NCBI GenBank assembly: GCA_964036045.1 | Contig: OZ038378.1 | Coordinates: 9,052,001-9,116,000, forward strand | Length of the DNA: 64,000 bases | Source: Eutreptiella sp. 'Long Island Sound 2002' | Lineage: Eukaryota > Protista > Euglenida | Direction: 5' to 3' | Shown here: positions 1 through 64,000 of the stretch, one piece after another | How positions within the stretch are numbered: the first letter of the stretch is position 1 | How the letters are laid out: each line of letters starts with the position of its first letter | Translations under genes and position numbers: made by a program | The notes under the pieces: generated by a model | The model's input: only the letters and a program-made list of their open reading frames with translations | The model's database searches: none | What the model was told of the DNA's origin: nothing

Positions 1-2602
1 CCTCCTCTTCCCGAACGTCGTACTTCTCTTCGGGCTTCAACTTCCGGAGTTCGCCATGCTCCTGAGCGTCTCGGCTCTTCTCTGGCTCCAATCTCCGGCG
101 TGGTCTCCACCGAGTCCACAATGCGCATCCGGGGCGTACTATGGCAGGGCTCATAAGGGCCCAAGTCCCCGCGTCGGCGGTAGGTAGGGGCAGCAGGTAC
201 GCCTCTGCTACCATAAAGAAGGTCCCTACCAGGACCGGCCCCTGCTGTGCCCCTTCCGCCTGTTACCCCGGCTGACTTGCTCCTGATCAGCGATTGCATT
301 TCTCAAAATTCAGGGTCCAAAATCCAAAAATATAGAAAATACAATCCTCCTTCAACCCTGAACAGCAACCAGATCCCACAAATACAGCAATAACCCAATC
401 CACACTGCGGGCTTCCGTTCAGCACACCGGTTGTCTCACGGTGGCGGGCATGTACAAGAATTGCACCAAAGAGGAAAGCCCTGAAATTGACATATGAACA
501 CAAATAAAGCAAAGTTGGGGAAAGATGGAAACATACACAATCATAGCCATAGACCCCTCATTCCCTGGACTCGAGACCTTCCCTTGACTCGCCAACATGA
601 TGCCCTGAACCCAGTCAAATAAGATGGTTAAATGCCATGTGTCAAAAGTCACTACAAAAACCCGAAAAATGTGTTCACTCCCAAGCCTCTAAATCCTAGC
701 CCAATAGGGGAGGTGGCGTGTCATGGCCTGGAGTGGCACTCAGGACCATGCCCTACCCTGACATAATCTTGGTTGGACTTGGAGTCGATTGGGCTTGGAG
801 AACTGCCCCATGAAGATGACCTCACACCATGGCAAAATCAGGCAAAACACACCATTATGCCAAAAAACCAATTATATACTCAAAAATGCACACGGCAAAT
901 ATTCAAATGCTCCATGCATGTGTCAAACCGGAAAGTAGTATACAAGGGTGATATAGACCAAAGGTCCATGCCCAAGAATATCCCATCATTGGCTCCGAAA
1001 CCCCTTCCGGTTATGTACATGACATGCTTCACAAGTCAGCTCATGACCTTGAGACCTAATTTTGTGAGACCTCGTGTGCCAAGCCAAAGTGACCACGCAA
1101 TCCGGCATATGGTGAGGTACAACACCCAAGCATATGCCAACATATCAGCAACATACCATGGTTCACAGATCTCTAGGCACTTTACTGTTAGCCGACCAGT
1201 TGAGCAAATAAAACACAAAAATGAGCATAAAATGAGGTCAAAAACATGCAAATAATGCCAAATTCAAGATAATTACAATAGTATATAACTTCGCTCACCC
1301 ATGGTATCAACATAAGATTCAAAGCACAATTGCTTGGGACCATTTGCAAACAATCCCCCCACTTGAATCCTCACATGGACGCATAGGGACACCTTCGAAC
1401 CTCCTCCCAACACGCACCATGAAAATGGGAAAATTGATAGTGGCGCTTGTGGGTTGCTTCGTAAGCCCTCCCACATGCACTATATGAGCGGTAGACTTAG
1501 TCTAGCGCCATGGAGTTCATCATTGGGACATGGGCAAAGCCCTTGCCACGTATGGCGCCATATATCTTCCTACAAACGGAGATATATAACATGGGCGTGA
1601 GCATATCGAAGCACATACCATGCATATAACACATACCCTCAAAACGTGGCTCCCAACATGATATGCCATGCCCCTCCATTGGCATAACTTCACGTTAAAA
1701 ATACGTAGGAACCCAAGGAAAGTTTCTATGCAACACCAACACTCATGCGGCACACTGGAAAGTTGCATTAAAATATTCGGTTGCACGGTCCAAGAGATAT
1801 ACATAACTTTCTACCCTCTTGACCATTATCCCTTGCTACACCGGGCATGTGTACACACCAAAGGCGTTTGATGCTTCCTAAATTAAGTTGAGACCAAGGC
1901 GGTTCCAACCCAATTCTCGAAATTGATATTCCCCGCCGTGAGCCGGAGATATGATTCTTCAAAGTGGCCTCACGAATCACTTTTGTTTCGACTATATCTC
2001 CAAGAGAAATAAGACAGACGACAAAACGAAGGATGATTCGTGATCGGGGATAACTGTAGGACCACTCGAGATTCATCATATCAAGTGCGGCGATGTCGAA
2101 GTCGAAAATCCGATTCCGAAAGTCTGAAAAAATCGGATTAATTTTGCGAGTGTATAATATGAAAATTGCGGAAGCAACGAACCCTTTACTGATGAAATCT
2201 GACCCTTCATCGGGGTTTCCGCCAAAATATCTGTAAATAACAGTTAACCAATCGGTTACCGCAGAATCGCGAGCCAACTGACAGTCGCCGATACATTGAC
2301 AATCAGAACGGAAGGCGGAAAAATTATGGAAACATTATGATAAAAAAACCCTGTTGATTCCTGATATTCTGATATATAAATCTCAGCTGGCGGCGCCTCG
2401 GTACTGAATATGGCCGCTCATAGCCGGAATGGCCAAACCTATCACACTATCACATCGGGTTAGGCCAGGTGGATGGGAGAGTATGATATCAGCCAATGGC
2501 GGCTTGCCGGCACATAGATACACACCCCAAGTGACCCCAAGATGGCCACGGGGGTCCGAACCGGCTTCACCACGATGCCCTTCGCGCTGGCACTCTTCAT
2601 CC

Positions 2603-2992
2603 TACAGAGTTGTCGATAAATGGCGCGATGCTATTTGTGAATATTTTTATGAGCACCATTCCTTTACCCCACAGTATGACGCTTTTGCTAATCGTGAGAA
2701 CAAACGGTTTGATAATTACTTTCGCGACGCTGGGACCCAAAAATGGGACAAGAAGTTATGGATTAATCCTCCGTTTCACTTAATCCAGCAAGTCATCCAC
2801 AAAATCAAGCAGGATAAAACCCAGGCGATTTTAGTTGTACCCTTGTGGGACGACAAGCAGTGGCTTCAGGAATTGCAGGACATTTGTGTAGATTACATCG
2901 AACTTCCCAGGAAAATTAAGCTGTACGCCAGAAACGACACAGGTCCCCTGCGACAGCGCTCCTGGAGTTCGCTCGCATTTCTGGTGGATGGA
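2603..2992 (+). CDS. Dam-like N6-adenine DNA methyltransferase domain inside the E1 polyprotein
   Basis: YDAFANRENKRF (DxFA-type motif), then LWINPPF at 2765-2776 (amino-MTase motif IV), then IQQVIHKI...AILVVPLW...W; same pattern as the MT domain of DIRS1-type retroelements and phage Dam-like enzymes. Followed by a Ser/Asp-rich linker and then RT. Confidence 0.85.
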
Positions 2993-3582
2993 GGGCTTCC
3001 TGACTGTGATTCTGCTGATTCTGGGACTGATTCTTGTGTTGGGTCAGAATCTGAGGTTGAGCGTGGTAGTGATGATGAATGTATTTTTTCCGATTTTTCT
3101 CCGTCAGATGCTGAAGGTGATCCGTCGTCAAATGGATCCGCCTCGTCTCCCTCTTCCCCAATACGATCGACATCGAAAGGAATCTTCAGTGCACGGGCAA
3201 ACAAAAATTTAAATCGCGCCGCAAATTCAGAGTTTTTTACGAAAAACCTCGTATGGAAGCTTTGAATGATCCTTTCGAGGAGCTGGATCACAAAGATAAT
3301 CTCTGGAATGCCGGTACTTGACCCACCTACCTCCAAGAGGCAGTTGATACGGACCTTTTCGAGACATCCGTAAGAAGATTCTTCCTGCTAAGGCGGAGGA
3401 GATTGCCAGAGTTTTTTCCACAATTATTCCTGGTGATCAGGTGGACACTGAGTTGTGTTCCAGGAAAAGAGAAAACCTTTTCGAGGGACAGAAGGACACA
3501 ACCCTTTCCGGCAAGTTAGTCAAGAACCCCCCGGTCCGTGGGCAGTTCGGTGAAGCCTTCATCCAGCTTCGTGAGGGGTAAA

Positions 3583-4940
3583 AGGCGAAGAAACAGCGCC
3601 CCTATGAGAACCATGGACAAAAACATGAAATTCTCAGAAAAATAATTGAAAGAAATCTCAGGGAATTTGGTTGGCTTGAGGGTTGTATGACCAGCGAGTG
3701 GTGCTGTGAAACCATTTACAGTTCCGAAGATCCACCTGCAGACCAAAACACCATAGATGGTTGGCGAATGGTTGTTGATTTTTGCAATCTTAACGCTGAA
3801 ACGAAGGCAGATTTGCACCCCCTTCCCCTCATTTAGGAGGAAATCGCCAAGAGGGCAAGAAGTGGTTTGTTTTCTGTGCTGGATCTCCGTCACGGCTTTC
3901 ACCAAACGCCGTTGAGGAAGGACAGCCGGCCTCTAACTGGTATGTGCACCCCATGTGGCCCGGTCCAGTGGACGGTCATGCCCGTGGGACTGAAGAATCC
4001 GCCCTCATTCTTTCAGAGAATGATGGAGGACGTGCTTTTTACAGCTCATCCTGAGCTTCGTGCCTTCGTCAGTGTGTACATAGATGATATAATCATCGCG
4101 ACGGAAGGGGAAGGACTGACTGAAGAGGAGTTGGTGGCCCCACATGAAAAGCAGCTGAACCAGGTAATGGACATCCTTGATGCCAATCAGCTGATTTGTA
4201 GGCCGAAGAAGGGAAAATCGTTTTCAAAAACTGTCGAATTTTGTGGTTCTCTTCTCGAGAATGGTACACGCCGACCCAGTCCAGGGAAGCTTGTAGCTAT
4301 TCAGAAGTGGAAGCCCCCTGAGACTATTACGGAATTGGGAGGATTCCTCGGTTGTTGCAATTTTTACCACACATTTGTGCCGAATTATGCCAAATTCGCC
4401 GCCCTCCTCACTCAATGATTGAAAGTAGGGAGAGATGCCGGCAAGGCAGGTTCAAAGGTGGCTATCAAGTGGACTGATGAATGCGAGGAGGCCTTCCATC
4501 ACTTGAAGGCGGCCCTCTGCGAAGTCGCCACGTTGCATGTGCCAAAATTCGACAAACCCTTCTACATAAGAACCGACGCATCCAGGTACGCGATCATAGC
4601 TGTTCCTGAAGAGGTTTATGAAGCCACCGGCGATCATTACCCTCATGCATTTTGGTCTCGGAAGCTAGCCCCACGCCAAATGCAATGGTCGCCACGTGAG
4701 CAAGAAACATATGCCATAATCTGCGCTCTGAAAAAGTATCAATCGTGGGTTGGCACCAATCGAGTCGAGGTCCTGACGGAACATCGGTCTCTTGAACATT
4801 GGGCCGCCGAACACATTGATACGGTTTCGGGCCCAGCTGGTCGACGGGCCAGATGCCACGAATTTCTCAGTCTGTTTGACCTCCATGTGTCTTATTTACC
4901 TGGAAAACACAACACGGTAGCGGATGCTCTGAGCCGATGG
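3583..4940 (+). pseudogene. E1 reverse transcriptase and RNase H (internal stops)
   Basis: QRPYE...WRMVVDF...VLDLRHGFHQ...QWTVMPVG...YIDDIII...VEFCG; RNase H YIRTDAS (4563) to ADALSR; stops at about 3836 and 4416. Confidence 0.93.
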
Positions 4941-5539
4941 GCTTACCCCGCGTCGGAGGGGCTGCAAAGTACCAACATCCATGGTACGGTGCAGGACTGC
5001 CAGGTCGTAATCGAGTGGGATCAAGAAGAAAAAAGGCTCATTCGACGTGAATGCATGCAATGTTCTGTTAAACGGCTTGCATTACCGTGTCATGACATCA
5101 CGGCCTTCTCAGATCCGGCGCATGCTCATGAAATTATCACCAAATCACTGAAAGTCGTGGAGAAAGTCACGGATCTCTCTTCCGGGAGTGTGAAACGGAC
5201 AAAGTACACCCGGCCTGTAAGTAGATTTCAGTTGATTCAGGGCATTAAGCGCCGAGACCCGGCCAAATCTCCACCCCTGCCCACAGATTCTCTCATCATC
5301 CGTCACTGGACCAACGATTATATCGGTGATTCCATGTTTTTGAATGTTCTTAACCGCATCAACTTGTTCTGGGGCTGACGTCCCCCAAGCGGGTGATTCC
5401 ATGTTTAAAGAGGTCTTTGAGAACTTAAAATCCAAAGATGCTCACAAAGATGGAATTTATTCCGAATATTCATTGGATGGGGGGAAACTGTGGATGGAGG
5501 GTAAATTGTGCGTGCCAGACGCCCTGGCCCCTCGAGTGT

Positions 5540-6820
5540 TAAACTGGTGGCACAAATGGGAGTCCCCCCACGCACATGGCGGTAGATTATGGTCGATGAT
5601 TAAAGATAGGTTATGTGGCTCTAGGCTCTACACTCATTGCATGAGAGTAGCTGCCGGATGTGCCCAATGTGCTGTCTCAACGCCCCTCGGCACCAAGAAG
5701 CACGGCCATCTGAAGCCACATCCTATTCCGGAGCGCCTCTTTAACAGAGTCAGCAGTGATTTCTTCTATCTCGGTGACCTCAATGACGAAGATTGCCATT
5801 GGACTAATAAAAAGGTCAATGGTGTGCTCCTTATTCAGTCGCTCATTCTGGCTACATTCAGGTGTTGCCTTGTAACATAGAGTCAATGACTGGCAAAGCT
5901 GCCGCCAAATGGTGCGCGCAGACATGGATGGGAGGTTGGGACATCCCATCCGAGGTGATTACGGACTCAGGTAAGGAGTATACCTCCGAATGGTGGAGAG
6001 AATTATGTACCCGCCTTGGAATCCATCACCTCAGGTGTGAAATTCACTCACATGGAGCGCTGCCAGGCGAAAGAGCCGGGCGCTCACTTATAAATATGTT
6101 TCGTAAGGAACTCGCCAGTGAGAAAGACTTCCATTGGCTTGAGATTCTTTTTGCCTTGCTTTGCCGCTACCACGACACGCCTTTGTATCATGGCCTTTCT
6201 CCAAATGAAATTGTCTTTCGACGAAAGAAGTGTTGGTGGAACATGCCGCTGAATAACCCTCGCCCCGGTAAAGGTGCTTCGCTGTTTATGGATGAAATCC
6301 AAAGGGCAAAAAAAACTGTCTCTAAATTAATTGATAAGCATCAGGCTGACTGGCTCTGGGTCCAGAATCAGTGCCGAAAAAGCCCACACAATTTTCAAGT
6401 GGACGATCGAGTTTGGCTTCGAAAATCCGAAACCACTCTGGACAGAGATGATAAGCTTCTTCCCTTGTGGGAGGGGCCATTTGCTGTTACAGCCCGTCTA
6501 GGGGAAGACAGGTGGAAGATCCGTGTGGATGTCAACAGGGAAATCGAAGTTTCCAGCGACCGCCTCAAGAGAGAAATCCCTTCCCCCAAGGAGAGAGTTA
6601 AACCTCTTTTTCCGACCTCGAAATTTCTATCGGATTGGGTCATCGAAGGGGGGAAGTACGAACTCAAGAGGATTCGCGAGGCACAGCGTGACGAAAAAGG
6701 CGAATGGAAGTTTTTGTTTGAGTGGAGGGGCTTTGATTCGAGTCACAACAACTGGGAACCAGCCGATTCTTTCGTGCATGGATACACCAAGGGGTTCATT
6801 GACTTCCTCAAGAAGCACCC
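5540..6820 (+). pseudogene. E1 integrase with GPF motif and C-terminal chromodomain (6657-6773)
   Basis: WWHKWESPHAHG...CAQC zinc finger; D-D-E residues; WEGPF; YELKRIREAQRDEKGEWKFLFEWRGFDSSHNNWEP chromodomain pattern; frameshift near 5860-5880. Confidence 0.9.
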
Positions 6821-8617
6821 CGAAATTGGTGTACTCCTGACGGATTGTCTGTCCAGACCAGACAGACAGGTTGAGGAAGACGTAAAAAGACCCGTGATAA
6901 ATCGAGATCCAGCCTTTTATGGCCCTCATTCGTCACATTCCAGGGTTGATCTGCCAATCCCCCCTCCTGCGGTCAGGCCAGCCCAGGAATCACATGAGGA
7001 CCGAGCTTCCAGTTCTGCTGCTGATTTACAGCGCCCAAGCCGTACCCGTGCCCGACCAGACAGGTTGGTGGTCAGATGCATTCGTGCTTGGCCGAATTCA
7101 GGAAGGCATCCCAAGACTTGAGTCGCCGGCGCCCTAAATTGGCTAACAGTCGTCTAGTGCAGGGCGTCATGGCACTCGTCGATAGGGCTCAAGGGTGTAG
7201 GTTCGAGACCCTTGCATGTCCAACTCCTTCCAAAGCTCCAGCCTCGCTCCGTCGACCACTTATTACAATGTGAGTGTTCTGACGGACTGAAAAAATTGCA
7301 TTCTGCTTAATCCACGCTTCATTCTTGTTGATTACGACTTGATGTGGAGAATTGAGAATGTTTGAGAATTTGACGTCAATCAACGTTTCTTTGGTTTCCA
7401 TTAGGCAGACGAAGCGTAGAAACACTACCGGAGCCCAAGGAGTGTGCTGCCGTGTCCAGAAAAAACCAAACTCAGGCTTAGTTCAGGCAGATTCGGGGTA
7501 ATCTTGTCTCTGTTGGTCTGTGCACTTTCCAAAATTTGGCTACTCGTGCAGATGGAAGCAATTGTACATACTAAAACGCTGCGCAGCGACTTTCACCCCT
7601 ACAGGTACCCCCTGTAGTTCTGGCCGCACCAGTTGCAACGCCAGGGACTCAGATCTCACCTTCATCTGTCTTGATGCTGAAGCCAAAGTCCAGATTCAGG
7701 CACAGGATCCTCAACTTTACCCTGAATTTCTCAGGTTTGTCCTTCATTCTGCCATTGTTGCACGAAACCCCGATGTCAATTGTTCAGACAACCTTCAGAC
7801 AGAGGCTCTAGGGACTTCTAACAGCAACCTCTGAGGTCCGTAAGCTTCGATGTATTTTTGGCACACGCCAATGTGAGCGAAATCCCTCAGTTTCAGGTCA
7901 AGAATGGTGAATCCAAGTGTCTTGTGGGACTCAGTCGAAAGATTGGCCTTGCCCAAGTTGATTGATACCGCCGCCACTGTACATAAAGGACTATTCGGTG
8001 TCTTTCAGTTATATACTGTCAGTAAAGGGCCTCTCGCTATCCTTCGGCGCGTTACATGCCAAGGATTCAGGGCCATCATGTCCCGTCATGATGCATCATC
8101 ATCAGACCAACATTTTCCTGGAATCTCTTGGATGCTTGGGAACAAACGTGCCGGAAAGGATAATTGAGCTGAACGAACGACCTTATATATTGACCTAAGT
8201 CTAAACGAAGGCAGTAGTCGTTTCGGTTCCAGACATTCCGCATCATTTCGCCTTAATCCACAGAGATTTCTACATGCTAGGAAAATTTAGGATAATTTAC
8301 TTGTCATCTCCTTTCATTCCTTTAGGATCTGCTTAAGGCCTAGCCTAACCATGTTAACGCTTATGTTTTTCTGTTCTCTTAGGACCTGGAAACTACGTTG
8401 GTCCTTGTGTCCTCTCTCTCTCTTCACGTCCGTTGGACTGTTCGTCAGTCCTCATTCTGCATCATTCCAGGTTCATTCATCGCCATTTGGTGCCAATTCA
8501 GCCCAAATCAGATCAGATTGAGCAGATGTTGCCTCGTCAAGAGTACATTTCTTTTTTTTTGGGACTTACCCGCACTACGTTCTTCGTTGACCTAGGGACA
8601 CACCCCAGTGTGTTTTT

Positions 8618-8989
8618 GGAGAGGGAGTGTAAGTGCGGCTAACCCACATCTGCTGAGAATTTCACAGATCTGCCCCAGATTGGCTACATTTTGGCCATTT
8701 TACATACTTCGTCGCTACCGCCGACCCCCAGACCATTCCCAGGGACTGAACTATATAACTCTGACGTGCCGGATTCAGCGCTGCTGTCCATTCATTGTAA
8801 ATCCGCCGCGTTCCGATGATTTGCCCGGAATCGCCATTTGCCGCTGGTGCGGGTGCGCGACCCAAATCGGCCATACGTTTTTTCAAAATCGGATTTATAT
8901 AAATCTTTTCAGACAGATTCAGACACTCAGATGTATTTGTGTTCATCTGCATTACTTTTCTTCATAGACTGGGATTTTTCTCTTGGTCA
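8618..8989 (+). repeat. Putative polypurine tract (8618-8627) plus candidate 3' LTR of E1 (TG...CA, about 362 bp)
   Basis: GGAGAGGGAG immediately followed by TGTAAG; candidate end TTGGTCA at 8989. No second copy in the window to confirm the boundaries. Confidence 0.4.
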
Positions 8990-9497
8990 TATGAGCATGG
9001 ACTTGTCTAGTGTTCTCGCTGCCCTCTCCTCCCCTATGGTCCCCTCGGTCACCGGAACAATCAATCAGGTCGCATCCCCGCACGGCTGCCTCCCGGGCCT
9101 AGCCGGCCCTGAGCCCTCCGGCCCTCTCATCAACCCCGGACAGCACTTGCACAAAGATGGACGAGGAGGCCCTGACCGCAGGCCAAACAAGGACAAGAAC
9201 GCGAACCAGTCCGGAGGGAATCCCAATACTACGCCAGGGGGGAACTCTAAGCCTTCTGGTGGGCAATCAAACACGGGACCTACGACCCGTTCCCAGGCGC
9301 AAGCCCAACAAGAACAAGGGACTACGCGTGCCAAGGAAGATGGGGACCAGTCACACGCCCGCAAACGCCCCCGTTTCATGCGCATGGCGCGGAAACTGCA
9401 GAAGAAGGGGTTTGAAGTGACCTGCCCCGCGGAGTTCTGACAGGGACGCTCCGGGGGTTCTACAGATCTGGTGTTCGGGCTACTTATCCGTCTTGGG

Positions 9498-9800
9498 GGA
9501 CGTGAAAACCTGGGGGTACTGGATACTGGGGCCACTATATCTATTGTGGCCAAGAAAAGTTTACCTCAGGGGGACCTGAAGAACATCATGCCTACCGCAG
9601 CCATCCGCATGGGGGATGGGCATGTGGTGCACAGTTCTGGGGACTGTGAGGTCAAAGTGCCTATGGGATCTAGGAGCACTGCCCATCGGTTCTACGTGAT
9701 GGACACCGAAGCCTTCGACTTTGTCCTGGGGACCGACTTCTTCGTCGAGCACTCCCAGATTCTATCCCTCACCCTGCAAGCACCCTACGTCCTCCAAGTC
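9498..9800 (+). CDS. Retroviral-type aspartic protease of E2
   Basis: LGVLDTGATISIV (Asp codon at 9522) and DFVLGTDFF C-terminal motif. Confidence 0.9.
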
Positions 9801-9917
9801 GACCATGGTGACGGATGGGAATCTGTACCTCTGGAGCAGTCCGAACACACGTCTAGCTACCTGAGGGTATGCAAGCAGGAGGCCTCAACCATGATGGTCG
9901 CCTCCAAAACTGAGGAC

Positions 9918-10334
9918 TAACAGCTCCTTGGGGATGTCTTGGATCAAGGTCTAAAAGAGTTGGGATACTCCCGAGAAGACCTGAAAGTGCGGCTATTTCC
10001 CAGCGACAAGCAACATATCCTGGACCTCTACTGCAGCAAAGGGAAAAATTGCTGCTATAAATTTTACTGGCCCTCTTTCGGGATGGCCTACGGGAACCCA
10101 AGATTCAGTGAACTGGGGAAGGTCCTGACCAAGGTGGCCCTGGAACGTTCCCGTATGATCCTGTGCTTTCCCGATTGGGGAGCCCATGGGGGAAATGAGT
10201 ACCGGCGTACTCTATTGGACAAGCTGACGCTCACCTCCATGCAGCTGCCGGATGACGCCATCTACGTGCCTCTGGGCCGCAAGACGCCAATCCGGAGACC
10301 TGGATGGGGGAGCATACTAAGCGTGCTGGACGGG
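9918..10334 (+). CDS. Divergent Dam-like adenine methyltransferase domain of E2, between protease and RT
   Basis: VRLFPSDKQH / AYGNPRFSELGKVLTKVALERSRMILCFPDW / LPDDAIY...PIRRPGWGSILSVLDG aligns by eye with the E1 domain (LWINPPF...IHKI...ILVVPLW / LPRKIKLY...PLRQRSWSSLAFLVDG); NPRF at 10095-10106. Confidence 0.75.
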
Positions 10335-13300
10335 AGCCTAGCCCCAGTGCCCTGGGAAGATCCAGACCCTGCTATGGTCCAGGAAATTCAACGTGAGAGC
10401 AGCGGTTACACCCTGGATGTCCTGAAAAATCAACTACGACCTCGAGTCGCCGTAGAGACTACTCTTGGGGGAGACGAGTACGTGGTGTCTGACACTGTTG
10501 CCCCCAGCTCCCCCTGCCGTGTACCTAATCCTGATGTAGTCTCAGAGTGTGGGCTATCCGAGCTACCCAGCTCTATACACTCTGATGACGAGATTGAGCA
10601 TGACGCCTTCTTTGTGCAGACGTGCGTGGGGGAAGTGGAGAACGCCGAGTACGCTACCCCACTGAAACCCCTACTCTCCATGAGGGGAGAGGAGCCCCTG
10701 GACGAGGAGCTGGATCACCGATCCACGCTGAGAGAGTACCTGGACTCCAAGAGGAGATTGGTGGTGAAAACGCTATGCTACGCTAGGCCTACCCGCCGCT
10801 CCTGGCCGGTGAAGCAATGGTCTATGGGAGATATCTCCCAACTGAAGGAGGACCTCGAACAGAAAATTACCACCTGGCAAAGAGAGGTGGATCTGAAGCT
10901 CATGAAGAGCGTGTGGGGTGCCCATGTGAGGACCCCGGAGGAGGATGAACTCTCAGAGGAATGCGTATGCGAGCCCCCTCGAGTGTGCCCATGTTGTCAC
11001 CGTCCACCTGAGACTGTGGAACAGGACCTTCTCTACGCCTACCAAGGGCTGAAGGATACGACCAAGGACGCTGAGCCGGTTGAGGACCACCTCCCCGCTT
11101 CTATACACCAAGGGGCAAGCAATCTACACTCTGACGAGGACATGGAGGACAAGATCAAACTCTTGGACCCTAGAGTACAGAAGCTGATCAGGACCTATCT
11201 GGAGGTATTCGGAGAACTACCCCCTCCAGCCTCCTGTGACAAGCTGGTACAGATGGACCTCAAGCTGAAGCCCGAGTTCGTGGGTCACAAGATACGTAGG
11301 AGACCCTACCCGGCTCCAGAAGAGCAGGCCGCTGAGATGGAGTGACAGATACAAGAATGTATCGACGCTGGTCTGGTCCTGGAGTACAAGGATGGGGACT
11401 ACCCCCAACACTGCAGCCCCTGTTTCCTGGTGGCTAAGCCTGGGTCTACAGCCAAACGGCTGGTAGTGGACTATGGAGAGCTGAACAAGAAGACACTGAA
11501 CCACTCAGGGTCCATTCCTAACATGGAGTCAACCCTCAAGAAGATAGCCTCCTGCCGCGACAAGACGAAGATGGACAAGCGGAGTGGATTCTGGCAAGTG
11601 CACCTGACGCCCAATGCCCAGGAACTCCTAGCCTTCATCACCCCTCAGGGGAGGGTGTTCAAGTGGAAGGTCATGCCCTTTGGCGTGGCTAACGCACCCG
11701 CTCTTTTTCAAGAGCTCATGAACGAGATGCTATCCATCCTATGTCGGAGACGTGTGGTGCAACAACTCATATCCCGGGGCGCGCAGATGGAAGCACACAT
11801 CGAGGACGTATGTCTGGGAACGAATACCCAAGAGGACCACCTCATCCTCTTGGGCGAGTTCTTTGCAGTCTGCCAGGAGAACCACACCAGACTCAAGCTG
11901 GAGAAGTGTCAGTTCATGCAGGAGACTATGCAGTACTTGGGGTTCGACATTGGCTATGGGTGGTGGACCCCAGCGGCCTCTAAGGCCAAACCCCTGATGG
12001 ATGCTAAGGTACGACATGAAGACCCCAAGAAAGGACTCCATGATGTACGCAGTTTGATTGGTGCCTGCAACTTCTACCGCTGCCACATCAAAAATTTCAT
12101 TTACACCAGCGCCATCGTGACGGATCTCATCAAGAAGAGTACTACCTGGCGCTGGGGCCCTCAAGAACAACAAGCGTTTGACGAGCTCCAGGACAAAATG
12201 GCCAACGCTAAGTGCTTGAACGTGCCTAGAGCACAAGGGGAAATTATCTTGGTGACTGACGCCAGCAATGTGGGCGCAGGTGGGACGTTGTTCCAGTGGC
12301 AAGCACTAGAGAAGGAGGAGTTCGACTCGGCCATTTCCCAATGAGGTACTGATGGACTAAACCGAGACGGTACTCTCAAGCACAGCTACCCTGACGACAA
12401 AGGGGTCGTGGTTCCCCTGGGTCATTGGAACTGGAAATGGAACTAGGCCCGGGGTAACTATTCTACCTATGAGCAGGAACTGCTCGCGGGTATGCTAGTG
12501 CTATCCTCTTAGTCCCGATTGTTGGGGAGTAACCCAGTGGTTTGGCTGTGTGACCAAGAACCGGTCCGCACCTTCCAGAAGGGACCCCCACCTGAGAAGG
12601 CTAAGCTCAGACGCTGGTGGACCTATCTGAGCCAGCTACGGCTCTCAGTACATCATATTGAGGGCGTCAAGAAGGAGTGTGCGGATTACATCAGCCGCAA
12701 CAAATTTGACGACATGATTGGTGCCAGGTCTGAGGAGCTAGCCAAGGAGGCATTCAGCTGTATGGATGTACACCTGGACCTCAACATGACCATGATCAGA
12801 CCGGTAGATGGACTCCGACAAGCGGAGTACCTAAAAGATTTTGGGGACATCTACAAACGCCTGCAGAAGCGTCTGGAACCTGCCCTGGTCAACCAGGAGC
12901 AGTGGAAGCGGGACAAGACCTACCTCTGGCATGAGGACCAGATAGTCGTGCCTAACGATCTTATCCCGGCACTCCTCAAGTGGACCCATGAGTCCAGTGG
13001 TCATGTGGGAGCGAACCGTACCCTGAGGCTGTTCAAGCAGTGGTTCCACTCTACGTGGACGGACGATCAGCTGCGGAAAACCCTCCAGCCCATCGTGGAC
13101 AAGTGCCCGTGTCGGTCCTGTAAACCTGGGGATATCAGGGACAGAGGTCTCTATTCGACGCTCCCTATCCTGCACTGTGCCAACAATGTTCTCTACGTGG
13201 ACTACATGGAGATGCCTAAGTTTGGGGGCTATGACGTTGCCCTAGTGGTAACCTTGGGCTGACCAAGTTTACCAGGGTGTTCCCATGCACTAAACACATC

Positions 13301-14182
13301 ACCGGCGAGGAGACCATCAAGATACTCCTGGAAGAGTGGTTCTGTGTCTATGGGGCACCCAAAGAGATTAACTCAGACAAGGACGTCCGAGTACGCTCCG
13401 ACACTGGCTGGTGCAAGAGAGTCCTGAGGTCCCTCAACGTCCAATTGTCAACGGGGATTCCCTATACTCATACGAGTAACCCCCTATGTGAGCGACAGAT
13501 TCGAGTTCTCAAAGAGAACGTGAGGATATGGTGCAAGACAGAGCGCACCAAAGACTGGCTGAGACTACTCCCTGTCATATCCTTGATGATGAACTCCCAA
13601 GAGAGTTCGTCAACTGGCTATTCGCCCCATGAGCTGTTCATGGGACGCCCGGCGTGGTTCCTACACGCTCCCTATCCTGAGGATTCCTACTCCACTGTGG
13701 CTAAGTGGGTGAAGGAGCAACAAGACAAGGTGGACAAGGCCAAGGCTACACTCCAGAGAGTGAGGGAGCGCCAGTGGAACAAGAAGAACAAGCACCGGGT
13801 GCCAGCCTCCTACCAAGAGGGAGACTGGGTGCTGGTGCACCACCGTCTGCTACCCGCCTGGCCACGCTTCACCAGCGATGACCCCTACTTTGGGCCCTAC
13901 AAGATCCTCTCTGTGGATGGTTACCGCATCACCGTGCAGTGTTCTCCCCGACTAGGGGGGACCCTGGTGTGCGCTGCTCAACAGCTCAAGCGCTACTACG
14001 ACCCAAAGGAGCTCTGTGGGGAAGAATGGGAACTAAACGACGAGGAGATCGCCGCTCTGGACCTACAGGGCGCTGCCAGCCCGATGGAGGTTGAAGGAGA
14101 ACTCCCCGACATGACTGCCGCGGAGATGGCTAAGGAAGCCTTCTACCTGGTGGAATCGGTTATCCGACGCCGCTATCGCCAA

Positions 14183-15047
14183 TGACAGGGATTCAGGGGG
14201 GTCCTCGTGAATTTGAGCGGCACCGAAATTTTCGAACTTCAGACATTTTTTTTTAAAATCCTTCAAGATTTCTGAAAATCAATCAGTCTCAGGCCGATTC
14301 CATCTCTTTCTCACCAGATCTCCAACGCCCTCCTGGACCCTGACAAACACGAAGGCAAAGTTGGTGTTCTTTTCACACAATTCATTCAAGTCCACTCTTG
14401 CTCCACGTTGGTCGTTGTACAAATGATTCTGAGAGCCTTGCCACAGCCTCAGCACGCTCCATGGTGCAGGAGTGTTCCTGCACCTCGCCGCTGCTCTACA
14501 TGTCTGAAAATAGCAAATACAAATGCACTGACGGATCAAAATACATGTCTACCGAGTTAAAAAGTTAATAGTTAAAAGGCTGGGTAATTTTCAAACCCCT
14601 GCTCTGCTTAGTGATAAGGCGGTTATTGGATACACTCGGCGTTTGAAACACTGTGGAAGGCGTCCTACGGCGACGCTGATTTCACTTCAATTGAATTCCA
14701 AATTTCAGATCCAAACCTAAAATTCAACTATCGCCGTAACATAAAATCCACGTATCGTTACTTCAGACTTGTCGTAAAATTGATAAATCCATGTCTAAAT
14801 CCACTTGACTCGCAAAGAATAAAACTATTTCAAGATAAAAAATGCAGAACACGCGCGCGATGCCGACACTGCACCGGCTGCGCTCTCAGACTGAACACAC
14901 CACAACTGAGCCAGAAAACAAAACAATCAGGAGTCAAGCGGGTCGCTTCAGTAACTGTAAACAATAGAACAGTAACGTGAGTACTTTCAGTACCGAACAG
15001 AGCCTAGGATGAATCTGCGTATGGACAACAAGACCCCATACGCGTCA
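14183..15047 (-). repeat. LTR copy (865 bp)
   Basis: TGAC...CGCGTCA termini; about 20 substitutions versus the 16196 copy counted by eye. Confidence 0.9.
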
Positions 15048-15267
15048 CCACCCTCCCTAAGAGGTTATCACTGTGGTTAGAAAATCTCTGAACACAAAGG
15101 GAGGACCTAGGCTCGGTGGTCTCGACACACACAGAATGAATTTCAAAAGTAGAGCGCCACTCTAAACAGGACGCTGAGATAACGTGCACGGCGGGGCGAT
15201 GCAGGTTGTGTACCAATCATGGGTTCAGTGAGCGTGTAACGTGAAAATAGAAGCAAATACAAAAGGC

Positions 15268-15400
15268 AGCGCGTAGCTTGCCACACACTGCAGCGCAAAG
15301 CATGCAGGTAACACAGCGCGAAGCTTGCCATACACTGCAGCGCAAAGCATGCAGGTAACGCAGCGCAAAGCTTGCAGAAGAGGCAGCGCGAAGCTTGCCA
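15268..15400 (+). repeat. About 45-bp imperfect tandem repeat (GCAGCGCGAAGCTTGCCATACACTGCAGCGCAAAGCATGCAGGTAAC-like), also at about 17281-17413
   Basis: Two full units plus partial units are directly visible in each internal region. Confidence 0.75.
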
Positions 15401-15445
15401 TACATTCCGAGTAACTAAAATTTCCCAACATCTACAGAGCAATGA

Positions 15446-15943
15446 TTAATTATCCGATAAATCAAAACACCTCGAGAGGCGGTAACGGCTTGACGCTGGC
15501 GGCGGTTGATGGCGATGAGCGTGCGGGCTGCCTTCGTGTGCTTGGGCGGAGCGAACACGCCTTAGCTGGCGTTGGGCTGCTTTGCGGCGTCCACTGTTGT
15601 TGGCCTCGTCATCGCTGCTGCTCTCAGCCTTTGGCGTTCTGGAGATTGCCCGGAACTGCCTGGGCGTCCGCGGCAGCCATTGGCGGTTGGATGCTGCACG
15701 CCTCCCACACGTGGTTCTGCCGTCGCTGCTGCTATCGCTGCTGAGCTGCAGCTGGCGGCTGCGACTCCAGTCCTCACTGACGCTCCTCTGGTTGTGCCAG
15801 GCGCGGCGCTCAGCATCCCATTGCGCGTACTGGGCTTCTGGGTCGTTGCTGCGGATCTTGAAGTCACTGGCGCTGGTGTCGAGCTCACTGGTGGACAGAG
15901 GGTTTGACTGCAGTCCCTCTAGGTGGTCCATCCAGGCTTCCAT
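15446..15943 (-). CDS. 165-aa Ser/Arg-rich ORF in internal unit 1 (second copy at 17459-17956); unknown, possibly a gag remnant
   Basis: ORF open in both internal copies; overlaps an upstream acidic ORF (MEVYIGGIDVTDDEG..., ending at 15919 / 17932). No recognisable domain. Confidence 0.3.
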   Translation of the reverse strand: MEAWMDHLEGLQSNPLSTSELDTSASDFKIRSNDPEAQYAQWDAERRAWHNQRSVSEDWSRSRQLQLSSDSSSDGRTTCGRRAASNRQWLPRTPRQFRAISRTPKAESSSDDEANNSGRRKAAQRQLRRVRSAQAHEGSPHAHRHQPPPASSRYRLSRCFDLSDN

Positions 15944-16195
15944 CCATGGGGGCGTCCGAGGTCCTCTCCAGCTGTCACTGCTGCTCCGGCGTCCGATTCC
16001 TTCGCTGCTGCTGCTGGGGCACTGTCCAAAACCCAGCGGCTGTGATCTTGGTAGCTGCTGCTGCTGCCCTCGTCGTCCGTCACGTCTATGCCGCCGATGT
16101 ACACCTCCATGGGATGCTCTGCAGTGACAGGGGCCGGCGTCGCGAGGCGGTCAGGGGCTGGCACGGCAATAATGCCTGCTTTTTCAGAATTATTT

Positions 16196-17060
16196 TGACG
16201 CGGATTCAGGGGGGTCCTCGTGAATTTGAGCGGCACCGAAATTTTCGAACTTCAGACATTTTTTTTTAAAATCCTTCGAGATTTCTGAAAATCCTTCAGT
16301 CTCAGGCCGATTCCATCTCTTTCTCACCAGATCTCCAACACCCTCCTGGACCTTGACAAACACGAAGGCAAAGTTGGTGTTCTTTTCACTCAATTCATTC
16401 AAGTCCACTCTTGCTCCACGTTGGTCGTTGTACAAATGATTCTGAGAGCCTTGCCACAGCCTCAGCACGCTCCATGGTGCAGGAGTGTTCTTGCACCTCG
16501 CCGCTGCTCTACATGTCTGGAAATAGCAAACACAAATGCACTGACGGATCAAAATACATGTCTACCGAGTTAAAAAGTTAATAGTTAAAAGGCTGGGTAA
16601 TTTTCAAACCCCTGCTCTGCTTAGTGATAAGGCGGTTATTGGATACACTCGGCGTTTGATACACTGTGGAAGGCGTCCTACGGCGACGCTCATTTCACTT
16701 CAATTGAATTCCAAATTTCAGATCCAAACCTAAAATTCAACTATCGCCGTAACATAAAATCCACGTATCGTTACTTCAGACTTGTCGTAAAATTGATAAA
16801 TTTATGTCTAAATCCACTTGAATCGCAAAGAATAAAACTATTTCAAGATAAAAAATGCAGAACACGCGCGCGATGCCGACACTGCACCGGCTGCGCTCTC
16901 AGACTGAACACATCACAACTGAGCCAGAAAACAAAACAATCAGGAGTCAAGCGGGTCGTTTCAGTAACTGTAAACAATAGAACAGTAACGTGAGTACTTT
17001 CAGTACCGAACAGAGCCTAGGACGAATCTGCGTATGGACAACAAGACCCCATACGCGTCA
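16196..17060 (-). repeat. Central shared LTR copy (865 bp)
   Basis: Perfect 7-bp terminal inverted repeats TGACGCG / CGCGTCA. Confidence 0.9.
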
Positions 17061-18208
17061 CCACCCTCCCTGTGAGGTTATCACTGTGGTTAGAAAACCT
17101 CTGAACACAAAGGGAGGACCTAGGCTCGGTGGTCTGGACACACATAGAACGAATTTGAAAAGTAGAGCGCCACTCTAAACAGGACGCTGGGATAACGTGC
17201 ACGGCGGGGCAATGCACGTTGTGTACCAATCATGGGTTCAGTGAGCGTGTAACGTAAAAGTAGAAGCAAATACAAAAGGCAGCGCGTAGCTTGCCACACA
17301 CTGCAGCGCAAAGCATGCAGGTACCACAGCGCGAAGCTTGCCATACACTGCAGCGCAAAGCATGCAGGTAACGCAGCGCAAAGCTTGCAGAAGAGGCAGC
17401 GCGAAGCTTGCCATACATTCCGAGTAACTAAAATTTCCCAACATCTACAGAGCAATAATTAATTATCCGATAAATCAAAACACCTCGAGAGGCGGTAACG
17501 GCTTGACGCTGGCGGGGGTTGATGGCGATGAGCGTGCGGGCTGCCTTCGTGTGCTTGGGCGGAGCGAACACGCCTTGGCTGGCGTTGGGCTGCTTTGCGG
17601 CGTCCACTGTTGTTGGCCTCGTCATCGCTGCTGCTCTCAGCCTTTGGCGTTCTGGAGATTGCCCGGAACTGCCTGGGCGTCCGCGGCAGCCATTGGCGGT
17701 TTGATGCTGCACGCCACCCACACGTGGTTCTGCCGTCGCTGCTGCTATCGCTGCTGAGCTGCAGCTGGCGGCTGCGACTCCAGTCCTCACTGACGCTCCT
17801 CTGGTTGTGCCAGGTGCGGCGCTCAGCATCCCATTGCGCGTACTGGGCTTCTGGGTCGTTGCTGCGGATCTCGAAGTCACTGGCGCTGGTGTCGAGCTCA
17901 CTGGTGGACAGAGGGTTTGACTGCAGTCCCTCTAGGTGGTCCATCCAGGCTTCCATCCATGGGGGCGTCCGAGGTCCTCTCCAGCTGTCACTGCTGCTCC
18001 GGCGTCCGATTCCTTCGCTGCTGCTGCTGGGGCACTGTCCAAAACCCAGCGGCTGTGATCTTGGTAGCTGCTGCTGCTGTCCTCGTCGTCCGTCACGTCT
18101 ATGCCGCCGATGTACACCTCCATGGGCTGCTCTGCAGTCACAGGGGCCGGCGTCGCGAGGCGGTCAGGGGCTGGCACGGCAATAATGCCTGCTTTTTCAG
18201 AATTATTT

Positions 18209-19073
18209 TGACGCGGATTCAGGGGGGTCCTCGTGAATTTGAGCGGCACCGAAATTTTCGAACTTCAGACATTTTTTTTTAAAATCCTTCGAGATTTCTG
18301 AAAATCCTTCAGTCTCAGGCCGATTCCATCTCTTTCTCACCAGATCTCCAACACGCTCCTGGACCCTGACAAACACGAAGGCAAAGTTGGTGCTCTTTTC
18401 ACTCAATTCATTCAAGTCCACTCTTGCTCCACGTTGGTCGTTGTACAAATGATTCTGAGAGCCTTGCCACAGCCTCAGCACTCTCCATGGTGCAGGAGTG
18501 TTCCTGCACCTCGCGGCTGCTCTACATGTCTGAAAATAGCAAACACAAATGCACTGACGGATCAAAATACATGTCTACCGAGTTAAAAAGTTAATAGTTA
18601 AAAGGCTGGGTAATTTTCAAACCCCTGCTCTGCTTAGTGATAAGTCGGTTATTAGATACACTCGGCGTTTGAGACACTGTGGAAGGCGTCCTACGGCGAC
18701 GCTCATTTCACTTCAATTGAATTCCAAATTTCAGATCCAAACCTAAAATTCAACTATCGCCGTAACCTAAAATCCACGTATCGTTACTTCAGACTTGTCG
18801 TAAAATTGATAAATCCATGTCTAAATCCACTTGACTCGCAAAGAATAAAACTATTTCAAGATAAAAAATGAAGAACACGCGCACGATGCCGACACTGCAC
18901 CGGCTGCGCTCACAGACTGAACACACCACAACTGAGCCAGAAAAAAAAACAATTACGGATCAAGCGAGTCATTTCAGTAACTGTAAACAATAAAACAGTA
19001 ACGTCAGTACTTTCAGTACCAAACAGAGTGTATGACTAATCTGCGTATGGACAACAAGACCCCATACGCGTCA
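18209..19073 (-). repeat. LTR copy (865 bp; the 5' LTR on the - strand)
   Basis: TGACGCG...CGCGTCA; more divergent near 18940-19040. Confidence 0.9.
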
Positions 19074-20471
19074 CCAAAGGTGGCGTTTCCTCACCCTCTT
19101 GGAAGGGTTTGGAGTTGAAGAAGCTACCTGGGAACCCTCTTCTGCCTTTGTGCTTCCTGAGGGACCCCTGAATCGTGTTGTGGTAGACTACTTGTGCCAG
19201 AACAACCTAGGAGAGTTGCTGAGGCTCGCTGAAACGCTTGCCTCTCAGAAGAAGCCTAGGGACTGAACCCTTCCTATACCTGCCTATGTGTGTGTGAGTG
19301 TGCTGATCCTGAGGACCTATGAGCAAGCTGCAGAAATGGTGTCCTAATTATACCCAAGTCTGCACCCTTGCTGAACCCGGCGGATGTCTTTACACGGTGC
19401 CACGGGCTACGCCCCGGGTCTCTCAGCCCCTAGGTGCCCAATTTTTGTGCTGGCACAAGACTTCCTACGGAGAATACCCAGCGCTAACGCCAAGGTATTG
19501 GTTTTCCTACCTACCTTTTTGCACTGAACAGCGCCTTTTGTGGCTGGCCAGGCCAGTTTTCCTACCTACCTGCCTACTACAAGGGAGGGGTGGCCAAAAG
19601 CTATGAGGCATGAAAAAGCCTATTTGCAACACGGCCAAAACCTAGAGTACCATTGCCACTGCCCACCAAAACCCTGAAAAAATTTCAGGAAACAGGCGGG
19701 ACAGTGACACACACACTACAGGTCCTACACTCACTACAGTGGCACCAGCCTTCGAAGGATGAGCTAGCTCTGGGCTCAAGCCCTCACCCAGGCCTACCAC
19801 TCCTACACACACACGCTACTTGGTGTTGGGGAAGAACATGTCTCAGGCCCTAGTGGCCCACCTGTGAAAGGACAAGAGAACACAGCGCTACTAAGCAACT
19901 GTGGCCTAACAGGGACACCACTACGTGTTTCTCTGTCAGGGCTTGGAGGGAAGGAGTGCTCTGTTTGCGTGCACAGCGTGTATGATGAACAGATCGGACT
20001 GCCCTCGCCACTCCTGGCTAAGGTACAGTTTGTTGATTGTGTGATCTGCACCGCATGGTTTAGCGCAGTAGGGAACTGCACCAATTCACCCTTACCTGCC
20101 CACCTGTAAAGCAGAGGCGGATGAACTTGGTTTGAGACGGAGGAACCAAGCCAGCCTCCACGTATTATACGCTTCTCAGGCTGACCTATAATACGCTGTT
20201 CCCAAACCAAATTACAAGCAAGCAAGCTTAAGGAACTCCACCCGTTCTCTTATAGACTATGGGGTGGAGCCCCTGGGTAACCTAAACAAGGGGTATACCG
20301 TGCGCAACACGCGTGGCCTACCCTTTAATGCGCCATATGCATGCACGGGTATGCAGGAGTCTGGCAATCGACTATTTTTATTCACTCAATCTCCAATAAT
20401 TCATACCCTTCTCAATCACGAACTCAACCAGGGGGTGGCCCCTCCTGGGCTTACTCACCTTACCTACCGCT

Positions 20472-20924
20472 GGAGAGAGAGAGCAAGAGGGAGCGTGACA
20501 CCAAACACAAGCGAAGCAAATCATTTATGCACACATGTGTATGTTCTAATCAGTGCTACAAAACAGGCAGGTTGGTGTGTAAGAGCAGTTGTCATGGTTG
20601 CCCCGCGTTGCATCGCAGGATAGGACCCTTAGCCCCCCATGACAACCAGTCCCTGGCCGAAAGCCATCGTTTTTGCCCCAATCTCACCTCTAATCATCGT
20701 GCAATCTCCTAATCAATCCCTCTACTCTACGTTTGCGTTGCTACACGACTTGTCAGCGGAAACACGAGACAAGCAATGAGCATGCTGCATGCGAAGCAAA
20801 CACAACCTGTATGTTTATACCTCTTTCTTTGAATTCATATTGAATTTTCGGATTCTTCATTCTTGATCTCCCCTAGAAGCATGCGTGGAATCTCTAGGTT
20901 TATTATTTATTGTGTGTCTCGTCA
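20472..20924 (+). repeat. Candidate PPT (20472-20493) and 3' LTR of E2 (20496-20924, TGAC...GTCA)
   Basis: Purine run GGAGAGAGAGAGCAAGAGGGAG followed by TGACACC; GTCA at 20924. No second copy in the window. Confidence 0.35.
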
Positions 20925-21982
20925 TTTCCTGATTATTACCTGACATACTGTTATAATCTTATTTTCTCTGTCTTTTCCGGCGCCCAATTAGGATGCGCTC
21001 CGGCGCGCCGCTTTTTTTTTGCGTGTAAATCCAGGGATTTAAAAATTCCTGTCATAAAATAAAATTGCGTAAAAATGTGCATTTGATGCACATGGAGATT
21101 CTGGACAGGTGTGTACCCTCAGAAAAATGCTAGGCCGTCATTTGACGGATTTTTGGTGTTTGTGTCGATCGTTGCGTGTTTGTCAGTCCCTAAACCCTTC
21201 GTCCCTTCTCTGTAGATATCCTGGAGCGCAAACAGTGGAGTAGGCCGTGTTCTGGCCGAAAAACTGACTCCTGGACCAATGTCCAGAATCCAACACCCCC
21301 ATGAGGGCAAAATAATTTTCAACGCCTCCCCCTTGCACTAAGGACGGATCAGGTCAGACAGCAGGTTCAACGAGACCCCAGACAGCGTGCCCCGATCGTA
21401 TCCTGCGTTGGGTTTTGTGTATTGCACTGCGTTTTGCTATTCGGAGGCAGAGGTGTATGCACACATGAATTGGTATGCCCATTCTCACCCCCTGCCAAGC
21501 CACAGCTGCCCCAGCGACGCCAATGAGCGCAGTGGGAGCTGTAGGTGTCTGTTATGACTAAGCAAAAACTGGCGACCGCCCTGACGCAGCGCCTTCTTTC
21601 CAATGTTAGGGATGGTATAGGAAATTTTAAAAAGATATCGAAGCCATGGAGAGGTCAAGAAAAGTTCCCTTTTTCCTTTGAAATGCGACAGTGGTGGCCA
21701 CCACAGCACAAGGGGTGAGTGAGAAAAAGTGTATTTCCCTGCCAAAAGGTTAACTTTAGTTGTCATAAAGAGGCCTAAAGGCATATCCCATTTTTATCTT
21801 AGTATTGGCCTATCCAAAAGGGGTGACAAGACATTTTGACCTATAAAACCAAGCATTGAACTATGGATGTTGTGTGGACCCCTGACCCCCCGCCTGATTG
21901 GACTTATACACCATTTCCTGGACTGACTGAGGCGCTGACATTAATCCTGAGCCTATACATTTTTCTATATTTTCTCATGAAT

Positions 21983-22075
21983 GCTTAGCAATCCTAGTGG
22001 TCTGCACCCTAGGGGGCTGTGGCACCTCTTTTGGAGAGGTCCTGGGTTCAGTTCCCAGTCAGCCTAGCTAAGTAG
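21983..22075 (+). repeat. Degenerate tRNA-derived (SINE-head-like) fragment
   Basis: GAGGTCCTGGGTTCAGTTCCCAG (22036-22058) resembles a tRNA T-arm/B-box, with an A-box-like TAGTGG about 40 nt upstream; no full cloverleaf. Confidence 0.3.
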
Positions 22076-22260
22076 GAAGATCCCATCTGACATGGCAGTG
22101 ACCTCAGCGCCACAAGCCATGCCACCTCAGCACCTATGGGACCCAAAACAAAGAGTGCACATCTCTAGATTGCACTATAAAAGAGAGGATGCCCATGTGG
22201 GCAGTTTTCACATGATTGTAGGATATTTTCTAACTATCTTTTCTTAACTCTGTAGTTATT

Positions 22261-25200
22261 TTTTAAAACATGTCAACACCTCTGCGAGTCCTTAAGGGTT
22301 CAAGTATGCACACAGTGATATGTACAGGGGGTGGTTGGGGCTGGGCGGGGCCGCAGATGATCCCTAGGGGTCGTCATGGGGCTGTGCCGGCCGGCTGGGC
22401 ACCCTGCGCGTCTACCTGTGCCTGTCCTTGGATACAGTAAGGCCAATTCGCGTCGTGTACAGGGAAGAAACAGGCAGGAGCTGGGCGCTTCCTGATGTTA
22501 CTGGCTGTCACCCTACCAGGGCCACTGGACCTCTGGCGTCAGTGGGCGTGACTGAAAACAAGCAAGGAAAGGGGGGCTGTCGCCAGCCGGGCGACGCGTG
22601 TAAGCATCGGCGAGAGGGGGTGCCCAGGGGGGTGGAGGATAAGGGTGGGGGGTGAAGGGCCCGGGAACACAGCGGACAGAAGCCGACGGCAGAAACACAG
22701 GCAGGTGCTTGGTCTGGCGAATGAAGGTCATCACGGCGCCTGATATAATGTACACGGCCCTGGTGGCCAGCGAGCAATTAGATTAGGCCGCTCGTGATGA
22801 CGAAGCTGGAGTTCCGTTCATTCCGGGGACCTGGGGAGCAGAGTCGGGGGCGAAGGGGGGCATAAGGGCAAGAGACAAGGACGGATGGTTATACGAAACA
22901 CCAATTCGGGAAGCAGGGGCGCTAGCCAAGCAGTACTGACGAGGTAGAGAGGTGGAATGGCAATGCCGCGGAGCTGATGACCGTGGACGGTTCTGCGATG
23001 CACCATACGAGAGTGGGGGCGAGCCCAGGGCCGGATATAAGCCTGCGATGTGAGAAGGGTCCTGTGAGACGCGGGAAGTGTGTCACCGGTTGCCAGGGCG
23101 AAGGAAGGAGGTAACCGAGGAAAGGCGGCGGGACTCCTTTTTACTTTTTCGTGGAGGGGAACTGTGTCCTGGACACGTGGGAGCATTTCGCTTTGTGCCC
23201 CGGCGCGCGGGGGCTTTGAGGGTGACTGACGTTGGGACTGGGGGGGGGGGGGCCGATATAAGTGCTGGGGTGTGGGGGGGGGACCATCCGAGGTGCTGTA
23301 TGGGCCTTGGGACACAAAAAAGGGGTTGGCCCCTAGGGGTGGGGGTAAGGGCTCGGGGAGGGGGTGGTCGCGGCGTGCAGTGCAAACTGCTTTGACTATA
23401 GAAGGGAGGCGAGAGCGACGAGGTGGAAGAGCCTCCCGGAGGACTGACTTCTGTGATGGATGTGGGTCCAGCTGTTTGTAAAGTGTCAACGGGACTAAGG
23501 TGCGCGCAAAATTCCGTGGCTCCCCTTTAGTGCGCACTCGGTCCTGAAGCCAGGAGTGCACCACGGGCGCCAGCGCAAATCCCCACGCGTCAGCCATTTG
23601 ATGGAGGAAGGGACGGAAGATGGCGCAAAAGGCGACACAGGATGGGAGATCTAGAGGGTGAACGTCGTCGCAGTGGGGGCATTGGCGGCCAGGCAGTTCC
23701 CAGTAGGGCGCAGAGCCCTTAGAACCTTTTACTCCCATGACCCACTTGTCCGCGAATGCGCTGAACCAGCTGTAATGAGACGACCAGTCGAAGCTCAGGG
23801 GCGTTGCAATGGCCGTGTGTTGGTGGCGGGGGTACAGGCGCCGCCTTGCCGCGCCGCTGAATTTATGGTGCCACGGGTTTCCTTGGAAGGTGACCGAGTA
23901 CCGTGCCGGCGGCCGGCGGTGAGTAAGGGCGACACGACACGCATATGCGGTGTATTTCGCGAAGCTGTCTGCGACTTCGTTGCCCGGAAAGCCCACGTGG
24001 GACTTAAGCCAACCCGCCCCGATGGTGAATGTGGCATGAGAGATGAGACTGCAGATAACTGTCTGCCAGGTGCCCTGGGACGAAGCAGAGGGCGGGGGGT
24101 ACGCTGTGCCCGACAGAAACCAGTCAACGCAATCAACGAGCTGAGAACTATCAATACAGAAGAATGCCTTACCACGAAACTGAACTGATTCTAAATAACG
24201 GACACACTGAACGAATGACCAGAACTCAGAGTCGCGACTGCCGAGGTAGGGGCACGGAATCGAAAGGACTAGCACTGTGCCTTCTGTCCACACGAGGACG
24301 GCGGCAGAGCCAGAGAGCGGGTTGTCCCAGGAGCCATCCAAATAGATCCAAAGCCACTCACGTGCAGTTGGGTGGGAAAGGGCCTGAGTGATGCTGGAGC
24401 ACCCCCATGACTGCAGGGCAGGTACCTGAGGCGGTTCAATTTCCTCTGGGTAGCGGAACAAGTGTCCATACTCATTGGTTTCAATCGGAACTGAAGAGTA
24501 GGGGACGGCGTAGGGTGGCAGGGGGAGGGGGGGACGCAGAAGTGAGGGGGCAAGCGCGCGATGCTTGGGCGGGTCCGGCTACACTGGGTAGAGCTGGGGG
24601 GGGGGGGGTGAGTGGTAAAATTGTGCCGTTTGTCCTGAATGTGGAAGAGGGTGTTGTCTACATCGAATTTAATCAGGGCCGCGGAGTCAGGGGCAGAGTA
24701 GGATATAACTGTTCCTGAGAACCAGCCAGAGATGAACTCTACGTGGACACGCTCCTCAGGGAGTAGCCGCTCAACGGGGCATGGGTTCCATTCCCCAAAA
24801 CCGTGGCATCTCCCCCCTAGGGCATATACCGAGTCGACAAAGGCGTTTTGTAGCCAATTCGCTTTTCGGGCCTTTAGTGCCTCGGGAACGTACATGGAGC
24901 ATTGGGGCGGGCCATCACAGTTCAGGTACCTCATGGAGTAATTGAATATTTGGGACCGCATGAAGGTCTGGAAGGGCATCAGCGAAAAGCAGCCCTGGGG
25001 CCTGCCGGAGTGCCGGTCCTTTTGTGAGAGATGGTGGGGAAGTCGGCCATATCGGGCGACACCGTGCCATATGGATTGCTGTATTTTGTGCAGTTGTGCA
25101 TCAGTGACCGGTCCTGCCATTAAGCGGTACGCGAGGACAGGGATAAGCTGTTTATTGACTAGACTGATGAGCTCAGTGGCAGTGAGTTGAAGCGGGGCCA

Positions 25201-25835
25201 GCCGAACAAAAAAAGCATTGATTTCCGTGTGGACAAAGTCCATCACTTTACTGTGGAAGTCTGATGTGTAAAAAAAGACGCCGAGGTATTTGTAGCAGGA
25301 CCTTGGCTGTCCGCGGGAGTCGAGTGTGGATATTTTGCCGCCGTGTCTTGAAACGATTTCGGCGTGACCAGAGCCTCGCAGAGCATGAAGCTCGGTTTTG
25401 TCGACATTCATGTCGAGACCCAGAGAGCGTGCGGGGCCGTCGAATGCTTCAAAAACCGTGCGCACATCTTGAAGGGAGCGGGCGCGAAAAAGAATGTCGT
25501 CTATGAAAGCATGTATGCTCCGCTCGATGTTCCACTCCATTTTGGAGTCCAAATAGAAGAACATCATGTTTACGTAGAGGTTAAAAAGGAGGGGGCTGAG
25601 AGGGCACCCCTGTCTGACTCCTCTGCGCTGTGCATGACCGGCTGTGGGGACGCCCTCCACTATGGGTTGCTCATACGCGTGCGTGTAGAGACGTTGAATA
25701 GAAGAAATGAGGTCCCGTGGAAGTGAGTAGCCGTGTAACGTTTTCCACAAAGCCTCCAACGGCACCGAGTTGAAGGCTTTGTTAAAATCGATGTAAAGGT
25801 GATAAAGCCTACCCTTCGTCAAAAGCATGCGGGCC
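22261..25835 (-). mobile_element. 5'-truncated non-LTR retrotransposon (LINE) encoding RT, RNase H and a C-terminal CCHC-like zinc finger, with a 15-bp TSD
   Basis: AACTCTGTAGTTATT at 22246-22260 and 25836-25850; RT motifs YIDFNKAFNSV, RRGVRQGCPLSPLLF, FIDD, YKYLG (ORF 24269-25837); RNase H YLDGS...DSE...CIDS...KSHVGFPGNEVAD and CPHCDDVH (ORF 22818-24461); frameshifts at poly-G tracts; short A-rich 3' end. Confidence 0.93.
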
Positions 25836-27299
25836 AACTCTGTAGTTATTGTGAGTTTCCTTTGTTGTTACACGATCTCCTTTGACTGCAGCCCTTCATG
25901 TTGTGGATTTGATCCTGTGGTCCCATGCTTGCACTGTGTGTACTTATATTTCTGGTTGATTTCATCAAAACATATTTATTTGGAAAACCTGAACTACATC
26001 ACGAAGCAGCAGGAGCGGAGCAACCAGAGGCACAAACAAAACAATATCATCAAAGCAATCAACAGTGACAGCCTGTTCTAACTTTCTCTCCAGCGTCGCC
26101 CTCGACGGGATCTCAGCCGCCAGTGTCGCCGCCGGAGGAATCCGCGTTTCCAGCGTCGCTGCCGGGAGAGCCTTGGCCCCAGGCTTCGCCACTGGGCGAC
26201 ACAGTGCCTGTGCCAATCGCTAAGCGCTGTCGCAGGCCTAAGTATAAGTCAGCGCGACGAGTGGTCGCTCAATGATGGTGCTCATTATGTTTGTGAAGCA
26301 TCCATAGTCTCTGTTTTTTGCATCTCTGTGTTTTACAGGGGCCGTCAGGTTTTGGGAGCTCATTTTTTCTGCTGAAGTGTTCATTCTGTAGCAGGTTGCG
26401 CACTTGTTTACTCTGCACTTGGGGTAGGTTGCACAACTTGAGCTAGTTCCGTCCCAGGTTTAGGTACGTCGCACAGGGTGTGCCTGTTCACTCGGGCGCG
26501 TTTGTTATACTTGATAGTTCACTCTTTGCTCTTGGCACATCGCATAGCACTGCACTAGTTCCCTCAGCATCTCAGGCACCTTGTACACTCCGGTCGTTCA
26601 CTATGTGGTTGCTGGTAGGTTGCACAGTGAGTGCTTGTTCACTCGACACCACTGGCACCTTCACGTCGCTTACATTTTTCGCGCTTGCTCAGCATGGTTC
26701 ACACCCGCTGTGTGGTGGTAGCATATTTTCATTTTTTATAAGAAAAAGATAGTCCTAGGTGCAGTTTCTGCAGTTTGTGGCAGCACCTTGGGGCAGTGGA
26801 GCACACAAATCAGTGCCACCACAGGGGTGAGTAGCCCTGCTCATGAGCCCCCTGCGGCAGATCGAGGGATTTAGATCAAGGTCTTCAGTTGGTTTCATTG
26901 CGCTACGGGCTTGGGATGCCTGTTGTTCTCTCCTAGAGCACTCTACCAAAGCCGTTGCAAACCCTGGCTTTTATTTAAATGGGGGCCCCATCGGAGCGTG
27001 AGCGCATGTCGTTAGTATTGTAAATACATCGTTGGATGCGCATACGATGCACTGGTTTACTGTCATTTGGTGCAAATCTGTCACAAATCATGATGTTTTG
27101 TGATGTACCTGTTGTGTTCCTCGGATTCAACTCTGTCGTTGCTCGGTGCTGGCCTTACGGCAATTGTTAGTTCTGGCCAGCACAAAAGTGCTGCCTTAAC
27201 ACTAAAATGAAGCATCTGCGGCGCAGAAATTACGGTAGCTACCACCGCTTGATTGGGGTGGGCGTTGTCTTCGAAATAGTGGAGTTGCCGTAGCTTCCG

Positions 27300-28577
27300 A
27301 CTCGCATCCATTTCAGTAATAGGATGTAATCTAACACTATTAACACTTGTTGGCAAGAGTTTTCAGACGACCGGCCAGCATTGACAAACCGAGAACACGC
27401 GCATACCACCATGAACAAGATAAGGGCGCGCGCACAAACAACAAGCTTGATTTGAACCAAAAATGTCAAATCCTCTATCTTGTCGATTATAGATGGTATC
27501 AATTCAGAACTTTCCTAGAATTATACCCGAAATTTGTGACATCGCTGAAGTGTGGGATAGGGTGCAGCCAAATGGGATCCGAACCGGCTTCACTCCGCCA
27601 GCTTCATTCGGTGGTACTTGTGCTTCAAATTGAGCACGCCGAACACTCATTTCTCGACTTGTGCCTGCAAAATAACGTTGATCAAGGGGATCTCATACCG
27701 ATCCATCTCCGTCATGGAAGTTAGTGGTCTAAAGTCGACCACAAGGCGCCACGATCCTTTAGCCTTTTTGGAGACGATAAAGGTTGGAGACCCCCATTCG
27801 CATTGGAATGGGCTATCCAGCCACATTCCAGAAACCGGTCGATGATGGCTTTCAAGGTCCCGAGCTTGTCGCCAATTGGGGCGAAATTCCTTTGACATAA
27901 GGTTTATTGTCTTTGACCAACTTGATGAAAGCTTCATCCAATGCACCGTGTTCCATTCTAGGGGGATTTTTTTGCAGGCGTGCCGCCAATCACATCCCCG
28001 AAATCAGCTTGCACCATTTGTACCAATGTTGAGAGAGCCGAATCTGCCTTTGCCTTGGACGAGGCTTGAGTAGACACCTGAACCACCGAGGCAATACCTG
28101 GCTAGAGGATGGAATGCTCAATCCCTTCCGTTTGGTCGTTCACAAACACGATGATCCACGTGTTACACCATGCAAGGTCTCTCAGCAAGCGTGGGTGGTG
28201 CTGAGCTCAGTGCCAATTGTTCGGTACATAGAGGTGCGGATTCCTCCCGGCCTTACAATTCAGGTCCTGCTGAGATGAGGCGGTAATCACAGAGGGTTCG
28301 ACAGACTCGGTCAGTTTTTGAGGCGGTGAAGTACATCCAATGGGCTCTTCAGAACAACTCAAATACGCGGCTGAAGCCTCACCACATTTATTGACGGCTT
28401 GATCCAGAGTCAACCTAGAGTGGGTTCCAATGTCATGTGGGGGGGGGGGGGGGGATGATGATGTTGCATTTTCGGGATATGAAGTTGATGATTGGTCAGA
28501 GTTGCCAATTTCCAAACTCAAGGGAGCTCGATCGACCGACTTTAGAATTTCTGTCACTAATGGTGATGATGGGGACA

Positions 28578-28616
<39 letters not shown>

Positions 28617-29170
28617 ATTTTGATTGTTTCTCCGATGATTCACCCATCGGATATGAAATCCATGTCGTTCACGGGTTGTTGGAAACTGTGGCGTCCTAAT
28701 TACCCGAATCTTGAGTTTCTTATACAACCATGCGTTCTAACCATGAGGGTGGACTCGGAGGAGCAGGGCATAACAGAAATCAAAAAATTGACATTGGCGT
28801 GAGTGCGCGCTGATGGCTTCCACGCTGAGAGCGACGTGCGCGCTGACCAACACGCCATAAACCTGCGTAGTTTGGAAACGGTCATATGTTGGTTTCAAAG
28901 TCGTCCGGTGGACTCCATGTTTGAGGTTGAATGCAGCAAGTGATTGGTTGGCGACTACGGAGTTGCCTATCAAGGAGAGCCGTGAACGGTGAATGGTGAA
29001 TGACGGATCCTGAATGGTGAATGGCGGTGAATACAAACGTTTTGTCCTCTTTTGGGTGTTCAAAAATGCATGTGACACCCGAAAACGTTGAAAAGTGCAG
29101 TACGCTCGGATTTGACGTCGTCCTACTGCTATTACATGTGACAGATGTGTTGCAGACACTTCTCTGGACA
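27300..29170 (-). pseudogene. Heavily decayed Ty3/gypsy pol fragment (RT N-terminal half with an upstream Ser-rich linker)
   Basis: LKAIIDRFLECGWI / EWGSPTFIVSKKAKGSWRLVVDFRPL / DRYEIPLI / VFGVLNLKH across frames at 27580-27900; poly-Ser from (GAT)n at about 28565-28612. Confidence 0.8.
28565..28612 (+). repeat. (GAT)n microsatellite
   Basis: Directly visible trinucleotide run. Confidence 0.95.
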
Positions 29171-32100
29171 ATCTTCCGTTTTGTCAAGAGAGCTTTCATC
29201 AACGTCGAAAAAAACAAGCAGAGGCTACAGAGTGGACGACCTTTCAGCCCGTAGGACTTCGTTTAGTTTTTCACGGAGGCATGTGATAGACACCATCATT
29301 TTGGCAGGCTTCCGAAGATATGGCATCCCTCCATATTCTCCTCAACAATTCTTGCAACACCTCAATCCTACCCGTCTGCGGCAAGAAAATCACGTTGATA
29401 CACAGCAATTGGTTGCCGCACGACCACAACCTACCTCCCTTGTTCTCTAGAATAACGCAGCCCGAACCATCGTTGATGCATGTGTACCAACAAATGGTCG
29501 GGCAATCAATCCGGCAACATCTCACGGCCTAGACCCTTCGCCTTGGCGGTTTTCACGCATTAGATGCCGACTTAGAGGCGGCATGTTTGCATCAGGTTGC
29601 CAAAGCTCGGCCAAAACGAGCATCCAAATGTGGGCAAATGTGCATGGCAACTCAACCTCGCCCCAAGCTTCAGGGTATTGGGTGCCCACCAAAACCAGTT
29701 GCAGCACCATTTGTACACCAAAAACATGCACAACCTGCTGCACCACGCTCCATGCAGTCGGAATTGCCAAACTCACAGCAAAAAAGCCGTGTTTGGTGCA
29801 AAACGCCTTCTGTGCTGCAGCCCTTGCTGAGTCATCCGATCAAGCAGATGACTTCGATTTGTATATTTTGTATGACAGTCATATCTGAGATTGCTGTTGC
29901 TCCTTATTCAGCGATACCCATTTGTGTTTGTGAACATCAATAGACAAAATTTCACAGCTTGATTTCAGTTGGTGCTGCAAAAATGTACTCGTGCCCCTGT
30001 TTCGTTGAATAGTGTGCATGCTTAAAGTAGTGTCAGCATGTGTAAAATCTTGACCAGAATTCATCAAAAATTGCTCTTCACAATTTGGATGTTTATGCAT
30101 GGCCTACCTGCTTTTGTGAGCAAAAACGAGGTTCGCCTCCTCATCTAAACCCAACCAAAAACACATTTGCCAAACGAAAATCAATTGAAGCAGTGCATAT
30201 TGGGCCAAGCTAGTACTTTTTTTGCACAATTGGTAGAATCTTTTAATTTGTCGCCAAAGTACAGAAATTGAAAACCGACCTCGGCAACGCTTGTGTACAT
30301 GTACCTGCCCGAAAAATACATATACATATCAGCAAAAAGACCACACAAAAAGATTTACAACATTAATCACCCCTCCAGCAAGCATTTGGTTGAAAAGAAA
30401 CAGAATATGAAGCAAAAATTCATTTTTTGTGTGTACAGAAACTGGTGATTTTACCTTAATGCATGTCGCGTACCATTGTCGTCTCGATACACCACTCATA
30501 CCTTCACTCCCTCACTCCTACTTGGTACTGTTGTGTCGCAGTCATAGGCTGCCATTGGAGCCACCGCGAAAAAGCCCAAAACCGGTACTTGACAAAGATT
30601 CCCTCATCGCGTGGATGGAAGATCGGAGACTTCAAAGCAAGTGTTTTGCTACACCGCGCGCCTCGTTTCACGAAGCACAAATTGGGCTCGTTGTGCGCCT
30701 CATTAGTGCCAAGCACCACCCCCTCCGTGCGCCTCGTTAGCCCCCCCCCCCCCCCGCCAGGTTTGTGCCAGACCTCCGTGTGCATACATTTTTCTGTTTG
30801 AGTTCTTGTGGAAAAACGCAACAGACTTATGCCACCTGAAGATGAATCCTGCTGTGGCGCTTCATATCAGCTCCCTAATCATACATCACCTCGCGACCCA
30901 CAGATTCTACCGTACCCCGTCTCCAAATGCTCAGGCAACTGTTGGACAAGAAATGTTGCCAAATTTCGAAGCGGGTTTATTTCGTACAGCAACCTGAAAG
31001 TTGTGTTAGAAATTTCGCACCAATTTGAAACACGAAATATCCCACAGAGAAAAACTCCCACCGCGAACCCCCCCCCCCCCCCCGCCCCGCTGCAGCGGAC
31101 GTGACACGAAGTGAGGATGATCTGCCTCTGAGACCAGGCAGTGGGCAACCCAGTTTTAGTGCCAGTTTGTGAGGCACTTTGTGCAGCTTTCCAGGCTTGT
31201 GAGCCAGTTTCTCAACCAGTCTGTGAGCCCGTTTGAGAGTCAGTCTGCGAGCAATTTTGTGAGCCAGTTTGTGAGCTGTAGGCCCATTAGTAAACCCCGT
31301 TGTTTGAGCTAGCTGACAAAAAACAATAACCGGACAAAAAATGGGACACAAGGAGAAGGCATCAAAGATGGCAGGCACAGGATATGAACTGGAAAGGACC
31401 TGGGGGAGTTGAAATCCCTCAGTCACAATTGTCTCTATTGCGCCAAACCCACTCTGTTGCCCAAAACATGAGAATTGTGCCACTCAGAACTCATGAGAGC
31501 ATGGTGTGTTTGCTTAGGCTTCAAAAACACCAGCGACTGCGCAGGGCAGCACTGGGTCATTAAATGCAATACAAACATGGAGCTGCATGGCAGGCAGTAG
31601 GGAGTGTGTTGAGAAAGCATTCGAGATGATTCATAAAACAGCTTCCACAGATCAGTATATACGAATGCCCCTGTGGGACGAAGCGTTGAAGGCAGAAGAA
31701 GAGGAGAGGAAGGAAGGGTGCTCTCCGCTTCCTCATTACTCCCAACTTGGCGACGAGGTCCGTGGCAAAATTGAATGGTGATTTGCCAGTTTCACATCCA
31801 AGAAAGTGCGCCGTTTCGTGGGTTTCACAACGGGCAGACAATGGAATGCCAAGGCAGGCGATTTTGGTATGGTAATATGTAACACAACGGGGATCAAAAC
31901 AAATTCTGCTCGCGAAAATATATGTCCAGCACAAGGATTCAGTCCACACGGAGTGCCCATGCACCTGCGTACATCTAAAGCAAAGGTCATGGTAGAACAC
32001 CCAGGCACCAGCGTAACATTATAAATCCCTTCCAGCTAAATGGGTCCTGGCGCCCAGAACAGGTTTGTGTTCCTACTTCAGCCCCACCAGGGATTCGATC

Positions 32101-33137
32101 TTGGTTGGGCATGAGGCGCTATGACAGCTGAACCATGTGGCCCAAGGCCTGAAGCTGTTGCCAGCCCTCCTTCCTCCTCTCACCGAGTTTGTGTTAGAAA
32201 AAAACGGGCCCCAGGATAAATGCCTTCTGAACAGAACAGAACTTCCTGTTGCTCATCACCTGTGAAAGCAAGGTGGCACCAAAAGCGATGGGCCCGCTCC
32301 GGTGGTCTGATTCAGCCTGCGATATAAGAGATAGGGGGGACAATAGTTCGTGAGATAGATCACGTCCTCGTCGTCACAGGGACAGCAAATGCTATGTCCA
32401 GCACTGTGTCCACGAATTCAGGGAGGGGTGCGTTAGTGGCCGTCAAAATAGCCGGAGGTACTAGTGACGACTGCATGCCTCAGCTCAGAATAGGGATGCA
32501 TATTAAAGATCATAGCCTGGTGCAGCCGGCAGCCACCCAAACTGCGGGAGCTGGTGAATGAAAGAATTGATGCATACCTGAGCGCGAGCATGTGTGCTGA
32601 GTCTGTGTAGGTGGGTAGGGAGTGCAACATATAGATTTCACAAAGTAGAATCTATGAGAACGAACGTGGAAGATGCGCACCAAAGACTCCTGATATCATG
32701 TCAAATCAGCTCCCAATTAAAAGTGAATGATCATGCTACCAAGCTACCGAGTGTACAATAGAGTAGCAGGGGATTTCAAAACTGCCTCAGCAACAATCAT
32801 CAGTGTCCCTGGACGTCACATTTTCCTGGGGGTATTTCGTGTATGATGGCCACATGCACCACCTCTCTATGGTCCTTAAACAATCAAGAGCAGCCGACAA
32901 TACATGCCACAGCCCAAAGTCCTGCCAATATCCCACAAATATGACGTACGACAGCCCTGATATGCGAACACCAAGACCCAAACACTGCTTTACACAGCCC
33001 CCCTCCAGACTACAGTGCAAATCACATGCCCCCATATGCATGAACGCGGCCCCATACGGGGGCCATTAAGTGTCTCAACTGGCCTGCACCCTCCCTCCCT
33101 TCCCCTGTGCTGGGTTATGTGCGGGGTCTGGTTGTGG

Positions 33138-33366
33138 CAGGGCGGTCTTTAACGAAAGGAAAAAAAAAAAGAAGTGTTCCTGTACCCCGGTTTCCCAAAA
33201 ATGCCCACGGGCACACCATGTGTTGGCGGTTGGCGGTTGGCGGTTGGCGACTGGCGGTCGTTGGCGGTTGGCGGCGGTTGGTGGTTGGCGGTTGATGGTC
33301 CCTTGGGGCGGTCCTTAAGGGCAGTCCTTAACAAAAACAAAATCTCGGTCCCAAAGGACCGCCCTG
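33138..33366. mobile_element. 229-bp MITE-like element (hAT-like ends) with an internal (TTGGCGG)n array
   Basis: Terminal inverted repeats CAGGGCGGTCTTT / AAAGGACCGCCCTG; flanks GGTTGTGG and TGTTGTGC (6 of 8 identical, a decayed 8-bp TSD); heptamer array at about 33222-33295. Confidence 0.7.
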
Positions 33367-33634
33367 TGTTGTGCCCACCAGTCGGGGGCAGGCCGTGTGG
33401 GCGTCGCCCGGAGTCTGTGCCCTGACCTCACGAACTACATGAGTTACCAACACCTGACACATCACTCCAACCTGGGGCCTCCCAAAGCCCTTTGTATATC
33501 ACCATCAAGAAACTACATCCAGCATGGCCCTGCATACATACTACTGGATTATGCTATCCCACCAGTCAGGTCCCTGCCATTGTGGAGCACAATCTTGACA
33601 ACCCGTGACTGAGCGTGGGCACCACCGTGGAACA

Positions 33635-35257
33635 CTACAACTGCAGCTTGCGTGCAACAGGGCCACGGCGCTGCTGCTTCAGCAATATAGCTTGATATGT
33701 AGAATCCACAACTGGTGCGTTGAGAAACTCAGCAACGTGCTTCCAAAACTTTAGGGTGACTCCCGCTGGGCTTGCACCATCAAGTGCAGAAATCTGCACG
33801 GCCACAGAATTTTGCTGGCAATTCTTTTGGTGTGCATGCGTAGGCTGAATGTCATCATCAGCCACAGCACCACCGGCACCACCACCACCAAAGGACATTA
33901 TCTCAGGGGACACACATTCCATCATCGCAGGTGAATACGAGGATGAAAATGGTGATGTGCTTTGGTAATATGGGGATGCACTTGCGCTCAATGATGGACC
34001 TGGAGAAGGCGATACATTTGTCGACGGAGTGCAGAATGTTGCAGGCGGAACACTGCTTGGGTAGGGTGATGTGGATAGGCTAGAGAATAATGTCCCGGGA
34101 GAGGCAAGTGGAGACGGGGACAAAAGGGGTAGGGATGGGGATGGGGATGGGGATGGGGATGGGGATGGGGATGGGGATGGGCTGTAGCCCAGACTGGCAT
34201 CTTGCGGCAGGATATACTCCACTTCTGTGTCCGTTGAGGTGACGCCAAGGTCTCTATCACGGCAGCGTTCAAGTTGACGCTTAAGCCTTTGCAGTGAGCT
34301 CTGCACTGCGTCTCCAGACTGACTGGACTCGCTGTAGCTGGAGAGGCCAGATGCAGACCGCTGCAGAGTGCTGACGGAGGAGACTTCTGATACGGAACGG
34401 GCCAGAGTGCTCTCGTAGCAAGCGGAGCCATGCACGCTGCTCTCGTAGGACTGGGCACATGGCCCGGCATCCAACGTTGTCAGGGGCCATGGACCTTGTG
34501 CACCTGCGGATCCTGCAGCGGCACCACCTGACCATGGTTGTGGAGACGGCACCCACTGATTAATACCCATCATGGAGGGTTCAGTCCCTGCAGTGCAGGG
34601 TATGGCAGGACTGCGCAGGTGCCCTGTGGACGTTGGAAGGGAATACGAAGAGGGCATTCCAATACTCAGGCTATTGGGGCGGTTGCGCAGGACTGGCACC
34701 GATGACCGACGACAAGGCACCGCGTTTGCAGAGTGCATTGGTAAAAATGCTGTCTGCCAACCAGAAGATGCATTCAAGGAACCCGGCTGTGTCAGCGGAC
34801 TGTCCTGCTGCAGGGAAGGCGGCTGCAATGAAGGATCATTCAGGGACGTCTCGTTGGTCCCAAACCACTCGTCGACAGAGGCCTTTCGCCGCTGAATAGA
34901 TTTGCCGTGGTGGAGCTGCATGCGATATTGTTTCGTGTTCTTGCCTACGGACACATCGATCTTGTCGTTGTCCGGGTGCTCCTTGAGGAACGAGATGAGG
35001 TTTGAGAGCTGATGTTTGCCGATAATTTTCTCGTAGAGCTCAGCCTGTTGCCCACCTTCCTCACAAATGACCTTCTCCATCTGCTGGACAAGCATGCCGT
35101 TTCCATCCCTTTTCCTTTGCAAGATGCCGATCATCGTGTCAAGTAGCAACTTTCCATTGTGCTCATAAGGATTTCCGACTGGACACTCCGGGTGGCTCTC
35201 CACCGGGAGCTCCACGACGGGCTCCACACAAGAAATGGGCGCCTTTTGCGGGTGCAT
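33635..35257 (-). CDS. Host-like protein of about 540 aa: N-terminal LOTUS/OST-HTH-like winged-helix domain, then a long Ser/Pro-rich disordered region with an (SP)n tract
   Basis: 1.68-kb open frame; ATG at 35257 lies 6 nt after a pyrimidine-rich ...TTCTTCAAG acceptor-like site; aa pattern LLDTMIGIL...GML..QM......G...L.SFLKEHP...IDV at about 34913-35155; (GGGGAT)n at about 34136-34180. Confidence 0.7.
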   Translation of the reverse strand: MHPQKAPISCVEPVVELPVESHPECPVGNPYEHNGKLLLDTMIGILQRKRDGNGMLVQQMEKVICEEGGQQAELYEKIIGKHQLSNLISFLKEHPDNDKIDVSVGKNTKQYRMQLHHGKSIQRRKASVDEWFGTNETSLNDPSLQPPSLQQDSPLTQPGSLNASSGWQTAFLPMHSANAVPCRRSSVPVLRNRPNSLSIGMPSSYSLPTSTGHLRSPAIPCTAGTEPSMMGINQWVPSPQPWSGGAAAGSAGAQGPWPLTTLDAGPCAQSYESSVHGSACYESTLARSVSEVSSVSTLQRSASGLSSYSESSQSGDAVQSSLQRLKRQLERCRDRDLGVTSTDTEVEYILPQDASLGYSPSPSPSPSPSPSPSPSLPLLSPSPLASPGTLFSSLSTSPYPSSVPPATFCTPSTNVSPSPGPSLSASASPYYQSTSPFSSSYSPAMMECVSPEIMSFGGGGAGGAVADDDIQPTHAHQKNCQQNSVAVQISALDGASPAGVTLKFWKHVAEFLNAPVVDSTYQAILLKQQRRGPVARKLQL

Positions 35258-35317
35258 TGCGTCCTTGAAGAAAACATCGAAATGGTGCCACAACGTGACT
35301 AGCACTTGTCTCCACAA

Positions 35318-36090
35318 AAATGGCCGAAATCGCAGAAACCACGCAACCCCTCGGCCCGTACACTTTTGGGGAGGGGGGGGCGAGGACAGGCAAAATCTCG
35401 CATAGGGGCTTTTATCTCAACCCGTGGGCCCTCATACATTGGAAACGTCACAGTCCCCCCCCTTTTGAGCGCATTCGCGTGGAAGCCCAAAGGGTTAAAT
35501 TCAAGGTGAAAGCCAATCATAATCAGTGGGGGACCCTCGGACCCCACCACCTTTTTGGGGGTGCCAGGGGGGGCAGTTCAAAAAGAACACGACCCTCTAT
35601 TTTTTTTTATTGGGATGAAAGTTGCGAACTTTTGCGATTTTGGGGACTTTGAGGAAAAAGTTTTTGGGGCTCGGGGCTTCCATCGGGGACTGACTGAGGA
35701 TAAACCCAAGAAGCGGACCAAAACGGCACCCAAGAAGTGGACCAGAACGGCACGGGGATGAAGTGGGAATTCCCGTAAGAAATAACTTGAGAAGTGGACC
35801 AAACCGGCATGGGGATTGGCGGGGGATTAACCCAAGAAGTGGACGGTCGGTTCCAAACCGTGTTGATTTGGGAAGCCCCCCCCACTCTGAACTGCACCAA
35901 AATTTTGGCGAACCAGTCATTCATTCAACGTCAACTAACTCCGTTCGAAAAAGTTCCCCGATTGATATAAGAGACCTTGTGCACTGTAAGAGACCTTGGG
36001 CTTTGGCCCCAAGAGAAGGAATTAAGACATCCGGGTTTGGTATTTGGGGGTTTTTACGCACTTTTTATCATGTGGTCGGGGAATTTTTTT
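35318..36090. repeat. Interspersed repeat with internal 24-bp tandem units (CCCAAGAAGYGGACCARAACGGCA) and G/C runs
   Basis: Units at 35705-35728 and 35729-35752, with partial copies near 35789 and 35831; poly-G and A/T-tract composition like other short repeats in the window. Confidence 0.5.
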
Positions 36091-37115
36091 TTTGAATCCT
36101 TCGTTGTGTTGAGCAGAATCCTGGATGTTGCCATTGAGCCACCACAAGATGCTAGTCCGGGTGACAATGAGGAGTCAAAATTGTTGCCCCCTTCCCCCAA
36201 CACACACACCGCAAAATGCAGCATCTGGACTTGTTAAATTCTGGGACCCATGTGCCTCCAAGACAGAGGTTACTTGAAAGGTGGGTTTTCACTTTTGTGC
36301 CACTGAGGCTGAAATTGCGTGAGCAGTTGTGACCGTATTTTCAGCGCAGTGAGTAATTTTGCGCCTTTCAAGTGGGCCATGGCTGGCCCCTTGGAGGGCT
36401 AGCGGTGCAAAACTTCTACCAGAGGTCTACTTTGGCAACATCCCCGATCCCACTGTTCTTGGAAAGGGAGGGTACACATGCACAGTCACTCGGGTGTGGA
36501 GGACAACGCGGCTAGCGAGGCGAACACAAATTTATCGCATGCTGTTTGGTTTTTGGTTGGCACCGACACTACCCAACGGCCAAACATGTTGTAGAAGTAT
36601 TTTTGGTTGACTTCGGTGCCGTGGACACACCGTGCTCAGAGCTAGCTTCTGTTGCCATTCCATTTAGTGGGTGGCGAACGACGAGGCGTAGGCACGAACA
36701 AAGTTGTTCACAGATGCCTGTGAGCTGCATGTGCACTGCACTGCACTGCACTGTGCATGCGGGTTATACTGCACCTCGTCGTTCGCCACCATCGCATTAA
36801 AAGGAGCAAGAGGTGTTGCAGCCAGCACCTGGGGCTTCAACATGGCAAACCCCAGATGGGTCCGAGCCTTCCGAGTGCTCCGCTGAAAAAGGTTTTGTTT
36901 AACCTTCAGCGACATGTGACAGTAGCCCATGACCTTCAAGTTGGCAATGTGCAATTGGACGTAGGCTGAAACATTGCAAATAATGAACAAAGTGAACTTT
37001 GATAACTGTTGAATATAAATATACATACGTTAAATTGATCGTCAGATGAAAATTATCTCGAAAAAAACAAAACAAAAAGGGCATTTCGCCCTGTCCGCAT
37101 TTAGCAGACACGTAG

Positions 37116-39656
37116 GCCTCCGGTAGTCGTTTCGCCTGGGAGATCCGGTACCGCAGAAATTGCGCAGGGCCCGCTCAAGTAATGGTATGGATACCTCAGT
37201 GTGTGTGTGTGATTTGTTTGAGTTTTTTGGGGAAACGTTGATCATTCTCACCCACAATTCCAGGATGATACCCTCGAGGATTTTACGGTGGTCTTTGATG
37301 ACTACGAGAATTGCACATGGGAGGAGCAGCTCGAGACCTTGCATTCATTGAAGAAGCGTGTCGGCAACATGTCGCAAGAAGAGATCATTGCCCTCTTCCA
37401 ACAAATTGCATCGCCTTTGATGGAGGTGTGTTGCGTGTGATAATGCAAATCCCACGAAATATTCAAGGAAGTTGGGAAAGGCACCCAATTTTGAAAATTC
37501 GTTTAGGGTTCCAAGCGCGAGAAGGTGAAGTCAGAAGTGGTCGTAGCTTTGAGGGAGTGCTCGAAGTATGTTTCGAGTTCCAAGTGCTCTACGTGTTTGT
37601 GGCAAATCTGACGGGGATTCATTTGGTGAAATTCTAGCTGGTCCGTCAACGCTTTTTTGCCATTCGGTATCAATGCGATGCACGCTTCCTCTTAAGAAAT
37701 TGCCTCTGGAAGTGTCTTGAGCCTCGACCTACAGCCTTGACATCTTCTTTTCTTTTTCTTTTGCGGTGTTCCCAGCATGGTATTCGAAGATCGACTGAAA
37801 ATCGCTCAAGCATACACACTCCCATTGATTAAGTGGGTTTGCGATGTGGCCGTGTGCGAGGAAGTGCGGCATGAAGTGAGGGGTTGTGTGCAACGGCTGT
37901 TAGAAGATTGCAAGCACGCGGTGTTCGGCCCCAACGCCCTCCAAAACTTGATGGAATTTGTGCAACAAAACCTGCAGGGCTCCTCGGGTATATTTATGTC
38001 TATGATTGCTCATTCGTCTTTCCCAACGTCAATAGTTCTCCCTCTCGGTGTTTGTGTGGAGTCTCGCCGCCTGCCGTTAGCGATACAACACCCCTGTGCC
38101 GGTTTTCGTTGGACCCTCTAATCAACATCCGTATTGACCGTTGTAGTGCCCTATTGCGCTTTTCTTTTTGTATAGAAGAGATGGTCTTATTAACGTGTTT
38201 CGATTGTATCAAAGCGTTGTCGTGGCATGACACGACGCTCAACGACAAGGATTTTTGGCAATCAACAATAGGTGTGTCACCTCAATCGCCCATTCTAACT
38301 TGGAAGACAATTTGAGTACTATTCATGCCTCGAAACCGAACTTGGCCATATGACGGGACGTTTGGCCACCCATGTTCACATGCATGCCGTGCGTTTGATG
38401 TAAACAACTTCATGTAGCAAACGTTCGTTCTTTAACGCCCCCGCCTCAACTTTTCCTAACTTTTCCGTGTACCCCTTCCCCTTACCTATGAAGGTAGCCT
38501 TTCTGTCACAAATACCGAATAGAACCTCCAACCCTAGCGAAATTGAAGGGCAAGCTTCGTGGGAGTCTTGGTAGGCATACTTTAGCATTTGTGACCCGCC
38601 TATCAGTTTTGGTCTTGTTGATCGTCCTCGTGAAAGATTGTTGGCATTTCACGCGAATACTTGGTCTGGGCCAAAAAACGCACGCACACTTACGGATGCA
38701 AATTCAACACCGTGCAAAAGCTACAAGACATCCGAACTCCCAGTTTACGAGACCGACTGATGCATGTTCTACTCGACCACTGTGGGATGCGTGTAGGTTT
38801 TGGGCATGTCCAACCATTGATCTTTCTAACTGGGCCGCATGGCATGCTCAAATGCCACGCCTTTGTTGCATCGTTCCCCATCTATTTCCTCCTCTTAGAT
38901 GCATTGCAATCCATCAAAGATAGCGGGGACTTACCGGAAACGACGATCGGGGAGGCCGCTGCTTGCTATAATCAATTGTTACTACATTTGTGCGAAGTGG
39001 AAGTGTATGTTTCATGCGCCAAAACTTGTTCTATGACGTATCCCCTTCCCGAAACGCAACCGCTCTTTACGGCATAATGATCGAATTCTCGTTGCTCAAA
39101 CTCAATGGCCACTACAATACTGGCACCATGTGCCTCCGGCCCTTCACTGCAATTTCAATCGCACTGTATCTACGTGGAGCTGTCTATGTATCTTCATGGA
39201 TGATGCCTCCCATGCTGCATAATCCCGGCAAAACGCTCGTACAATGCATGATGCTGCTATGTGATGCATGCCTTCCAAGGCCCAAGTTGGTGCCTAAGAT
39301 GATGCATGCATTTTGCATTCCCGCCCAGCATTCTTTGCGTCGTTGCTCGTGTGGCGGGCGGTGGTTGGTGGCGCTCGCCCTAGGAGGACTGGCAAGGTTG
39401 TCGTGATTTTGGGCCATGACGAGGTACTATTACCACTACTACGGCCGGTGCGTTATGTAGGGGCTTAACAACAATTTTGCCGTTTTTGTCTTAGAAATAC
39501 TCCTGTCACTTATATGGTTCGAGATTCCATCATCCGGTCCCCGTGCACTGGGCGCGTGCTGAGCACCATCACGAACACCGTCGAAACGAACATCGAGGAG
39601 CCGGCATCCAAGGTATTGGAGACAATGTTCGTCCACCCAAAACGCGCTAGATTTGA
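37116..39656 (+). CDS. Compact multi-exon gene or pseudogene of unknown function (helical protein)
   Basis: AG/GT-bounded open exons 37264-37425 (DDTLEDF...ASPLME), 37776-37987 (MVFEDRLK...QGSS) and 38176-38271 (EMVLLTC...QSTI) with compatible phase between the last two; further candidates 37116-37184, about 37507-37631 (apparent frameshift), about 38690-39000 and about 39495-39656. Confidence 0.6.
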
Positions 39657-41522
39657 GGCAAGTGTGATGAATTCAAAAGGAGCTCACACTTGTAGAGTGA
39701 CATTGTTTGGTTGTAGTTTGAAGGAGGGTTGCTCGTCATTTGACTTGTGTTGGTGCCGGTATGGGTACGAATTGAAGAAGTTTCCTGCTTGCAATCTAAA
39801 TTCCTTGGGGTTTTGTCGACCCGTCTCAAACGTCCTGCTTGACCAAACATCTACCGAGGGTGTCATCAAAGATTCGCAAATTGCAAGTTTGGATGTCAAA
39901 TTTTGTGAGTGTAACCATGCCGGCCGAGCCTTTTTTGGGGTTTTTGTGTTGCCGAGTGTGTATGCCTCCCCAGTGCCCTTGCCTTGTAGATGCGGGCACT
40001 AAATATAGGGTATTGTACTCGGACTCGGCTTAAATCCTGGCAATTGGTTTTAACACCGTGTGTTACAAACCCCGGGGGTTCACACAATAACGGGCGACCG
40101 ATGAAACATAGATGTTTCTCTGTTTCCAAGTTCCACAAACATGCAACAATGGTGGCCTTTTTTTGGGTCGCAACCACTAAGACACGCACAACAATGTGGA
40201 TTCCAATCAAATCGGTGTATCATACCCGGATTCGGAATCGTTAAACCCTGGGTACGATACCCGGTTTATTGTCTGAATACCTGGGTGTGGCGCCCGGATT
40301 TGATTAACCAACCATTGCTACAAGTACATTCAGTGACCATCCACGACCCACCACCATCTTGTACAGCGGTTTTTCTCCCACGGCATTTCCCTGCCTGATT
40401 CCATTTCCATACGAGGTGCTCAGGGGTAGAGTGTATCACCCCAGCCCCCCCCCCCCGGGCAGGCCCAAAATGTTGGTACGAGTAGATCAAATAGGGCAGT
40501 AGAAAAAATTTTCTCCAATTTATAATTCTGTTACAAAAAGATTTTCAATGCCCCCACAAGTATACAACAATGGTGTGGGGAACTCCAATAATGAATGAAG
40601 GTATACCCCCCGGTGCGCTCCCTATGCAGCCCAATACGGCTACGGTGAAATGGCCAAGGGAACAACATCGTGTTTGAACCCGAGCATTTCAGTGGATGGA
40701 TCATGGTCTGTCAAATCATACAAGACCATACTCTCGAGCCGGTTTTACAAACACAAATTGCACCTCGGCCTTTTGTCAATCGTCAAATTGCCATAATCTC
40801 ACGGGATCTCGAATATGTTGCTTTTGGGTCACCGCACTTTGCCCCCACCCCCTTGGAAGGTGCTCACGGAAGGCTCGTGGAAATGTTTTGGCAGAGACGG
40901 GGGGGGGCGAGGAAAAGGCTAGCAGAGGCTAGGAAAGATGGGGAAGAATGTGGGAAAACATGTGAATATGTGCGCTGTGTTTGATTGTTGGTTTTATTGT
41001 CACCTCTTTTTCAATGCCGTCCAAAAAAGTCAAGCTCGGGTGAGCTGCCCACAGGATTCCCCAACACCCTCCAAGATAGGCGCCACATACCATGAGAATG
41101 CCGTTGACGAGGCACAACAACTGACAATGCAACCGCCACTTGTGGATGCCCAAGGCAGCCAACCGTTACTACCAATGTTGAAGACAGGCAACAATTGACA
41201 ACATAACCACAGTCTCACAGAAAAAGGGACAGGATAAGGTGGTGTCTCGTATCATCTTGGAGGCAGAATGGGCTGCCCATGAAGCAACGGAATGGCCTTC
41301 TTATTGGGCTAATCCAGAGGTGCCCAATGTACCCCTTAATTTACAATTGGTTGAGCACCGGAACTCCCTACCCGACTCCCTCCCCGGCCATACGAATTTC
41401 CCCCCATTTCTCCCGGTTTCCCATGCCAACCCCCCCCCTGGCCACCAGAAAATCCTTTTGCAAGGATACCATGGAACCCTGAAAATGTTGCTGAGGGTGT
41501 CGCTGATTACACCTGAGCCCCA

Positions 41523-41966
41523 ATGGCACAGACGCTCCGGGCTGCATCTGCACGTCGTGTTGCTGCCTCTCCCCCGGCCCCTGTCCAGAGGGAAGGCCGC
41601 AGGAGCTCCGGCAGGCGAAGCTCTGGCAACAGAACCCCCAGTGTCCGGAAAGACGTGTTCCCCGAAATCCCCGAAACAAGCCCCAGGCCCACACATCGGA
41701 TATCCTTCGAGCTGCTGCTGTCGCCCCAGCGCAAGCAAGTCGACGTCCCCCTGTCGCTTCCACCCACGCTTCTCCCCATCAGCACAGCCAGCGCCCTTGC
41801 GTCCGCACCCGCTCCAACGCTCATGCCCTGCCCCAAGTTTCAGGGTCAGCCCTCGGTCAGCTTCGAGTCTTCCGCCTGCGAGGCTGCGTCCAGCCCTGTG
41901 GAGGAGGAGGTGTGCAGCTGTGGGCAGAGTCACACCGCCCCCTTGGAAGGCGCTGTGTTGGACTGA
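41523..41966 (+). CDS. Possible exon encoding a Ser/Pro/Ala-rich disordered peptide
   Basis: GC-rich open frame with coding-like codon use; splice partners not identified. Confidence 0.3.
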   Translation: MAQTLRAASARRVAASPPAPVQREGRRSSGRRSSGNRTPSVRKDVFPEIPETSPRPTHRISFELLLSPQRKQVDVPLSLPPTLLPISTASALASAPAPTLMPCPKFQGQPSVSFESSACEAASSPVEEEVCSCGQSHTAPLEGAVLD

Positions 41967-43487
41967 CGTTGCGGGGCCTAAAGTACGTAAAGCAACTCAT
42001 TTGTACTTTTGGAGAATATTAGTGGCAAAGAGCTGGCGGTGACAGCTGGGCTGCACTATCGTAGTGCAGTATTTCCCCGAACTCTAGTTTTCTCTGGGGT
42101 CGGCATTTTGAGGTTGCCTTCTTCCCCTGGCACTCAGTTTCTGTTGGGCGTAGCTTTTTTTGGGAAATAGCATCCTTCGTCAGAGACCATTTCGGTTCAA
42201 CCATTTGCCTGGCGCCCCAGCCAGGCGTACCCAGTGTACCCACCCAGCCAACCAGCACCACTAAATGGGACCCAAGATGCTGCGAAAAAGAGTTGAATTT
42301 CATCCCAGCCCATGCTAGCCGCAGGACATGGATGCACCCTTGTGGACCCCAGTCACCAGTGTGCTGCATTCTGCCTGTAGCTTTTATCTCCCTCTCCCGA
42401 GTATGTTACCTCTGCTTTTTCGTGCTGTTTTATTATTTTGTGGTCGCAAGTGTTCGTAGCAATTACAATGTTGTGCACCATGCCTCTGTGCCCTAAAACT
42501 GAGAGAAGACCCTTTATCCTGCATGTATGTATGTATGTATGCCCTATGAACTGTGAGCCTATGGTCCACCCAGCCAGACCCGAGTCCCAAAACAACACCC
42601 CCCTCCTCTTGAGTCATTTGCGATCCTTCCCCCACACGTGGTGGATAGACAAACGCCCTGATCCAATTTTGCGGGAAGAGATGCACAAATGCATGGAATG
42701 GGAGTACAAAGAAACAGGTGTGCAAGAACGTGGTGTTCTCTCTCCTGTTGTGATTGAACCTCTCGGAAAGAGGAACCCAAGCCCAAGCTGCAACGCATGG
42801 TGTTATCAGGGACCTAGGTGATTGCCTCATAAATTTGGGCTGTGCGTGGTGGCACCGCTCTAATGCTGATGTTTCAGCCACTCGGGATCCAAATCGATGC
42901 GCAACCAGCCTCCAAGATGTTAATGTTTCAGAAGGTGGGAGATACAAGGCCTTCACACTTTATCAACAGCCACAGCCACAGCTTCGCTAGATAGGGTAGT
43001 GTATTGCAAATTTCTCCTCGAGAGTGCGCCACAATTTACTTTTTTCAAGGACAATTACCCAAATTGCCATAGGCAGCAAGGCGCTCTGCAGGAAAGGCAT
43101 TCTCTTTGGGGTGCAGCATCCGGTCTGTGGTATTATTCGCTTTCTGCACACCTTCTAGCCACAAAGTGGGTTGGAGGGAATAGTCCGGAACTCCCACCAA
43201 GGGGGATTTGGTCCATTAGGAATGTGACATTTTGTTTTTTAAATAGGCCGCAAAATTTACCGTAGAAAATTCCAAAGGCATGTGGGGGGGGGGGGGGGGG
43301 GGGCGACTCTGCGGGTCCTAGGACGCCAACTACCCCCCCTTCCCCCCCCAAAGGGGCCTCCGGCTAACAGTTAGTTGCCAAAGGTGCCAGCCTCAGGAGT
43401 CCATGGGCGCCAAAGGCGCCCGACACTCCATGGGCACCAAAGGCGCCCGAAGGAAAATTTTTCCACTTTGCACCCCAACACTATCCT

Positions 43488-43590
43488 TAAACCCAACCCT
43501 CACCCTACCGCCCACCCCAACGCTAAGCCTAGCCCTAACCCTAGCCCTCGCTCTAACCCTAGGCTAGGGTTAGAGTTAGTGTTGGGGTCC
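43488..43590. repeat. Degenerate telomere-like (CCCTAA / TTAGGG) interstitial repeat with a head-to-head palindrome
   Basis: CCCTAG/CCCTAA hexamers switching to GGGTTAGAGTTAG; perfect CTCTAACCCTAG-G-CTAGGGTTAGAG at 43551-43575. Confidence 0.7.
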
Positions 43591-45189
43591 AAAATGAAGA
43601 GCACTAATGTCGCAAAAAGTAGCCATGAATGAAACTCAGGGGATCTTGTTCAACCTAATCAACATGGCTGGCATGACCAAAGCAGCTCGCTGCACAGTTC
43701 AGGGTGATGAATGGTTAGAGGGAGGGCAAGGCGAGGTAAGGGGAGCGTGTGATTGACCAACGCTTGGCCTTGGGGGCATGCCCCACCCCCCCCAACGGAC
43801 CCTCCATGTAAATTCAATCCCTTCTTGGGAACCCAATTGCGGCTCCGATTGGAGGCCGGCCCATGAATGATTTGTTATTTGTAATCTAATCTGTTACAGA
43901 TAGGGGTGAGGTGTGGCAGGGGTTTGCACCAACTGATCCTTTGTGATCCATGTCACGCAAAGAAACACATGAAAAATGATGGGCACAAAGTGACACACCA
44001 AAACCCAAGCACCGAAAAAATATCGTTTGATCGCGCGGGGATAAAAGGCGCTCACGAGACTTGACCACCTAGGTTAGAGGGAGCCACGTGTCCAATAGCG
44101 ACAATTACGCCCAAGTGCTCTGAAACGTTCATCACGAAGCGATCCACAAAGCTAGCTTTTTTTGTTGGTCGTGGTGTATTGATGTGTACACAATGTACAG
44201 CAAACGATGAAGCTTCCATTTCCATCAACCAGCCGTACTTTTGTGTGATGTCCCTCTCGACGTGCATACCCTCACAGCTACCGCGTGGTAAGGGGTAAAC
44301 TGGCTATACACAGAAAAGCGCGTTCACAATGACACAAGCAAAGCACAAGGCTCTTTGGTGGCACACCATAGCAGTGCCCCCCCCCTTCAAAAGCCCCAGA
44401 GCCCGCCTATCACCTCTTCTAGAACCCCCCCCCCCCCCCTAGGGGGCCTTCGGCCAAAGTGGGGGGGGGGGAGCCCCAACAGGACACACAACAAGACGCA
44501 AGGGAACCATGAGGTGCGAGCACTGCAGCAACCACCAAATGCGGCACACGCCGAGGGAGCCATCAACAAACACCCCCCCTCCCTCTACAAGGTGCCCACG
44601 TACTCCACAAGGGCGGGGGCTGCGCGCCGCGCGCCGGGAGGTGCCCGCCACAGGGGTGGCAACAGGGCCGTGAACAGCCAACCGCGCATGGGACAGTCCA
44701 CGTCGTACGGAGATGTGAAATCCTCGTACGGGGGGGGCAGGCGGGTGGGAAAGGAGGGGGTGCGCGACATGGGCACCCAGGAGCGCCACCAGACAGGGGG
44801 AGGAGCAACACAGACACACAGAATGCGGGAGCCACACCAAGGGGGACAAGGGCGGGCACACCAGACAAGGAGGAGGGGCACAGCAAGGCAGGAGAGGCAA
44901 CCAGAACAGCGGGAACAGGGAACCAGAATGGAGCGAATGGTGGAGCATGCGCATGGGAGGCAGCGACAATAAAGGGGATGGCTTGGCCAGCCAGCCTCGT
45001 CGCTACCGGGTGCCAGGGCAACCCCTGCTCAACCGGCATCAGGTGGGGGGTGTCTCAAGCAGCCCAGATGGGCTGTTTGCGCAACAGGAGCGGGAGCCCA
45101 TCAGGGGCAGACCAGCCGTGAGGGGGAAAAGGACATATGGTGGACGGCCCAGACAGCGCGTGGAGGAACAGGGCATCTGGGCCGCACAG

Positions 45190-45520
45190 AAACACAGCGA
45201 GGCAGGCTATGGACGGCCTGTGGACAGAGACGTGTGGACAGCAAAAACAGTCAAACGACCCCGGCAACAACCAGCACATCCTCAATACGCCAATTATTGG
45301 GCGCCGCTGACGCGCAAACGGCACACCATGCCACATTCAGCAGAGCCCCAACACACCAACTACTGGGCTCCGCGAACGCGGAAACGACACCAGCAAGAGC
45401 ACTGGCCGCAGCGGCCAACAGAAAGCAGCGACCCGGCGCAACATGCCAAGGGAAAAACGGGTGACCGTCCAGGGCCCCATAAAGGAGCAACAACCAGACG
45501 GAATGTCACACAGGGGGTAG
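45190..45520. repeat. Interspersed repeat with an internal imperfect tandem duplication of about 69 bp
   Basis: Two related units translate as PQYANYWAPLTRKRH and PQHTNYWAPRTRKRH; I recall this string from spurious Eutreptiella predicted proteins (unverified recollection). Confidence 0.55.
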
Positions 45521-48500
45521 TTGGCGCGTCCTAACCCAAGGAGTCGCCCCCCGCCCCCCGTGTGTAAAGGAGTCCGAAAGTTTCTGAGATATTTTCATCC
45601 CTCTTTTTGCGGTAGTAGGCAGTTTTCGTGGGCTATAGGATGGCAGCAGGTCTTTTTGCCCCATCTGTACAAGAGATGCAGTCTGCTAATTGTAGACATG
45701 ATTGCATATTGTAGACGTGAAGCGACAAAATTGAGGAAGAGGGCCAAAGGTCTCTTGATAGAAAAGCATGCGGTGAGAGCGTTTTACCCATGCACATGGT
45801 TGCAGGCGTCTGTGGTCTGTAGAATCTGTATGCTACAGCCGACGCGGTCTTGTAGACACCACTGCATGTTGTAGACACAAAAAGACCGCATTTAGAGAAA
45901 AAGAGGGGGCTGTCCGCAGGGGCTGGGGTTTGAATTGGCAATGTTGAGTTGCCAAACTGGCCAGTTGCATTCCAGCCTGCAGATGGCCAAATCTCTGGCC
46001 ATTTGTGGCAACGTCGCCCGCCACCAGGAGGGACCGATATGCTGTTGGGCTGATTTTCAGCCGTCTGGAGATTTGTTTGCTCAATGAACAAGGGACTTTT
46101 GGCTGGCCGATCTCTCCCACCAAGCCTCATCGCCTTACAATTCCCTGGAGCTACTGTGGTGTGGTCCCGTTGTGCGCTGTGCGGCATTGCTTGCGTCGTG
46201 TTGCTTGCAGAAGTTGATCTCAGACGCCGCGGCAGCCTCTGAGTTGTCCCCTGCTGGAATGGAAATGGATATGGCTGTGAAATGCAGCCCAGAACCTGCA
46301 GGTGTGGTTTGTACATGCCCCCGTGTTTGGCTGCTTGGCCAAGGTATACCTTTACCTAAGGTACAGGAGGTGTGTGTACCGTAATGATTTGGGAGGGGAG
46401 ACAACACGGGGGGTGGGGGATAATCTGGTTGGGTGGAGTGGAAGAATGGCATAGGTAGGGATATGGTATGGCTGGACCCTGTACACTGCTGGGGTTCCTG
46501 AGGAGAGGGTGGCACAGCATTATGTGGGACCATTGTAGCAAACTGTGGTATGCCGCTGTGTCCCTTTGTAGTGAGCAGCTGAGTCTGTGTAGAACCGCAT
46601 GCCATGTGGGCACCCAGAGCTTATTTCTGCCCCAGGGGGGGCTGAGCGCGCTGCACCATGGTTTTGTGGAGTGTGCCTTGCCTACGAAGAACGTCGCCTC
46701 TGGCACCGGCATTGCTGGCTGAATGCCAGCAAACAAATCAGCCCCATTCTTCAGGTGAATTATTGGTCCTTTCCCCCTCGAGCTAAGGGTTTGCACCTCG
46801 CATTGCAGCCAGTGCTGCACGCCGTCTCCCGCTCCTGGTTTGTCCCCATGTGCCCCGGTACACGGGGGCAGCATGGGGTTTTGGAGATTCGAGTGAACAT
46901 TGGTGATCTCGTATCTTCAAAATAGGACCATCATGCGCAGGCGTAAGAAGTAGGATACTTAAATGGCTCATTGAGGAAGACCCTTTTTCCTCGGACAAAG
47001 TTTGCATGCACCCTCTTTGCTCATTTGGGGAGCAGCAAAAGGTTTTCTCTTGTGACAACAGGTTCTTCTTGCAATATCATGTTGTAAACCACGGGTGTCG
47101 CTGGTGTCACATTCTCTGCTTCCCACCAGGCAATTTGCATCGCATGCATGGTTGTGGGTATGATTGCATTGTGTGGCTCTGCAGGGTCCCCCTCCTCATG
47201 CTCCCTCCCTGTGCAGATTTCAGGGTCTGTTACCCATTTGCAAGTGCCTGGGTCACAGTTTTTCATTTGATCGACGACAGCTTTCTGTGGTTGTGGCAAC
47301 CAATATTGTTTGGGTCAAGGTTAGACTGAAATACAGTTAAACCTGGCCATGCATTTTTGTGTGAAGTAGTTGTGTTTTGGTGGCATGGAGTAAATGGCGA
47401 AAGCGACCCCTATGACCGCGATTGTCGGCATGAAGTCGACCCCCCCCCCCCGCACCCCCTTCCCCTCCGTACCCCCTACCCCCCGTGACCCCCCTGTACC
47501 CCCCGTATCATGCGCCTTCCTCGCTCGAGACCTGCACCTCTGCACCTTCCTTGCTTGCTTTGCTCGCTCGAGAGACATGAACGTGTGCACCGGTAAACGC
47601 CGTTGGTGGACCGTTTTTGGGGAAGGGCCCTTTGGGCCTTTGAACTATTCACCGCCTTCTCGTGTGCACGGGTAAACCCCCCCCCCGTACCCTCCCCTAA
47701 CCCCCCCTCGTACGCCCCCCATACCCCCTCCCCTACCTCCAGGGTACGGGGGGGTGACGGGGGTGTGTGGCGACAGAAATTGGAAATCTACACACACTAT
47801 TGTGGTGCAGGGGTTCTCGGGATAATTGTGGCTTCAGCGACTTCAAGAAGGAACAATCACTTGTGCTGAATTTCTGTATCACACCTTTTGTTTTGGTGCT
47901 ATCCTCACTAGGTGGCCTCACTCGCACTGTGTGATGTGCCATATCTTCAGGTGCGCCACAAGCCTCTGCTCTCCCAGAGGATGCCCCCAGTCCCAAGTGC
48001 AGTGCAGTGGAGGAGCTGGCTCCCGCACAAAGTACACCTAGCGTCAAGTTATCTTTTGAGGAGGCATTGCCAGAAGGTATCCTTTCCCTGCAGGCCTTTG
48101 ATTCATTTTTTAACAGAATGCACCTGCGCGATGAATCTGACTCACACATCTGATGCGGCAGCGGATCTGAGTTCATGCCAAGTCTGGGCACTATGGCTGG
48201 GAGGGGTGGCTGCGTGGTAGAACACGCAGCCACGCCTAACAGCTATGCTGTGCAGTAACAGTGCCATACACCCACATACACAGCACAATGTCACGCAGCC
48301 ACAATGCCATACAGCCCCACCCACAATGCCATCAGGCTATTGCTTAATGGCCCGTCTTTGGGGGGGCGGGGCAGAGGTGGTTGGTAGGTTGCAGCAGAAA
48401 TTTGGCTGCTTTAGCCAACAGCCACCCCCTGCTTCCCGTGCTGTCCGACTTGTTGTCTTTTGAGTTTGGAGGGTATTGGCATGAGTGCCTCAAAGGTAAT

Positions 48501-50710
48501 GCGGGACTGGGGGTGGCAGAAGTGGGGTACATAGTTGACGTCAGAACTCTATGTCACATTTCAACTTGGGGATCTCAGATAATGGGGTGGCTGAGTAGGT
48601 CTGCGCATCAGGCAACATTTGCACGGCTTCTGGTTCAGTCCCTGTTGTGTACAAAATCTTTTTGGTCCTCATGGCTCTCTTTGTTACCTGTTGTTTGCAC
48701 TTGGTGTGCGGGGTGATAGCCCAGACACGCATTAGAACAACAAACATGTAAGGAGGAGTCCCCCCCCCCCCGCCCCCCCGGGTCCAAACACCCCCCCCCT
48801 CCCCCTCTTCCAATGCGGGCGAACGGTTGAGTTGGATAACTCGAAAAAATTTCAGCTTAATGGCGCAATTATGAGATAAATAATTTGAGTAATGTTTAGT
48901 TGTACATGCCACGGGTCCTGCGTTGGGATATATTGCAAGGGATTGGGATTTGCTACATGAGGGTTGAAGGGTGAACCTGGTGCTAGCATCTCTCAATGGT
49001 GAAGCTTGATGCGGTTATACGTCTGCAAAGTGATCGTGGTGTGTTTGTCAAGAGTGTGAGGAATCTGCAGAGTGCTTTGTGTGATATTGCCCTTTATTCT
49101 CTACATTTGCCTCCGTGACCATCCAGAGCCCACCAAGACTTAATAGTGGCCATCTAGAGTCCACCGAGAAATAACAGTGACCATCCACAGCCCACCAAAA
49201 AGGTGACCATTTAGAGTCCACCATTTGTCGCTAAACACCACACCTCGAAATTTTTTTGGGGATGACAAATGCTCAGCGCTTTTTTGAACACCCAAAGTTG
49301 AAAACATGCCCCCGACACTGCCAAATATTCTAGGGGTGGGGTTGAAATTGGTTGGGCCAAAAACAGGATGCTTGGAAACTTTGCTCAGAAAATCAGAGGT
49401 GGTTGTACCTGCCGCAAAGTGCTCGCAATATCGCAAGCAAGTTTTCGTGGGACGGGCTAGGGAAATTGCTTGGAAAGTTTGCTAGGAAAAATGGAGAGGC
49501 TTTTGGCTTGCCTGCAAATTTGGATGGGGCTGCAAGGTTGCAGGGAAGGGACCGGCAACATGGAGCGGGGCTAGCTCCCCAAGACGTGAAGGCAATTGGT
49601 AAGCCTTGTAGGGACTAGTAGCCACCAGAGAGCTCCACCACCGGTACCGCCGATGGATGGGTGGCGTGCCTCATCTTCATTTTTAGTCTCGCTACTATCC
49701 TTTAACCCTGATCTTAAAAAATGCAACACCACCACACCTGCAGCAGCGCGCTCCGCCACCTGCTCCGCCAGCCGTTGGCTGGCGCATGTCTTCTTCACTC
49801 TCCTCTTCCACTGCGGCAGAGGGGCAATATAGGCAGTGGGAATCGAACCGGCGTCGCCAAAGTAGATGCCGAATGTTCAACCATTGACATAGCTGCCGCC
49901 TTAGGACCCACGACATGCACAACCACACACAACGACACACTCTATGTTCACCATACCACCGAGCACCACAATCCCACACAAATGATCAGACGGATAGGTC
50001 ACATGATATGATAGATTTGCCTTTCGTCGGATGATGTATCTGAGCATGTGTAAGAGGCGCCAGCCGTTAGCCCAAATTACCAGAGCATTGGACCATCGAA
50101 CTAATGGCTAAAAGCGCCTTGCATTCCTGCATGCGTCCCTCTAGACCATGCACTGTGCATGTGTCCCTCCGGACCATGCATTCATGGTACGTATCGCGTG
50201 AGTCATGCAATGCATTCTTTAGGTTTGTGCTACTTGTGCTCGTGTGCATGCTTGTGTGTTGTGGACGGGATGTTTGTCTGTCAAGTGCTGCACCGAAATT
50301 TCATTTTGTACTTATCCTTTTAGGTGGATAGTCTGCACTGCATTTTTTGTATGTGTGGGTGGGTCTACCGGTGATTTGTTTTCTTTGCCTATGCTGGTGC
50401 TCGCGTGCGTGCTGCGGTGGGGATGTTTGTCTCTCAATTGCTGCAAATACTATTTTGGTTTAGAGGTAGGGTAATTGTCCTCTCTACCGGGCCTTTCACG
50501 CGTCCCTCCGGACCATGCATATTCAAGGTACGCATCGCGCGCGTGACAAAGGCTTTTCTTTTTGAGAAGTTGCTAGCAGTGGAGACCTTCGCCGGGCAAG
50601 GCAACCAATCATTCCGGTTGCCCCTGTGGGCAGGGTCCCGTGAAGGAAACTCATTTTATCTGCCATTCTGCCGGGTGACGGTCACCACTTGCGTTGCCTC
50701 ACCCAGACCG

Positions 50711-51245
50711 GAAATAAAAGTGACCATCTAGAGCTCACCAAGAAATAACAGCGACCATCCAGAGTCCACCAAGAAATAAAGGGGACATCCAGAGTCCAAC
50801 AGGACATACAAGGGACCATCCAGAGTCCAACAGGCATCCACTCCCCGGCGCAGCTCATGATGCCCCCCACCTTACGGAAGCGGGCGTTCTTCCACTGGAA
50901 GTCGTCTCCGAGCACCAGGAAATAAAAGGGGCCATCCACAGTCCACCAGGAAATAAAAGTGACCATCCACAGTCCACCAAGAAATACAAGTGACCATCCA
51001 CAGTCCACCAAGAAATACAAGTGACCATCCACAGTCCACCATGAAAAAACATTGACTCGCCGGAGTCCACCAGCAAATAAAACAGACCATCCAAGCCAAC
51101 CACAGATTAGCAGTGACCATTGAGAGTCCATGAGGAAATAAAAGTGACCATCTCGGGTCCACCAGGAAACAATAGTGACCGTCCAGGGTCCACCAAGAAA
51201 TAAAAGTGACCATCCAGAGCCTATCAAGAAATCATAGCAACCATA
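50711..51245 (+). repeat. 31-bp minisatellite (GAAATAAAAGTGACCATCCACAGTCCACCAR), about 15 units; about 4 related units at 49114-49225
   Basis: Contiguous units are directly visible, with one interruption of about 85 bp at about 50834-50917. Confidence 0.92.
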
Positions 51246-53119
51246 TGAAGCCCACAAAATTCCACGGAATTTTATCAACTATTAAACAACCGGGAAAAAA
51301 ATTTTCCAATGCCTACGGCGCCAACAGTTGTCAAGGAGGAGGGTCAACACCCCGGCCGGAACCCCCCCCCACTCCTCCGCTCCAATGCGTGCCTGCCCTA
51401 GCCATGCAAAGAGGGGGAGGGGTGTGGTATGGGTGGGTGGGTGTGGATGGGTTGGTGATTGAACCCCAACGAAGGCCCAAAATACCTCCCTCCCTCCCTG
51501 GGGGGGGGGGGGCACTACGCAATAGCCTGAATGCTATTCAGCCGCACTGCCCCACAGCTAAAGAAAACTGCTGGCACCATCACCAGATAGCCATGGGCCA
51601 CATTTCCCCTTGTACTTTTTCTTTGTCTCCTCAATGTGGTGCTTGCCCCTCCGCTCTGCTCTGTCTTTTGATAATGTCAGGTGGCCTTGAGTGTCCGGAA
51701 GTGTCTCCGATCCCAAAGTGCGGGTCTTTGTCATCAACTGCAGTTTCAATGGAAGGTACACCCCAGCAGCGCTTGCACGGCCCTACTGAACAGGCAAGCA
51801 CTGGTGCTGTCTGGCTTGCCAGATTCCATTTCCTATCCTCTTGGCCCCTCGCCTTTCTTCTGTTGTTGGGAGATTGTTCCTCTGAATCTTGAAATCATCT
51901 TTGTGGGTCTGATAAGGTGGATCTTGCATGCATATGGGGTTGGTCATGTGGACACAGTGGGCAACAGCTTGGATGTGGTCGTAGTCGGCGCAGGCATGGG
52001 TGTCGGCAACCTTATGGATGTGGAAACAGTTGGCAGAGGCGTTGGAGTGAGCTGTAGGCATAGGCATGGTTGTGCTGTGTGGTTCTGTGCTGTGCTGAAC
52101 CATGTTATGCCATGTTGTGTCGTGCTGTGTGGTGAGGTGCTCTGTGTTTTGTGGTGCTGTGCTGGTCTGCTCCTCCCCGTTGTGCAGCTCTGGGCTGTGT
52201 GGAGCCGAGCGGCTAAGTTCTCACCAGTTGGGACCTATAGGGCAGGTCGATTGGCAGACAGGACCCAGGCCCAGGCCATTGCTCTGGGCTTTTCATGAAA
52301 CAAAAAAAAATTGAATGGAGCCAGGCCAACCAAGTTTTGCCTCCGAAGCAGGAAGGTGACAAATGACCCCACAACATCCGGGTCCCAGAGTGGGGAGGAG
52401 ACATGGTGCATAACCCCAGACGACAGCGAGGGGGCGGACCCCCCCCCCCCTCATAAGTCAATTAACTGAGCAAAATTTTCTTCCTCGTAAAGAGACTGAA
52501 TTGAAAATTTTGTACTCGGTAACAACCTACTCCAACCCCCCCCCCCCCCCCGACAGTAGACCTGGGTCTCTTAATTTTTTCCACCCGGAGCCAAAGCCCT
52601 GGGTATCTTAAATGGTACTGGGTCTCTTGCAGTTGAATCCTGGAACATGTTGTGACCTGTGTTCGGACCCACCGAAGCTGAACGCAACGAGCCCACTTTT
52701 GTAGACTTTCATTTCTAACCGAAAAAATCGTTTTGTGGGTGATGACAACATTGTTTGGTGACATCATGACATCATAATATCATTCCATTACTTTGTGCAA
52801 GGATGGCACATTAAATGAAGCAATTTGCAGCTGGGTCTTTTACTGTTTTGGGCGGGAAAGGGCTTCGAAATGGGGGCGGGTCTCTTGAATGGTCATTTGC
52901 TGGTGGGTCTACTGTCGGGGGGGGGGGGGGGCGGAGTAATAGCAGCAAATTTTTTCCCCCGCAAAAAAACACTTGAGAAACAGAAAATCATGCAGCTGTT
53001 TGATCAAAAAAGCTTTTTTCAATCGGTTCTTTTGCTCAGCACAAAAAAAGTATGAAAGTTTGAAACTAAGTGAACAACAGCTGATTGAAAAAAAATTACT
53101 CGGTGTTGCTAGGGAGCTT

Positions 53120-53495
53120 ACCAACACAGCACAGCACCAAAAGAGACCATGGCATGACAGGTACAACACGCATAGCAAGGCACAGAACCGCCACAGAACA
53201 CAGCGCTGACCAATATGGAACAGCACAGCAAATGCTGCACAACAGTGCAGTATGGAACAGGCTGTGCCACGCTGTGCTGCACTTTGGTGTGCAGCTTTTG
53301 ACTGTGTGGTACTGTGCTGTTCTGTGCTGTGCTATTCTTTGCCTTGCTGTGCGGTGCTGTTTGTGCAACAGTGAACGGTCCACCAATCCCAAGCCTGTTG
53401 AACGGGCTTCACACCACAACAATCCCTTTCTGAAGGAGGACCTTGGGTCTCAGGGGCTGTAGCCCAGCCCAACACAGCACAACACAGCACAGAAC
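53120..53495. repeat. Degenerate pentamer satellite (CACAG)n / (CTGTG)n in both orientations; a related tract at about 52070-52175
   Basis: ACAGC-type units at 53125-53260 flip to CTGTG units at 53260-53365, then flip back at 53468-53495. Confidence 0.7.
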
Positions 53496-55783
53496 AAGGC
53501 ACATGACACCCTAACTCTACATGCCCAGAAATGGACGCCCCCTGGTCCGCTAGCGTGCTCTCAGGATCTAAAGCCATGGTGCCCGGATAGTGTGTTTACT
53601 GTGAATGAAGGCCTTCAACCGCTTTTGGCACAGTACCTGAAAGGACACTATGCTCGCACCAGGGGGGTGGATGCAGCCACGAAAATCGCAAAAGAAGCAC
53701 AGCAAACACACAACAAAGAGTGCAAAAACGCCCAAGCACGGAAGGAGCAATGCACGTAAAAGGGCACAGACCAAATGGAATGCCTCGGCTGGTGAACAAA
53801 GAACTGGGGGAGACAAAGCACACATATGATGTGAAGCTCACAAGCACAACACACACCACCATGCTTTGACACCAGCAAAGCAAGTGTGAAGCACACCAAC
53901 ATCAACAGCACACCCTAATTGGGCTGGGGGACGCACAGACCACATGCGATGGCATATGGGCACCAAACTGGTGCCTTGAGGCGAAGGCAAGGCCACACAC
54001 AGTGACACACAGCGCACAGAACACAGAACATACAGCGCACGGCACAGGCCCCATACCGTATGAAGGCGACATAACAACACCACCATGACCGCACCTGGCA
54101 TGGAGCCCCCCCCCCCCCAAAAAAAAAGTATTCTGTGCCACGCACCCACAGTAGAAGGGAGTGCGTGGGGCAGAATGCAAACAGGAGTGACAGGGAAGTC
54201 TTGCATTCCTTGCATTCTTGTGGTCACAAAGTATCAATGGTACGGAGACAAATGTGGCCCCCGTTAGGCTCCCTAGGTGGGATACTAGTCTTTGCCATCA
54301 GGGGATGCTAATCCTTGGGGCCCATAGGAACCTATGGTAGCAGGCACGTTGTGGGACTTTTGCCCAAGAGAGAGCACCTAACCCTTGGCCTTTCATCCTT
54401 TTTTGTGCCCCCCCTCCCCCCTCCCCCCTCCCCCCTCCTCCCTCCTCCCTCTGTTCACCCAATTTGCATTTTGGTTTTCACGACCCCATATCTGCTATGC
54501 CCCCCTCCTTTCACGATTTTTTTCTTGGTCGTTTTTTGAGTAATTGTGTGGACACAATGTATCCCCTGTGTGCGTGTGTGTTTTGCTGGCTGCCCAGTTT
54601 TCTCTGTTTTGGTTTTCCTTGGTTGTCGTGGGTTATTTTTTTTGCGCCACATTTTGTTACATAGACATACAGTATCATCCCTCTCCCTCCACTCTACTCT
54701 TGCCATCTTTTGCATTGACACATGGTTCTCCCAAATCCAGAATTTGAGCCCCCAGCTCATCGGGGGTGGCCCGGGGTGTAGACGCCAAGTTGGGAGGTGC
54801 CCTCCCAAAGCTGCTCAGTTTTGGGCAAAAAACAGCCCCCACCCCTTAAATATTGGAACCCGTTTAAAAGAGCAAAATGAAGGAAACTGGATGACATATG
54901 CTGTGCCCCGGCTTGGTGCCCTAGTGCCAAAGAGCCCTTTGGTGGCCTCCAACTCCATGATATGTCTCAGAATCACGCCCAAAACGGCTAAAATGGGCCC
55001 AAAATATTGCGCATTTTGGTTGTCCCAAACCTAGAATTTATCGTATCTTGGGCTACATGGCTCAAACTCCAATTCCAAGCGCACCTAGTCTGCCCGTAAA
55101 CCCCCACTTTTGGTGGTTCCCCCCCTTTAAAATGGCCCAAACGGATGCCTAGACCCCGTCTGGGTGCCCAATTGGCTCAGGCAAGCAGCAAGCTTGAGTG
55201 ATCTTGAAATAAGATGATCTCATGCAGTGAGCCCAGTTCTTCCATTCATCAGGACTTGCAGGCGATGACTTGCAATTATTCAAGGAAGTTTCGGAGCCCT
55301 AATCCTGTTTTGTGGTGTAGTTTTCCTGCACTATTTTTTGATCTTTCATTTTGCTGCTTCCCCAGTGCATGTGTGTGTTGGAGGTCTGGGGTAGTGTGGG
55401 CTGTGAAACAGGTATGGGCATAGATGTATTCTGGGAAACGTTTTGGATGGGGGAATGCATATTGCCATGGATCCGCTTGTACCTGGTAGGTAGGCTATTG
55501 CCAACGTGGACAACCTACTGCTCTCAGGTGTGCTTGAAACAGTGCCAGACCAGCCCCTAAGTGCCAAAAGCAAAGACACGAAAGTGCTGACACCCAGTTG
55601 CAAGTTGTCTTTCACAGACGCTTCGATGGAAGGTTCATTGCTACAGCCTCTGCACTTCTTGCATATCTTTGTGTGTGTGCTCTATCAGGTGCTGAGTAAA
55701 GTATGCGACACGAACAATGTCAAACAATGCAGCGGATGGATGTGTCCCAGGCCACACCACAAAACGGCGTCTCAAACAGCAGT

Positions 55784-55972
55784 ACCTCCACAAGCCTATT
55801 TTTTCTCAAATGGTTGGGGAGCGATTTTCTTGACAATTCTCAGCCTCCAGCCCCTCCAGCCCTTCCCCCCATGCCCCCAACATTTTCAAGTCCCTGTGCC
55901 TTGTGTTGCCTGGGAAGACGCCCTGGGCATAGAGCCTTTCATCAGGGGGTGGGTGCATCTTCTGGTCAAAGG
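55784..55972 (+). repeat. Dispersed 189-bp repeat, copy 1 (copy 2 at 63580-63768)
   Basis: Near-identical direct copies (CTCAAATGGTTGGGGAGC...CTTCTGGTCAAAGG), about 90-95% identical by eye. Confidence 0.92.
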
Positions 55973-56204
55973 AGCTCTATCGCTTTGATGATTATCGATT
56001 TGAGCCACAGGTAGCAGCCCAAGTGTTGTCTTGCCAGGTATTGCCTGGTTTTTGTGCACTGGGGGAGCTCTTGGTTGCGAGATATAAGACGTGAATTGCA
56101 GCTGTCTGCTTCGGTATTGTCAGGTGGTGCTTGTGTGAGGAGGTTGTCTCTGTACCAGCATCAGCTGGTTTTTCGGATGCAACAATGGGATCGCCATTCT
56201 GGTG

Positions 56205-56465
56205 CTATTTGTATGGGGCAATCTCTGTATTGGTATAGAGGGGTCCTTGTGTTGGTGCAGGGCAATCTCTGTATTGCTATAGGGTGTTCACTCAGAAAAA
56301 GGGGCATGTCCGTATTGGTCCAAGAGTGGTCCCTGTTTTGGTACAGGGCAATGCAGTGGCACAGAGGGGTCCCTCTGTTGTTACAAGGCAATGTCTGTAT
56401 CTATGTACCAATACTGGCCGCTCTGTTGGTACAGGGCAAGGTGTATTGCTACAGTGGTCCCTATC
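56205..56465 (+). repeat. Degenerate minisatellite of about 40 bp (GGTACAGGGCAAT core)
   Basis: The recurring CAGGGCAAT...GTATTG core is seen about 6 times. Confidence 0.6.
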
Positions 56466-57418
56466 ATTGGACAGCTTTGTTTTGATGTCTGCTTTAGTAT
56501 GGTTCATTGTGGTTTATATACAGTGGCAGTGTTCAGGGCCTGAGGTGGTGGCCATGAGGAACACTGCAATCGCACTGAGATATGCAACCACAACACTTGA
56601 GGGGCTGCAGAGGCAGGAAGTCAACGTGTGCTCCAAACTGCTGCAAGCAACATGAGATGAGACCCTCTACTTGGGTATCATCACCATGAAGTAGTGAACT
56701 AGTATATTGCGTTTCTCGCTTCTGGGCGGTGGTGTGCAGGACGCATTCCTGTGCCATATTTGACAGCACAGCGCCCCTCCCCCTGCCCCATTGGGCACAG
56801 ATTTGCTTTGCATTTGTCTTCAGGTGCAAACCAAAGCATTGATTGCCCGGAGTTGATACAGACCCCAAAGTGCGACGGAGTGGAGGATTCCATGCAGAGT
56901 GGCCAATCTTCCGCTCACCACACGCCCACATGCAAGCTGTCTTTTAGAGAAGCAGGCATGCCGACCACAACCCACAACAGCCCCTTCAAAGAACACATGC
57001 CCGCGGCACAACAGCAGCCCTTCCCAACTGCACACACACTGTCCAGGCGCCCACGCCACAACCCATACGCCCCCCCACCTCCCGAAAAAAAAGGCAACAA
57101 CATACACACCATCCCCATGCCTGTGCCACCCTCATGTTGCCACTCCGTCAAACCCACGCGTATCCACTCCCAAGCTATGCAACATCCAGTGCTCACGATC
57201 ACAAAAGCCCGTTCCCCATCATTCACCTACAACCCACACCACATCAACCACTGTCCATTATCAATTGCGTACAATCTGTTTTCCATTGTTCACAGTGCAC
57301 ATTGCATGCTGTGAATGATTGATGGTTTATCGGTTGGTGCGTGGTGAATTGTGGGGGATACGCTGTGGGTGAGGCAGGATGGCATATGTTTAGTGCGTGG
57401 TGGTTGCGGCTGCAAAAG

Positions 57419-57419
<1 letters not shown>

Positions 57420-57452
<33 letters not shown>
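57420..57452 (+). repeat. (GT)n microsatellite
   Basis: Directly visible. Confidence 0.97.
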
Positions 57453-57454
<2 letters not shown>

Positions 57455-57508
57455 CATGTGGCCTGTTGCACAGTGTTGCGGTATTTCAGCCCCTGTGGTG
57501 ACACTTGC

Positions 57509-57699
57509 TTAGACAAACGATGGATCCCGTTCTGGGGGGCCCTCATGCACAGCACCAAGCTGGCAGAAAGCAGCCGGGGTCAACAAGTACTGCGCATATT
57601 CAGCCATTGCTGCCTTGCCAGCATCCGCCCGGACTTGGGGGCCCAGCTGGTCAACAGCCACGTTGAGTTGGCGCTGTGCCCAAGTGATGAGCGGAACCA
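57509..57699 (-). CDS. Possible isolated exon (VPLITWAQRQLNVAVDQLGPQ...)
   Basis: Good acceptor TTCCTTGTGCAG on - followed by an open, protein-like frame; no partner exons identified. Confidence 0.3.
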
Positions 57700-58260
57700 C
57701 TGCACAAGGAACCAACCAACACAGTCATCCATCAAATTGGCTTGCACCACTGACCACAACCAACTGTCTGAAGGCTCGCAAATGGATGTCCTTTACAATC
57801 AAACCTGTGTACACAAAGCGTTCTAAAAGCTCCATCTTCTAATTGCTAAATTCCAAAATGCAATTTTTTTAGAATTCCAATTAGAATGCACACGTCATTC
57901 AAAGTCCATCAGCCCATCCCCCAGACCAGCTTGACAAAGCTTGGCAAGGATTTCCCAGCCCCTGTAGAGTTGACCACCTTTACAAACGTCATCAAGTTGG
58001 CCAACATTGGCCACCTAGCCTGCACACTACCTGGGGCGTGGGCCATTTGGCTAGCCGACTGCAACAAGGAGGAAATGAAGATCCTAGGTCAGGCTTAGAC
58101 GGGGGATGTGGTCTGGATGATGGAAGCCGGAGAATGAATTGGGCATTGCGGCCTGTGGATGATGAGTGCCTTGTGTATTCTGAGATGTGGATGGTGGGGA
58201 ATGGGTTGTGGCTGTGATTGCGGCTCGTAGGTGATTGGGCATGGGGCATGGGTGTCCTCA

Positions 58261-58350
58261 GAGGGTTGTGGAGGGTTGTGGAGGGTTGTGGAGGGTAGTG
58301 GAGGGTAGTGGAGGGTTGTGGAGGATTGTGGAGGGTAGTGGAGGGTTGTA
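58261..58350 (+). repeat. 10-bp tandem repeat (GAGGGTWGTG) x9
   Basis: Directly visible. Confidence 0.95.
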
Positions 58351-58712
58351 TGTCAGCAGCGGAAAGATTCTTGGACGCCCTGGGTACTACCGTGCCTCGT
58401 CCCAAAAATATCGAAGATATTTTTTCTATTGTGGCTCGGTGGGTGGGTCCTCAGTCCATCATGATCCTGGTTGCCCCCGGTCCCCACAGGGGAGGGGTTC
58501 TTTTTGTATTACCCTGGTGCTGGTCCCGTAACTGTGTTGGCATTGCCACCCCTCTACTGTCTCACGCCAAGCCAAGTCTGCACCCAAGGACACCAAAGCC
58601 CCTTGGCTGCAGGTGGGGGGGGGGGGTATGTACGGGAACTCCCATGCCCTTTCGAAGTCAGGGAGACACGACATCCCCCGTTGACTGTCCTAAGTCCTTT
58701 GCACCACTGCAG

Positions 58713-61700
58713 ATGTCGACCTCAACCGTGAACCCGTGGACCCGCCACAGCCCCATGGTCCAGGAATGCAGGCCCCCGCTGGTGATGAACCGCCTGCTGC
58801 CATTCAGCAAGACGGCGCAGCGCCCCCCGCTTTGCTGGCCCCGCAATGCAGCAGCTTCTGCATGGACGTCGCCGAAGACCCCTCTCATGTGCCCGAGGCC
58901 GCCGAGCTCGTAGAGGAGGAGCGTGAGTTGCAGGAGCCTGTCGACGCTGAACAGAGTGGGAGTGGTGCAGGGGAGCGGCCCGCACAATGTGTGGAGGAGG
59001 AGGCACAGGCAGATACAGCATCATCCTCTCCCTCTGCCTTGGCCTCGGCTGTGCCGGCCCTTGGGACCCCAGAGGCACAGGAGGTACCCGACTCAGAGAA
59101 GGAGACGGGGCCTGTGCAGCGGCATAGCTTTAAGGAGCTTTTGGAGCAGCAGCAGGTGTTTGTGAGGTGAGGAAAGAGGCCAAGGGAGGAGGGAGCCCCC
59201 ACCCCTTCCCCCCATGGACCATCATCCCTCCCAAGGGGACGCTTGGGGACACACCAGAGACTGAATGAAAAAAACACAATACACACAACACACAAAGCAA
59301 AACGGTGCATCTCAGACTTCAAAAAACTTCCCAGACCACATCATGGGACAGGTCTGTAATGGAGCTCCCCGGGAAGTGGAACACTGCTTGCTCCAGTCCA
59401 GTAGGATACCGACAGCCCACCGGGGTGGCAATGCGCTGAAATGTGGCAGGCTGGGGTATACGCGCCATTTTCGCAATTTTTCCATCGTATCTTGTGGGCA
59501 ACAGGAAGAGATACCACATGGCACCAGCACCAGTGCCCATGGCTGCGGGGCTATGCAGCACTCATTGGTGACCCCAAATAAAAGGCCACCGAAAGCTGCG
59601 TCGGTCAGCTGTTATCAAAGATTTCAGAACTCTCGCCGAGGAACCTGGCTTACTGTCCACCTGTGGTCTGCATGCGGCCAGCAGACGCTTGCACTTTTTG
59701 AGAGTGTCAGGGGTCCAACCCGATTCGATTGTGTTGGCTTTGCAGAGGAAAGGACCGTCTTTGATGCTATTGCCTGAAAGTATGCTCCTGGAAGGCATCG
59801 GTTGCTACGTGCAAGCGTGAAAGTGGAATCCAAATTTCCAACGCCCAGGTGATTTTCGAAGGGAGTTTCCGTCGCAGCAACACAATTAGATCTGAGAGTG
59901 CGTCGTGTGTGTGCTGTGGGCAGTACAATACTGTACAAGTATTTGAGAGTTGCATCAGAAACCAGTGCAAAACCGGCAGAGCCAGCTCTGGTCTGCTTTT
60001 CTGGAGTTTATTGAGCAGCGCAGGTCACCAGGTCACCAGCAACAGAACAAGTTGAGCTCCAGTCAAGTTGGAGTTTTGGGGTACAATGACTGAGAATCGA
60101 CAAGGTGGTGGAGGGGGGTTTTGTTCGTCTGGAGAAGAAAAATGACAGGGTGCCTGTTATTTTCAAAGAGTCGCCACCCATCCGTCCTGTATTGCCACGG
60201 AACGGTACGGAACAGTATGTATGGCCACTGAGGAGCACATTCTGCAGTATGTGCTGACACGCGCCTGCGCAGTGCCATAAATGAGCATTCTCAGCCGGGG
60301 GTTTGAGGTCAGGGTGAGGATGCTTGTTCAAATTTTGATTTTCTCCGATCCAAATCGTGGATCAGCGTGAGCGTGTGGGTGGGTCGGAGGATGGGGTAGG
60401 TGTGTCAGCGATATGTCAGGCTTTATTGGGTTCCATGTCCGGCCCATCGCAGATAGTGGTAGTGGTAGTGGTAGCGTGCCTGAGAGTGTACAGGCTCCAC
60501 ATACTTAGTTACTTGTCCTCCCCCTCCTACCCTACTCACCCATCTTACATGGGACGCGGGGCATTTGTGAGAGATTGCCTGTGGCACAACCTGTGCTCCC
60601 TCCCTGGGAAGCAAAGTTGGGGCGGGGGCACACTGCGAGCACACTGGCTGCTGTACCAGGGATGTCCATAGAATTTGCGTCATTTCAAGGGTGGGGGTGG
60701 GGGGTGGGGGGTTGGCTACCTGTGACAATGTCACAGGTTGGATGTTTTGAGGCCGACGGTGACAGTGCCTAGTGGCAGTGATAGTGACCGTGACTGTGAC
60801 TCTGACTGTGACAGTGTTGTTTGATGTATGAGTCTGGTTTTCGGTCACAGGGTACAAGTAGTTCAGATTCCCTCTTTTCCACCTCAAGCAGTGATGACAA
60901 TGACGGCGATACTTCCAGTGACACTGACGATTCCGACAATAGTGCCTGAATAACTTGACATAGAGTGTTGCTTGGAGTGGTGCCTGCCCTGCCCTGCCTC
61001 ACCAGCAGAGCCTCGGACCTGGGACCTGTGACATGTGACATGTAACAGGAAGGAGGGGGGGGCTGGCAAGGGGGACCAACCCCCTCCACTTACTGACATC
61101 CCTGTGCTGTACCACTGGGGCCCTCCAGCGCATTGAAGGGTAGGCCCACCCAAACCAGCCTTGTGTACGCCCCCAGTGACAGGCGCTTCCCTGCCCAGGG
61201 ACCAACCAGAGAAAGGTCGCAGGTTCCGGCGCTACAGGCCCGTTAGCCAAGAAGGAGGGTGGGGGTGCAGGCAACTCCAACGCATATACCTCAAAGCGAT
61301 GCGCCGAGGAGAGTGTATTGAGATGGCTGTGTTGTGAAAACGTCTTGTCAAAAGCGATCTGCACCCCCCCAACTCCAACCCCCATCGGACTCCCTCCCTG
61401 TCCCAAGCACCCCGAACCCCCCCACCCCCTCCACGGTTTTGCCCCCCCCGTTTTCCCGCTGCATGGGACGGGGTCCGGAAGCACGGACTGCCCATGCAAC
61501 AGCCCTTTTGCACACCCTTCCGTGCCCTGTTCAGGAGCAGATGAAGCAGGATGACATGGAGGCTGTCAATGAGCCGATGGTGACCACGCTCGTGCCCACG
61601 TCTCACTGGCAGGGCATGCAAGCAAACCCGCCCTCTCCCGCCATGACTGGTGTCAACCGCCGACTGGACTCGCCCTCTGCCAGAGCCGGACAGCCCACAC

Positions 61701-63120
61701 TGGGCTGTGTGTCCCCCCAAATAGGGGCCAAGCCTACATGCACATCCCCTCAGGCGCAGGAGGCGCTGGGCTGTGCCTCACCGCATCCCAGTGCGATGAC
61801 GCCAGGCAGCCAAATGGGGGGCATGTCCCCATGCCTCAAAGTGCCAGACTCCCCCAATTTCGATCTGGTGAGCGTGACAATGGATGGGGTCGTGTGTGCA
61901 GGTGTGCAAGGCACTGCATCCAACCCCTGAGGCTGCTGGCGTTTCCCGTGCTCTACCGCCCGCCCTGATGACTTGCAGGCCCCGCTCCTGTCCAGGCTTT
62001 GTATTCTGGCTGCTACGCCTGGCCGGGGTTACTATACGACACAAGAAACTTCGTGAAGGAAAGTCTGGTCGCCAGGTTTGGCGATTGGCGATTACCCCCC
62101 GGCGGTTGGGCGTAATAGATTGAAGGAACATAGGTGACAATGTGCACGAAGGCCAAGGAGGGCCCTCTGAGCCGGTTACTGGCCACTCACCACGAGTCCG
62201 CCGCCAACCGCTGGCACCTCTCCGCCAACTGCCTGTAGACACTGGCGAAAGTTTTTTGGTCAGGCACCAGCTGCCGTCTCATAACCGCCAACTGGTTCCA
62301 GTAGATGCCAAGTGCCGCTGGTTAATCGCCCACTCTGGCTGGCCCGGCGCTGCAGGTCAACTGTCGTCGTGTGTGGCATGGTGGAAGGCTTTGTCTGGCA
62401 TTGCTTGCACGAGTCAGCAGTAGCCAGAGGGGATATTGATTGACCCTTGGTTGACGGGGCTCTGGTGGCCATGCTACCCTCCATGACAGAGTCGCGGGCA
62501 GAAAGTTTGGATGCCGAGTACAAGCTGCTGCATGACCAGTACATTGATTTGGAGGCGAAGTATCAACGCCTGCAAGACGAGCATGAGAAGCTCACCGCCG
62601 AATATACCGAGGTCATGAATCGCAACGAGAAGCGCAAAGGGACCATTACCAGCCTCATGAATGTATGTGTTGTGCAGCGGTGGCGGGTTCTTTATGAATG
62701 TATGTGGTGTTCGCCAGGAGTGTGATGTCAGCCTGAAAAACATGGATTTGTTGGTTTGTACGTGAGCCTGTTCAGTACCTGCCCCAAACAGTCCATTTTT
62801 TTGGGGCTGATGGGTGCATTAGCGGGATACATGGGCTTCATATGCACAGCTCTGGCCGAGCTCAAGGTGCGAATGTGTGAATCTTGAGTTGTGCAGTAGT
62901 GTGCAGGGGCTGCGTATGGCCACGAATGGTAGAATGCGTAGGCTCACCTGTGCCTTGATTGCAGAACCAGGAGTGGTACCAGATGCGGATTCAGGAACTT
63001 GAGAACGAGGTTGCCGAGCAGAGCACACGCTATGACAATCTCTACGCCAGTGCCACAGACAAGCTGGCCACTGCTACGAAGGAGCTTGATTCGCGGGACC
63101 AGCTGCTCAAGGCTGCGACG
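58713..63120 (+). CDS. Multi-exon host gene(s): disordered acidic/Pro-rich region followed by a long coiled coil; probably extends beyond these limits
   Basis: GT-AG exons 58713-59155/59166, 61535-61867 (111 codons, phase 0), about 62490-62662 (AEYKLLHDQYIDLEAKYQRLQ... heptads) and 62965-63120 (52 codons). The intron 62663-62964 has GTATGT, a CTCAC branch-like site and TTGCAG. A phase-compatible terminal exon 60889-60949 suggests alternative splicing or two genes. Confidence 0.75.
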
Positions 63121-63579
63121 GTATGCGTCCGAGACCTCCCTCGTTATCTCTCAACCTTGGGGATGCCCAGCCCTGCCGAACCAGCAATACACGTATGGGG
63201 GTTGCAAAACGGGTATGGCTTCCACGGTTTGGGAGGCTGGGGAGCTGTCCCAATCAAGGCTGGTTGTGGACCTCATAGTACACTTGGCGTCCAGTGCCAT
63301 GTCTTTTGTTTGACCTGCTTGTTGGTTGAGAGTGTGTTTGGAGAGGGGGTGTGCGGAGGGGAAGGGCGTGCAGTTTTGTGGGTGAGAGTGGGGTGCTCGT
63401 TCCACTGCTGGTGATTGCAGCCTGCTGTCCCCACGGTGTCCACTGGCTTACCAGCGTGGGCAGAGGCTTCATATTCAGTCATTTCCAGACCGTGATCTTT
63501 GGAGGGTGCTCTCACAGCAGCAGACTTTTAACAGGGCAGGGCCAGGCCTGTGCTTAATTTTTTTTTTCCACAGGGAGGA

Positions 63580-63768
63580 ACCTCCACCAGCCCAATTTTT
63601 CTCAAATGGTTGGGGAGCAATTTTCTTGACATTTCTCAGCCTCCAGCCCCTCCAGCCCTTCCCCCCATCTCCCCAACATTTTCAAGTCCTTTTGCCTTGT
63701 GTTGCCTGGGAAGACGCCCTGGGCATAGAGCCTTTCATCAGGGCGTGGGTGCATCTTCTGGTCAAAGG
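63580..63768 (+). repeat. Dispersed 189-bp repeat, copy 2 (intronic)
   Basis: Matches 55784-55972. Confidence 0.92.
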
Positions 63769-64000
63769 GGGCCAGCCCCCCCCCCCCCCCCGGGACCCCC
63801 CCCTCCTCTGTAAGGGAGGTCAGAAGTAGGTGTCTGTGCACAGTAGAATTTCTTGTTGTTTGATGGGTAGTGGCCTAGTGTTGTGCAAGTCCATGTTGCA
63901 GGACGGGCTTTGGGGTTTCCTCATTTGTATTTCCCTGTTCAGATGTCTCCAGGCACCCATGGAAAAGTCTTTGAACCTCAAATCTGATGTCAGTTTGTCC

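What the first reader, a model, noticed from the sequence alone, without database searches (positions are those of the whole stretch)
2603..2992. Ty3/gypsy chromovirus-like retrotransposon carrying a Dam-like N6-adenine methyltransferase in its polyprotein
Seen: the first ORF of E1 has YDAFANREN...LWINPPF...ILVVPLW, then a Ser/Asp linker, then RT-RH-IN-chromodomain. Established: NPPF/NPPY is the catalytic motif IV of amino-MTases; a domain with this pattern is known in DIRS1-type tyrosine-recombinase retroelements (there after RNase H), and C5-cytosine MTases are known cargo in dinoflagellate and charophyte retrotransposons. I am not aware of integrase-type gypsy elements with an adenine MTase ahead of RT. 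Inference: the element may methylate its own cDNA or target site (self-marking, evasion of silencing, or 6mA-linked transcription), pairing a writer with a chromodomain reader in one polyprotein.
Basis: partly seen in the sequence, partly recalled or inferred. Interest (0 to 1): 0.92.

Follow-up and report, generated by a model that had tools for sequence, protein, structure and literature searches.

The report
Retrotransposon remnant carrying a Dam-like methyltransferase
The flagged stretch is a real phage-Dam-like adenine-methyltransferase domain in a dead, 5'-truncated Ty3/gypsy retrotransposon copy; this kind of element ("DAM-LTR") was described in a May 2026 preprint, so this is a new example, not a new kind.

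Summary
Window 2603-2995 encodes a ~130-residue domain with DAF and NPPF motifs. It matches Pfam Dam weakly on its own but clearly as a family. A confident model (pLDDT 93) matches small phage N6-adenine methyltransferases (TM 0.70-0.76). RT, RNase H, integrase and a chromodomain follow.

The copy (E1, 2570-9151) is 5'-truncated and its pol is broken. The ATG at 2429 and the first 47 codons belong to an unrelated repeat. A near-intact relative (L001) has gag, pro-Dam and pol in three frames, each -1 from the last. In-phase slippery heptamers sit at the Dam/pol overlap.

A second element next door (E2, 9160-22209) carries a divergent homologous domain with NPRF instead of NPPF. Both domains evolve under purifying selection (dN/dS 0.15-0.17, similar to RT). 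Both families have hundreds to thousands of copies in one unidentified eukaryote.

Ty3/gypsy elements with a Dam domain were already described in bioRxiv 10.64898/2026.05.21.726589, which also proposed the self-marking 6mA model and found no activity in E. coli.

What is new here is a new member of that kind, the conserved NPRF variant, the three-frame layout and an unsampled host.

The parts
2429..2569 (+). Non-element leader of the ORF: the ATG and first 47 codons lie in an unrelated dispersed repeat (window 713-2570)
   Evidence: blastn: window 713-2570 = L002:141-1974 at 88.6%. Family homology to L001 starts at 2570. tblastn of the L001 pro-Dam ORF starts at its residue 195.
2570..9151 (+). 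E1: 5'-truncated copy of a DAM-LTR (Ty3/gypsy, chromodomain) element. It lacks the 5' LTR, gag and the N-terminal half of the pro-Dam ORF.
   Evidence: Collinear blastn to L001:10589-17267 at 77-90% identity. The L001 element is 6501-17271 with 508-bp LTRs 99.6% identical.
2570..3265 (+). Remaining C-terminal part of the pro-Dam ORF (equals residues 195-427 of the 428-aa ORF of L001). No stop or frameshift inside.
   Evidence: tblastn 88% identity, 233 residues, no stops.
2603..2995 (+). Dam-like N6-adenine-methyltransferase domain (DAF motif, NPPF motif IV, VVPxW strand)
   Evidence: Pfam PF05869 E 4.1e-05 / 8.8e-06. AF2 pLDDT 93, pTM 0.88. Foldseek against phage Dam: E 3.4e-09, TM 0.74. PDB top hit is the CAPAM/PCIF1 adenosine-N6 MTase, E 3.1e-04. 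dN/dS 0.17 against L001.
3014..3265 (+). Ser/Asp/Glu-rich linker and tail of the Dam ORF, overlapping the start of the pol frame
   Evidence: Translation. dN/dS 0.37 against L001.
3205..3214 (+). Two overlapping in-phase slippery heptamers (A AAU UUA / U UUA AAU) in the Dam-ORF/pol overlap: candidate -1 frameshift site
   Evidence: Same heptamers at L001:11224-11233 in the same phase. The overlap is 96% identical between E1 and L001, against 89.6% overall. Downstream structure inconclusive.
3253..6946 (+). pol (RT - RNase H - integrase zinc finger - integrase core - SH3-like - chromodomain), broken: 4 frameshifts and about 6 in-frame stops relative to the 1210-aa pol ORF of L001
   Evidence: tblastn counts. 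Pfam on the single-frame pieces. The family's pol (L001) is closest to Ty3 among solved structures.
3723..4247 (+). Reverse transcriptase domain
   Evidence: Pfam RVT_1 E 2.9e-19 on the piece 3867-4415. Bounds mapped from L001 pol residues 158-332.
4470..4874 (+). RNase H domain
   Evidence: Pfam RT_RNaseH_2 3.6e-25 and RT_RNaseH 5.8e-18.
5512..6050 (+). Integrase zinc-binding and catalytic core (DDE, rve type)
   Evidence: Pfam Integrase_H2C2 (0.077) and rve (1.5e-05). Stronger in relatives.
6657..6770 (+). Chromodomain at the integrase C-terminus
   Evidence: Pfam Chromo E 3.9e-04, 20.7 bits, below the 25.1 cut-off. 32.7 bits in subfamily locus L004.
8660..9151 (+). 3' LTR of E1
   Evidence: blastn to both LTRs of L001 (73-77%). 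The end reads ..CACTTGCA, matching the L001 LTR end ..CACTTTCA.
9160..22209 (+). E2: second, distantly related DAM-LTR copy. It is 5'-truncated. Its pol has 2 frameshifts and 4 stops, there is 1 further stop in the stretch matching the relative's Dam-like ORF, and it is interrupted by one large insertion. A partial 3' LTR lies at its end.
   Evidence: Collinear blastn to L002:9274-17155 at 72-84%. The L002 element is 6169-17449 with 787-bp LTRs 97% identical. Break counts.
9471..9920 (+). E2 aspartic protease
   Evidence: Pfam RVP E 4.8e-05.
9975..10391 (+). E2 Dam-like domain, divergent: ELF in place of DAF and NPRF in place of NPPF
   Evidence: blastp to the E1 domain E 9e-06. Profile A4 E 3.6e-09. 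hhalign of the family profiles: probability 97.5%, E 6.4e-12 over 143 columns. No Pfam hit on its own. NPRF in 95 of 120 relatives and NPPF in none. dN/dS 0.15.

Best explanation
Shown: window 2570-9151 is a dead, 5'-truncated copy of an LTR retrotransposon of the Ty3/gypsy type. Its C-terminal chromodomain is typical of chromoviruses. The family encodes, between protease and reverse transcriptase, a compact domain of about 135 residues with the fold and catalytic motif (NPPF) of small phage Dam N6-adenine methyltransferases. This is a member of the recently described DAM-LTR retrotransposons. In a near-intact relative from the same genome (L001), the genes lie in three frames, each -1 from the previous: gag, then pro-Dam, then RT-RNase H-integrase-chromodomain. 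In-phase slippery heptamers sit at the end of the Dam ORF. The domain is kept by hundreds of copies and evolves under purifying selection as strong as that on RT, RNase H and integrase. So it serves the element's own propagation.

Inferred: the domain is made as part of Gag-Pro-Dam, and after frameshifting as Gag-Pro-Dam-Pol, so it travels into the particle. There it most likely transfers a methyl group to adenine N6 on the element's replication intermediate (cDNA or RNA:DNA hybrid). New insertions would then start out carrying 6mA, a mark of permissive chromatin, while the chromodomain steers integration. This is the model of the 2026 preprint. Methyl transfer itself has not been shown for any such element.
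For: Identity of the domain:
- Pfam Dam hit on this copy.
- 37 of 46 relatives hit Dam, best 2.6e-12.
- AF2 pLDDT 93.
- 28 BFVD matches at E<=1e-3, led by phage 'DNA N-6-adenine-methyltransferase' with TM 0.70-0.76.
- PDB matches are all Rossmann-fold methyltransferases, led by the NPPF enzyme CAPAM/PCIF1.
- Invariant or near-invariant D35, F37, W57, W62, N64, P65, P66, W91 in 46 diverse relatives.
- Motif IV is NPP[FYW] in 101 of 126 covered representatives.

Element type:
- L001's pol is closest to Ty3, with rve integrase and chromodomain.
- LTR pairs in L001 and L002, and a TGG-starting primer-binding-like site after the 5' LTR.

Fixed family feature:
- 56 and 477 protein clusters, some with 204, 266 and 1049 members.
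- The same Dam-then-RT or PR-then-Dam order in unrelated environmental contigs: P0200, P0213, P0218, P0224, P0239/L006.

Selection: dN/dS is 0.17 for Dam, against RT 0.10, RNase H 0.24 and IN 0.10.

Layout.

Published context: DAM-LTRs show more 6mA-methylated insertions than other LTRs in two ichthyosporeans and in Euglena, and higher expression in the two ichthyosporeans but not in Euglena.
Against: - No methyl transfer has been demonstrated. The preprint's expression of DIRS, DAM-LTR and adintovirus Dam domains in dam-deficient E. coli gave no rise in 6mA.
- The neighbouring E2 family keeps a homologous domain under equally strong purifying selection, although its motif IV is NPRF. That form was absent from all 126 covered representatives.
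- The host genome is CpG-depleted (o/e 0.64), which suggests a 5mC-rich setting. Whether the host has 6mA or AMT1 at all is unknown.
- The protease of the E1 family is not recognised by Pfam.
- No downstream frameshift-stimulating structure is supported.
- This window's copy is itself inert.
Confidence: 0.5

Rival explanations
1. The Dam-like domain is retained for a role that does not need methyl transfer. For example, it could bind nucleic acid or S-adenosylmethionine, recruit the host's own adenine methyltransferase, or act as a structural spacer in the Gag-Pro-Pol precursor. It would be a pseudo-enzyme, in the way METTL14 supports METTL3 (own knowledge).
For: The E2 family has NPRF instead of NPPF in 95 of 120 relatives and never NPPF, yet dN/dS is 0.15, like its RT (0.12) and protease (0.12). 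Heterologous assays reported in the preprint were negative, and the preprint itself raises recruitment of host AMT1 as an option.
Against: In the E1 family and in 101 of 126 covered representatives, the full catalytic motif NPP[FYW] and the acidic-x-Phe motif are conserved. That is hard to explain without catalysis. The fold is complete relative to stand-alone 130-180-residue phage enzymes (TM normalised to target 0.5-0.77). Negative E. coli assays have several trivial explanations.
Confidence: 0.25
2. The domain methylates adenine in RNA rather than DNA. The target could be the element's own transcript (cap-adjacent or internal adenosine) or the RNA strand of the replication hybrid, affecting stability, translation or packaging.
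For: The best solved-structure matches are RNA adenine-N6 enzymes. These are CAPAM/PCIF1, which also uses NPPF (E 3.1e-04, TM 0.55-0.59), and then KsgA/Dim1. Giant-virus PCIF1-like proteins also appear in the viral fold search. No DNA methylation was seen in E. coli.
Against: Phage DNA Dam enzymes match much better than CAPAM: E 3e-09 and TM 0.74, against 3e-04 and 0.55. Sequence membership is in Pfam Dam. The PDB simply lacks a close PF05869 structure, so the CAPAM ranking may reflect only library content. Published DAM-LTR copies carry more DNA 6mA.
Confidence: 0.1
3. The domain is a one-off chance fusion of this copy with a fragment of a DIRS element or of a phage or bacterial gene, or a contaminant. 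It is not part of the element.
For: The ORF start at 2429 is indeed chimeric with an unrelated repeat.
Against: The Dam segment is collinear with the same segment in a near-intact LTR-flanked relative (L001) and in divergent subfamily copies of the family (L003, L004). It has hundreds of copies, is under purifying selection, and recurs in the same position in other organisms' elements. No tyrosine recombinase is present, and the domain sits before RT, not after RNase H as in DIRS.
Confidence: 0.01

Closest known systems
DAM-LTR retrotransposons (Fernandez-Moreno et al., bioRxiv 10.64898/2026.05.21.726589, May 2026), especially the chromodomain-bearing 'DAM-chromovirus-like' type
   Same: A Ty3/gypsy-type LTR element with DDE integrase and chromodomain carries a prokaryote-like Dam domain with a conserved Asn-Pro-Pro pocket. 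Copy numbers reach hundreds to thousands in a single host. The predicted fold of a central sheet flanked by helices agrees.
   Different: The host is unidentified and apparently unsampled: every close relative comes from one ENA assembly. I could not assign the elements to any of the five named lineages. No cytosine methyltransferase is appended, so they are not an 'EpiLTR'. Two deeply diverged DAM-LTR families lie side by side, and one has NPRF fixed in place of NPPF, whereas the preprint describes the triplet as Asn-Pro-Pro in almost all cases. The gag / pro-Dam / pol three-frame layout is not described in the parts of the preprint I read (abstract, introduction, results, discussion, methods).
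Methyltransferase (MT/Dam) domain of DIRS1-like tyrosine-recombinase retrotransposons (Goodwin and Poulter 2004; Piednoel et al. 2011, PMC3266345)
   Same: The same Pfam family (PF05869-like) and the same acidic-x-Phe-Ala and NPPF motifs. According to the preprint, DIRS is the source from which LTR elements captured the domain.
   Different: DIRS elements place the domain after RT/RNase H and use a tyrosine recombinase. Here the domain precedes RT, follows the protease, and the element has an rve integrase, LTRs and a chromodomain.
Small phage DNA N6-adenine methyltransferases of Pfam PF05869 (Dam)
   Same: Fold match at TM 0.70-0.76 over nearly the whole length of 130-215-residue phage proteins. 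Motif IV is of the (D/N)PP(Y/F) type.
   Different: Sequence identity is only 15-22%. This copy scores below Pfam's cut-off. The domain is embedded in a retroelement polyprotein rather than standing alone. Activity is unproven.
CAPAM/PCIF1 cap-specific adenosine-N6 methyltransferase (PDB 6irz and related)
   Same: Best solved-structure match. Rossmann-type core and an NPPF catalytic motif (motif from own knowledge).
   Different: The match is weak (E 3e-04, TM 0.55, 15% identity). CAPAM is a large RNA enzyme with extra domains. It probably ranks first only because no PF05869 structure is in the PDB.
Retrotransposons carrying cytosine-5 methyltransferases (de Mendoza et al. 2018, as cited in the preprint)
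   Same: The same principle: a retroelement carries its own DNA-modification writer.
   Different: A different enzyme class and mark (5mC against 6mA), a different position in the element, and different hosts.

Membership tests
Ty3/gypsy (Metaviridae) LTR retrotransposon | Pol domain order PR-RT-RNase H-IN with a DDE (rve) integrase | tested here: met
   RT, RNase H, integrase zinc finger and rve in that order in the window. The same in L001, L002 and P0200. PR is confirmed by Pfam only in the E2 family.
Ty3/gypsy (Metaviridae) LTR retrotransposon | RT most similar to Ty3-type RTs | tested here: met
   Among solved structures, Ty3 Gag-Pol 7q5b scores E 1.8e-61 and Ty3 RT 4ol8 scores 5.5e-55 against L001's pol. 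Retroviral RTs score 1e-24 or weaker. No RT phylogeny was done.
Ty3/gypsy (Metaviridae) LTR retrotransposon | Flanking long terminal repeats, with a primer-binding site and a polypurine tract | tested here: inconclusive
   The window copy has only a 3' LTR (8660-9151). Full pairs are present in the relatives L001 (508 bp, 99.6%) and L002 (787 bp, 97%). A TGGTAGCA.. site follows the 5' LTR, and L002 has a G-rich tract before its 3' LTR. No tRNA match or target-site duplication was established.
Chromovirus | Chromodomain at the integrase C-terminus | tested here: met
   Pfam Chromo E 3.9e-04 in the window, below cut-off. 32.7 bits, above cut-off, in subfamily locus L004. Weak in L001 and L002.
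Chromovirus | RT/IN phylogenetic placement inside the chromovirus clade | not tested
Dam, Pfam PF05869 (DNA N6-adenine methyltransferase) | Score at or above the family's curated cut-off (28.1 bits) | tested here: inconclusive
   This copy scores 23.7 bits (ORF) and 25.9 bits (domain), both below cut-off. The relatives P0200, P0213, P0235, P0239, P0218 and P0224 score above it. 37 of 46 relatives hit at E<=1e-3. The E2 domain has no Pfam hit but links to the family at 97.5% hhalign probability.
Dam, Pfam PF05869 (DNA N6-adenine methyltransferase) | Catalytic motif IV (D/N)-P-P-(Y/F/W) | tested here: met
   NPPF in E1. NPPF in 31 of 48 covered E1-family hits and NPP[FYW] in 101 of 126 covered representatives. 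Not met in E2, which has NPRF.
Dam, Pfam PF05869 (DNA N6-adenine methyltransferase) | Rossmann-type methyltransferase fold like the phage enzymes | tested here: met
   AF2 pLDDT 93. Foldseek BFVD E 3.4e-09, TM 0.74. PDB hits are all class I methyltransferases.
Dam, Pfam PF05869 (DNA N6-adenine methyltransferase) | Transfers a methyl group to adenine N6 in DNA | not testable with these tools
   The only published test of such eukaryotic domains, in E. coli, was negative.
DAM-LTR (preprint 10.64898/2026.05.21.726589) | Dam domain encoded within, or next to, an RT-bearing LTR element with a non-DIRS integrase | tested here: met
DAM-LTR (preprint 10.64898/2026.05.21.726589) | Placement in one of the five named lineages (Chlorophyta chromovirus-like, Chloro-Ochrophyta, Ichthyosporea, Pyropia, Euglena) | not testable with these tools
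   The preprint's sequences are not held, and the host of the window is unknown. No close relative exists in Logan, NCBI or JGI data.
DIRS1-like retrotransposon | Tyrosine recombinase instead of a DDE integrase, and the MT domain after RT/RNase H | tested here: not met
   An rve integrase is present and no tyrosine-recombinase (Phage_integrase) match was returned. The Dam domain lies upstream of RT.

The most novel reading that the evidence does not exclude
The NPRF (E2) lineage shows that the Dam module of LTR retrotransposons can be kept, in over a thousand copies and under strong purifying selection, without a canonical catalytic motif. It does so in a CpG-depleted genome of a host outside those surveyed so far. 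If so, the benefit of the module is not, or not only, 6mA deposition on DNA. It could be a binding or recruiting module, or an enzyme acting on RNA or RNA:DNA hybrids. The proposed link between DAM-LTR success and host 6mA/AMT1 would then need revision.
Probability: 0.2. Interest if true: 0.65.

Novelty: new member of a known kind. Interest (0 to 1): 0.4.

Why it matters
Retrotransposons that carry their own DNA-modification writer bear directly on how mobile elements exploit host epigenomes. The kind is now on record as a 2026 preprint, so this window does not open the question. It does add useful material:
- Two deeply diverged DAM-LTR families side by side in one very repeat-rich, CpG-depleted genome of an unsampled eukaryote.
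- A natural contrast between a canonical NPPF family and a fixed NPRF family, both under selection. Existing long-read modification data could compare them.
- A gene layout that puts the domain in the protease ORF, upstream of a candidate -1 frameshift site. That implies it is made in excess over RT and integrase and is packaged with Gag-Pro.

Tried and rejected
- Sequence searches against the PDB, with the single ORF and with a 46-sequence profile, found nothing. Only the fold comparison was informative.
- The first structure prediction used 13 close relatives and was poor (pLDDT 61), so I did not use it. The second used 46 diverse relatives and gave pLDDT 93.
- Rfam found no RNA family in the window.
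- Host identification failed. No rRNA or tRNA clue turned up. No Pfam-recognisable host gene appeared among 20 further long ORFs of the window. The only host-gene fragment seen is a GTP-type PEPCK exon in L004, which does not discriminate. The accession numbers are in no paper of the library.
- Euglena gracilis was considered as host. It is disfavoured because no Logan, NCBI or JGI protein clusters with these families. This is inference, not proof.
- The protease of the E1 family was not confirmed by Pfam or by blastp to the E2 protease. It rests only on position and a D-N-G-S / LGHPWL pattern.
- No canonical slippery heptamer was found in the gag/pro overlap of L001.
- A downstream stimulatory structure at the Dam/pol overlap was not supported: z -2.7 in E1 but +0.7 in L001.
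- No target-site duplication was recognised at L001.
- Between-subfamily dS is saturated, so only the E1-L001 and E2-L002 pairs give usable dN/dS.
Full report
**1. Observation**

It has ..YDAFANREN.., then ..LWINPPF.., then ..ILVVPLW.., then a Ser/Asp/Glu-rich tail. Downstream pieces, in several frames, hit Pfam RVT_1 (2.9e-19), RT_RNaseH_2 (3.6e-25), Integrase_H2C2 (weak), rve (1.5e-05), SH3_Tf2-1 (weak) and Chromo (3.9e-04). The ORF itself hits Pfam Dam PF05869 at E 4.1e-05, 23.7 bits, below the curated 28.1. The domain alone gives 8.8e-06 and 25.9 bits.

**2. Anatomy of the window copy**

- blastn against a near-intact relative from the same assembly (L001, fetched through protein P0003) shows collinear homology from window 2570 to 9151.
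- The L001 element is 10.8 kb (6501-17271) with 508-bp LTRs that are 99.6% identical.
- Window 2570 corresponds to residue 195 of L001's 428-aa ORF. So E1 lacks the 5' LTR, gag and the first half of that ORF.
- Upstream, window 713-2570 is an unrelated dispersed repeat, 88.6% identical to L002:141-1974. The ATG at 2429 and the first 47 codons are therefore a chance extension.
- E1 ends with a 3' LTR at 8660-9151.
- Relative to L001's 1210-aa pol ORF, E1's pol has 4 frameshifts and about 6 in-frame stops. The Dam segment has none.

**3. Layout of the family**

- In L001 three long open frames follow one another, each -1 from the previous. They are gag (about 797 codons), a frame ending with the Dam domain (one in-frame stop in this copy), and pol (1255 codons open; RT, RNase H, integrase, SH3-like, chromodomain).
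- Several members of the P0003 cluster (204 members at 90% identity or more) have the same 428-aa ORF length. The ORF end is therefore a family feature.
- The Dam/pol overlap contains two in-phase slippery heptamers, A AAU UUA and U UUA AAU, at L001:11224-11233 and window 3205-3214.
- The overlap is 96% identical between the two copies, against 89.6% overall.
- A downstream stimulatory structure is not supported.
- In two other subfamily loci (L003, L004) the next ORF is in the same frame as the Dam ORF.
- The protease expected upstream of Dam is confirmed by Pfam in the E2 family only. In the E1 family it is inferred from position and a weak motif.

**4. Is it a Dam-like methyltransferase?**

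- A profile of 13 family members, searched against 1.84 billion representatives, found 2249 proteins at E<=1e-3 and 233 at E<=1e-10.
- Of 46 diverse relatives, 37 hit Pfam Dam, the best at 2.6e-12.
- D35, F37, W57, W62, N64, P65, P66 and W91 (domain numbering) are invariant or nearly so.
- With that alignment AlphaFold2 gives pLDDT 93.0 and pTM 0.88.
- Foldseek against predicted viral structures returns 28 matches at E<=1e-3. Phage 'DNA N-6-adenine-methyltransferase' proteins of 130-215 residues lead the list (E down to 3.4e-09, TM 0.70-0.76 on the query, 0.5-0.77 on the target).
- Against the PDB the best matches are CAPAM/PCIF1 (E 3.1e-04, TM 0.55-0.59), then KsgA/Dim1, TrmI and DOT1L. All are Rossmann-type methyltransferases, and the first ones are adenine-N6 enzymes.
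- There is no sequence-level PDB relative.

The refutation condition 'no Rossmann amino-methyltransferase match or fold' is not met. The domain is a complete small Dam-type fold.

**5. Is it a fixed, selected part of the element?**

- The word-indexed search found 56 clusters for the E1 domain, all from one ENA assembly (ERZ25074135, contigs of 0.04-5 Mb).
- Nei-Gojobori estimates for E1 against L001 give dN/dS 0.17 for the Dam domain, 0.37 for the linker, 0.10 for RT, 0.24 for RNase H and 0.10 for integrase-chromodomain.
- Between subfamilies (L003, L004) dS is saturated while dN is 0.27-0.36.
- Outside this genome the same order recurs. P0200 (1448 aa) has Dam-RT-RNase H-integrase in one ORF. 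P0218 has protease-Dam. P0213, P0224 and P0239 have Dam-RT. L006 has Dam-RT followed by RT-RNase H-integrase-chromodomain. P0221 has integrase-Dam-RVT_2, which is the copia order.

The 'chance fusion' and 'neutral evolution' refutation conditions are not met.

**6. The neighbour**

- Directly after E1's LTR, window 9160-22209 is a second element, E2. It is collinear with L002:9274-17155. The L002 element is 11.3 kb with 787-bp LTRs 97% identical.
- E2 is also 5'-truncated. Its pol has 2 frameshifts and 4 stops. There is one further stop in the stretch that matches L002's Dam-like ORF, and E2 carries one large insertion.
- After its protease (Pfam RVP), E2 encodes a domain homologous to E1's: blastp 9e-06, profile 3.6e-09, hhalign probability 97.5% and E 6.4e-12 over 143 columns. 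Identity is only about 24%.
- The domain has ELF for DAF and NPRF for NPPF.
- NPRF is present in 95 of 120 listed relatives and NPPF in none. By contrast, none of 126 covered representatives of the wider family has NPRF.
- The E2 family is larger: 477 clusters, with single clusters of 1049 and 266 members.
- Its Dam-like domain has dN/dS 0.15, against RT 0.12 and protease 0.12.
- The pols of the two families share only about 24% identity, so these are old, separate lineages with the same PR-Dam-RT order.

**7. What is known**

A full-text search found bioRxiv 10.64898/2026.05.21.726589 (Fernandez-Moreno et al., 22 May 2026). It reports:
- about 10,000 eukaryotic Dam-domain proteins, most of them TE-borne;
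- the first Dam domains in non-DIRS LTR elements ('DAM-LTRs');
- chromodomain-bearing LTR elements as 30.9% of DAM-TEs;
- at least four captures from DIRS elements and five named lineages;
- a conserved Asn-Pro-Pro pocket;
- a five-strand sheet with flanking helices;
- no 6mA gain on expression in dam-deficient E. coli;
- more 6mA-methylated insertions for DAM-LTRs in two ichthyosporeans and in Euglena, and higher expression in the two ichthyosporeans only;
- the model that the enzyme marks the reverse-transcription intermediate so that host AMT1 maintains 6mA.

A further search found no earlier report of a Dam domain in gypsy elements.

**8. Host**

The host is unknown. Every close relative comes from the single ENA assembly. 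No Logan, NCBI or JGI protein falls in the same 50% clusters. This suggests, by inference, a species not otherwise sequenced and therefore probably not among those screened in the preprint (EukProt v3). The clues are CpG o/e 0.64 with TpG and CpA excess, a GTP-type PEPCK exon in L004, and a very repeat-rich genome.

**9. Mechanism and confidence**

- Shown: the identity of the domain, its place in the element, its selection, and the frame layout.
- Inferred: expression as Gag-Pro-Dam and, by -1 frameshifting, Gag-Pro-Dam-Pol; packaging; and adenine-N6 methylation of the replication intermediate.
- Confidence is high that the region is a DAM-LTR remnant (about 0.95). It is moderate that the domain works as an adenine methyltransferase on the element's own nucleic acid (about 0.5).
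- The NPRF family under selection keeps a non-catalytic or recruiting role alive as the main rival (0.25). An RNA substrate is a lesser rival (0.1).

The script printed tblastn segment bounds with their frames for the broken pol of E1. The script printed open-frame intervals of L001. Approximate places of frame changes or of a stop can be inferred from these outputs. I did not use them beyond counting, did not copy them into notes or this report, and later scripts printed counts only. The consensus lines printed by the alignment tools were not used.

Noticed in passing
window 14183-19076: A 2013-bp unit repeated in tandem about 2.4 times (units 96-98% identical), lying inside element E2. It has no match in loci L001-L006 and no long ORF. 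Its origin is unknown.
   Followed up: partly
window 713-2570: A dispersed repeat that abuts the truncated 5' end of E1. It is 88.6% identical to L002:141-1974. Part of it is also in L001:18834-19595 (minus strand) and L003:3770-4552, near a copia-type RVT_2 gene in L001.
   Followed up: partly
window 22818-25837 (- strand): Two long overlapping ORFs (547 and 522 aa), the second with RVT_1 (E 3.1e-23). This is another retroelement just beyond E2's partial 3' LTR. Its type was not determined.
   Followed up: no
window 55784-55972 and 63580-63768: A 189-nt direct repeat, 95% identical, 7.8 kb apart. It may be the LTR pair of a further element. ORFs between the repeats had no Pfam hits.
   Followed up: no
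window 49115-49197 and 50675-51293: A minisatellite with a 31-nt period (about 11-12 units, 60-88% identical).
   Followed up: no
whole window: CpG is depleted (observed/expected 0.64) with TpG 1.32 and CpA 1.25. TpA is also low (0.61). This is consistent with cytosine methylation in the host. E1 is less depleted (0.79) than E2 and the rest of the window (0.59-0.60).
   Followed up: partly
window 33635-35317 (- strand): A 560-aa ORF with no Pfam match. Several other ORFs of 140-270 aa between 26 and 64 kb also have none. No host gene was recognised anywhere in the window.
   Followed up: partly
L004:17778-18089: An exon-like ORF matching GTP-dependent PEPCK (E 3.8e-15 to chicken mitochondrial PEPCK, E 8.9e-14 to a further bacterial-length PEPCK entry). 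It is the only host-gene clue found near any copy.
   Followed up: partly
L006:6260-11076 and 14927-18389: An environmental scaffold (ENA ERZ28614740) carries two head-to-head copies of another Dam-RT / RT-RNase H-integrase-chromodomain element. Pfam Dam scores above cut-off there (39.7 bits).
   Followed up: partly
protein P0221 (JGI/IMG, 1114 aa): An integrase - Dam - RVT_2 order, so a copia-type element with a Dam domain between integrase and RT. This matches the 'Chloro-Ochrophyta' architecture described in the preprint.
   Followed up: no

Follow-up and report, generated by a model that had tools for sequence, protein, structure and literature searches.

LTR retrotransposons that carry a Dam-like domain in pol (DAM-LTR elements) were described in May 2026 by Fernandez-Moreno et al. 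(bioRxiv 10.64898/2026.05.21.726589), who included a group from Euglena gracilis among them. The preprint screens with hmmsearch at E≤1e-5 and notes that nearly every DAM has an Asn-Pro-Pro triplet. It infers that LTR elements received the domain repeatedly from DIRS elements, in at least four transfers, and it separates two Euglena clades. Its authors propose that the Dam-like enzymes of retrotransposons write 6mA and let the elements pass as active chromatin, and they report that DAM-TE domains in dam-deficient E. coli gave no gain of 6mA.

The methyltransferase-like domain of DIRS1-type elements belongs to the same Dam-derived family, with D/E-L-F-A-S, NPPF, P-D-W and a C-terminal DG as its landmarks. 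DIRS elements have a tyrosine recombinase instead of an integrase and place their Dam-like domain after RT and RNase H, whereas the element examined here, E2, is a gypsy element in which the domain lies between protease and RT.

We analysed a window of 64,000 nucleotides, G000:C1:9052001-9116000, by which we mean the whole stretch of DNA under study, and find that its positions 9471-10334 encode a protease and a Dam-derived domain. Both belong to a dead copy, truncated at its 5' end, of E2, a highly abundant euglenid retrotransposon family of the Ty3/gypsy type (chromovirus-like). E2 resembles the described DAM-LTR elements in its Ty3/gypsy type, often with a chromodomain, in the prokaryote-derived Dam-like domain within pol, in its euglenid host and in its huge copy numbers. 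It differs from them in that it has NPR in place of the triplet and lacks a match to Pfam Dam. The kind of element is therefore one that the 2026 preprint already describes, but the selected, non-canonical NPRF motif is absent from that description.

The E2 copy in the window

Across the E2 family the order is gag, an in-frame stop, protease, DAM-like domain, linker, RT, RNase H, integrase and a putative chromodomain, and the Ty3/gypsy order of pol is confirmed by Pfam matches to RVP, RVT_1, RT_RNaseH(_2), Integrase_H2C2 and rve in the window copy together with a full-length copy. Full-length copies consist of an 833-aa ORF1, one in-frame stop and a pol of about 1640 aa. ORF1, presumed to be gag (L062:6904-9405, minus strand), has no Pfam match, and the C-terminal chromodomain of the full-length copy matches Pfam Chromo weakly (E 0.032).

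The window copy keeps a single frame from 9471 across protease, methyltransferase-like domain, RT and RNase H, interrupted by point stops at 9918-9920 (TAA), 11343-11345, 12342-12344, 12444-12446, 12510-12512 and 13260-13262 and, near 13262-13277, by a frameshift. The sequence-only reading of this DNA had claimed one frame from protease to RT, broken by nothing but point stops, and an LDTGA protease; the frame is there with its stops located, and the protease motif is present and recognized by Pfam (Table 1). By blastn, 9154-14181 is homologous to the full-length copy at 84% nucleotide identity over 5039 bp. We call the copy 5'-truncated because this homology begins only at 9154, and dead because of its premature stops, its frameshift, that late start and a nested insertion; the first of the stops interrupts the domain's N-terminal helix. 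Beyond the insertion, the remainder of the element aligns in three blastn pieces (19081-19516, 19557-20552 and 20681-21380).

Table 1. Parts of the E2 copy, in window positions
Feature	Position	Strand	Basis
Gag-like ORF1, C-terminal remnant	9154-9440	+	blastn against full-length copy; TGA stop at 9438-9440, in the pol frame
Retropepsin-type aspartic protease	9471-9800	+	RVP 4.8e-5, gag-asp_proteas 5.7e-5; LDTGA at 9519-9533
Dam-derived (DAM-LTR type) domain, predicted methyltransferase fold	9906-10340	+	N-terminal helix to C-terminal DG; hhalign, AF2
Motif I-like stretch, end of predicted beta1	9990-10007	+	alignment, secondary structure of the model
Motif IV, NPRF (AAC CCA AGA TTC)	10095-10106	+	after the beta4-equivalent strand, before the next helix
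Linker, about 335 aa	10341-11345	+	between Dam-like domain and RT; no Pfam family
RT (11436-11951) and start of RNase H (12153-12308)	11436-12308	+	RVT_1 2.6e-25, RT_RNaseH_2 4.4e-11
Integrase	12519-14181	+	zinc-binding part 12948-13049 (Integrase_H2C2); core after the frameshift
First residues of the putative chromodomain, closing the integrase segment and cut at 14181		+	rve and Chromo in full-length copy; end of blastn match
Nested insertion, foreign to E2, splitting the chromodomain	14182-19080	.	gap in homology, which resumes at 19081
Remainder of E2: end of pol and 3' region	19081-21380	+	71-81% identity to full-length copy

A single stop separates ORF1 from a pol in the same frame, both in E2 (window 9438-9440; L062:6904-6906) and in E1, the other gypsy family with such a domain (L035:748-750). 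This shared layout suggests that pol is expressed by readthrough of the stop codon.

Kinship, fold and history of the domain

The E2 domain, about 145 aa long, has no Pfam match. Thresholds as loose as E≤1 or E≤10 bring up no Pfam Dam match to it in either the window copy or an intact one, and searches of PDB sequences with shallow family profiles of E2 and E1 returned chance-level rows only. The E1 domain (2429-3265) does match Pfam Dam (PF05869), at 4.1e-5 and below the gathering score. Between the two domains BLASTP gives E 2e-5 over 82 aa, and hhalign of shallow within-family profiles gives 70% (E 3.9e-5). When the E2 domain was used as a phmmer query against 1.8 billion representative proteins, 400 matches appeared at E≤1e-3, many of them 33-50% identical. 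We built a deeper profile from E2, 21 remote relatives and the relic P0011, and it was the addition of these remoter relatives that made the comparison decisive: against the E1 profile, hhalign rose to 98.1% with E 6.9e-14 over 140 columns. The alignment begins at the E-x-Y-x-L helix near the N-terminus, reaches the DG at the C-terminal end and takes in every motif that had been listed from the sequence alone.

That result bears out the earlier proposal that the E1 and E2 domains align along their length. A profile-profile comparison without homology had been named in advance as what would overturn the proposal, and homology is what we found. The accompanying claims hold as well, since blastn detects no nucleotide identity between E1 and E2 at E≤1e-3, and with about 30% identity in RT and about 25% in the DAM domain E2 is a second, divergent gypsy lineage.

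Among the 24 members of the deeper profile, 17 match Pfam Dam (best 3.4e-7), the E2 rows not being among them; all matches of the relatives fall below the Pfam gathering score except that of one borderline relative. By profile-profile comparison and transitive evidence, we assign the E2 domain to the DAM family of eukaryotic retrotransposons ('DAM-LTR'), descended from phage Dam adenine methylases. E1 and relatives of E2 match Pfam Dam, a phage-type N6-adenine family, with which E2 shares the predicted class-I fold and a motif I-like stretch that precedes motif IV; E2 itself goes unmatched and reads NPRF at motif IV. In the terms of the preprint, E2 carries a Dam-family domain within the pol of a non-DIRS LTR element; it does not reach the screening threshold with the Dam HMM (E≤1e-5), and Asn-Pro-Arg stands in place of Asn-Pro-Pro throughout its clade. 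Since it has no Pfam Dam match, E2 may have escaped the preprint's screen, and it illustrates a part of DAM-TE diversity that HMM-based screens miss.

An AlphaFold (AF2) model computed from the deep alignment (pLDDT 90, pTM 0.86) predicts a class-I Rossmann-like methyltransferase fold. Foldseek against the PDB ranks PCIF1/CAPAM first (E 1.6e-3, probability 1.0, TM 0.60) and KsgA next, with nothing at E≤1e-3. A structure search independent of Foldseek again has PCIF1 as the best match (6irx, 6irw; Z 9.7, rmsd 3.0 over 133 residues), followed by KsgA, Erm and DIMT1 at Z of about 8 and METTL5 at 7.2, with T4 Dam (7.1), E. coli Dam (6.8) and M.TaqI (6.7) lower. The top matches are adenine-N6 enzymes, and the matches listed are SAM-dependent methyltransferases or unassigned proteins, save for dihydrofolate reductase at two low Foldseek ranks. 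One of the relatives matches Pfam PCIF1_WW at 4.3e-4, and PCIF1 itself uses an NPPF motif. PCIF1 differs, however, as a large RNA enzyme of the host that includes a helical domain; its sequence identity to E2 is about 15%, and a likeness of fold is no proof of a common substrate.

Within the model, E-L-F-A-S closes the first strand (35-39) and NPRF follows strand 68-70 immediately and precedes helix 74-87, which would put them at the positions of motif I and motif IV (PMC7544214). Compared with an FxGxG-like motif I, E-L-F-A-S keeps the Phe and has its glycines replaced, as is also the case in the NPPF relatives; the window copy has private changes in this stretch, which is ELFAS in the family. 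Amino-methyltransferases have motif IV where strand beta4 ends, with the consensus (D/N/S)-P-P-(Y/F/W) (PMC7544214), and it is from this consensus that NPRF departs.

The order of protease then DAM, with RT downstream where the contig allows, recurs in E2, in a further family that we call E3 (L078) and in another lineage, L082, from the ENA assembly that also contains L078. In L063, a metagenome contig from JGI, gag and protease-DAM are followed by RT, RNase H, integrase and chromodomain; the assembled environmental contig L079 also has the protease-DAM order, and in several database proteins a protease precedes the Dam match by 60-90 aa. The earlier note had proposed PR-MT-RT-RH-IN-CHD as an old architecture of a whole lineage. 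The recurrence of the order in E2, E3, other lineages and environmental contigs speaks for it; for E1 the proposal holds less well, as the stretch upstream of its domain aligns only weakly with a protease. The 230 aa upstream of the Dam-like domain in E1 (L035:751-1446) have no Pfam protease match, read D-N-G where retropepsins show D-T/S-G, and align to the E2 protease weakly by BLASTP (E 0.039).

It is quite possible that E1 on the one hand and E2 and E3 on the other gained their DAM domains in separate events, DIRS-type elements being one possible source, and that the shared position is convergent or the product of module exchange. The upstream stretch of E1 just described would fit this history, as would a DAM identity between E1 and E2 of only about 25% and the repeated DIRS-to-LTR transfers, at least four, that the preprint infers along with its two Euglena clades. 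Several observations pull the other way. The domain lies upstream of RT in every element, and the hhalign alignment covers the whole domain with its N-terminal helix. Moreover, in identity matrices of seven to nine elements, identity to E2 declines alike for DAM, RT and alignable protease, in the order window copy, KPRL relic (see below), E3, environmental and P0104 lineages, and E1. That DAM and RT rank the elements identically fits co-divergence of the domain with the element that carries it. Whether the domain was captured once or more than once is a matter of evolution and a question distinct from catalysis.

A selected NPRF motif and its possible function

Pro is found at the third position of motif IV in none of 44 genomic E2 copies; Arg is encoded there by AGA in 33 and by AGG in 9. 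The other residues also vary synonymously across copies (Asn AAC/AAT, Pro CCA/CCC, Phe TTC/TTT), and each non-synonymous motif variant is limited to one listed copy. We also surveyed 114 representative proteins that cover motif IV, binned by their identity to E2. At 60% identity or more, 0 of 60 have Pro at position 3; NPPF appears in 13 of 24 proteins at 45-60%, and NPPF or NPPW in 22 of 30 below 45%. The sister family E3 and remoter relatives read NPPF or NPPW, and all 21 relatives compared have the second Pro. Conservation among the relatives reaches 70% or more in 52 columns, and E2 retains 43 of these; the most conserved of those altered are the second Pro (100%) and the Ala directly before the motif (95%).

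From these comparisons we conclude that NPRF is a trait of the E2 clade, derived from NPPF. This agrees with the argument made from the window copy alone, in which AGA was held to lie at least two substitutions from any Pro codon (it differs from every CCN at two positions) and NPRF was accordingly judged to be probably a family trait and not decay. Neutral decay as the source of NPRF is ruled out by the motif survey, the synonymous Arg codons and the dN/dS values given below.

E3 (P0033-like) is a third very abundant DAM-LTR family, with canonical NPPF, and the nearest NPPF relative of E2. We analysed the copy L078:6305-11209, from an ENA assembly; its identity to E2 is about 49% in the domain and 78% in RT, and the family has 29,244 candidate places in the genome that contains the window, many of them lying in open frames of 1600 aa. 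KPRL is the motif of a relic lineage whose domain shares 67% identity with that of E2; Arg is kept there, and Asn and Phe are lost. Two places of this lineage were found (L066 G000:C3:25884011-25884523; L067 C1255:6499-7011), each in a 367-aa open frame.

E2 copies fall into older ones, to which the window copy belongs with 89-94% nucleotide identity in the domain, and a young subfamily, about 99% alike among its members and 84% identical to the window copy there. Between the young subfamily and six old copies (Nei-Gojobori, dS about 0.7), dN/dS is 0.08-0.11 for the Dam-like domain, as low as the 0.11-0.15 of the protease, and 0.03-0.23 for RT, with the proviso that such pairwise values blend the selected phase of a copy with its neutral decay after insertion. 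NPRF is present in both subfamilies, so the change from Pro to Arg is older than their split and the domain has been constrained since. Tajima's relative-rate test of the E2 against the E3 domain was not significant (14 versus 11 and 13 versus 15 unique changes), which rules out relaxed constraint after the change. These comparisons show that purifying selection has acted on the domain, its four motif residues among the rest, throughout the diversification of the family, and the domain has not evolved faster than that of E3. Such selection implies that the E2 element needs the domain.

The linker downstream of the domain is acidic and has a Cys-rich patch. It is without a Pfam match, yet its dN/dS of 0.12-0.15 indicates purifying selection in the E2 family, and it may be an unrecognized domain.

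These rates also bear on whether the domain and its NPRF are neutral baggage, a decaying passenger of no use to the element. The window copy, dead and with private changes in its domain, would look just so. Across subfamilies, however, the domain changes as slowly as the protease, many copies hold it in an intact ORF of about 1640 aa, and Arg is maintained across AGA/AGG changes; dN/dS and the relative-rate test contradict a passenger, which we consider very improbable. Conversely, we hold with high confidence the joint statement that the domain belongs to the DAM family, that NPRF is a derived trait of the clade, and that the domain is selected and hence needed by the element.

What the domain does is a matter of lower confidence. 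Our best overall explanation, held with moderate confidence, is a selected Dam-derived domain with NPRF in which methyl transfer is likely impaired or changed. As to catalysis itself, we lean towards its being impaired or changed: the second Pro is otherwise invariant, and Arg would bring a charge to the junction of SAM and adenine, so that the domain is most likely not a conventional adenine-N6 methyltransferase. It would probably be a module with a pocket for SAM and/or adenine in which methyl transfer is impaired or altered, probably working in cis within Pol on the element's own nucleic acids. A precedent is METTL14, the partner of METTL3, in which a non-catalytic fold is retained despite an eroded motif IV, EPPL (PMC7544214). 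METTL14 differs in belonging to the MT-A70 family, in acting as a heterodimer partner and in keeping both prolines, whereas E2 keeps the first and last residues of the motif and loses the second Pro.

The conservation of N, P, R and F is compatible with a working active site as well as with a binding pocket. That the E2 domain continues to methylate adenine at N6, in DNA, RNA or an RNA:DNA hybrid, with NPRF tolerated or changing its specificity, is unlikely in our estimate, and nonetheless a serious alternative because the four residues themselves are conserved. Each of them is selected, with synonymous codon variants between the subfamilies; the motif I-like ELFAS and most of the conserved columns are retained, the rate shows no acceleration relative to E3, and the predicted fold is nearest to that of PCIF1, an active RNA adenine methyltransferase. 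The active adenine methyltransferases KsgA and Erm have N-L/I-P-Y, a change of the first Pro that is tolerated, so motif IV is not absolutely rigid. Weighing against activity are the invariance of the second Pro in 21 of 21 relatives and its place in the motif IV consensus (PMC7544214), and the fact that no DAM-TE has so far had its activity demonstrated. The relic sister copy with KPRL, in which K and L replace N and F, points the same way, although that copy is decayed. The E. coli assays of the preprint were negative even for NPP domains, and the difference between NPRF and NPPF may therefore not matter in that assay.

More specifically, and tentatively, impaired or changed methyl transfer could mean that selection maintains the E2 domain as a pseudo-methyltransferase or, as the PCIF1-like fold of the model hints, as an enzyme that has turned to another substrate, for instance the RNA of the element or its cap. 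Either way E2, which ranks among this genome's most successful retrotransposon families, would depend on the domain. If this is true, the DAM domains of LTR retrotransposons would serve by binding SAM, adenine or 6mA, or an RNA:DNA hybrid, instead of or besides writing 6mA, and a binding role would account for the negative heterologous DNA-methylation assays of DAM-TE domains. E2 and E3 offer a natural experiment in this respect, as sister families of the same architecture with selected NPRF in one and NPPF in the other, many intact ORFs and tens of thousands of candidate loci. A comparison of their 6mA load and of their recombinant domains would bear on whether catalysis matters to the element.

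Copy number and occurrence of E2

The E2 domain has at least 19,011 candidate places in the 2.28-Gb genome. The 150 places that were scored have 83-89% protein identity to the window copy, and very many of them lie in 1642-aa open frames. The word depth of E2 is very high in sequencing runs of organisms A and B (Logan contigs). Near-identical E2 sequence is present in runs labelled with four organisms, as well as in metagenomes from estuary, sediment and urban samples and in metatranscriptomes from estuaries; the stretch L062:1969-6876 was compared with runs X1, X5, X8 and X14. Contigs of the estuary metatranscriptome X8 span the entire E2 pol at about 98-99% identity, which attests to presence in contigs and is no proof of transcription.

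The 24-nt Euglena spliced-leader sequence occurs 5,458 times in the genome, on both strands, and 0 times in a reversed control, which marks the host as a euglenid. Its copies are dispersed over chromosome-sized contigs, beyond a tandem array, with the first 100 listed spread along C1 (for example, G000:C1:29492-29515).
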